Under the pieces are notes generated by a model. The model searched no databases and was not told the origin of the DNA. It was given only the letters and a program-made list of their open reading frames with translations. A DNA stretch of 33,854 nt, from assembly GCA_027030285.1 (NCBI GenBank), contig JALVFC010000169.1:1-33854 (forward strand). The letters are read 5' to 3'. Below are positions 1-33,854 of the stretch, piece by piece (positions within the stretch are counted from its first letter, which is position 1; each line of letters begins with the position of its first letter). The stretch is from Thiotrichaceae bacterium. Lineage in GTDB: Bacteria; Pseudomonadota; Gammaproteobacteria; Thiotrichales; Thiotrichaceae. Position numbers and translations under genes: made by a program.

Positions 1-181
1 AGGTGAGTTTGGCTGCTATCTGGTATCAGATGGTTCGAATAAGCCTTACAGGCTGAAGATTCGTGCGCCTGGTTTTGTGCACCTGTCAGCAATGGATGAG
101 ATGGTACGTGGACATATGCTATCAGATGTTGTGACGATTATTGGCACACAGGATATTGTGTTTGGGGAGGTTGACCGCTAA
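1..181 (+). CDS. nuoD: NADH-quinone oxidoreductase subunit D, 3' end (partial; codon phase starts at nt 2)
   Basis: Frame 2 reads [59 protein letters not shown], a typical NuoD C-terminus. The TAA stop at 179-181 overlaps the nuoE ATG (TAATG). Confidence 0.9.
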
Positions 182-687
182 TGGCTGAGCAACAGAAAGG
201 ACAGGTAGTGCTATCTAGCCATGAAAAGGAAGAGATTGATCGTTGGCTGACACGTTATCCGGAAGATCAGAAGCAGTCGGCACTACTGGCAGCGTTGCGC
301 GCTGTGATGCATGAAGATCATTATATCTCTGTGCCGAAAATGGACGCAATAGCGGATTATTTAGGTCTGGATAAAATCGCGGTTTATGAGGTGGCGAGTT
401 TTTACTCTATGTATGAGCTGGATGAAAAAGCAGCTGCCCGCCATAGTATTGCAGTATGTACCAATGTTTCCTGCATGCTGCGAGGCTCGGATAAAATCGT
501 CGAGCATATCGAAAACAAGCTGGGTATAAAAATGGGTGAGAGTACACCTGATGGCAAATTTTTTATGAAAGTCGAGGAGGAATGTCTGGCCGCTTGTACA
601 GGGGCTCCCATGATGCAGGTTGATCACGTCTATTACACGGATTTAACACCGGAAAAGATAGATGAAATTCTGGATGGGCTGGACTAA
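181..687 (+). CDS. nuoE: NADH-quinone oxidoreductase subunit E (24 kDa, 2Fe-2S)
   Basis: 168 aa. Cys pattern CTNVSC...CLAAC fits the NuoE 2Fe-2S ligands. Position in the nuo operon. Confidence 0.93.
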   Translation: MAEQQKGQVVLSSHEKEEIDRWLTRYPEDQKQSALLAALRAVMHEDHYISVPKMDAIADYLGLDKIAVYEVASFYSMYELDEKAAARHSIAVCTNVSCMLRGSDKIVEHIENKLGIKMGESTPDGKFFMKVEEECLAACTGAPMMQVDHVYYTDLTPEKIDEILDGLD

Positions 688-739
688 TGATAGTGAGTAT
701 AACCAGGATTGCGGCAGGAATTGTGCCAGGGGGTAAGAC

Positions 740-2047
740 ATGGTAGATCAGGTCTGTTTTACAACCAAGCAGTTTGGAGATCAGGCACATACTCTGGAGA
801 GTTACCTGAAAGTAGGGGGCTACCAGGCATGGCAGAAAATTCTTGAAGAGAAAATGTCACCTGATGATGTTATTGACGAGGTGAAAACCTCGGGCTTACG
901 TGGACGAGGTGGTGCAGGCTTTCCTACCGGGCTTAAATGGAGCTTTATGCCCAAGGATATGCCAGGACAGAAGTATATTGTGTGTAATTCGGATGAATCT
1001 GAACCGGGTACTTGTAAAGACAGGGATATTTTGCGTTTTAACCCACATGCACTGGTTGAAGGGATGGCTATAGCGGGTTATTCCATTGGTGCTACGGTGG
1101 GTTATAACTATATGCGTGGCGAGTTTATGGATGAGCCGTTCCTGCATTTTGAAGAAGCGGTGAAAGCAGCCTATGAAGCTGGCTGGTTAGGCAAGAATAT
1201 TAAAGGATCTGGCGTAGATTTTGATTTGTATGGTTCTCTAGGTGCTGGCGCTTATATTTGTGGCGAGGAAACCGCCTTGCTGGAATCACTGGAAGGTAAG
1301 AAGGGTCAGCCTCGTTTTAAACCTCCATTTCCAGCCAGTTTTGGTTTATACGGAAAGCCGACAACGATTAATAACACCGAGTCACTCGCTTCCATTCCTG
1401 CCATTATTCGTAACGGTGGTGAGTGGTTTGCGAAGATGGGCGTAGAAGGAGCAGGAGGCGAAAAGTTGTTTTCGGTTTCTGGTCATCTGGAGAATCCAGG
1501 GAATTTTGAGGTGCCTCTGGGTATACCGTTTCCCGAACTACTGGAAATGGCCGGAGGTATCTGGAAAGGTCGCAAGCTTAAAGCCGTCATACCAGGAGGT
1601 TCATCTGTGCCAGTAGTGCCAGGTGAGCAAATGATGGAATTGACCATGGATTATGACACTATCCAGCAAGCAGGTTCTTTTCTTGGTTCCGGTGCTGTTA
1701 TGGTGATGGATGATCATACTGATATGGTTAAGGTGTTGCAGCGTATTTCCCGCTTCTATTATTCTGAGTCCTGTGGTCAATGTACTCCCTGTCGCGAAGG
1801 TACTGGCTGGCTCTATCGTATGCTGACACGTATCGTCAACGGTCAGGGAAAAATGGAAGATATTGAGCGTCTGGATGATGTGGCACATAAAATAGAAGGA
1901 CGTACCATATGTGCCCTCGGTGATGCTGCTGCCATGCCGGTATGGAGTTTTGTCAAACACTACAGGCATGAGTTTGAATACTATGTAAAGCATGGTCACA
2001 GTATGGTGGATGATGGAATATTTGATGGAGTGGGTGGTGCGTCATGA
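740..2047 (+). CDS. nuoF: NADH-quinone oxidoreductase subunit F (FMN/NADH-binding, 4Fe-4S)
   Basis: 435 aa. Motifs [16 protein letters not shown] and [12 protein letters not shown] are present. Operon order. Confidence 0.95.
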
Positions 2048-4395
2048 GTGATGACTTGATCACAATAACCATTAATGATCAGGAAATTAAAGCCAGGCCT
2101 GGCGCTATGCTGATTGATGTAGCAGATGCTGAAGGTATTCATATCCCCCGCTTCTGTTACCACAAAAAACTCTCGGTATCGGCAAATTGCCGTATGTGCC
2201 TGGTGGAAGTTGAAAAGGCACCGAAGCCCATGCCCGCCTGTGCTACGCCGGTTATGGATGGTATGAAAGTGCTCACTAATTCTGTGAAGGCGCTCTCGGC
2301 ACAGAAATCAACCATGGAGTTTTTGCTGATTAATCACCCGCTTGATTGCCCTATCTGTGATCAGGGCGGCGAGTGTGAATTGCAGGATTTGTCAGTAGCG
2401 CATGGTTCCAGTTCATCGAACTACCATGAAATGAAGCGTGTTGTAGTTGATAAAGACATTGGCCCGCTGATTGAAACGGAGATGACGCGCTGTATTCAAT
2501 GCACACGGTGTGTTCGCTTTGGCGATGAAATTGCGGGGATGCGCGAAATGGGGGCTATAGGTCGCGGTGAGAACATGACCATAGGTACCTATATTGAAAA
2601 AAGCCTGAAATCTGAATTATCCGGAAATATTATTGATATCTGTCCAGTTGGTGCATTGACCGCCAAGCCTTCACGCTATAAGGCAAGAGCCTGGGAGATT
2701 GCTCAGCATCCATCAATAGCATCGCATGATTGTGTAGGTTCAAATATTGCGTTGCATACGTTTAACGGAGAGGTTATTCGCTCAGTCCCACGGGAAAATG
2801 AAGAGATTAATGAGTGCTGGATTTCTGACCGGGATCGATTCAGCTATCAGGGTATCAATGCCGAGGATCGCTTGCAGGAACCCATGATAAAGGTTGATGG
2901 AGAATGGCGCACAGCAACCTGGGATGAAGCACTGGAAAAAGTGGCGGAACATCTGAATCAGGTTGATCCAAATGAAGTAGGTGTTCTCGCATCAGACAGG
3001 GCGACTACTGAAGAGTTGTATTTGCTACAAAAACTCATGCGAGGGAAGGGAGTAGCCAATATTGATCATCGATTGCGACAAACAGATTTCTCTGACCAGG
3101 GTAAAGAACCTCAGTTCCCTTCATTAGGCATGACATTCTCTGAGCTGGAGCAGCAGGAGGTTATTGTACTGGTTGGTTCTGATGTTCGCCGTGATCAGCC
3201 GATGGCGAATCACCGTATTCGCAAAGCTGTGCTGAATGGCGCTAAAGTGATCGCCGTTAACCCGCTGAAATTATCATTTAACTATCCGGTTGAACAACAG
3301 ATAGTAGCTGCTCCTGCTGATTTAGTGGCAAAGCTGGCTGGTATTGCAAGTGCGACAGGTAAAATGCCCCCACAATTGTCTCAGATAGAGCAGCAAGATA
3401 TTAATGGTGCCACAGGTATTGCCAATCTACTCAAAGACGCTGATAAAGCTACCGTGATACTTGGTAATTTAGCGGTACAGCATCCTGCTTATGCGACCTT
3501 GCGTGCTTTGGCTGCTGTCATTGCCAGTAATACAGGAGCTCAGTTATCTTATTTGGCGGAATCTGCAAATACCGCAGCTGCCTGGCTCGCTGGAGTCGTC
3601 CCTCATCGTGTTGCTGGTGGTGAAACAGCTGGCGCCGAAGGCCTGCATGTTACAGATATGTTTATGAAGGCACTAAAGACCTTTGTACTGTTTGATGTAG
3701 AGCCCGAGTTCGATTGCTCTGATCCCCAGAAGGCTGAGGCAGCGATGCATTACGCCAGGGTCATTGCCCTGACACCATTTGCAAGTGACAAAATGCGCGC
3801 CTATGCAGATATCTTGTTACCCATATCTACGTTTGCAGAAACATCAGGAACCTTTATCAACGCAGAAGGTGTCCAACAATCTTTCCGTGGGGCTGCTCCA
3901 GCAATAGGTGCAGCCAAGCCTGGCTGGAAAGTTTTACGAGTGCTTGGCAATCTTATGCAAGTTGATGGCTTTGATTATATGAGTTCTCAGGATGTGCTTG
4001 CTGAATTTAATGAAAGGGTTTCGATAAGCCCCGATAATTCTCGTACTTTTGATGACTCGGATGTGTTCGAAAAGCTTGAGGAAAATACTGGTTTGCAGCG
4101 TATCAGTAGCGTTCATGCCTACTCAGTTGATGGCCTAGTTCGTCGAGCCAATGCTTTGCAGAAGACCTTCTCTCAGGAACGTAATACTGCCTGGTTGAAC
4201 CCTGCTGATATTGAAGAAGCTGGCTTACAACAATGTGATTCTATTATAGTACGCCAGGGTGATGGGCGTGTGGTAATGAGTTTGCAGGCCGATAAGGATG
4301 TGCCACAGGGGTGTGTTCACATGCTTGCGGCGACGAATAAATCCTCTCAGCTGGGTGCATCCTATGGCAGCATTGAAATTCAGGGGGATTGTTAA
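2044..4395 (+). CDS. nuoG: NADH-quinone oxidoreductase subunit G (75 kDa Fe-S subunit)
   Basis: 783 aa. N-terminal 2Fe-2S and 4Fe-4S Cys clusters ([39 protein letters not shown]). ATGA overlap with nuoF. Confidence 0.95.
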
Positions 4396-5462
4396 TGGAT
4401 AGCTTGATCTCCATCTGGAATACAGTGCCTGAAGCATTACAAACGCTGATTGTTATTTTATTAAAAATTGTAGCTATTGTGTTGCCTTTGATTCTGGCGG
4501 TAGCGTATACCACCTATGCTGAAAGGAAAATTATTGGTTACATGCAGGTGCGGCTGGGGCCGAATCGGGTTGGACCAAAAGGCTGGTTGCAACCCATCGC
4601 GGATACCGTAAAACTGATGTTCAAGGAGATTATTCTCCCTGAAAAGGCAAACCGCTTTACATTTTATTTGGCTCCTGTCATTGCGCTGGCTCCTGCATTG
4701 GTTGCATGGGCGGTTGTGCCATTCTCTTCTGGATTATGGCTTGCTGATATCAATGTTGGATTATTGTTTATTTTAGCGATTACATCGCTAGATGTGTTCG
4801 GTATTATTCTGGCTGGTTGGGCATCCAACTCTAAATACGCCATATTAAGTGCCATGCGCGCAGGGGCACAGGTGGTGTCTTATGAAATTGCTATGGGATT
4901 TGCTCTGGTTGGTGTGCTGATGGCAGCAGGCAGTCTTAACTTGCGTGAAATTGTTGAGGCGCAGGCAGGTGGTCTTTCTCACTGGTTTGCGTGGCCGTTA
5001 TTTGGTTTGATGCTGGTGTATTTTATCTCTGGTGTTGCCGAAACGAATCGGGCGCCATTCGATGTGGCAGAAGGTGAATCAGAAATTGTTGCGGGCTTCC
5101 ATGTGGAATATTCTGGCATGGCGTTTGCGCTCTTTTTCCTGGGTGAATATGCTAATATGTTGCTGATTTCGGCAGTGGCTTCCATTCTGTTTCTGGGTGG
5201 CTGGTTATCTCCTTTTGAGAGTCTTCATGCGTTGACTCAGCTGCCCTATATTGGTTTGCTGTTTGACAATGGTATTCACTGGTTTTTCCTCAAGGTTGCC
5301 TTCTTTATCTTCTTGTATCTTTGGTTCAGGGCAACATTCCCGCGCTATCGTTATGACCAGATTATGCGTCTTGGCTGGAAAATACTGATTCCGGTAACCC
5401 TGGTTTATATCTTTGCTGAAGGTGTGGCAATTTATCTGGGATGGAAGCCATGGTTATCCTGA
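4395..5462 (+). CDS. nuoH: NADH-quinone oxidoreductase subunit H (membrane)
   Basis: Polytopic membrane protein with NuoH/ND1-like sequence ([21 protein letters not shown]). The ATG at 4395 overlaps the nuoG TAA. The ORF track starts 2 codons earlier at a TTG (4389). Confidence 0.92.
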
Positions 5463-5487
5463 GCGTGAGTGTGATGAGAGGTTGTCT

Positions 5488-5979
5488 ATGATTGGGACAG
5501 TACAGCACTGGATAAAATCTTTTACACTCCTTGAGTTGTTAAAAGGCATGAGTGTGACTGGTAAACGCTTGTTTACCCGAAAGATAACGATTCAATATCC
5601 TGAGGAAAAAACGCCGATATCTCCTCGTTTTCGGGGACATCATGCTTTGCGACGTTACCCCAATGGAGAGGAGCGTTGTATCGCGTGTAAGTTATGTGAG
5701 GCGGCATGCCCTGCACTTGCCATTACTATTGAGCTGGCGGAAAGAGAAGACGGCACGCGCCGTACCACAAGATATGATATTGATATGTTCAAGTGCATTT
5801 ACTGCGGCTTTTGTGAAGAAGCTTGTCCTGTCGATGCCATTGTAGAGAGCCGCGTGTTTGAATACCATTTTGAAGAGCGTGGCGAAAATATTATGACCAA
5901 GGAAAAGTTGCTGGCATTTGGTGATAAGCATGAAGCCATGATCGCCAGGGATAAAGCCGCTGATGCGCCTTATAGATAG
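5488..5979 (+). CDS. nuoI: NADH-quinone oxidoreductase subunit I (2x4Fe-4S ferredoxin-type)
   Basis: Two CxxCxxCxxxCP motifs ([24 protein letters not shown]). I chose the ATG at 5488, which has a GAGAGG Shine-Dalgarno about 8 nt upstream. The longer 5413 ORF start overlaps nuoH. Confidence 0.9.
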
Positions 5980-5996
5980 GATCAACTAAGATTATT

Positions 5997-6620
5997 ATGG
6001 GTATCGAACAGATCATCTTTTATCTTTTTTCAGGCATTTTGCTGGTTGCTGCTGTGAGTGTGGTGACGGTGCGAAACCCTGTTTACGCTGCGCTGTTCCT
6101 GATTCTGGCATTTTTCAGTAGCTCTGCAATCTGGATTATGCTGGAAGCCGAATTTCTGGGTGTCACCCTGATACTGGTCTATGTTGGCGCGGTCATGGTG
6201 TTGTTCCTGTTCGTTATTATGATGCTGGATATCAATATCGATATCATGCGCGAGGGCTTTATCCGCTACTTGCCAGTGGGGCTGGTCATCGCTGTGATTG
6301 TTGCTGTGGAAATGATCTATGTTTTGACTGCGGATAGTCTGAATATTGTCATGCCTGCCGCTAAAGCCGCTGACTACAGTAATACAAAGGAGTTGGGTGG
6401 CGTTTTATATACGGATTATGTCTATCCATTTGAAATAGCAGCTGTGATACTGGTTGTCGCGATTATTGCAGCAATTGTGCTGACACATCGTAAGCGTTTA
6501 CCCAATGTGAAATCTCAAAAGCCTTCGCAACAAGTGCGTGTGAAACGGGATGACAGGGTAAGGCTGGTGAAGATGGAAGCTGAAAGTAAGCCCAACGCAA
6601 GCACTCGGGGAGGTCAATAG
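5997..6620 (+). CDS. nuoJ: NADH-quinone oxidoreductase subunit J (membrane)
   Basis: 207 aa hydrophobic protein at the NuoJ/ND6 position in the operon. Confidence 0.88.
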
Positions 6621-6621
6621 A

Positions 6622-6927
6622 ATGATTCCGTTATCACATTTCCTGATTATTGGTGCTTTACTATTTTCTATTAGTGCTGCGGGAATTTTTCTGAATCGAA
6701 AAAATATGCTGATTATTCTCATGTGTATTGAGTTGATGCTATTGGCTGTAAATATCAATTTTATTGCCTTTTCGCACTTTACACAGAATATTCAGGGACA
6801 GGTTTTTGTTTTCTTTATTCTGACTGTTGCCGCTGCGGAGGCTGCGATAGGTCTGGCGATATTAGTGGTGTTGTTCCGAAATCGTGGAACCATCAATGTT
6901 CAAGAACTTGATCAGATGAAGGGGTAG
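6622..6927 (+). CDS. nuoK: NADH-quinone oxidoreductase subunit K (membrane)
   Basis: 101 aa protein with 3 TM segments, at the ND4L-like size and position. Confidence 0.9.
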
Positions 6928-6934
6928 GGAGTCG

Positions 6935-8929
6935 ATGATGGAAAAAATCTATCTTGCTATACCGTTAGCCCCTCTATTAGGAGCGATTGTTGCTGGTTTG
7001 TTTGGCGGTAAAATCGGTCGCAAGGCAGCGCATGCTGTCACCATTACAGGTGTGGCTGTTGCCTGTATTCTTTCTTTTGTAGTACTCAAGCATATCGCCA
7101 TTGATGGAAATACTTACAACGGTAATGTGTATACGTGGGCGGCGGTTGAAGGCATTCATTTTAATGTTGGCTTCCTCATTGATAACTTGACAGCCATGAT
7201 GATGGTTGTGGTGACTTTTGTTTCCCTGATGGTGCATATTTATACCATTGGCTATATGGAACATGATGAAGAAAACTGGCCTGAAGATAGCCTGGTAGGA
7301 CGTAACAGTTATCAACGTTTCTTTAGCTATATTTCTCTATTCACGTTTTCCATGCTGATGCTGGTTATGTCCAACAACTTTATGCAGTTGTTCTTTGGCT
7401 GGGAAGCTGTGGGGCTGGTTTCGTACTTGCTTATTGGTTTCTGGTCTACCCGGAACACGGCTATTTATGCCAATATGAAGGCATTTCTGGTAAATCGTGT
7501 TGGTGACTTTGGTTTCTTGTTGGGCATTGCGACCGTGCTGATGTATTTCGGCTCCATGCAGTATAGCGAGGTGTTTGCCAAAGCATCTGAAGTTGCAGGC
7601 AAAACGATGAGTATTTCTGGCACGACAGAGTGGTCTGTGATTACTGTGGCGTGTATTTTGTTGTTTGTCGGTGCGATGGGCAAGTCAGCACAGGTTCCGC
7701 TGCACGTTTGGCTGCCTGATTCCATGGAAGGTCCAACACCTATTTCTGCCCTGATTCACGCGGCCACCATGGTGACTGCGGGTATCTTTATGGTGGCGCG
7801 TATGTCACCCCTGTTTGAACTTAGTACTACAGCGTTAAGCGTTGTGTTAATCATTGGTTCAATTACGGCTTTCTTTATGGGGTTGATAGGTATTGTACAG
7901 AATGATATCAAGCGTGTAGTTGCTTATTCTACCCTGTCTCAGCTAGGTTATATGACAGTCGCCTTGGGAGCGTCTGCTTATGGCGCAGCGGTCTTTCACC
8001 TGATGACGCATGCTTTCTTCAAGGCATTATTATTCCTGGCTGCTGGTTCTGTGATTATTGCCATGCATCATGAGCAGGATATGCGCAAGATGGGCGGCTT
8101 GAAAAAGTATATGCCTATTACTTACTGGACATCGTTGATTGGCTCGCTGGCACTGATTGGTTTCCCAGGTTTCTCCGGATTTTTCTCCAAAGATTTGATT
8201 ATTGAGGCGGTGCATGAGACTCATATCCCGGGGGCAACATTTGCTTACTGGATGGTGCTTTTGGGCGTCTTTATTACCGCTTTCTACAGCTTCAGGATGT
8301 TCTTTCTGGTCTTCCATGGTGAGGAGCGTATGGATCATCATACCAAAGAGCATCTAAAGGAGTCTCCCTGGGTAGTTACTGTGCCTCTCATTGCCTTAGC
8401 TATACCTGCGGTTATCAGTGGCTACCTGCTAGATCCTATGGTGTTGGGTGATTTCTTTAAGGGTGTGATCAAAGGTGTTGGTGAGGAAGAATCACTGATT
8501 ACTGAAATGGCGCATCATTATCACGGTATCATGCCATTTATTCTGCATGGTCTGACAGCCCCACCTTTCTGGCTGGCAATGACAGGTCTGGTTTCAGCCT
8601 GGTTTATCTATATGAAGCAACCCGGTATTGCAGACTGGTTTTATAATCGCTTCCACTGGTTGCATACGCTGCTGGAAAATAAGTACTTCGTGGATGACTT
8701 TAACCAGAAAGTCTTTGCTGGAGGAGCTGTTCTGCTGGGCAAGGTATTATGGAAAGCAGGTGATCGCTTCCTCATTGATGATAGCGTTGTGAATGACTCG
8801 GCGAAGTTCGTGGGTAAACTATCTGGTTGGTCCAGGTATTTGCAAACCGGGTATATGTATCATTATGCCATGTCGATGATAGTAGGCGTGTTAGCGCTTA
8901 TCGGCTGGGTGATTTATAAAGCAGGATAG
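6935..8929 (+). CDS. nuoL: NADH-quinone oxidoreductase subunit L (antiporter-like)
   Basis: 664 aa polytopic protein with ND5-like motifs (WEAVGLVSYLLIGFW, SAQVPLHVWLPDSMEGPTPISALIHAATMV). A second ATG at 6938 is an alternative start. Confidence 0.93.
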   Translation: MMEKIYLAIPLAPLLGAIVAGLFGGKIGRKAAHAVTITGVAVACILSFVVLKHIAIDGNTYNGNVYTWAAVEGIHFNVGFLIDNLTAMMMVVVTFVSLMVHIYTIGYMEHDEENWPEDSLVGRNSYQRFFSYISLFTFSMLMLVMSNNFMQLFFGWEAVGLVSYLLIGFWSTRNTAIYANMKAFLVNRVGDFGFLLGIATVLMYFGSMQYSEVFAKASEVAGKTMSISGTTEWSVITVACILLFVGAMGKSAQVPLHVWLPDSMEGPTPISALIHAATMVTAGIFMVARMSPLFELSTTALSVVLIIGSITAFFMGLIGIVQNDIKRVVAYSTLSQLGYMTVALGASAYGAAVFHLMTHAFFKALLFLAAGSVIIAMHHEQDMRKMGGLKKYMPITYWTSLIGSLALIGFPGFSGFFSKDLIIEAVHETHIPGATFAYWMVLLGVFITAFYSFRMFFLVFHGEERMDHHTKEHLKESPWVVTVPLIALAIPAVISGYLLDPMVLGDFFKGVIKGVGEEESLITEMAHHYHGIMPFILHGLTAPPFWLAMTGLVSAWFIYMKQPGIADWFYNRFHWLHTLLENKYFVDDFNQKVFAGGAVLLGKVLWKAGDRFLIDDSVVNDSAKFVGKLSGWSRYLQTGYMYHYAMSMIVGVLALIGWVIYKAG

Positions 8930-8951
8930 TACAGCAACAGGAATAGAATTT

Positions 8952-10466
8952 ATGGAAGGTTGGGCATTACTAAGTCTTGTTATCTGGTTACCTATTATAG
9001 GTGGTCTGATAGTGCTAGTTGCAGGCGATAAGCTGTCACGCCCGGCTGCGCTCATCTTTTCTGTTATAACATTCCTGGTGAGTATTCCTTTGTGGACGGG
9101 ATTTGATCCAACTTCCTATCAGATGCAATTTGAAGAAAAGCACACCTGGATCAGTAGTTTTAATATGTTTTATCATCTGGGGGTTGATGGTATTTCCATG
9201 CCGTTACTGCTACTGAATACCTTTATTACGGTACTCATTGTTATTGCTGGCTGGGAAGTAATTAAAAAGAAACCTGCTCAGTACATGGCTGCTTTTCTTA
9301 TCATGGAAGGGATAATTAATGGCGTGTTTGCAGCACAGGATGCCATGCTGTTTTATATATTCTTCGAAGCCATGCTGATACCCATGTTCCTGGTTATTGG
9401 CGTATGGGGCGGTGTAAATCGTGTTTATGCCACCATAAAGTTCTTCCTTTATACATTTTTTGGTTCGGTTTTCATGCTGGTTAGCCTGCTCTATATGTAT
9501 AACAAATCCGGTAGTTTTGCGATTGCAGATTTTTATAACCTGAAGTTGGGCATGACTGCTCAGGTCCTGATTTTCCTGTCTTTTCTGATAGCTTTTGGTG
9601 TCAAAGTTCCAATGTGGCCAGTGCATACCTGGTTGCCAGATGCGCACGTTGAAGCACCTACAGGTGGATCGGTCATCCTGGCGGCAATTATGTTAAAAAT
9701 TGGTGGCTATGGTTTTTTGCGTTTTTCGCTGCCAATGGTGCCAGATGCTGCTCGTGAACTCACATGGCTAGTGGTCTTTATGTCATTAACTGCCGTTGTT
9801 TATATCGGTTTTGTCGCACTGGTGCAAAAAGATATGAAGAAGTTGGTGGCTTATTCATCTATTGCGCATATGGGGTTTGTCACGCTGGGTTTCTTTCTTG
9901 TGTATGCCATTTATCGGAATACTGGAAGTTACGAAGGTTCTGTTTTAGCCATGCAGGGTGGTATGGTGCAGATGGTCTCACATGGCTTTATCTCAGGCGC
10001 CATGTTCCTTTGTATAGGTGTACTGTATGACCGCATGCATACGCGTGAGATTTCAGCGTATGGTGGCGTAGCCAATACCATGCCTATCTTTACTGCCTTT
10101 TTTGTGTTGTTTGCCATGGCGAACACGGGTTTACCTGGAACTTCGGGATTTGTTGGTGAGTTTATGGTGATTCTGGCTAGTTTTAAGGCAAGTTTCTGGA
10201 TCGCATTTCTGGCGGCGACAACCTTGATTGTAGGTGCTGCCTATACGTTGTGGCTGGTTAAGCGTGTGTTATTTGGTGGTGTAGCAAATGAAGAGGTTGC
10301 CTTATTGCAAGATGTGAATAAACGAGAGTTTCTCTTTTTAGCAGTTTTAGCACTTGCAGTCTTGCTATTAGGTTTATGGCCACAGCCACTGACTCATGTA
10401 ATGGGAGCGAGTATTCAACATATCGTTGAACTTGCTACGCAAAGCAAACTGCCGGGAGTGAACTAA
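8952..10466 (+). CDS. nuoM: NADH-quinone oxidoreductase subunit M (antiporter-like)
   Basis: 504 aa with an ND4-like motif (VPMWPVHTWLPDAHVEAPTGGSVILAAIMLK). Confidence 0.93.
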   Translation: MEGWALLSLVIWLPIIGGLIVLVAGDKLSRPAALIFSVITFLVSIPLWTGFDPTSYQMQFEEKHTWISSFNMFYHLGVDGISMPLLLLNTFITVLIVIAGWEVIKKKPAQYMAAFLIMEGIINGVFAAQDAMLFYIFFEAMLIPMFLVIGVWGGVNRVYATIKFFLYTFFGSVFMLVSLLYMYNKSGSFAIADFYNLKLGMTAQVLIFLSFLIAFGVKVPMWPVHTWLPDAHVEAPTGGSVILAAIMLKIGGYGFLRFSLPMVPDAARELTWLVVFMSLTAVVYIGFVALVQKDMKKLVAYSSIAHMGFVTLGFFLVYAIYRNTGSYEGSVLAMQGGMVQMVSHGFISGAMFLCIGVLYDRMHTREISAYGGVANTMPIFTAFFVLFAMANTGLPGTSGFVGEFMVILASFKASFWIAFLAATTLIVGAAYTLWLVKRVLFGGVANEEVALLQDVNKREFLFLAVLALAVLLLGLWPQPLTHVMGASIQHIVELATQSKLPGVN

Positions 10467-11911
10467 TGGGTGAAGTGATGAATTTTAGCCTGGCTACCCC
10501 TGAGATTTTCTTGTTGTTCTCTACCTGTGCAGTGTTATTGCTGGATGTGTTCCTTAGCGATAAGTGCCGTACCTTTGGGTATATGGCAGCACTGTTAGCA
10601 ATGATAGCTACGGCTTTTCTGGTAGTGTCTTCTTTTGGTATAGAACGCAGTTTTGCTTTTAATGGCATGTATGTACTGGATAATATGTCTGTCATCTTGA
10701 AGGTTTCTGTGTTGCTGGTGGTAATAGCTACTTTTGTGTACGCTCGTTCATACTTGATTGATAGAAATATCTTTAAAGGTGAATTTTATACCTTGAGCAT
10801 GTTTGCGACCCTAGGCATGCTAATTATGATTTCCGCAAATACCTTGCTGGTGATTTACCTGGGGCTTGAGTTGTTATCGTTGTCGCTTTATGCACTGGTT
10901 GCATTCCGGCGTGATGATGGTAGGGCATCTGAAGCGGGTATGAAGTATTTTGTACTGGGGGCTATTGCCTCTGGTATGTTGCTATATGGTATGTCTATTC
11001 TCTATGGGTTGAGTGGGTCACTTGAGTTAAAAGGGGTTGCTGCCTATGTGGCAAGCCAGCAGATCATGCATAACATGGTGCTGCTATTTGGCTTAACATT
11101 TATTATCGTCGGACTTGGATTTAAGTTTGGAGTAGCGCCATTTCATATGTGGGTACCTGACGTGTATCAGGGTGCACCGACTCCGGTAACGATGTTTCTT
11201 GGGTCGGCTCCAAAAATTGCAGCTTTTGCAATGACCATGCGTCTGTTGGTAAATGGTATGGAGTTTGGTGCTGCTGGCTGGCAGCAGATGCTGATACCTC
11301 TGGCAGTGCTATCCATGGTCATTGGTAATATTGCAGCAATCGCACAAAGTAATCTCAAGCGAATGCTGGCATATTCGACGATTTCTCATATGGGATTTGT
11401 ACTCTTAGGTATATTAAGTGCTAATGAACAAGGTTACTCAGCAGCCATGTTTTACGCCATCACCTATGCATTAACTGCATTAGGCGGGTTTGCTGTGATT
11501 ATCCTGTTGAGCCAGTCGGGCATTGAGGCTGAAGAACTGGAAGACTTGCGCGGCTTGAATGAACGTCATCCCTGGTACGCCTTTATGATGATGTTGTTTT
11601 TATTTTCCATGGCTGGAATTCCACCGCTTGTTGGATTCTATGCTAAGCTGGCTGTATTACAAGCAACCGTGCAGGCTGGGTTCATCTGGTTGGCTGTGTT
11701 GGCTGTTACTATGTCGGTTATAGGTGCGTACTATTATTTACGTGCTGTAAAGCTTATGTATTTTGATAAGCCTGTGGAAAGTTCTACCATTTCAATGGGG
11801 TTCAGTTTTAATACTTTACTGGCGGGTAACGGCTTTCTGGTAGTCATTTTGGGTTTGTTTCCTGGTTTGTTAATGGCGCTTTGCGTGGAGGCGGTCAAAA
11901 TGAGCCTATAA
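10466..11911 (+). CDS. nuoN: NADH-quinone oxidoreductase subunit N (antiporter-like)
   Basis: 481 aa with an ND2-like motif (APFHMWVPDVYQGAPTPVT). TAATG overlap with nuoM. Alternative start at the ATG at 10478 (MNFSLATPEIF). Confidence 0.92.
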   Translation: MGEVMNFSLATPEIFLLFSTCAVLLLDVFLSDKCRTFGYMAALLAMIATAFLVVSSFGIERSFAFNGMYVLDNMSVILKVSVLLVVIATFVYARSYLIDRNIFKGEFYTLSMFATLGMLIMISANTLLVIYLGLELLSLSLYALVAFRRDDGRASEAGMKYFVLGAIASGMLLYGMSILYGLSGSLELKGVAAYVASQQIMHNMVLLFGLTFIIVGLGFKFGVAPFHMWVPDVYQGAPTPVTMFLGSAPKIAAFAMTMRLLVNGMEFGAAGWQQMLIPLAVLSMVIGNIAAIAQSNLKRMLAYSTISHMGFVLLGILSANEQGYSAAMFYAITYALTALGGFAVIILLSQSGIEAEELEDLRGLNERHPWYAFMMMLFLFSMAGIPPLVGFYAKLAVLQATVQAGFIWLAVLAVTMSVIGAYYYLRAVKLMYFDKPVESSTISMGFSFNTLLAGNGFLVVILGLFPGLLMALCVEAVKMSL

Positions 11912-12077
11912 TAAAACTGTGGCTCTATGTATTCCCTCTGCCATGTAAGGCGTTAAATTAATCAATACTTCCTTATATCGGGATAAGTGCTTATAATGCG
12001 CACAGTAATGGTATATTCGCTAGCGAACTATTTTACTTTCCAATTGATCAGAAATTTTTAATTCAGGTGTTTTAACA

Positions 12078-13484
12078 ATGATAAAAAAAGGTTTTGCCAC
12101 AGTGGCAATATTAACAGTAGCAGTTTCAGTAGCTATGCAGGCATATGCAGAAGGGGAAGAGGCTAGCCCCGTAGATGCAACCAATACATTACCTGATGCA
12201 AAACCAGGTGAGTGTTTCGCAAAAGTAATTGTTCCAGCAGAATATGAAACCAGTACAGAAGAAGTTGTTGTTCAGCCAGAGCAAGAGACGATTGAGATTA
12301 TCCCGGCTACTTTTGATACTGCAGAAGTTGAAGTTCAGGTAAAGCCTGAATATACCGTGTTGAAAGCGGTTCCTGCGAAATATCGTACGGAAGAAGAGAT
12401 TGTTGAAATTGAGCCTGCCAGAAATGAGTGGGTCACATCTTTAGGGAAAAGGGGCATTCCGGCAAGTCCGGCTCTGCTCGTTGCAGCAAAGACCAGCGGT
12501 ATAGAAATAGACAATGCACAGCCTGGTCAGTGTTATAAAGAATTTTATTCTCCTGCTAAATTTGAGGAGACTGACAAGCAAGTTGAAATCAAGGAAGCTT
12601 CTGAAAATATAGTGGTTAAGGAAGCTGAGTTTGAGCCCGCTGAAGAAACTGTCACAGTGCGAGAGGCTTACACTGTGAAAAAGCTGATCCCAGCTACTTA
12701 TGAAAAAGTTGAGGAAAAGGTCGAAATTGAGCCAGCCAAAGCTGTCTGGAAAAAGGGTTCCGGTCTGGTTGAGAGAATTGACAATACAACGGGCGAAATT
12801 ATGTGTTTGGTGCAAGTACCTGCTAAATACCAGACATTGTTAAAAACAGTTCTTAAAACTGAAGCCAAAATTGAAGATACTGAAGTACCCGCTAAAACTA
12901 AAGCTATCAAGATTTCCAAGCTGGTTAGTGATGCAACTTCAGAAAAAGTGCCAGTTGAAGCAGAATTTACTACTGTAAAAACACGTGCAAAAGTTGCGGA
13001 TGCTCAGTTTACATGGCGTCCTGCGGGTGAAAAAGGTGACGGTGCTCCTACGGGGCTACAGATTTGTTTAAAAGAAATACCTGCAAAACAAAAGAAGCTT
13101 AAAAAGCTGGTTCTTGATACACCCGCAACGGTGGAAGAAGAGAAAGTGCCAGCCGTCATGAAAACGGTCAAAGTTGAGAAAGTTGCTACTGCTGCTGAAG
13201 CTGTACGTACCAAAGTACCTGCTGTAACAAAGACAGTTGAGTTGCGCAAGAAGATCTCCAATGAAAGGCTGGAGTGGCGTCGCGTGCTTTGTCAGACGAA
13301 TATGACAAAAGAAATGAATATGATAATTCAACAAGCTCTAAAAGATGCTGGCTACTACAATGGTCCAGTTGATGGTAGTATCGGTCGTGGTACACTCAAT
13401 GCTGTAAATAAGTACCAAATTGATAAAGGGTTGCCTCGTGGTGGCTTGACTATCAAGGTGCTTAAAGATTTAGGTGTTATGTAA
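12078..13484 (+). CDS. Secreted modular E/K/V-rich protein with a C-terminal peptidoglycan-binding (PG_binding_1-like) domain
   Basis: Sec signal peptide MIKKGFATVAILTVAVSVAMQAYA-EG. Four degenerate modules, each with C-x6-8-PA(E/K)(Y/F/Q) and ending in a Trp. The C-terminus QQALKDAGYYNGPVDGSIGRGTLNAVNKYQIDKGLPRGGLTIKVLKDLG fits the PG-binding repeat. Confidence 0.75.
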   Translation: MIKKGFATVAILTVAVSVAMQAYAEGEEASPVDATNTLPDAKPGECFAKVIVPAEYETSTEEVVVQPEQETIEIIPATFDTAEVEVQVKPEYTVLKAVPAKYRTEEEIVEIEPARNEWVTSLGKRGIPASPALLVAAKTSGIEIDNAQPGQCYKEFYSPAKFEETDKQVEIKEASENIVVKEAEFEPAEETVTVREAYTVKKLIPATYEKVEEKVEIEPAKAVWKKGSGLVERIDNTTGEIMCLVQVPAKYQTLLKTVLKTEAKIEDTEVPAKTKAIKISKLVSDATSEKVPVEAEFTTVKTRAKVADAQFTWRPAGEKGDGAPTGLQICLKEIPAKQKKLKKLVLDTPATVEEEKVPAVMKTVKVEKVATAAEAVRTKVPAVTKTVELRKKISNERLEWRRVLCQTNMTKEMNMIIQQALKDAGYYNGPVDGSIGRGTLNAVNKYQIDKGLPRGGLTIKVLKDLGVM

Positions 13485-13500
13485 TGACCTGACAACAATA

Positions 13501-13538
13501 AGCCAAAAAAAGCCGCTACCAAGCGGCTTTTTTTGGCT
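13501..13538. terminator. Bidirectional rho-independent terminator shared by the convergent 12078-13484 gene and uvrD
   Basis: Perfect 17-bp inverted repeat agccaaaaaaagccgct / agcggctttttttggct with the 4-nt loop acca. There is an A-run on the left and a T-run on the right, so either strand has a U-tract. Confidence 0.85.
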
Positions 13539-13767
13539 TGCTCTTCGTGCAAGAAACAAATCTGAAATCCCCAGTTGGACAGGGTAGAGTGAGCGGCTGT
13601 GGTGGTGCAGGGCAAGGCGCAACTGCGTGGAATGGTCATTCCCTTTCAAGTAGTTACAACGCAGGCGTGCATCAATCACAGATTGTGCAATCTGCCTGTA
13701 GCGATCTCACCCACTGAGCAGGCGCTATTTTCCTGTAAAATCATAAGCATGATATTTTTCACAGCGG

Positions 13768-15954
13768 TCAAATAGCTGAAAGGTTGGCATAAGCCAGTAC
13801 CAGCCATTTGCTTCCTTCACTATCAAAGTTAACTTGCACTCTTGCTGAGCTTCCCGAGCCTTCAGTATCCAGAATGATGCCATCGCCAAACGTGGCATGA
13901 AAAACACGCTGCCCAATAGTAAACCCAGATTCGTTATGCAAGGACCTGTTTGTGTGTGCTGAGGAGTGTAGAGAAGATTTGGGATAGGTGTTCCAGGTTG
14001 AAACTGGCGGGCGAACTTCTTCTATCAATTCCTCCGGGATCTCATTGATGAATGTTGAGGGTACACCGTAAAGTGTATTACCGTAGAGCTGTCTTTGCTC
14101 AGCATAGCTTAAAGTCAGCTGTTTCCTCGCACGAGTAATCGCTACATAGCAAAGCCTGCGTTCCTCTTCCATTCTACCTTCTTCATTGACTGCATTTTGG
14201 TGTGGAAAAAGACCAACTTCCATACCAGTGATAAATACTTGCTGGAACTCAAGCCCTTTGGCAGAGTGCATGGTCATCATTTGCACACAATCTTCACCAG
14301 CATCTCCCTGGCTCTCACCTGCTTCCAGAGCTGCGTTGGATAGAAAGGCACTGAGAGTATCCAGGTTGGCGTGTTCTTCTTCAGGTTGGTAATTAAAGCC
14401 TTGTGCTGCTGAAATTAGTTCTTTTAGATTTTCTTCGCGATTTTTACCTTTTTCTTCACCTTCCTTTTTGATGAAATATTCTTTGAGTCTCGAAAGCTCT
14501 ATGACCTTTTTAACCTGTTCATGCAGCTCCAGATCCGTTGCAATTTCGGTCATATTCTCGATAAGTCGTATAAACCCATGAACCGCCGTGGCTGCACGTG
14601 ATGTAAGTGTTTTTGCCTGCACTAGTGCAACAGCAGATTGCCATAAACTCAAATTGTGTTCATTGGCATGGTCTCTTATTATGCTGACGGTTTTATCGCC
14701 GATGCCACGTGTGGGCTGGTTAATGACTCTCTCAAAAGAGGGGTCATCATCGCGGTTGCTCGTCAGGCGTAGATACGCAAGTGCATCTTTAATTTCTGCT
14801 CGTTCAAAAAAACGTTGTCCACCATAGACCCGATAGGGGATACCCTGTTCAATAAATGTGGATTCAAACACACGGGATTGCGCATTGGAACGATACAGAA
14901 TGGCAATATCTTCGCGTTTGCCGCCCTCTTCAACCCATTTGTAAATTTGCCCGGCAATATATTGTGCTTCATCAAGTTCATTATAGGCGGCAAACAGCTT
15001 GATTGGTTCGCCTTCATCACCCTCTGTCCAAAGGTTTTTACCCAGGCGGTTTTCATTGTACGTGATTAATTCATTCGCAGCCCGCAATATTGTGCCAGTA
15101 GAACGGTAGTTTTGCTCCAGGCGGATAATTTGTGCCTGTGAATAATCATTACTGAAGTTCTGTATATTCTCAATTTTTGCACCGCGCCAGCCATAGATAG
15201 ATTGATCATCGTCGCCTACTGCAAAGACCGGGTTCTTACCGCCTGAAAGGAGTTGCAGCCAGGCATATTGAAGTTCATTGGTATCCTGAAATTCATCCAC
15301 AAGGATATGGCGAAAGCGCTGCTGGTAATGCTGCTGTAATTCAGAGTTGTCGCGTATCAGTTCAAGCGAGCGCAAGAGTAATTCAGCAAAATCAACAACA
15401 CCAGACTGTTTGCATAGCTGTTCATAGGCACTATAAATACGAATCATCTGGTTGTAATTTATGTCGCCATTATCCTGCATATACTGTGGGCGCACACCTT
15501 CATCTTTCCTGGCATTAATGAACCATTGTGACTGTCTGGGAGGCCACAGCTTGTCATCAAGATCAAGTGAACGTTGGGCACGTTTAACAAGCCGTAGTTG
15601 GTCATCCGAATCAAGAATCTGAAAGTTCTGTGGAAGTCCTGCTTCTTGCCAATGGCGACGCAAAAGGCGATGCGCAAGCCCATGAAAAGTACCTACCCAC
15701 ATACCGCCAACAGGTGCACCTAAAAGGCTTTCGATACGTCCACGCATTTCACTGGCTGCCTTGTTGGTAAAAGTAACAGCGAGTATGCTGAAAGGAGCTA
15801 CTCTTTCTACCTCAATCAACCAGGCAATGCGGTGAACTAATACTCGGGTTTTACCGCTGCCAGCTCCAGCAAGTACCAGAACAGGCAAGGGGGGCATGGA
15901 GACTGCATCCCGCTGGGGCTTGTTCAGTTCATCAAGAATATACGAAACATCCAT
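13768..15954 (-). CDS. uvrD: DNA helicase II (UvrD/Rep superfamily 1 helicase)
   Basis: 728 aa. Walker A AGAGSGKT and motif II DEFQDTN are present, plus TMHSAKGLEF and VAITRAR motifs and a UvrD-like C-terminal tail. Confidence 0.9.
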   Translation of the reverse strand: MDVSYILDELNKPQRDAVSMPPLPVLVLAGAGSGKTRVLVHRIAWLIEVERVAPFSILAVTFTNKAASEMRGRIESLLGAPVGGMWVGTFHGLAHRLLRRHWQEAGLPQNFQILDSDDQLRLVKRAQRSLDLDDKLWPPRQSQWFINARKDEGVRPQYMQDNGDINYNQMIRIYSAYEQLCKQSGVVDFAELLLRSLELIRDNSELQQHYQQRFRHILVDEFQDTNELQYAWLQLLSGGKNPVFAVGDDDQSIYGWRGAKIENIQNFSNDYSQAQIIRLEQNYRSTGTILRAANELITYNENRLGKNLWTEGDEGEPIKLFAAYNELDEAQYIAGQIYKWVEEGGKREDIAILYRSNAQSRVFESTFIEQGIPYRVYGGQRFFERAEIKDALAYLRLTSNRDDDPSFERVINQPTRGIGDKTVSIIRDHANEHNLSLWQSAVALVQAKTLTSRAATAVHGFIRLIENMTEIATDLELHEQVKKVIELSRLKEYFIKKEGEEKGKNREENLKELISAAQGFNYQPEEEHANLDTLSAFLSNAALEAGESQGDAGEDCVQMMTMHSAKGLEFQQVFITGMEVGLFPHQNAVNEEGRMEEERRLCYVAITRARKQLTLSYAEQRQLYGNTLYGVPSTFINEIPEELIEEVRPPVSTWNTYPKSSLHSSAHTNRSLHNESGFTIGQRVFHATFGDGIILDTEGSGSSARVQVNFDSEGSKWLVLAYANLSAI

Positions 15955-16063
15955 ATTAATAGTCCGGTTGTGCTACGGTAGATTGATTGGTATAAGTTTC
16001 TGGACTGGAGCTAGAAAAATGTGCAATCATGTGCCGCATTGTAACAAACGGGCATACAAAATA

Positions 16064-16465
16064 ATGTATAAACTCATACTACTTGTCAGAGAATTGCGGC
16101 AGAAAGGAGCATTTAAAGTCAGCACTCGTCTCTTGTTGCTGTTTCTACTTGTGTTGGGTTTATGGGGGGCTACTACGCCATTGGATCACACGCCAATTTC
16201 TCGATTTAATGATAAGTTCATACATATGACGGTGTTTGCCGGTTTTGCATTCCTGATGGATCTGGCAACTGCACGGAAACCTTTCTGGTTGTGGAAAGGC
16301 TTACCACTGTTGATGTATGGTGTTGTTATTGAGGTCCTGCAGAACTTTACAGCTTACCGTAGCTTCGAGTTGGCCGACATTGCAGCTGACGCTTTTGGAA
16401 TAACCCTGTATTATATGTTGAAATTTTCATTGCGTTGGCTTGCTGTAGGTGAGCTTAAAACTTAG
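16064..16465 (+). CDS. VanZ-like family membrane protein
   Basis: The 133-aa version starts MYKLILL. It has 4 hydrophobic segments plus NDKFIHMTVFAGFAFL and EVLQNFTAYRSFELADIAADAFG, which fit the VanZ-like pattern. The ORF-track start (15896) overlaps the uvrD 5' end and is unlikely. Start codon uncertain (16019 or 16064). Confidence 0.55.
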   Translation: MYKLILLVRELRQKGAFKVSTRLLLLFLLVLGLWGATTPLDHTPISRFNDKFIHMTVFAGFAFLMDLATARKPFWLWKGLPLLMYGVVIEVLQNFTAYRSFELADIAADAFGITLYYMLKFSLRWLAVGELKT

Positions 16466-16689
16466 CCAGGGTAATTGTTTTAGATTTTACTAATATATGT
16501 GGCTACTTCTGCTTGTGGCAGGCATGCGAGAATGCTAGAATCCACAGCTCATTAAACGCTGAATAGCTGATAATATTTCAAACTTGCTGATGTCTGACTC
16601 AGAGTCTGGTTGGTACGAACCAGGAGCTAAGCTAAGCACAACGACGAAAAGTATAAACTGTACAAGAGAAGCACAGAAAAGCATCAATA

Positions 16690-17040
16690 ATGCGAAGTTT
16701 ACTGATCATACAGTTAGCACTGGTTCTGCTTGCAGCAGCTGGTTTTGTTTATTATATGGGGCAAACGACAGTATTTGCTTCTTTTTTCGGAGGAGCGGTA
16801 GCAATAGCCAATACATTATTGTTGTCCTGGCGTTTAGATAGTGCAGCTGAAATGGCGAATGATAATCCTGATGGCGGCGTACTGACACTGTACCTGGGGG
16901 TTGTACAAAGATTTATATTCGTACTGGTTATGTTCGGAATAGGTATGGGAGCGCTAAAGTTCAGCCCTCCTGCCATGTTGGGAACCTTTGCACTGGCACA
17001 ATTGGCTTACATGATATATGGGTCGAAGCGGGCAAAATAG
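16690..17040 (+). CDS. atpI: ATP synthase protein I
   Basis: 116 aa small hydrophobic protein immediately upstream of atpB, with AtpI-like topology and size. Confidence 0.75.
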   Translation: MRSLLIIQLALVLLAAAGFVYYMGQTTVFASFFGGAVAIANTLLLSWRLDSAAEMANDNPDGGVLTLYLGVVQRFIFVLVMFGIGMGALKFSPPAMLGTFALAQLAYMIYGSKRAK

Positions 17041-17368
17041 CCATAGGCGTTAATTTATCTTACGTGTGTCTCAATAAGAATAAGCAATTAAAGAGTCCAC
17101 AAATCCTGGCTACGAGATAGTCCAGCATTAAAGATCGTAATGCTAACTTAGAGAATTATAGCGATAAATCAGATTGTTGTATGACAGCTATCTGATTATT
17201 AGCAAAATGTAACTACTCAGCATAAGCGCGGAGTTTATTAAGTATAAATGAGCACTTTCAAAGCTGCCGCGTCCTGCTCTGGTATCTCACCTACATCTGT
17301 GTAGGCGATGCAGAAACCGGGCAACATGAGTGCAAGCTAGTAGTTCAGCAAAAGAATTTTAATTTTAG

Positions 17369-18226
<858 letters not shown>

Positions 18227-18322
18227 TAATTAGGGGATGGTTGCGTAATTAAGTATCGCAAATCCATGCTAGTCAAAAGTTTCATTTTTATTTTTTAATT
18301 TTATCTTTTTAGGAGATTAACT

Positions 18323-18607
18323 ATGGATGCTTCAATGGTATCTGAAATCATGTCATCAACTGCTATTGGCGTAGGCATTATTCTTGCTGCTGCCGGACTT
18401 GGCTCTGCTCTTGGCTGGGGCATGATCTGTTCGAAGTTTATCGAAGGTATTGCCCGTCAGCCCGAGATGCGTGCACAACTGACCGGTCAAATGCTGTTTA
18501 CGGGTGGTTTGATGGAAGCATTCCCAATGATCGTATTGGGTATTTCAATGTGGTTCATCTTTGCTAACCCGTTTATTGGTGCTGCCAAGTCTGCAATGGG
18601 TGGATAA
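18323..18607 (+). CDS. atpE: F0F1 ATP synthase subunit c
   Basis: 94 aa hairpin proteolipid with the ARQPE loop and a carboxylate in GGLMEAFPM. It has short N- and C-terminal extensions relative to the roughly 80-aa forms I remember. Confidence 0.9.
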   Translation: MDASMVSEIMSSTAIGVGIILAAAGLGSALGWGMICSKFIEGIARQPEMRAQLTGQMLFTGGLMEAFPMIVLGISMWFIFANPFIGAAKSAMGG

Positions 18608-18655
18608 TTGATTCCGACTATTATTCGTAGTGTGAAATAACATTCGGAGGAAATT

Positions 18656-19126
18656 ATGAATATCACCGCAACTTTATTCGGACAAGTGATCGTTTTCACG
18701 CTCCTGATATTGTTCATCAAGCGTTTCCTGTGGGAACCTATTCTGAATACCATGGAAGATCGCAAGGCACGTATTGCCGAAGGTCTTGCTGCATCAGAAA
18801 AAGGTGCTGAGGATGCGCGTCTGGCAGAAGAGCGAGCCGTTGAGATTTTACGTGATGCCAAGAATCAGGCAGCTGAAATAGTGGCACAGGGTAAAGCTCG
18901 CGAAGCTCAAATTGTTGAAGAAGCCAAAGACAAGGCGATTGAAGAAGCCAATCGCATTAAGGCGGCGACTGAAGCGGAACTAGAACAAGAAGTCATTCGT
19001 GCTAAAGATAGCCTGCGCACCCAGGTATCAGAATTAGCCGTTGCCGGAGCGAGTAAAATCCTCGGCAAGGAAATTGACGCCAAGACGCATAAAAGTGTCC
19101 TGGATGAACTTGTTGCAAAGATCTAG
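18656..19126 (+). CDS. atpF: F0F1 ATP synthase subunit b
   Basis: 156 aa with one N-terminal TM segment followed by a long charged A/E/K-rich helix. Confidence 0.9.
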   Translation: MNITATLFGQVIVFTLLILFIKRFLWEPILNTMEDRKARIAEGLAASEKGAEDARLAEERAVEILRDAKNQAAEIVAQGKAREAQIVEEAKDKAIEEANRIKAATEAELEQEVIRAKDSLRTQVSELAVAGASKILGKEIDAKTHKSVLDELVAKI

Positions 19127-19140
19127 AGGTTGTTGATTAG

Positions 19141-19677
19141 ATGTCAGAATTAACAACCACCGCCCGTCCCTATGCACGTGCTCTGTTTGAGCTGGCAAGC
19201 GATGCGAATGCGCTGACTGAATGGTCAGAGACACTCGCATTTCTAGGTGCGCTCGTTAGCAATGATGAGGTACGTGCGTTGCTCAATAACCCGGCTATGA
19301 CCAAGCAAACCGCAGCGGACGCTGTGATCAAGCTAAGTGATGGCAAGCTGGATGACAAGGCAGAAAACCTTGTAAAGCAACTGGCGGAATACGGTCGTTT
19401 GGAAGTCCTTCCTGAAATAAGTAGCTTGTTTGAAGCTATGAAAGACGAAGCGGAGAGTGTCGTTGAAGCAGTAGTGACATCAGCTCAGGAATTGAGTGAT
19501 GAAGAAAAAGATGCCATTGCAACAGCTTTGAAAAAACGCTTGGGTCGTGAAGTCAAAATCACCCCGGAGATTGATGAATCAATTTTGGGTGGTGCCATTA
19601 TTCGGGCAGGTGACTTGGTAATAGATGGTTCGATACAGGGCAGGTTGAAAAATATTCAGCATGCACTGGTCGGCTAA
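19141..19677 (+). CDS. atpH: F0F1 ATP synthase subunit delta
   Basis: 178 aa with an OSCP/delta-like N-terminus (ARPYARALFELA) and C-terminus (IDESILGGAIIRAGDLVIDGSIQGRL). Confidence 0.92.
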   Translation: MSELTTTARPYARALFELASDANALTEWSETLAFLGALVSNDEVRALLNNPAMTKQTAADAVIKLSDGKLDDKAENLVKQLAEYGRLEVLPEISSLFEAMKDEAESVVEAVVTSAQELSDEEKDAIATALKKRLGREVKITPEIDESILGGAIIRAGDLVIDGSIQGRLKNIQHALVG

Positions 19678-19690
19678 GAGGATTAATTAA

Positions 19691-21232
19691 ATGCAGTTAA
19701 ATCCAACTGAAATTAGTGAAATAATCAAGAAGCGAATTGAAAGCTTCGATGTAGAAGCAGAAGCACGTACTGAAGGTACGCTGGTTTCTGTGGGTGACGG
19801 TATTGTACGTATCCACGGTTTGGGCGATGTCATGTCAGGTGAGATGATCGAGTTCTCAAACGGGGCATTCGGACTGGCACTGAACCTTGAACGTGACTCT
19901 GTAGGTGCCGTTGTACTGGGCGATTACAAGAGCCTGAAAGAAGGTGATACTGCCAAGTGTACCGGACGTATTCTGGAAACACCTGTTGGACCTGGTTTGC
20001 TGGGACGTGTCGTTGATTCACTGGGTCAGCCTATTGATGGTAAAGGTCCCGTTGAGAATGACGGCTTTGCTCCACTTGAGCGTCAGGCACCGGGCGTTAT
20101 TGAACGCCAATCGGTGGATGAGCCTATGGAAACAGGTATCAAGGCACTGGACTCCATGGTTCCTGTAGGTCGCGGACAGCGGGAGTTGATCATTGGTGAC
20201 CGCCAGACTGGTAAGACCGCTGTTGGTATCGACGCGATCATTAACCAGAAAGGCAAAGACGTACAGTGTATTTATGTAGCTGTTGGTCAGAAAGCTTCTT
20301 CCGTGGCAGGCGTGGTACGCAAGCTGGAAGAACACGGCGCCATGGACTATACCATCGTGGTTGCCGCAAATGCATCAGATCCTGCTTCCATGCAGTTCCT
20401 GGCGCCTTATGCGGGTTGTGCCATGGGTGAGTACTTCCGTGATCGTGGTCAGGATGCCTTAATTATTTATGATGACCTGACCAAGCAAGCATGGGCCTAT
20501 CGTCAGGTGTCACTGTTACTGCGTCGTCCTCCTGGACGTGAAGCATATCCTGGTGATGTCTTCTTCCTGCACTCGCGTTTACTGGAGCGTGCTGCTCGTG
20601 TTAATGCTGATTTTGTTGAGAAAATGACTAACGGTGAAGTCAAGGGAAAAACAGGTTCCCTGACAGCCTATCCAATTATCGAGACTCAGGAAGGTGACGT
20701 ATCTGCCTTCGTACCTACCAACGTAATTTCGATTACAGACGGGCAGATATTCCTCGATACTGACCTGTTTAACTCAGGTACCCGACCAGCGATTGATGCA
20801 GGTCTGTCGGTATCTCGTGTGGGTGGTTCAGCACAAACCAAGATCATCAAGAAGCTCGGTGGTGGTATTCGTCTTGACCTGGCGCAATATCGTGAACTGG
20901 CAGCATTCTCGCAGTTTGCATCTGATCTGGATGAGGCAACTCGTGCTCAGTTAGAGCGTGGTGAGCGTGTTACACAGCTTATGAAACAGCCGCAGTATTC
21001 ACCTCTGAAAACAGCTGAACTGGCATTCTCATTGTTCTCGGCTAACGAAGGCTATCTGGATGATATCCCAGTCAACAAAATCAATGATTTTGAAGCTGCC
21101 ATGTTGAGCTATGTGCGCAGTGAAAAGGCTGACCTGCTGGATAGTATCAACGAGTCAGGTGACTATAACGATGATATCGCCAGTCAAATGCGTGCCGCTC
21201 TGGATGATTTCAAAGCGAATCATAGCTGGTAA
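19691..21232 (+). CDS. atpA: F0F1 ATP synthase subunit alpha
   Basis: 513 aa with Walker A GDRQTGKT and typical alpha-subunit sequence throughout. Confidence 0.97.
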
Positions 21233-21256
21233 CCGTTGACTTGAGAGGTAAGCCCC

Positions 21257-22114
21257 GTGGGTCTTAAAGAAATACGCACACAGATCAAGAGTATCCAAAG
21301 CACGAAAAAGATTACCAAAGCCATGGAAATGGTGGCGGCATCGAAAATGCGTCGCGCAGCGGAACGTATGCAGGCTTCCAGGCCTTACGCACAGAAAATG
21401 CGTGAGGTAGTCAGTCATATGGCAAAGGGACATCTGGAGTACAAACATCCCTATACGCTGGAGCGCGAAGACGTTAAACGTGTTGGCTATATCATTATTT
21501 CAACTGACCGTGGTTTATGTGGCGGTTTAAACACCAATCTGTTCAAAAAGGCCTTTCAGGAAATAGCTGACTGGAAAGAGCAGGGGGTGGAAGTGGATAT
21601 CGCCGTCTACGGTGGCAAAGCACTGAACGCATTCAAGCGTTATGGTGTAGTTGCCGAGGCGACAGGTTTGGGCGACCGACCTGAGCTGGCGGATATGATT
21701 GGCCCTATCAAGGTAATGCTGGATGCTTATGATGAAGGCAAAATTGACCGTCTGATTATGGTCGAGAACGAATTCATTAATAACATGACGCAGAAGCCAC
21801 GTTCGACGCAGCTTGTCCCTATCGTTTCAGAAGAGCTGGAAGAGCTGGATTATCACTGGGACTACCTTTATGAGCCAGACTCAAAGGAAGTCATTGATGC
21901 CCTTATGCAGCGCTACATTGAGTCCCTGATCTATCAGGGTGTTGTCGAAAACGTAGCCTGTGAAATGTCATCCCGCATGATTGCCATGAAAAGTGCTACT
22001 GACAATGCTGGCAGCATGATTGACAAGCTACAGCTGGTTTACAACAAGGCGCGTCAGGCAGCGATTACACAAGAGATATCCGAGATAGTGGCAGGCGCAG
22101 CAGCGGTTGAATAA
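21257..22114 (+). CDS. atpG: F0F1 ATP synthase subunit gamma
   Basis: 285 aa with a GTG start, [31 protein letters not shown] at the N-terminus, and C-terminal [17 protein letters not shown]. Confidence 0.95.
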
Positions 22115-23527
<1,413 letters not shown>

Positions 23528-23554
23528 AAACCCAGGTTAAACCAGGAGAAAAAA

Positions 23555-23983
23555 ATGGCTATGACAATGCATCTAAACGTAGTAAGTGCAGAAGAAGAAC
23601 TCTTCTCCGGAACGGTAGAAGAAGTCTTCGCACCGGGAACCATGGGTGATCTGGGTATCATCCCCCGGCACGCGCAACTCGTTACCACGTTAAAACCAGG
23701 CGAGCTACGCTACGTCGCAGACGGTCATATGGCAGCTCTGTTTGTATCAGGCGGCATTATGGAGGTACAGCCTCATGTCGTTACGGTGCTTGCAGATACC
23801 GCCATAAGAGCTGATGATCTGGATGAAAAAGCCGCTACAGAGGCAAAGGAAAGAGCAGAAGCAGCGCTGGAAGGAAAAGATCCTGAAGATCTTGACTACG
23901 AAGCGTTACAAGCTGAGCTTGAAGCAGCCAAGGCGCAGATCCAGATGATACACAACATAGGAAAGACACTGGGAAGACACTAA
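23555..23983 (+). CDS. atpC: F0F1 ATP synthase subunit epsilon
   Basis: 142 aa with an epsilon-like N-terminal beta domain (LNVVSAEEELFSG) and a helical A/E-rich C-terminus. Confidence 0.92.
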   Translation: MAMTMHLNVVSAEEELFSGTVEEVFAPGTMGDLGIIPRHAQLVTTLKPGELRYVADGHMAALFVSGGIMEVQPHVVTVLADTAIRADDLDEKAATEAKERAEAALEGKDPEDLDYEALQAELEAAKAQIQMIHNIGKTLGRH

Positions 23984-24012
23984 ACAAAGTTTATTTCTGA
24001 TGTTTTGTCTGA

Positions 24013-24041
24013 GGGCAGCCAATTGGCTGCCCTTTTGTTTT
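24013..24041 (+). terminator. Rho-independent terminator of the atp operon
   Basis: Stem gggcagcc / ggctgccc (8 bp) with loop aatt, followed by ttttgtttt. Confidence 0.85.
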
Positions 24042-24087
24042 ACAATGTATTACTGTTTAGCAGAGTGTTGATATACCAAGGTCGCCC

Positions 24088-24684
24088 ATGAGTAACAAAA
24101 ATGACAAATCCATTTGGGAACAACGTTATCAAGAAGGCACAACAGGCTGGGATCGTGGCAAGGCAAGCCCAAATTTATCTACCTGGCTGGAGCAGGGCGA
24201 CCTGCAACCCTGCCGGATACTCATCCCCGGTTGTGGCAATGGCTATGAAATACTGGAACTGGCAAGCCGTGGATTCGAAGTCGTTGCAGTAGATATTGCA
24301 GCTTCTCCCATTCGCAATGCAAAAAAGATGCTCCAGGCAAACCACCTGCAAGCTGAACTCATAGAAAGTGACCTGTTTGCCCTGGATTTTCGCAATACCC
24401 CTTTTGATGCAATTTACGAGCAAACATGCCTTTGTGCACTTGAGCCCACAGACTGGCAGGCTTACGAACAGTGGCTCTATGACTCATTGAAAGAAAAAGG
24501 AAAACTTTACGCACATTTTCTGCAGAATGGCAGAGAAGGCGGGCCTCCTTATCATTGCGATATGACAGCCATGAAAGACCTATTCGACAAAACCCGCTGG
24601 ACATGGGAAAAGGCACTCAAACCAACCCCCATGAGTACATTAACCAATGCACAGGAAAGCCCCTTTTTGCTAATAAGACAATAA
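24088..24684 (+). CDS. SAM-dependent methyltransferase, thiopurine/halide-thiol methyltransferase (TPMT) family
   Basis: 198 aa. N-terminal W-x2-RY-x-EG-x2-GWD and the SAM motif ILIPGCGNGYE...G..VVAVDI fit the TPMT-family pattern as I remember it. Confidence 0.65.
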   Translation: MSNKNDKSIWEQRYQEGTTGWDRGKASPNLSTWLEQGDLQPCRILIPGCGNGYEILELASRGFEVVAVDIAASPIRNAKKMLQANHLQAELIESDLFALDFRNTPFDAIYEQTCLCALEPTDWQAYEQWLYDSLKEKGKLYAHFLQNGREGGPPYHCDMTAMKDLFDKTRWTWEKALKPTPMSTLTNAQESPFLLIRQ

Positions 24685-24698
24685 CCGTATAAAAAGCT

Positions 24699-26822
24699 AT
24701 GTCTCACTTCAAAGCCCCAGGCAACCCGCAGCCACCGCAGGCTGAAAAACACCCACACCAACAGGAACATCATGGTTTCAAGACCATAGACAACTACCAC
24801 TGGCTACGCGCAGACAACTGGCAACAAGCCATGCGTGAACCAGATAAACTGCCCACAGCCATCAAAAACTACCTGCAAGCAGAAAATGACTATTTCAAAG
24901 CCTGCATGAAAGATACCGAAACGCTACAAAAACAGCTTATTGCAGAAATGCGCGCCCGCATCAAGGAAGACGACACCAGCGTACCAGAAAAACACGGCGA
25001 CTATGCCTACCAAACCCGCTATACAGAAGGTGCAGAGCACCCCGTTTATATCCGCACAGCCAGAGAAGCAGGCGATGATGCAGACGAAGAAGTCTTACTG
25101 GATGTCAATGAAGAAGCACAACACGAAGACTATTTCGAACTGGGGCAAGTTACCGTAAGCCCACAACATAACATGCTGGCATGGAGTTCTGACACCAATG
25201 GCGCAGAATATTTCACTCTGAAAATACGCGACCTCGACACGGGGGATGACCTGCCATACGTCATCAACGATGTCGGCTCAGTGGCATGGATCAACGAATC
25301 CAGCTTGCTGTATACCAAAGTGGACAAGCACCACCGACCCAATAAAGTCTATCGTCACCAACTGGCAAACGATGCTGAAGATGAACTCATCATGGAAGAA
25401 ACGGACACCCGTTTTTATATGGCAGTCGGCCGCTTACTAAGCGGAGAATATGTCGCCATCCGGATAGCCATGAATGATCAGAATGAAACCTGGGTACTGC
25501 CAACCCAGCAGCCCGATGCGACACCACAACTGATACAAGCCCGCCAGGAAGGACTGGAATACGATATCGAGCAACAAGGCGAGCAATTTATCATACTTAC
25601 CAACGCCGATGGTGCTGAAGACTTTAAAATCGTCACCGCACCCGTAGCAGCCCCACAAAAAGCCAACTGGAAAGACATAGTCCCACATCAACAAGGGCGG
25701 ATGATTATCGACCTCGAAGTGTATCAGGACTGGCTCATCTGGATGGAAAGAGAAAATGCCCTGCCAGCCATAAAAATCCGTCATATCAACGACAAACCCG
25801 GCAATGAAAAAAGCATCCAGTTTACCGAAGAAGCCTACTCACTGGGCATCCATCCCTCACGGGAATACCACAGCAACAGCCTGCGTTTCAGCTACTCATC
25901 ACCAACCACCCCAACCCAGATTTATGACTACGATCTGCAAAATGACCAGCGCGAATTACGCAAGCAAACCGAAATACCATCTGGTCATAACCCACACGAC
26001 TACATAACACGACGACTAACCGCCATCAGCCACGATGGTGCAGAAGTCCCCATAACCATATTGTACCACCAGTCAACCCCAATAGACGGCACAGCACCCT
26101 GCCTGCTCTACGGCTACGGCTCCTATGGCTCATCCATCCCTGCCGCATTCTCCAGCAACCGACTATCACTGGTAGACCGAGGCTTTATCTACGCCATCGC
26201 GCACGTCAGAGGCGGACAGGAAAAAGGTCGGGCCTGGTATGAAGCAGCCAAAAAAGCAGGCAAACCCAATACCTTCAACGACTTTATCGCCGTAGCAGAA
26301 CACCTCATACAAAACAACTACACACAGCCAGACAAAATAGTCTGCCAAGGTGGTTCAGCCGGAGGTCTACTCATTGGCGCAGTCATAAACATGCGCCCAG
26401 ACCTGTTCGCTGGAGCCATTGCCGATGTCCCCTTTGTAGACATGCTCAACACAATACTCGATGACAGCCTGCCACTCACCCCCGGGGAATGGTCACAATG
26501 GGGCAACCCGATCGAAAGCAAACAAGCCTATGAATGGATCGCCAGCTACTCACCCTACGACAACGTCAGCGCACAGGCATACCCCGCCATACTGGTCACC
26601 GCAGGCGTATCCGACCCCAGAGTCACCTACTGGGAACCCGCCAAATGGGTCGCCAAACTGCGTGAACTAAAAACAGATGACAACATACTACTACTAAAAA
26701 CCAACATGACCTCAGGGCACTTCGGCACCTCAGGACGATTCGCCATGCTGGAAGATGTCGCAGAAGCATATACTTTTGCCCTGCACGCAACAGACAACCA
26801 ACCCAAAGGAGAAAGCGAGTAG
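24699..26822 (+). CDS. ptrB: Oligopeptidase B / protease II (S9A prolyl-oligopeptidase family serine peptidase)
   Basis: 707 aa. N-terminal HG-x4-DNYHWLRAD, nucleophile motif GGSAGGLL, DPRV..WEPAKWVAKLR and a GHFG His region are present. Size and order match oligopeptidase B. Confidence 0.85.
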   Translation: MSHFKAPGNPQPPQAEKHPHQQEHHGFKTIDNYHWLRADNWQQAMREPDKLPTAIKNYLQAENDYFKACMKDTETLQKQLIAEMRARIKEDDTSVPEKHGDYAYQTRYTEGAEHPVYIRTAREAGDDADEEVLLDVNEEAQHEDYFELGQVTVSPQHNMLAWSSDTNGAEYFTLKIRDLDTGDDLPYVINDVGSVAWINESSLLYTKVDKHHRPNKVYRHQLANDAEDELIMEETDTRFYMAVGRLLSGEYVAIRIAMNDQNETWVLPTQQPDATPQLIQARQEGLEYDIEQQGEQFIILTNADGAEDFKIVTAPVAAPQKANWKDIVPHQQGRMIIDLEVYQDWLIWMERENALPAIKIRHINDKPGNEKSIQFTEEAYSLGIHPSREYHSNSLRFSYSSPTTPTQIYDYDLQNDQRELRKQTEIPSGHNPHDYITRRLTAISHDGAEVPITILYHQSTPIDGTAPCLLYGYGSYGSSIPAAFSSNRLSLVDRGFIYAIAHVRGGQEKGRAWYEAAKKAGKPNTFNDFIAVAEHLIQNNYTQPDKIVCQGGSAGGLLIGAVINMRPDLFAGAIADVPFVDMLNTILDDSLPLTPGEWSQWGNPIESKQAYEWIASYSPYDNVSAQAYPAILVTAGVSDPRVTYWEPAKWVAKLRELKTDDNILLLKTNMTSGHFGTSGRFAMLEDVAEAYTFALHATDNQPKGESE

Positions 26823-26906
26823 GTCGGGTAAGGAACGCCACCCGACAAAAAAACAAAATGCCACAGAAACTAATCACCAACTAACCCAAACACAACGGAA
26901 CCAACC

Positions 26907-27311
26907 ATGACACAACAACCAGAAACCATCGCCAAACAATGGCTGGAAGCATCCGCCCAAACAGCAACCAGCAAACAATTTGAAGAACACTTCAACCTGA
27001 TCTCAAAACGGGTACAGGTAAAAGGCGTACCAGGATTCGAAAGCATCAGCTACAACGACTGGGCACGACAATGCGAGCAAGAATTCAAGGAAAATGTACT
27101 CGAGCGAGTCAGCTATGAAGGCTTACTCATCACCGCTTACAATGACAAACAAATCATGTTCAAAACACTAGAATCCGTATTCGCCACAGACGGCACCAAA
27201 AAAACACATGGCGTAGAAATAGTACTGGAAAAAGAACAGGACGGCGTATGGCGAGTCATCCAGGAGCGCATCATGCCCGACGATGAAAGCCGACATGCAG
27301 GGCTACTATAA
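26907..27311 (+). CDS. Small hypothetical protein, probably NTF2-like/SnoaL-like fold
   Basis: 134 aa, soluble. The pattern (A..W...........F..........G.......W.......F......V.Y.......DGVWRV) resembles NTF2-like/DUF4440 proteins. Weak, pattern-only call. Confidence 0.4.
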   Translation: MTQQPETIAKQWLEASAQTATSKQFEEHFNLISKRVQVKGVPGFESISYNDWARQCEQEFKENVLERVSYEGLLITAYNDKQIMFKTLESVFATDGTKKTHGVEIVLEKEQDGVWRVIQERIMPDDESRHAGLL

Positions 27312-27336
27312 AAAGAGAAGAAGGGGTATGATAAAT

Positions 27337-27468
27337 CTACATAAAAAACAACTTATTAGGAGGGATTCTCACTCCATCCGTCCCCTGTTTCAGAATATTC
27401 GCATAGATCTCAGTCGTCTTAACATCCGCATGCCCTAACTGCTACTGAGCCGTACGGATATCCCCCCC
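27337..27468 (-). pseudogene. Remnant of an integron-integrase-like tyrosine recombinase (C-terminal ~40 codons only, with an in-frame TAG)
   Basis: The minus-strand frame reads GGDIRTAQ*QLGHADVKTTEIYANILKQGTDGVRIPPNKLFFM*. This matches recombinase box II with the catalytic Tyr and an IntI-type tail (..HVL..G..GV.SP..). Similarity is lost upstream of a C8 run at 27462-27469. No upstream ORF. Confidence 0.7.
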
Positions 27469-27585
27469 CGCTGTGCGGATCCATCGACAGCTGATGTGAC
27501 CTGAAATGTTATTTAGGGCACTTATGATGGTTAGCTGCCTTCTTTTTTGTGAAAAATTTGGGCAACTATTCGAATAGGGCTCGGT

Positions 27586-27714
27586 ATCTAGGAGGCTGTC
27601 CGAGAGCTAAGTTTTTCAAAATTTCAATCAATATATAGTAGTTTAAGTTATCAAAAGAGCGCTATATGTTGTTTATTTGTTTTTAAAAGCTAGTCATCAG
27701 ACAGCCTCCTAGAT
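27586..27714. repeat. Perfect 15-bp inverted repeat pair flanking a 99-bp AT-rich core
   Basis: atctaggaggctgtc (27586-27600) and gacagcctcctagat (27700-27714) are exact reverse complements. No ORF lies inside and no obvious target-site duplication is present. Confidence 0.6.
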
Positions 27715-27830
27715 AAGGAGTCAGGATTGGAGTTTCCTTTTTAGCTACAAGTTTGAAAAGGTAGAATCATTCAAGTGACTTCTTAAAGAAGTCTGGGCAA
27801 ATCAGCATGACGACTAAAATATAACCAATA

Positions 27831-27898
27831 TTATTTTTGGGCTAAACAGACCAAAAATAACTTGATTCTGGTTCTTTTTGGGTTTACTATCCCAAAAA
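27831..27898. promoter_or_regulatory. Two related palindromic operator-like sites (TTTTTGG-N-CCAAAAA) flanking or overlapping the putative promoter of the HTH gene
   Basis: Site 1 is ttatttttgg-N10-ccaaaaataa (27831-27860). Site 2 is tttttggg-N8-cccaaaaa (27875-27898). Both share the half-site TTTTTGG. Confidence 0.4.
27862..27890 (+). promoter_or_regulatory. Candidate sigma70-type promoter (TTGATT-N17-TACTAT)
   Basis: -35 ttgatt at 27862-27867, a 17-nt spacer, -10 tactat at 27885-27890. The ATG at 27899 lies 9 nt past the -10 with no Shine-Dalgarno, which suggests a leaderless or near-leaderless mRNA. Confidence 0.4.
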
Positions 27899-28717
27899 AT
27901 GAAAACGTCGCTTTCAAATGCTATCTACTCTGTACTAAAGCCGCTTATCTCACTGATGAGTCGGGAGTGTATTGCTTTTGGTGATTTTTCCAGTTTGGCA
28001 AAACAAGCGTTTATTCATGTGACAGAGCAGGAGTTACTAGCTTCGGGGCAAAAAGCAACGACTTCTCGTATCGCCATTATTACAGGGCTGACGCGCAAGG
28101 AAGTAGCAGCACTACGCAAGCAAAAGGTCCCACAACAGGAACAGGATTTCCATCAGAACCGTGCCGTCCGGGTGATTAGTGGCTGGATGGGAGATGATGA
28201 TTTTCGGGATACCCGGGGGGAGCCTAAACCACTCGTCCTGCAAGGTAAAACTGATAGCTTTGAGGCATTGGTTGCCCGGCATAGCGGGGATATTCCCTAT
28301 CGGGCCATGATCAATGAGCTAATACGCATTGGTGCCGCAGAGTTGCTGGAAGATGGCAGGGTTGCACTGGTACGGGCGGTTTATATTCCGTCTGGTACCG
28401 AGTCAGGAAAGTATGACTTGCTGGGCGAGGATGTTGCATTGTTAATTGAGACGATTAAACACAATATCCAGCACCCGGATGACCCGCGCTACCAGCGCAA
28501 GGTTTGTTACGACAAGGTTCCCCGGAAATATGTCGAGGCATTCAAAACGTTTGCCAACAGGGAAAACCAGGCGCTGATTATGAAGCTGAATGCCTGGCTG
28601 GCAGCACATGATATGGACAAGCAGTCAGATATTGAGGGTGAGCATCCCACCCGGCTGGGTGTGGGCGTGTACTATTTTGAAGGTAGCCGCAAGATGGATG
28701 AAACGGATAACGGATAA
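27899..28717 (+). CDS. Hypothetical protein with an N-terminal helix-turn-helix-like segment (possibly the family annotated DUF6502; from memory, unverified)
   Basis: 272 aa from the ATG at 27899. The track's 27878 TTG start is less likely. HTH-like segment TSRIAIITGLTRKEVAALRK. No TM segments. A 6-nt gap separates it from the next gene. Confidence 0.6.
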   Translation: MKTSLSNAIYSVLKPLISLMSRECIAFGDFSSLAKQAFIHVTEQELLASGQKATTSRIAIITGLTRKEVAALRKQKVPQQEQDFHQNRAVRVISGWMGDDDFRDTRGEPKPLVLQGKTDSFEALVARHSGDIPYRAMINELIRIGAAELLEDGRVALVRAVYIPSGTESGKYDLLGEDVALLIETIKHNIQHPDDPRYQRKVCYDKVPRKYVEAFKTFANRENQALIMKLNAWLAAHDMDKQSDIEGEHPTRLGVGVYYFEGSRKMDETDNG

Positions 28718-28723
28718 GGAAAC

Positions 28724-29980
28724 ATGAAGAAATACCTGAACAAGCAAATCATTCTGGTTGCGGCTGCACTACAGCTTATTGTGTTGCTGCTTACTGTACT
28801 GCTGCTGTTATCCGCCTGTAACAATTCCAGTGTTACCGTGGCTAATGGGGGTGTTACTGGAACAGGCATCACTATGGGGCGTATTACCAATTTTGGCAGC
28901 GTATTCGTGAACGGTGTGCGTTTTGATGTGGATGGTGCCGAGTTTTTGCGGAACGATCAGCCCGCCACACAGGGACAAGCTGATTTTAGTGTGGGTGAGT
29001 TTGTTGTCATTAAAGGCAGTATCGGAGCGGATAGCAGTGAAGGTGTTGCCATACAGGTGGCTTATAGCGATGCACTGAATGGTGAGATCACACGCGCCAG
29101 TACCGATGGACAGTCCCTGGAAGTATTAGGGCAACTGGTACATACCGATGCCCTAACCGTGTTTCATGGCTTTACGGATCTCACGGAGCTGGATGCCGGG
29201 AATCTGCTTGAAGTATCAGGGGTATTGGGCACTAATGGACATATTGTCGCCACGCTGATCAAAAAGGGAGCGTTACAGTTTGATTCAGGCGTGTCACGTA
29301 ACCGTCTGCGTGGGCGTATTGCCAATATTGATACAGACCAGCAACAGTTTGAGCTGGGTGGCTTGCTTATCGACTATGCGAGTGCGGATCTGCTGAATTA
29401 TGAAGGCCATGAAATTCATAATGACCAGTATATTGAGGTTGCTAGTGATACGGCTGTTACAAACTACCAACTCACCGCCTCTACAGTCAAATTCATTAAC
29501 GAAACACATGATTTATCAGATCATCACTCTGCTAATATTGAAGGGTTGGTTAACCAATTTACCTCAATCAGTAATTTTCAGGTCAATGGCTTGCTAGTGA
29601 CCACGACACCCTCAACACGCTATCAAAATGGTAACGTCAACCGTATTACGGAAAATGCCTATCTCAGGCTGACTGGCACCATCCATGAATCGGGGGTGCT
29701 GGTTGCGGACAGGATCACTTTCCAAGTCCCGCAGAATGTGATTGAGCAAGAAGGTATGGTGCAATCGGTTGATCTGGAGAACAGCGAAGTTCGCATTTTA
29801 AACCGTACGATTGTGGTTAATACATCCACACTGATGATTGATGAAAACAACCATAGTGCACTACCCTTTACTCTGGCTGACTTGCACTCCGGAGATAGGA
29901 TAAAGGTCAGCGGTATTGCCCTGAACGACGGCAAACTACTGGCTTATCGACTGGAGAAAAAAGTTTTGCACCATAACTGA
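28724..29980 (+). CDS. Lipoprotein built from five tandem ~60-65-aa beta-domain repeats (DUF5666-like pattern)
   Basis: Signal peptide with lipobox LLSAC. The five modules start GRITNFGSVFVNGVRF, GEITRASTDGQSLEVLG, GRIANIDTDQQQFELGG, GLVNQFTSISNFQVNG and GMVQSVDLENSEVRILN. Each is followed by L..G..[VL][EK]V.G. Confidence 0.7.
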   Translation: MKKYLNKQIILVAAALQLIVLLLTVLLLLSACNNSSVTVANGGVTGTGITMGRITNFGSVFVNGVRFDVDGAEFLRNDQPATQGQADFSVGEFVVIKGSIGADSSEGVAIQVAYSDALNGEITRASTDGQSLEVLGQLVHTDALTVFHGFTDLTELDAGNLLEVSGVLGTNGHIVATLIKKGALQFDSGVSRNRLRGRIANIDTDQQQFELGGLLIDYASADLLNYEGHEIHNDQYIEVASDTAVTNYQLTASTVKFINETHDLSDHHSANIEGLVNQFTSISNFQVNGLLVTTTPSTRYQNGNVNRITENAYLRLTGTIHESGVLVADRITFQVPQNVIEQEGMVQSVDLENSEVRILNRTIVVNTSTLMIDENNHSALPFTLADLHSGDRIKVSGIALNDGKLLAYRLEKKVLHHN

Positions 29981-30022
29981 CTTCAATACAGGGCGTAGAT
30001 TTAGGGGCTTTAGGGGCTGAAG

Positions 30023-30081
30023 TGACCCGATGCGGCAACATCGGGTCAGCAAACTGCTTACCGGACAGGTAAACAACTTGG
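30023..30081 (+). repeat. Intergenic hairpin-plus-box motif, copy 1
   Basis: 10-bp stem tgacccgatg / catcgggtca with loop cggcaa (30023-30048). After a 20-nt spacer comes the box caggtaaacaacttgg (30066-30081). Confidence 0.6.
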
Positions 30082-30214
30082 CATGTGCAGTATAACACTT
30101 TTTCAATCCTTTAAATGAGATCATTAACCGGCGTTATAACAGGAGGTACACATACAGACACAGATCAGATACAGATAATTATACATGAACAGGGTACACA
30201 CCCGAATAGAAAAC

Positions 30215-30250
30215 CCCGGTGCGGCAACATCGGGCAGATAAACAATTTGG
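30215..30250 (+). repeat. Intergenic hairpin-plus-box motif, copy 2 (just upstream of the propeller gene RBS)
   Basis: Stem cccggtg / catcggg (one G-U pair) with the same loop cggcaa. tgcggcaacatcggg (30220-30234) is 15/15 identical to 30031-30045. The box cagataaacaatttgg (30235-30250) is 14/16 identical to copy 1. Confidence 0.6.
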
Positions 30251-30270
30251 TAATTTTTAGGAAACAAATC

Positions 30271-31599
30271 ATGACATTGAATACATTACTCAAGTCTCTG
30301 ACGCTGGCAGGGATATTGGCAACACTGACCGCTTGTGGCGGTTCATCCAGCAATACATCGACACCCACCGGGAAGCTAACCACCTTTTACGGTGATATCA
30401 CAAACCAGCGTATTGTTGGTATTGATGTGGAAAGCATGACACTGACCAGTGACACCCCCACGAATGGCCTAAAGCCATATACAGTAGGCCGGGCAGATGG
30501 TCGCAATGGTACGCTTAACAAGCTATACGGGGTGACTCGCAATTCACCCTGGCTGGAAATCATTGATATGACCACGCGCGAAATTACTGGCACTATCCAA
30601 CTGCAACATACACCGCGTTCCTGCGCCTATAATGAAATTCTGGGGTTGCAACTGGTGAGTGGTGTGGATAAACCCATGGCTTCCCTGATTGATCCACAAA
30701 CTGATGAAGTGGTTGCCACAGTGGGTAGAAACACACTGGTTACACCGACAGATTTCGGTGGTTCTAATGCAACCGGACACCCTGTCTGGCTGACCGCTGA
30801 TATCTTCGCCATACTGGATCGGGAAGTTCGCAAGATAGATTTGTACAGGGTATCTCAGGTTAATGGTGTCTGGGAGGCTAACTTCCTCAGTTCACTGGAT
30901 ACGCCAACCTCTGCTCATCACTTTATTGGTAAAGGCTTTGATGGTATGGATACCGGTATTTCACTGACAGACACGCCAACAGATACATTCTATGTGGTAG
31001 CAGAAGGCTCCCCTGCCGACAATATTCCGCCTGCTATTCTGGAGTTAAAACTGGCCAATGATCAACTGACCATCAACCGTTCTGTCAGTTTTGATCATGC
31101 TGCTACCCAGGCAGCTCACGATGATCCTAATTTTGATCCAGCCGCAGAAACAGATGTAGCGACAGGTGGGCATCATGCCACCCTTCATCCCAATGGCAGG
31201 GACATATATGTAGGATCCAGAATAGGTGAAATGTTAATTGTAAATACCCAAACCATGCAAATTGCCCATGCCATACCAACAGGGGAAGGTAGTGGCCATA
31301 CAACCTTTGTGCCGCAACGTAATCTGGCGATTGTTACTAATCATAATGCACCGTTTATTTCGGTTATTAACACGACAACAGGGCACAAGATTAAAGATAT
31401 AACTATCAGTGGTCCTTCCATGAATAATGTCATCATGCAATCACATACCAGTTTCACCGATGCCAATGGTGACTTCTTTTATGCCTTTGCTTCAAACAAT
31501 GGCATCTTTTACGAGGTGGATCTGTCGACGTTGAGTGTATCTCGTACTCTGGATACGGGAGGTACTCCGGTACAGGGCTGCTTTACTTACTTGCAATAA
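30271..31599 (+). CDS. Beta-propeller lipoprotein (YVTN / cd1-like repeat pattern)
   Basis: 442 aa from the ATG at 30271, with Shine-Dalgarno aggaaa 7 nt upstream. Signal peptide plus lipobox LTAC-GGSSS. Repeated hP.G..iYV......l.Vi...T...i..I strands, e.g. LHPNGRDIYVGSRIGEMLIVNTQTMQIAHAIP. The 52-codon upstream extension in the track has no support. Confidence 0.7.
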   Translation: MTLNTLLKSLTLAGILATLTACGGSSSNTSTPTGKLTTFYGDITNQRIVGIDVESMTLTSDTPTNGLKPYTVGRADGRNGTLNKLYGVTRNSPWLEIIDMTTREITGTIQLQHTPRSCAYNEILGLQLVSGVDKPMASLIDPQTDEVVATVGRNTLVTPTDFGGSNATGHPVWLTADIFAILDREVRKIDLYRVSQVNGVWEANFLSSLDTPTSAHHFIGKGFDGMDTGISLTDTPTDTFYVVAEGSPADNIPPAILELKLANDQLTINRSVSFDHAATQAAHDDPNFDPAAETDVATGGHHATLHPNGRDIYVGSRIGEMLIVNTQTMQIAHAIPTGEGSGHTTFVPQRNLAIVTNHNAPFISVINTTTGHKIKDITISGPSMNNVIMQSHTSFTDANGDFFYAFASNNGIFYEVDLSTLSVSRTLDTGGTPVQGCFTYLQ

Positions 31600-31614
31600 G
31601 AAGAAGCTAGGGCT

Positions 31615-31645
31615 GGAACCCTGTCAGCGTATTTGACAGGGTTTC
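31615..31645 (+). terminator. Weak terminator/attenuator hairpin after the propeller gene
   Basis: Stem ggaaccctgtc / gacagggtttc (9 perfect bp, extended by a G-U pair and a G-C pair) with a 9-nt loop. It is followed by only a short T stretch. Confidence 0.35.
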
Positions 31646-31685
31646 AGGTATAAGCCACCGGTAAAGATTGGCGGGTTTATTTTAT

Positions 31686-32012
31686 ATGTTACATAAAATC
31701 GTACTTACACTGCTTCTACTTAACATTTTGCTTTTTCCTGTAGCGAGCCTGAGCCAGCTCCAGTCCTCAGAGGGGCAGGAAGCCGAGAATGGTATCACTA
31801 TTGCACTACATACCCATGTGGTGAGTTCAGATGATGAGTGTTGTGTACTCCAGTGTGTGAACTGTTCTTGTACCTGTACGCAACTGGTTCTCACTCTGGA
31901 TTTTTTTATTCCTGTTATAGCCGCCCTTCAAAACAAGGGCTTTTATCAGAAAAAACAGGCTGCTTTTGTCAGTCTTAATCACCTCCCCGAAGTACCGCCT
32001 CCTCTCATCTAA
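31686..32012 (+). CDS. Small Cys-rich membrane/secreted protein (signal or TM segment, HTH His pair, CCx3Cx2CxCxC cluster, second hydrophobic segment, PPP tail)
   Basis: 108 aa from the ATG at 31686: MLHKIVLTLLLLNILLFPVASLSQ...HTHVVSSDDECCVLQCVNCSCTCTQLVLTLDFFIPVIAAL...LPEVPPPLI. It is a real-looking ORF in an operon-like position, but no family assignment is possible by eye. Confidence 0.5.
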   Translation: MLHKIVLTLLLLNILLFPVASLSQLQSSEGQEAENGITIALHTHVVSSDDECCVLQCVNCSCTCTQLVLTLDFFIPVIAALQNKGFYQKKQAAFVSLNHLPEVPPPLI

Positions 32013-32163
32013 TCATCCTTCTATTTCCGCATTTTGATTGGTCAGTGCCCTATGGGTAAATAGGTAGATAGATTTCACAAGGTGTTATCTGCACTGCGCG
32101 CAAATCAATTCTTAATATTCTTCCGGGACAGGGCAACCCCCCCGGATAAAGGATGAGATCAAT

Positions 32164-32736
32164 ATGGAGCAAATTACAACCAAAGACCCAGGCGTTTTTT
32201 TATCTACGATGCACGTTAAGGCATTGGCTTACGTGACTGTCCGGCTCAAGGATACCGAGTTAGCTCAGGATATAGTGCAAGATACAATGATAGGTTTTGT
32301 CCGCTCAGCACATCACTATGAGAACCGTGCATGGAGGAACCTGTTTTACAAAATTCTGAAACGCAGGATCATTGACTACGTAAGAAAGGAGCAATGGAGA
32401 AAACAGTTACGAGCAGCGTGGATGCCTCCTGACGCTACCGGGTTGGAAGGAGAGTCTGATGAAGGTGAGAGCCACTCCTGTAATCCAGACAGTACCGGGA
32501 AAAGTATTTCGTATGATACTGCTCAGTCTTATTTGAATGTCATTGAAATGATAGAGCAACTCGACGTTATTTTGTTAGCACTGCCTGAACGACAGCAAGA
32601 GGCTTATGAGCTTCGTAACTTGCAAGGTTATTCAATAAAAGAAGTCGCCAGGATGATGAGTTGTTCAGAAAGTAGTGTAAAGTCACTTACCTATAGGGCA
32701 TTGAAAGCTCTGCGGAAGCAGTTGGGCTGTCCATAA
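32164..32736 (+). CDS. ECF-type RNA polymerase sigma-70 family factor
   Basis: 190 aa. Region 2 ELAQDIVQDTMIGFVR...W..LFYKILKRRIIDYVRKE. Region 4 HTH LPERQQEAYELRNLQGYSIKEVARMMSCSESSVKSLTYRALKALRKQL. Confidence 0.85.
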   Translation: MEQITTKDPGVFLSTMHVKALAYVTVRLKDTELAQDIVQDTMIGFVRSAHHYENRAWRNLFYKILKRRIIDYVRKEQWRKQLRAAWMPPDATGLEGESDEGESHSCNPDSTGKSISYDTAQSYLNVIEMIEQLDVILLALPERQQEAYELRNLQGYSIKEVARMMSCSESSVKSLTYRALKALRKQLGCP

Positions 32737-33010
32737 CATACAAAGAAGCCTAAAAGTGCCGTGTTGGCCTTCCTTCGTCAGTATCAATTAGCTTTGTAGA
32801 GAACGTTAGAATGCCATCTTAACCTTTAAGGTGGTGGGTATGTAATGGTCAGGTTACGTCCTATTCGATTTGGTTTAGGATGAGGCACGAGAGTGTTCAG
32901 TATATAAGTACAAACGAATGTTTTGTATGTATTTGTTGGGCGAAATAAGGGTAAGCTGATGTAGCTTATGTGGATATGTTCTATTTGGATGCCAATTAAA
33001 CATAAGCTCT

Positions 33011-33042
33011 AAAAGAGGCAGGTAGCATGCACTACCTGCCTC
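33011..33042 (-). terminator. Rho-independent terminator of the multicopper oxidase gene
   Basis: The minus strand reads gaggcaggtag-tgcatg-ctacctgcctc (11-bp stem, 6-nt loop) followed by tttt. Confidence 0.75.
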
Positions 33043-33091
33043 CTGGGGCTATTGGTTGACTGGTTGAGTAAACCCAGCGTGATTCATTCCA

Positions 33092-33854
33092 CTATTTGTT
33101 GTTTTCCGTGTTTCCTGAATTGCCGCTATTCATGCCACCTGAAGCGTTCCCACCAACGTTAATGACCGCTGCTCCCGTTGTGACAGCAAACTGTCCCATC
33201 ATACCATCATCTTCATGTTCCAGAAAATGGCAGTGATACATATAACCAGTATTGTCATCCGTGAAATCTGTCATCTTCACAATGAATTTAACCGTATCTC
33301 GCGGTGCCAAGCGAATGGTGTCTTTATAGCCTTTTTCGCTTTGCGTAATATTTGCCGGGCTGCCATTCCTTTCCAGAGGGTAGAAGTGTGTCGCATGAAT
33401 ATGAAAGTTATGCTCCATTCCCATCATATTGACTACTTCCCATACTTCTATGTCATTGACCGGTACGAATTCATCAATACGGTTAATATCCATCAGTTTC
33501 CCATTAATCGCCATATGCATTGCGCCATCTTCACCTCGTGCCATATTAAGCACAAATCTACGGGTTCTAACGGCTGATGCAGGTGAGTATTTTTCCAGTG
33601 TAGTGAGTTGTGCAGGTACTACTGAGGTAATAGAACTGGTTTGGTTAATATTAACCTTCATAATATCCAGGCCAGAGTTTGCGTCTTGCAGGATTACGCT
33701 GTTGCCAAGATCATTCGTGAAGTCAACCACAATTTCTGCTCTCTCACCGGGGCTTAGCACCACAGAAGAAAGTGTTACTGGTGTCTCAAGGAAAGAGTTG
33801 TCCGTTGCTATCTGCTGGAAACTTCTGCTATCAGAAAATTGTACCTTGTAAACA
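33092..33854 (-). CDS. Multicopper oxidase, CueO-like, C-terminal part (5' end outside the window)
   Basis: C-terminal copper-ligand motif YMYHCHFLEHEDDGMMGQF, plus MGMEHNFHIHATHF. The reading frame stays open from 33763 to the window edge (VYKVQFSDSRSFQQIATDNSFLETPVTLSS-VVLSPGERAEIVVDF), so the track's 33763 start is internal. Confidence 0.85.
   Translation of the reverse strand, partial: VYKVQFSDSRSFQQIATDNSFLETPVTLSSVVLSPGERAEIVVDFTNDLGNSVILQDANSGLDIMKVNINQTSSITSVVPAQLTTLEKYSPASAVRTRRFVLNMARGEDGAMHMAINGKLMDINRIDEFVPVNDIEVWEVVNMMGMEHNFHIHATHFYPLERNGSPANITQSEKGYKDTIRLAPRDTVKFIVKMTDFTDDNTGYMYHCHFLEHEDDGMMGQFAVTTGAAVINVGGNASGGMNSGNSGNTENNK

Follow-up and report, generated by a model that had tools for sequence, protein, structure and literature searches.

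The last stretch of an integron integrase gene (intI) is preserved on the minus strand of the 33,854-nt Thiotrichaceae DNA analysed here (the window). It is very probably a non-functional relic, made up of the final ~41 codons and the stop codon of the gene, the rest of which would have been lost by deletion or recombination. The relic records an intI gene, native or imported, that once stood beside an NTF2-like gene in an uncultured vent Thiotrichaceae and is now almost erased.

Translation of the minus strand from 27468 to 27337 gives GGDIRTAQ*QLGHADVKTTEIYANILKQGTDGVRIPPNKLFFM*. This is exactly the peptide that had been read in a first-pass annotation of the same DNA, and the positions that the annotation had given to an in-frame TAG and to a C8 run (27462-27469) were also reproduced on retranslation. 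The codons of the remnant correspond to positions 278-318 of the 321 in an IntI profile hidden Markov model (HMM) and are followed by three extra codons, with the stop (27337-27339) at its native position. Box II of the tyrosine recombinases with the catalytic Tyr (LGHxxxxTTxxY) is present as LGHADVKTTEIY and is matched by PF00589, TIGR02249 and the Xer models. Moreover, the fragment carries the extension by which IntI-type tails are recognised after the Tyr (G..GV..P..L). At the position of the TAG, the residue in 80 related tails is E (62%), Q (29%) or S, and TAG is one substitution away from GAG or CAG. No in-frame start codon follows the TAG in the translation. Furthermore, the ORF list contains no minus-strand ORF of >=40 aa covering or preceding the remnant, in agreement with the earlier remark that the missing N-terminal part has no ORF; ~277 N-terminal codons are gone and ~41 codons, 13% of the gene, are left. 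The features of the locus are collected in Table 1.

Table 1. Features at and around the intI remnant, in window coordinates.
Feature	Position	Strand	Basis
NTF2-like (SnoaL-type) gene	26907..27311	plus	ORF, homologues, codon bias, synteny
intI 3'-terminal remnant	27337..27474	minus	translation, profile matches, BLAST, lineage HMM
In-frame TAG	27442..27444	minus	translation and alignment of 80 related tails
Truncation junction: C8/G8 homopolymer and first homologous codon	27462..27475	none	profile searches, GC skew
110-nt spacer between remnant and palindrome	27470..27579	none	no similarity to intI or retrieved loci
141-nt imperfect palindrome, MITE-like	27580..27720	none	repeat search, fold, copies

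In all likelihood the remnant is an IntI-type tail by ancestry. For the library comparisons, 43 residues were used and the stop codon was replaced by E. The integron integrase model of NCBIfam, TIGR02249, matched with 46.3 bits (E 3.6e-12) over profile positions 276-313 of 315, and the IntI1 equivalog NF011946 with 30.1 bits over positions 291-330 of 337. The XerC, XerD, XerA and XerS models reached 24.8-26.5 bits and covered only the first 25-28 residues of the fragment, to just past the Tyr, and Pfam PF00589 matched residues 1-27 with 22 bits, under its cut-off of 27.1 bits. Among solved structures, the best match was VchIntIA of V. cholerae (IntI4, PDB 2a3v), aligned over its residues 281-319 of 320 with 40.7 bits and E 1.1e-9; next came XerA (20.4 bits, E 4.5e-3) and XerD (E 0.03). 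The stretch had been described earlier as box II and tail of a tyrosine recombinase of IntI rather than Xer or phage type, with the proviso that a better fit to Xer or phage tails would tell against it. That comparison was run on profiles and on the PDB, IntI scored higher throughout, and the IntI reading stands because no Xer or phage tail matches better.

The same identity emerges from whole-protein and DNA-level relatives. The 34 residues that follow the stop were compared by phmmer with all of 1.84 billion representative proteins, which gave 12 matches, mostly IntI-type tails. The full-length match P0006 (325 aa) scores 442 bits on TIGR02249 and is 66% identical over 41 residues to the translation of 27468-27346. 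When P0006 was compared by tblastn with six frames of the window, the remnant was found with E 2e-12 and the second-best match with E 0.34. A lineage IntI HMM was then built from full-length relatives; searched with filters off against the six frames of 27250-28300, it placed the remnant with 53.3 bits (E 8e-18 for six translated frames) at the HMM positions given above. Additionally, a metagenome scan with the tail alignment yielded 80 loci with tails 57-78% identical, all of which match the full-length IntI P0006. The intI gene aligns end to end with P0006 in 54 of these loci, it is complete by the lineage HMM in at least 51, and attC arrays stand beside it in ~34.

An additional domain specific to IntI and located near patch III was reportedly described by Messier and Roy in 2001. 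The remnant lacks it, as the corresponding portion of the gene has been lost, and the stretch is therefore filed as a remnant with an ancestry read from its tail and not as an IntI gene. Formally, IntI is defined by the insertion near patch III (intI_Cterm profile; Cury 2016, PMC4889954). This missing insertion, along with the presence of box II in all tyrosine recombinases and the sub-threshold PF00589 match to residues 1-27, is what could be said for a tail of a non-integron enzyme (XerC/XerD, XerA or a phage integrase) that is merely IntI-like. Such an origin is nevertheless highly improbable. IntI profiles score ~20 bits above every Xer profile, and only they align past the Tyr through G..GV..P..L, to two positions or fewer from the profile end; the nearest DNA-level relatives, 80 out of 80, match P0006, and the attC arrays of the ~34 loci point the same way.

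The remnant breaks off at the C8 run. It had been stated that similarity disappears upstream of this run, and indeed no frame of 27469-28300 matches an IntI profile, either with NCBIfam models (minus frames of 27469-27900) or with the lineage HMM with all filters off. IntI positions 1-277 were found neither in the six frames of 27250-28300 nor elsewhere in a 43-kb contig that contains the same locus. A gapped BLAST alignment had offered NISGHISCRWIR as a remnant of the HxLR box followed by an 8-residue deletion; it adds ~1 bit without profile support and was rejected. Within the remnant, replacements have occurred where 93-100% of the 80 relatives agree (V7A, T23A, H24N, A/G30T, S35I and L37P), and those from S to I and from L to P fall inside the tail motif, which in IntI reads ..K.G..GV.SPL..L. 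These six replacements, the in-frame TAG and the loss of ~277 codons justify the word 'decayed' that had been applied to the piece, and the replacement pattern is that of relaxed selection on a dead piece. Another remnant with the same V-to-A change, P0004, was considered as a possible relation; it comes from a contig of 538 nt, and its DNA shows no relationship to the remnant.

A probable course of events can be outlined. A deletion or recombination with its breakpoint at ~27469-27475 would have taken away the first ~277 codons and, with them, any attI site and cassettes. The leftover piece would then have drifted without selection, acquiring the in-frame stop and the six replacements at near-invariant positions. 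At present it would encode nothing and recombine nothing, an absence of function inferred from the lack of an ORF and a start codon. The remnant would persist because of its position, 25 nt from where the convergent NTF2-like gene ends, in DNA downstream of the atp operon whose arrangement varies among relatives. The same 25 nt to the NTF2-like stop codon, and the recurrence of comparably short intI tails in other loci, could suggest that the remnant is retained for a present role, as 3' UTR or terminator of the NTF2-like gene, as an antisense RNA or as a small peptide. Such a role is very unlikely, however, as the TAG is followed by no start codon, 27300-27480 holds no terminator-like site, Rfam gives no match, the replacements affect the most conserved residues, and the available copies are all near-identical, too alike to show conservation. 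An Rfam search at gathering thresholds found no match anywhere in the window.

The truncation is a property of the genome and not of one assembly. The stretch 27200-27521, including the junction and ~50 nt beyond it, is identical in L002, a short hydrothermal-vent metagenome contig from another sample and assembler. The right half of the window, remnant region included, is identical in the 43-kb contig L001, which comes from another sample, save for 13 differences over 16.9 kb that all lie within 487 nt of ptrB (24971-25457). As the window and L001 differ at these 13 sites elsewhere, they are separate assemblies; the junction, the TAG and the C8 run are thus agreed upon by three independent assemblies. 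The metagenomic source and the position of the junction at a C8 run might raise the suspicion of a chimera, in which intI reads were wrongly joined at the homopolymer, but the identical junction in L001 and L002 makes this extremely improbable, and a remnant identical in three independent assemblies is not a chimera. As a separate observation, the 13 clustered differences in ptrB resemble a short recombination tract between strains.

Other parts of an integron were sought with models adapted to the lineage. The strict form of a heuristic attC scan found too few true sites and the loose form performed at the level of shuffled sequence; scans of 26.8-33.8 kb by these heuristics were negative, and covariance models were used instead. 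The first model (R1) was built from seven canonical attC sites of related loci, each of which has a 7-bp R box and a 5-bp L box separated by three unpaired nucleotides, then an extrahelical base and four more pairs. As a positive control, R1 recovered 78 attC sites at E <=0.01 in the 80 loci, all of them upstream of intI on the opposite strand, which is the cassette orientation, and frequently in arrays of 5-9. These 78 sites in turn served to build a second model (R2). With filters off, neither R1 nor R2 found an attC site in the window, elsewhere in the 43-kb contig or among the syntenic relatives. Window and contig gave no score above 13.4 bits (E 0.3-0.5), reached by 44 nt within the DUF5666 gene. 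An attI site and a Pc promoter would adjoin the 5' end of intI, which is lost here, and for attI no general model exists. An intact intI ORF of ~320 aa was not encountered either; there are 41 homologous codons with an in-frame TAG and no start codon. With no attC nearby, the locus is neither an In0 element nor a CALIN nor a complete integron.

It had been proposed that the former attI site and cassettes extended to the right of the remnant. The geometry of this proposal holds, but any such array has left no trace, as the validated model finds no attC in the 43-kb contig. The genes to the right encode a DUF6502 protein, a DUF5666 protein, a YVTN-type beta-propeller, a 114-aa ORF and an ECF sigma factor. 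They are oriented as cassettes would be, but there is no attC between them. Additionally, they are large for cassettes and have a host-like codon bias. Similarity to plasmids was not found. Two further observations concern this side of the window. At 27831-27857 and 27872-27898, two operator-like palindromes of the form TTTTTGGG-N8-10-CCCAAAAA occur 41 nt apart. They directly precede the ATG at 27899, taken as the DUF6502 start by the metagenome gene caller, and may be a repressor-binding site. The last ORF (33092-33763, minus strand) encodes the C-terminal portion of a multicopper oxidase (CueO/FtsP-like) and runs on beyond the window. A 223-aa SH3 gene has the same length and a comparable place in the closest relative, but the two are not homologous.

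Comparison with related genomes places the remnant in a variable setting. The window carries, in order, nuoE-N, a uvrD-like gene, the atp operon, TPMT, ptrB, the NTF2-like gene, the remnant and the cluster from DUF6502 to the sigma factor. The NTF2-like gene is convergent with the remnant, their stop codons being 25 nt apart. It has an unusual codon bias rich in C3 and A3, as in ptrB, and its homologues occur in Cocleimonas, Thiothrix and Granulosicoccus. The assignment to Thiotrichaceae draws on these homologues and on AtpD, which falls in one cluster (>=90%) with a protein named after a Thiotrichaceae MAG. The closest relative, L174 (GCA_027046085.1), shows 88% nucleotide identity from uvrD to window position 26779, and homology ends at ~26795, in the last codons of ptrB, the product of which (P0133) is 89% identical. 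After ptrB, L174 continues with eptA, PAP2 and a rhomboid gene, and neither an NTF2-like gene nor intI nor DUF6502 is found at this locus. L184, a more distant metagenome-assembled genome (MAG), is syntenic only to atpC (window ~23967-23970), and thereafter carries unrelated genes (SGNH, methyltransferase, ArsR and a two-component system) without TPMT-ptrB. In the regions compared (window 23967-33854, L174:9287-22106 and L184:11829-21380), the DNA downstream of the atp operon thus differs in all three related Thiotrichaceae genomes and is a rearrangement hotspot.

The remnant had been thought to mark the boundary of an accessory region. This position cannot be maintained, as synteny ends earlier, at atpC (~23970) relative to L184 or at the end of ptrB (~26795) relative to L174. 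Because the variable region starts right after atpC, the remnant is located inside it and not at its edge, and ptrB and above all the NTF2-like gene also belong to the variable part. The suggested look at syntenic relatives for an intact intI or a cassette array disclosed none, and neither an intact intI nor an empty site was met at this locus among the relatives compared. Homologues of the NTF2-like gene (68-71% identity) and of ptrB (68-70%) lie in loci without conserved synteny and have no intI nearby. A ptrB scan of genome contigs gave alphaproteobacterial best matches that are 65% identical and without synteny. Beyond close relatives, the best named homologues of ptrB are found in MAGs of Thiotrichaceae and Methylococcales (68-69%), followed by the alphaproteobacterial Yoonia (~65%).

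Base composition provides a further view of the junction. The GC3 skew is -0.19 in TPMT, -0.49 in ptrB and -0.45 in the NTF2-like gene, and the AT3 skew is +0.13, +0.41 and +0.77, respectively; these third-position skews are opposite in sign to those of all other window genes. The ptrB gene of L174 shows the same bias as that of the window. In its own sense the remnant has a GC3 skew of +0.75 and an AT3 skew of -0.6 over 44 codons, which equals the same richness of the plus strand in C and A. From TPMT through ptrB and the NTF2-like gene to the stump (24088-27474), the plus strand therefore has more C than G and more A than T at third codon positions, and the cumulative GC skew of the region has its maximum at 24298 and its minimum exactly at 27469. 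This pattern fits a junction, at the truncation point, of two DNAs with different histories, although the remnant is short and the C8 run contributes to the minimum.

Accordingly composed DNA could have reached the locus as one piece. The remnant would then have arrived already truncated, as the ragged end of an imported or recombined block of TPMT, ptrB, the NTF2-like gene and intI', with the right junction at 27469. This origin has a reasonable chance of being correct, somewhat short of an even one. The reversed skews of the three genes, the similar C and A richness of the remnant, the skew extremes at 24298 and 27469 and the lack of TPMT-ptrB after atpC in L184 all argue for it. On the other hand, L174 has TPMT-ptrB at 88% nucleotide identity without the NTF2-like gene and the remnant, so the block is not a single recent unit. 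Moreover, the remnant amounts to only 44 codons, it is the C8 run that draws the minimum of the skew to 27469, and the homologue loci compared include no donor with TPMT-ptrB-NTF2-intI. Two origins are compatible with the composition, namely erosion in situ of an integron that came with the block or stood beside it, and import of an end that was already broken; the remnant is an intI relic under both. An inversion of 24.3-27.47 kb was considered as an explanation of both skew and truncation. It is unparsimonious and was rejected because the 5' half of intI would have to adjoin atpC, and does not.

A palindromic repeat lies to the right of the spacer that follows the remnant. It has perfect outer arms of 16 nt, TATCTAGGAGGCTGTC and GACAGCCTCCTAGATA, within 59-nt arms that are 71% complementary, and its DNA fold has -22.5 kcal/mol with a z-score of -4.8. 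Copies of 167 nt with termini CTAGGAGGCTGTCCGAGA.CTAAG ... TCGGACAGCCTCCTAG occur at L095:939-1105 and L110:3720-3886, in vent-series metagenomes that are also the source of the closest tails, and a solo arm occurs at L174:19841-19856. The L095 copy abuts and displaces the start of an intact intI, whose only in-frame ATG lies inside the element, whereas the L110 copy is located 37 nt past the stop of an intact intI. Each of the three full copies is therefore no more than 110 nt from an intI gene or stump. As the copies number only three and the data set consists mainly of intI loci, this association is not called significant. The element has the terminal inverted repeats, the non-coding size and the multiple copies of a MITE-like sequence. 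No direct repeat can be made out unambiguously beside any of the three copies, CTAG/TA being part of the palindrome, and no parent IS of the family was identified in these data. The palindrome was also considered as an attC site and rejected, as it has no R''/R' boxes and matches neither R1 nor R2. In Rfam it meets only plant miRNA hairpin models, below threshold. ERIC-like elements and IS5-family-derived MITEs are presumably the systems to compare it with, which we offer as a lead only.

Several disrupted intI genes among the 80 related loci break at similar places. The tail-side breakpoints in L111, L131, L151, L152, L157, L161 and L166 (and in L139, L148, L154 and L156) are at HMM positions 210, 239, 244, 245, 269, 272, 274, 279, 279 and 281, and that of the window remnant is at 278. 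Breakpoints in unrelated loci thus cluster just upstream of the DIRT motif, in small numbers and with Ns at the junction in L111. L161 and L166 share a palindromic insert of 57-65 nt exactly between positions 280 and 281. There is a slim chance that this recurrence, together with the palindromes close to intI, reflects a site near the 3' end of intI that is prone to rearrangement or insertion, or else a small mobile element directed at the flanks of intI, which would help to inactivate integrons in these vent bacteria. Other eroded forms were seen as well. Many of the best matches to the tail among the 1.84 billion representative proteins, P0001, P0004, P0005, P0008 and P0012 (68-76 aa), are short ORFs in which an unrelated or N-terminal IntI piece is joined to the last ~40 IntI residues, and L186 is an intI pseudogene with several deletions. 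Very short stumps of the gene thus seem to be common in metagenomes, although the clustering of the library favours seeing them.

By itself the remnant is of little importance. It flags a rearrangement-prone stretch downstream of the atp operon, and the palindromic repeat and the clustering of breakpoints near DIRT, small as their numbers are, give leads on how sedentary integrons become inactivated. Furthermore, short intI stumps fall below the coverage thresholds of standard integron finders, and integron loss is consequently under-counted.

Among known systems, the closest solved protein is VchIntIA (2a3v), whose residues 281-319 of 320 align without gaps with the remnant, GGDIRTAQ*QLGHADVKTTEIYANILKQGTDGVRIPPNK. 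The remnant differs from VchIntIA in having lost everything before residue 281 and in carrying YAN in place of YTH and IPP in place of SPL. With the chromosome-dimer resolvases XerC, XerD and XerA it shares box II (LGH...TT.IY), but these score ~20 bits lower than IntI and their alignments end 3-6 residues past the Tyr. The neighbouring palindrome resembles MITEs and intergenic palindromic repeats in being a non-coding, imperfect palindrome of 141-167 nt with conserved termini, and in having several intergenic copies in different contigs and a solo arm. For this family neither a target-site duplication nor a parent IS was established, and it counts only three full copies. Pseudogenes of intI were already cited from earlier reports by Cury 2016 (PMC4889954), where pseudogenes were found near 15 of 279 CALINs. 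The pseudogene screen of IntegronFinder described there (Cury 2016, PMC4889954) needs >50% profile coverage and a nearby CALIN, and would not report the present remnant, as its coverage is 13% and no attC is nearby. The intI pseudogenes of chromosomal (sedentary) integrons (PMC4889954) are likewise inactivated chromosomal genes with a stop and a truncation, and the nearest intact relatives of the remnant are environmental IntI genes of chromosomal type with attC arrays. In contrast to the catalogued pseudogenes (PMC4889954), the remnant keeps only 13% of the gene and has no attC near it. Pseudogenes of intI and eroded integrons are already well documented and the remnant is a further, more eroded example. 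Some novelty is to be found only in the clustering of breakpoints upstream of DIRT and in the palindromic repeat by intI genes.

Follow-up and report, generated by a model that had tools for sequence, protein, structure and literature searches.

The region at 27834-33854 of the window (the whole 33,854-nucleotide stretch of DNA that was analysed) is, on balance, best read as a mosaic peculiar to this lineage, in which three independent modules and a multicopper oxidase (MCO) gene make up a neighbourhood for periplasmic metal stress, most likely from copper, and not as a dedicated five-gene machine. These modules are a DUF6502 regulator gene with a DUF5666 lipoprotein gene (module A), a beta-propeller lipoprotein gene (module B), and a gene for a Cys-rich mini-protein with an ECF sigma factor gene (module C). 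All five plus-strand open reading frames listed in the sequence-only reading, as well as the convergent MCO gene and the recombinase remnant, lie where that reading had placed them (Table 1). Its proposal of one undescribed five-gene system did not hold, as the five genes do not co-occur outside two related lineages: only the DUF5666 gene accompanies DUF6502 (77 of 80 genomes), while elsewhere the propeller gene has neighbours of its own, different from those of the Cys-rich/ECF pair. Three of the first four products, none of which had been given a function, can also be assigned: those of genes 1 and 2 to named DUF families, and that of gene 3 to the YVTN-type propellers.

Table 1. Features of the region and its left flank
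Position	Strand	Feature	Basis or remark
27337-27501	-	Pseudogenised C-terminal tyrosine recombinase remnant, ...DIRTAQ*QLGHADVKTTEIYANILKQGTDGVRIPPN	Translation
27580-27720	.	59-nt imperfect inverted repeat (71% complementary)	Between recombinase remnant and block
27834-27898	+	Promoter/operator of DUF6502 operon	Sequence reading
27899-28717	+	DUF6502 protein, 272 aa, predicted cytoplasmic HTH DNA-binding regulator, HetR-like architecture	Pfam PF20112, E 1e-67
28724-29980	+	Lipoprotein, five DUF5666 small beta-domain repeats	Pfam DUF5666, E 2e-36; iterated HMM
30023-30084	+	Conserved hairpin GACCCGATG-CGGCAA-CATCGGGTC, then second small hairpin and box CAGGTAAACAACTTGG (copy 1)	
30215-30250	+	Hairpin copy 2, CCCGGTG-CGGCAA-CATCGGG (one G-U pair), and CAGATAAACAATTTGG	37 nt before propeller start codon
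30271-31599	+	Lipoprotein, YVTN-type eight-bladed beta-propeller	Family match, AF2 model
31613-31647	+	14-bp hairpin directly 3' of propeller stop codon, no T-run after	Kept in L001
31686-32012	+	Cys/His-rich protein, 108 aa, predicted exported	N-terminal signal-like segment read from translation
32104-32131	+	Degenerate counterpart (ATCAAT...CGGGA) of ECF-type promoter, same spacer as in relatives	Alignment, motif scans
32164-32736	+	ECF sigma factor, 190 aa	Sigma70_r2 + r4_2 (Pfam); nearest NCBIfam PRK09047, below its cutoff
33015-33042	-	11-bp GC-rich hairpin then TTTT, likely MCO terminator	Sequence reading
33092-33854	-	Three-domain multicopper oxidase gene, 3' part	Runs off window, 1.1 kb later off source contig

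DUF6502 and its lipoprotein partner

The DUF6502 gene adjoins a DUF5666 gene in 77 of the 80 loci that carry it, and these span Thiotrichales, Thiodiazotropha, Nitrospirota, Desulfobulbia and Planctomycetota. The 6-nt gap between genes 1 and 2 was confirmed, as were the five tandem repeats of gene 2, which an iterated HMM places at residues 52-103, 120-180, 197-256, 274-331 and 344-410 of a protein whose lipobox (LSAC) can be read directly from the translation. For the DUF6502 protein, the AF2 model (pLDDT 77, with residues 31-70 and 91-160 averaging above 90) finds HetR-DNA complexes as its top Foldseek matches over the full length (E 8e-4, probability 1.0, with a low TM of 0.33); this likeness has no sequence-level counterpart.

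The operon's promoter carries the palindrome TTTTTGGG-TTTACTAT-CCCAAAAA (operator 2, 27875-27898), which ends at the ATG and whose centre is a -10-like TACTAT (27885-27890) situated 17 nt after TTGATT (27862-27867), such that the mRNA would be leaderless or nearly so; there is also a second, degenerate copy at 27834-27857. Most of the 80 loci share the operator 2 palindrome ahead of their DUF6502 operon. The form TTGGGA-N6-TCCCAA occurs no more than 120 nt from the DUF6502 start in 49 of them, and in about 20 further loci the palindrome is either farther away, at 160-260 nt upstream, or comes before a DUF5666 gene that itself lies 5' of DUF6502. Across the 1.34 Mb searched, approximately 95 distinct sites were observed vs about 6 expected by chance, a figure calculated for equal base frequencies. 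The Nitrospirota loci have TATAAT as the palindrome centre, 17 nt after TTGACA. Because the palindrome covers the operon's promoter and DUF6502 is modelled as a HetR-like DNA-binding protein, the two genes probably form an autoregulated pair. DUF6502 would act as a dimeric HTH regulator that binds the 20-bp palindrome overlapping its promoter's -10 box, controlling both its own gene and the co-transcribed lipoprotein gene. This self-contained cassette is found in many sulfur-cycling bacteria.

Neither gene of this pair has a metal link of its own, and one alternative, which we consider possible though rather unlikely, casts them as a sulfur-metabolism regulator and a periplasmic component tied to flavocytochrome c sulfide dehydrogenase, brought into a metal neighbourhood by an accident of rearrangement. 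Genes for an FccA-like cytochrome c and a TAT-signal FccB-like flavoprotein come immediately after the pair in about 25 loci of Thiothrix, Cocleimonas, Leucothrix and Thiolinea, and L015 and L018 carry extra operator copies, 50-60 nt before the cytochrome c gene. The family occurs mainly in sulfur-cycling taxa, and a second, paralogous DUF6502/DUF5666 pair (L014) lies elsewhere in the window's own genome. Additionally, the 20 most abundant proteins of thiosulfate-disproportionating Dissulfuribacter include a DUF5666 protein (PMC13490349), although this is at most a putative orthologue of the module A protein. However, fccAB adjoins the pair in a single order only, where the synteny may be inherited; the Thiodiazotropha pair sits between gatCAB and mreBCD, and the window has no fcc genes.

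Propeller lipoprotein and metal-associated contexts

The description of gene 3 as a beta-propeller lipoprotein was upheld, with a lipobox (LTAC) read directly from the translation and an AF2 model predicting eight blades (pLDDT 87, pTM 0.85). Eight His residues are invariant in 25 propeller sequences (170, 216, 217, 301, 302, 343, 358 and 392) and His 113 nearly so; with the exception of His 358 they fall at the starts of innermost strands in blades 2-7, as positions read from the DSSP string. The model resembles the cofactor- or metal-binding propellers NirF, cd1 and NirN (TM approximately 0.6) and AztD (TM 0.55). From these strand positions, the lipid-anchored propeller may present a ring of invariant His at its central channel, and would bind one or more periplasmic metal ions as a chaperone or buffer.

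Homologues 45-80% identical occur in vent Gammaproteobacteria and Campylobacterota. The sequence-only reading had suggested periplasmic copper or metal handling or sensing for the cluster; this part of the proposal is supported for the propeller, the Cys-rich protein, the ECF sigma factor and the MCO and not for DUF6502 and DUF5666. It extends to the propeller because Czc-type RND, CDF or CopA genes lie alongside in three of five outside contexts: OEP-CzcB-RND and CDF genes in L083, RND and two-component system genes in L085, and genes for a CopA-type ATPase and two-component systems in L084. The remaining two, L087 and L117, have no metal genes beside the propeller gene. The hairpin that occurs twice in the DUF5666-propeller spacer has no match in Rfam; L082 has the copy-1 element with compensatory stem changes, and copy 2 is found at the equivalent place in both L001 and L082.

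Cys-rich protein, sigma factor and multicopper oxidase

In gene 4 the six Cys within 13 residues and the HTH pair (a His pair in the earlier wording) were borne out, and the family, with only 7 representatives in 1.8 billion proteins, shares the invariants CC-x3-C-x2-C-x-C and a C-terminal PE[LV]PPPL. The ECF assignment of gene 5 likewise stands on its two sigma-70 regions. Wherever the contig reaches far enough downstream (the window, L001, L082, L089-91, L093, L094/95, L097, L108, L109 and L115), a gene of this ECF subgroup comes next after the Cys-rich gene, and the window's sigma factor is 41-48% identical to those that follow Cys-rich genes elsewhere. The exported mini-protein, which may bind metal, would be the periplasmic partner of the sigma factor.

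The MCO gene adjoins the pair in five contexts: the window, L082 (a 35-aa remnant), L089, L105 and L108. Its minus-strand frame at 33092-33763, running off the window, matches Cu-oxidase_2 (Pfam), and the 367-aa partial product carries Cu-oxidase_3, Cu-oxidase and Cu-oxidase_2. The terminator described as facing the cluster is supported by the hairpin and TTTT in Table 1, which a terminator consensus scan missed because only four T follow. About 12 loci have the ECF-type promoter motif GTCAACC-N15/16-CGA ahead of the ECF gene, and L089 and L108 have it ahead of the MCO gene too, some 75-90 nt before the start; judged from this motif, the sigma factor in relatives appears to switch on the copper oxidase. 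A copper role for this group is suggested because the Cys-rich gene is always upstream of the ECF subgroup, the pair has an MCO gene beside it in five contexts, and the MCO gene of L089 and L108 shares its promoter motif with the sigma gene. With copper as the putative signal, the sigma subgroup would drive its own gene and that of the neighbouring lipoprotein MCO, which would oxidise Cu(I).

For the window itself, control of the MCO by the sigma factor is proposed from relatives only 41-48% identical, since a motif scan of 27.8-33.9 kb found no canonical ECF promoter, the contig ends before the MCO promoter, and the window encodes no anti-sigma candidate. In relatives the sigma gene is followed by DUF3106 (E 7e-18) and weak DUF3619 genes; these and a 335-aa partner gene are absent from the window, where a hairpin also replaces the sigma-70 promoter found upstream of the Cys-rich gene in relatives. 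The pathway in the window may thus be a stripped-down form, lacking DUF3619/DUF3106 partner genes and with a degenerate promoter.

Linkage of the modules and their flanks

Outside the window, the propeller, Cys-rich, ECF and MCO genes stand beside DUF6502 only in L001 and L002/L082 among the 80 genomes with DUF6502. L001, a sister strain, shares just 27815-32730 and the MCO end with the window, the block being 92% identical in nucleotides and the left flank completely different. As L001 homology begins only at 27815, the recombinase remnant lies outside the shared block; its translation (...GGDIRTAQ*QLGHADVKTTEIYANILKQGTDGVRIPPN) shows a tyrosine recombinase C-terminal catalytic-Tyr motif with an in-frame stop. 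We take the remnant to be IntI-like, and the inverted repeat beside it is a possible mobile-element scar. A P-type ATPase gene flanks the L001 block on the left and a CDF (cation-efflux) gene lies between its ECF and MCO genes, which adds to the support for the metal proposal.

This conserved block, flanked by metal-transport genes, would also suit a single ECF-controlled envelope system sensing or handling periplasmic metal, as first proposed. L082, which with L002 represents one organism, again has the five genes contiguous in permuted order (Cys-ECF-[MCO remnant]-DUF6502-DUF5666-propeller), and both lineages keep the spacer hairpin with its compensatory changes. We nevertheless judge a single unit unlikely: the linkage is limited to two related lineages (L001/window and L002/L082; 67-73% nucleotide identity), the other three genes are missing from 77 other DUF6502 loci, and neither the propeller gene nor the Cys-rich/ECF pair ever brings DUF6502 or DUF5666 elsewhere. 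Moreover, the strict operator pattern TTGGG-N6-10-CCCAA occurs just once in the whole window, within operator 2 at the DUF6502 promoter, and no ECF promoter motif precedes genes 1-3. Against the mosaic reading, adjacency persists in two related lineages despite rearrangement, which could mean that the three modules do work jointly.

Decay in a recombination hotspot, leaving a defunct sigma/Cys-rich signalling pair among genes not tied together, would account for the integrase pseudogene and inverted repeat at the left edge, the differing flanks of sister strains, the missing partner genes, the degenerate and replaced promoters, and the MCO fragment in L082. We find this quite improbable, as all five open reading frames are intact, with products 91-97% identical to their L001 counterparts, sigma regions 2 and 4 score well, and the Cys motif and PPPL tail are invariant across the Cys-rich family.

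Gene content of the cluster and its conservation across genomes

The five plus-strand reading frames of the cluster, the opposing multicopper oxidase (MCO) gene and the recombinase remnant to the left all lie where the sequence-only reading had placed them (see the table). The remnant is genuine, a stretch that encodes the catalytic-tyrosine end of a tyrosine recombinase resembling IntI and is broken by a stop codon, and the MCO is represented by the 3' part of a three-domain gene; the source contig stops 1.1 kb past the window, and the MCO promoter lies beyond its end. Direct reading of the translations gave the lipobox LSAC in gene 2, the lipobox LTAC in gene 3 and a signal-like N-terminal segment in gene 4. 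A 59-nt imperfect inverted repeat follows the recombinase pseudogene. Further upstream, genes for ATP synthase subunits (beta and epsilon, by the annotation of the contig record), a TPMT-type methyltransferase and a prolyl oligopeptidase (S9) form an ordinary chromosomal context that is absent from the sister strain L001.

Coordinates of features in the window and in the related loci or contigs (L numbers) compared with it
Feature	Locus	Position	Strand	Observation
ATP synthase subunit, methyltransferase and S9 peptidase genes	window	~18650-26822		upstream of cluster
Recombinase pseudogene	window	27337-27501	-	IntI-like
Imperfect inverted repeat	window	27580-27720		59 nt
Degenerate second palindrome	window	27834-27857
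Candidate operator palindrome	window	27875-27898
DUF6502 protein (gene 1)	window	27899-28717	+	Pfam E 1e-67, full-length
DUF5666-repeat lipoprotein (gene 2)	window	28724-29980	+	Pfam E 2e-36; lipobox in translation
CGGCAA hairpins	window	30026-30045; 30215-30234
Propeller lipoprotein (gene 3)	window	30271-31599	+	weak YVTN-propeller repeat matches only; lipobox in translation
Cys-rich protein (gene 4)	window	31686-32012	+	no family match; signal-like N-terminus in translation
ECF sigma factor (gene 5)	window	32164-32736	+	best model PRK09047, below cutoff
MCO, 3' part	window	33092 to window end	-	three cupredoxin domains
H/C-rich protein and P-type ATPase genes	L001	6871-9783		left flank
Cation-efflux (CDF) gene	L001	14977-15780		between ECF and MCO genes
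CGGCAA hairpins	L001	~12110; ~12292
CGGCAA hairpins	L082	7829-7850; 7999-8018
Second DUF6502 paralogue, then multihaem cytochrome gene	L082	1228-4196
Multihaem cytochrome gene	L109	159-2189		directly upstream of Cys-rich/ECF pair
FccA/FccB-like genes after DUF6502/DUF5666 pair	L003-L031, L044, L061, L065, L075
GTCAACC-N15/16-CGA sites	L089	~146-172; 3387-3415
GTCAACC-N15/16-CGA sites	L108	7829-7857; 11014-11042
GTCAACC-N15/16-CGA sites	L092-L102, L115
Small exported His/Cys-rich protein	L083	314-634		CzcI position, heavy-metal RND operon
Small exported His/Cys-rich protein	L085	3-308		CzcI position, heavy-metal RND operon
Small exported His/Cys-rich protein	L108	4560-4904	-	CzcI position, heavy-metal RND operon
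Small exported His/Cys-rich protein	L101	1621-2037		variant form upstream of ECF gene
Small exported His/Cys-rich protein	L099	10-231		variant form upstream of ECF gene
Small exported His/Cys-rich protein	L094	4710-5021		downstream of ECF gene cluster
Propeller context	L083			OEP-CzcB-RND and CDF gene
Propeller context	L085/L086			RND and two-component system
Propeller context	L084			CopA-type ATPase and two-component systems
Propeller context	L087, L117			no metal-related genes

The sequence-only reading had joined the five genes into one undescribed system, perhaps for periplasmic copper or redox-metal handling or sensing; its observations stand, and its interpretation survives in part. The gene neighbourhoods speak against a single system. 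A DUF6502 alignment was scanned against one genome per GTDB species, and 80 loci were kept with 10-kb flanks. In tblastn searches with the window's proteins, a DUF5666 gene lies beside DUF6502 in 77 of these loci, and the propeller, Cys-rich, sigma and MCO genes accompany it in L001 and L002 only. L001 belongs to the same species-level lineage as the window, and L002 and L082 (a metagenome contig to which the propeller led independently) are 99.9% identical, so the five genes occur together in just two related lineages (67-73% nucleotide identity). The order is permuted in L082 (Cys-rich, ECF, a 35-aa MCO remnant on the opposite strand, DUF6502, DUF5666, propeller). L001 and the window have in common only 27815-32730 (92% nucleotide identity) and the MCO end, and everything leftward differs. 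The cluster is thus a moved, reshuffled block rather than a widely conserved operon. The recombinase pseudogene and inverted repeat, which lie at the left edge outside the common segment, are a possible rearrangement scar. A tidy same-strand cluster can be a recent juxtaposition, here held in only two related lineages.

A local functional link among the three modules (DUF6502/DUF5666, propeller, and Cys-rich/ECF with the MCO) would explain why they stay neighbours in both lineages despite reshuffling. It would also fit the L001 block, which is preceded by genes for an H/C-rich 121-aa protein and an 816-aa P-type ATPase and in which a 267-aa cation-efflux gene separates the ECF gene from the MCO gene. 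When the window was searched for the ECF promoter motif and for further DUF6502 operators, no site connected the sigma factor with genes 1-3 or DUF6502 with genes 3-5, and we judge such a link improbable. The region is best read as an ECF-associated metal-stress neighbourhood that contains several uncharacterised families. The metal inference stands on repeated and independent guilt by association where the propeller, the Cys-rich/ECF pair and the MCO are concerned. A bolder reading, possible if doubtful, places two undescribed regulatory devices side by side, a new HetR-like transcription-factor family and a new copper-sensing route, together with a metalloprotein propeller. DUF6502, DUF5666, the propeller family of vent bacteria and the seven-member Cys-rich family have no described function, and concrete, testable hypotheses are now attached to them, with an operator sequence, a promoter motif, a histidine ring and partner genes as handles.

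The DUF6502/DUF5666 pair and its candidate operator

Gene 1 matches DUF6502 (PF20112) at 227.9 bits against a 27-bit gathering cutoff, residues 4-263 aligning with profile positions 3-264 of 268, and gene 2 matches DUF5666 (PF18914), a 60-aa domain, at 124.5 bits, in four stretches by Pfam and five repeats by an iterated HMM. The pair is found in Thiotrichales, Thiodiazotropha, Ectothiorhodospiraceae, Nitrospirota, Desulfobulbia and one planctomycete. Upstream of DUF6502 start codons lies a 20-bp palindrome, TTTGGGAATAwwTTCCCAAA, which is at most 120 nt from the start in 49 of the 80 loci; in about 20 more it stands 160-260 nt upstream or ahead of a DUF5666 gene that comes first. The 1.34 Mb searched contain about 95 distinct sites, most of them at the DUF6502 operon, against about 6 that chance would give by our arithmetic. 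In most of the 80 genomes, which represent several phyla, the palindrome and the -10 box of the DUF6502 promoter overlap. Its centre in the Nitrospirota loci is TATAAT, 17 nt after TTGACA, and in Thiotrichales 0-8 nt separate its end from the ATG, which implies a leaderless transcript. The window copy, TTTTTGGG-TTTACTAT-CCCAAAAA, immediately precedes the ATG and is the one match to the strict pattern TTGGG-N6-10-CCCAA in the 34-kb window, which also holds a degenerate second copy; the promoter here is TTGATT 17 nt upstream of TACTAT. From its sequence and placement the palindrome is a candidate autoregulatory operator, and, most simply interpreted, DUF6502 would be a dimeric regulator acting on its own promoter with the lipoprotein as main target.

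The AlphaFold2 model of DUF6502 has a pLDDT of 77, blocks 31-70 and 91-160 averaging above 90. Its best PDB matches in Foldseek are HetR-DNA complexes, aligned over the full length (E 8e-4, probability 1.0), with a TM-score of only 0.33 and an rmsd of 16 Å over about 300 aligned columns; winged-helix repressors rank after them. Both proteins have about 270-300 aa and an N-terminal HTH. The HetR site is a palindrome with G/C tracts. HetR is bound to it in 4hri and 4yrv, according to their titles, and DUF6502 genes are preceded by a GGG...CCC palindrome. In contrast to these likenesses stand the low TM-score, the lack of a sequence match, the different taxa (HetR is the heterocyst transcription factor of cyanobacteria) and the lipoprotein partner of DUF6502. 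Against Pfam, gene 1 matched no family other than DUF6502 itself at E<=1, the Peptidase_S48/HetR models included, and the family profile retrieved no HetR chain from the PDB at E<=10; PDB sequence searches gave nothing useful for DUF6502 or DUF5666. In the literature we found no paper mentioning DUF6502, DUF5666 in tables only, and no paper on HetR-like proteins outside cyanobacteria. If DUF6502 binds the palindrome, it would offer a tractable example of a HetR-like fold outside that phylum. In the first of the two devices, DUF6502 may be a new HetR-like transcription-factor family with a phylum-spanning operator, which, from its place on the -10 box of a largely leaderless operon, may control tandem-DUF5666 lipoproteins and, in Thiothrix relatives, flavocytochrome c sulfide dehydrogenase as well.

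Genes for an FccA-like cytochrome c and an FccB-like flavoprotein follow the pair in about 25 Thiothrix-group loci (Thiothrix, Cocleimonas, Leucothrix and Thiolinea), at about +2.3 to +4 kb counted from the start of DUF6502. A divergent gene for a membrane LuxR-type HTH protein precedes the pair in these loci, and L015 and L018 carry further operator copies ahead of the cytochrome gene. Additionally, a DUF5666 protein is highly abundant in a sulfur-disproportionating bacterium (PMC13490349). These hints point to a sulfur rather than a metal connection for the pair, and it is here that the metal inference fails, the pair being an autonomous cassette with its own candidate operator.

Two paralogous arrangements were also observed. 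A second DUF6502/DUF5666 pair, 47% identical and without metal-related genes, is present in L014 (WFWY01000072, the same MAG as L001). In L082, the gene after a second DUF6502 paralogue encodes not a DUF5666 protein but a 674-aa multihaem cytochrome that has a Big_9/cadherin domain, and this cytochrome gene is directly upstream of the Cys-rich/ECF pair both there and in L109.

The Cys-rich/ECF pair and the multicopper oxidase

The window sigma factor, of about 190 aa, comprises only regions 2 and 4 (Sigma70_r2, E 3.5e-10; Sigma70_r4_2, E 3.8e-16) and matches TIGR02937 at 74.7 bits (cutoff 42.9 bits); its best NCBIfam model, PRK09047, scores 116 bits, under the 173-bit equivalog cutoff. PRK09047-type ECF factors with DUF3619 and DUF3106 genes are an uncharacterised subgroup of Beta- and Gammaproteobacteria, and DUF3619 and DUF3106 appear in irrelevant papers only. 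The 41-48% identical relatives of the window sigma carry, after the sigma gene, a weak-DUF3619 gene, a DUF3106 gene (E 7e-18) and a 335-aa gene, the DUF3619 and DUF3106 genes being downstream of sigma in L089, L093, L094, L097 and L108. In contrast, the window has none of the three by tblastn; 350 nt of non-coding DNA follow its sigma gene, and no anti-sigma gene was found beside it. Distant members (29-31% identical) keep the ECF-DUF3619-DUF3106 set in housekeeping contexts (L106, L110-L112) and have neither the extra upstream Cys-rich gene nor the MCO association of the window's branch.

An exhaustive HMMER search of 1.8 billion representative proteins yielded only seven members of the Cys-rich family (106-114 aa), and a word-indexed protein search with the family alignment matched only its own queries. 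All share a signal-like segment at the N-terminus and two invariant features, CC-x3-C-x2-C-x-C and a PE[LV]PPPL at the C-terminus; conservation does not extend to a second hydrophobic stretch. Wherever the contig is long enough, the Cys-rich gene is followed after about 145-160 nt by an ECF gene that has 41-48% identity to that of the window, and scanning metagenomes with the sigma alignment brought in four further loci so arranged (L097, L108, L109 and L115). We considered a zinc-binding or CnrY-like anti-sigma factor and rejected both, since the N-terminus is a signal or anchor and the protein has no cytoplasmic domain.

The MCO gene adjoins the Cys-rich/ECF pair in the window, L082 (as a remnant), L089, L105 and L108, with MerR and CopA genes also nearby in L089. 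The 367-aa partial product contains Cu-oxidase_3, Cu-oxidase and Cu-oxidase_2 domains and a C-terminal HCHxxxHxxxxM; CueO is the best NCBIfam model, at 85.9 bits against a 525-bit cutoff for this truncated and divergent fragment. The three cupredoxin domains resemble those of CueO/CopA-type enzymes, whereas the relatives in L089 and L108 are lipoproteins of 857-944 aa with long N-terminal extensions. In L082, L089, L093 and L094 the Cys-rich gene has a sigma-70-type promoter, TTGACA-N17-GAnAAT, ahead of it, and about 12 loci carry an ECF-type motif, GTCAACC-N15/16-CGA, in the spacer that precedes the sigma gene. The same motif recurs ahead of MCO genes: in L108 about 90 nt before the start of the lipoprotein MCO, right after a terminator, and in L089 about 75 nt before the MCO start. 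This shared promoter motif sustains the ECF-MCO part of the metal inference and gives direct in-silico support to the proposal that this sigma subgroup would drive an MCO. The aligned window spacer is degenerate (ATCAAT...CGGGA), and no canonical site occurs anywhere in 27.8-33.9 kb. Judged by its sequence, the window's version of the module looks reduced, with no partner genes, a degenerate promoter and a hairpin apparently replacing the ancestral sigma-70 promoter.

CnrYXH of Cupriavidus and CorE of Myxococcus are metal-responsive ECF systems. By layout and description, the window resembles both in an ECF sigma gene set among metal-resistance genes, CnrYXH in small envelope proteins encoded upstream of the sigma gene (compare cnrY and cnrX), and CorE in a Cys-rich, presumably metal-sensing element, which in CorE is in the C-terminal domain. 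The window's element, however, is a separate exported protein with a signal peptide rather than a cytoplasmic sigma extension, and it is not an anti-sigma factor with a cytoplasmic sigma-binding domain. In the second device, the secreted protein of about 110 aa, with its Cys motif and PELPPPL C-terminus, may signal to the PRK09047-like sigma factor, which may in turn switch on the lipoprotein MCO. Should this link hold, copper would be the first signal proposed for a widespread, uncharacterised ECF subgroup, and the MCO gene would be its first output.

Small H/C-rich proteins with proline-rich C-termini are also encoded in the CzcI position before RND operons in L083, L085, L108 and L001. CzcI is a periplasmic modulator of CzcCBA (PMC10127602). 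The likeness to CzcI-type proteins lies in the layout, in which a signal peptide is combined with a cluster of His and Cys (for example DHCCH) and a proline motif at the C-terminus; the window protein differs in being partnered with a sigma factor rather than an RND pump. The small His/Cys-rich exported proteins, whose C-termini include RPPIH, PPHRPPKA and PLIPPPNA, may form a broad superfamily with the 108-aa protein. One of them, in L108, matches the Cys-rich family HMM weakly (E 4e-4 in a small database), and hhalign gave the family and the CzcI-position proteins, a comparison set picked by gene position, a probability of 3.9%, which leaves homology unsupported.

The propeller lipoprotein and the adjacent hairpins

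The propeller is unusually well conserved, with homologues 45-80% identical across vent Gammaproteobacteria and Campylobacterota (Sulfurovum, Sulfurimonas). Among 25 diverse sequences, H170, H216, H217, H301, H302, H343, H358 and H392 are invariant and H113 nearly so. The AlphaFold model is confident (pLDDT 87, pTM 0.85) and eight-bladed with 31 strands, and in it all nine of these histidines other than H358 would lie at the start of the innermost strand in blades 2-7, around the central channel. Fold neighbours in Foldseek are NirF, cd1 and NirN (TM ~0.6) and AztD (TM 0.55), the TM-scores to 6tv2, 1nir, 6rtd and 6n01 spanning 0.55-0.63. AztD and the d1-domain propellers of NirF, NirN and cd1 bind their ligand at the central channel. 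The window protein has in common with them the eight-bladed fold and a periplasmic or lipid-anchored location, whereas identity is just 10-15%, and the eight invariant histidines, including two HH pairs, are its own pattern; PDB sequence searches returned generic YVTN matches only and none to these four. The histidine pattern and a 13-bit match to the NCBIfam L-NosZ model prompted us to consider a copper-cluster propeller like that of NosZ or thiocyanate dehydrogenase. Both are absent from the top 50 Foldseek matches, and an eight-bladed d1/AztD-type propeller is favoured. A periplasmic metal-binding role is likely for the propeller, whose genomic contexts outside this lineage are listed in the table, and in the second device its poly-histidine hub may mark a new periplasmic metalloprotein.

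The spacer between the DUF5666 and propeller genes holds two copies of a hairpin with an invariant CGGCAA loop, followed by the box CAGrTAArCAAyTTrG, the second copy being 37 nt upstream of the propeller start codon. Rfam gave no match for 27300-33854 at E<=1, so the hairpins belong to no described RNA family; they are found in three related sequences only, and a role in processing or stabilising the mRNA or in binding a protein is conceivable. Both copies are kept in L082 with compensatory stem changes (C-G to T-A; A-T to G-C), and a G-U pair in one window hairpin works on the plus strand only.
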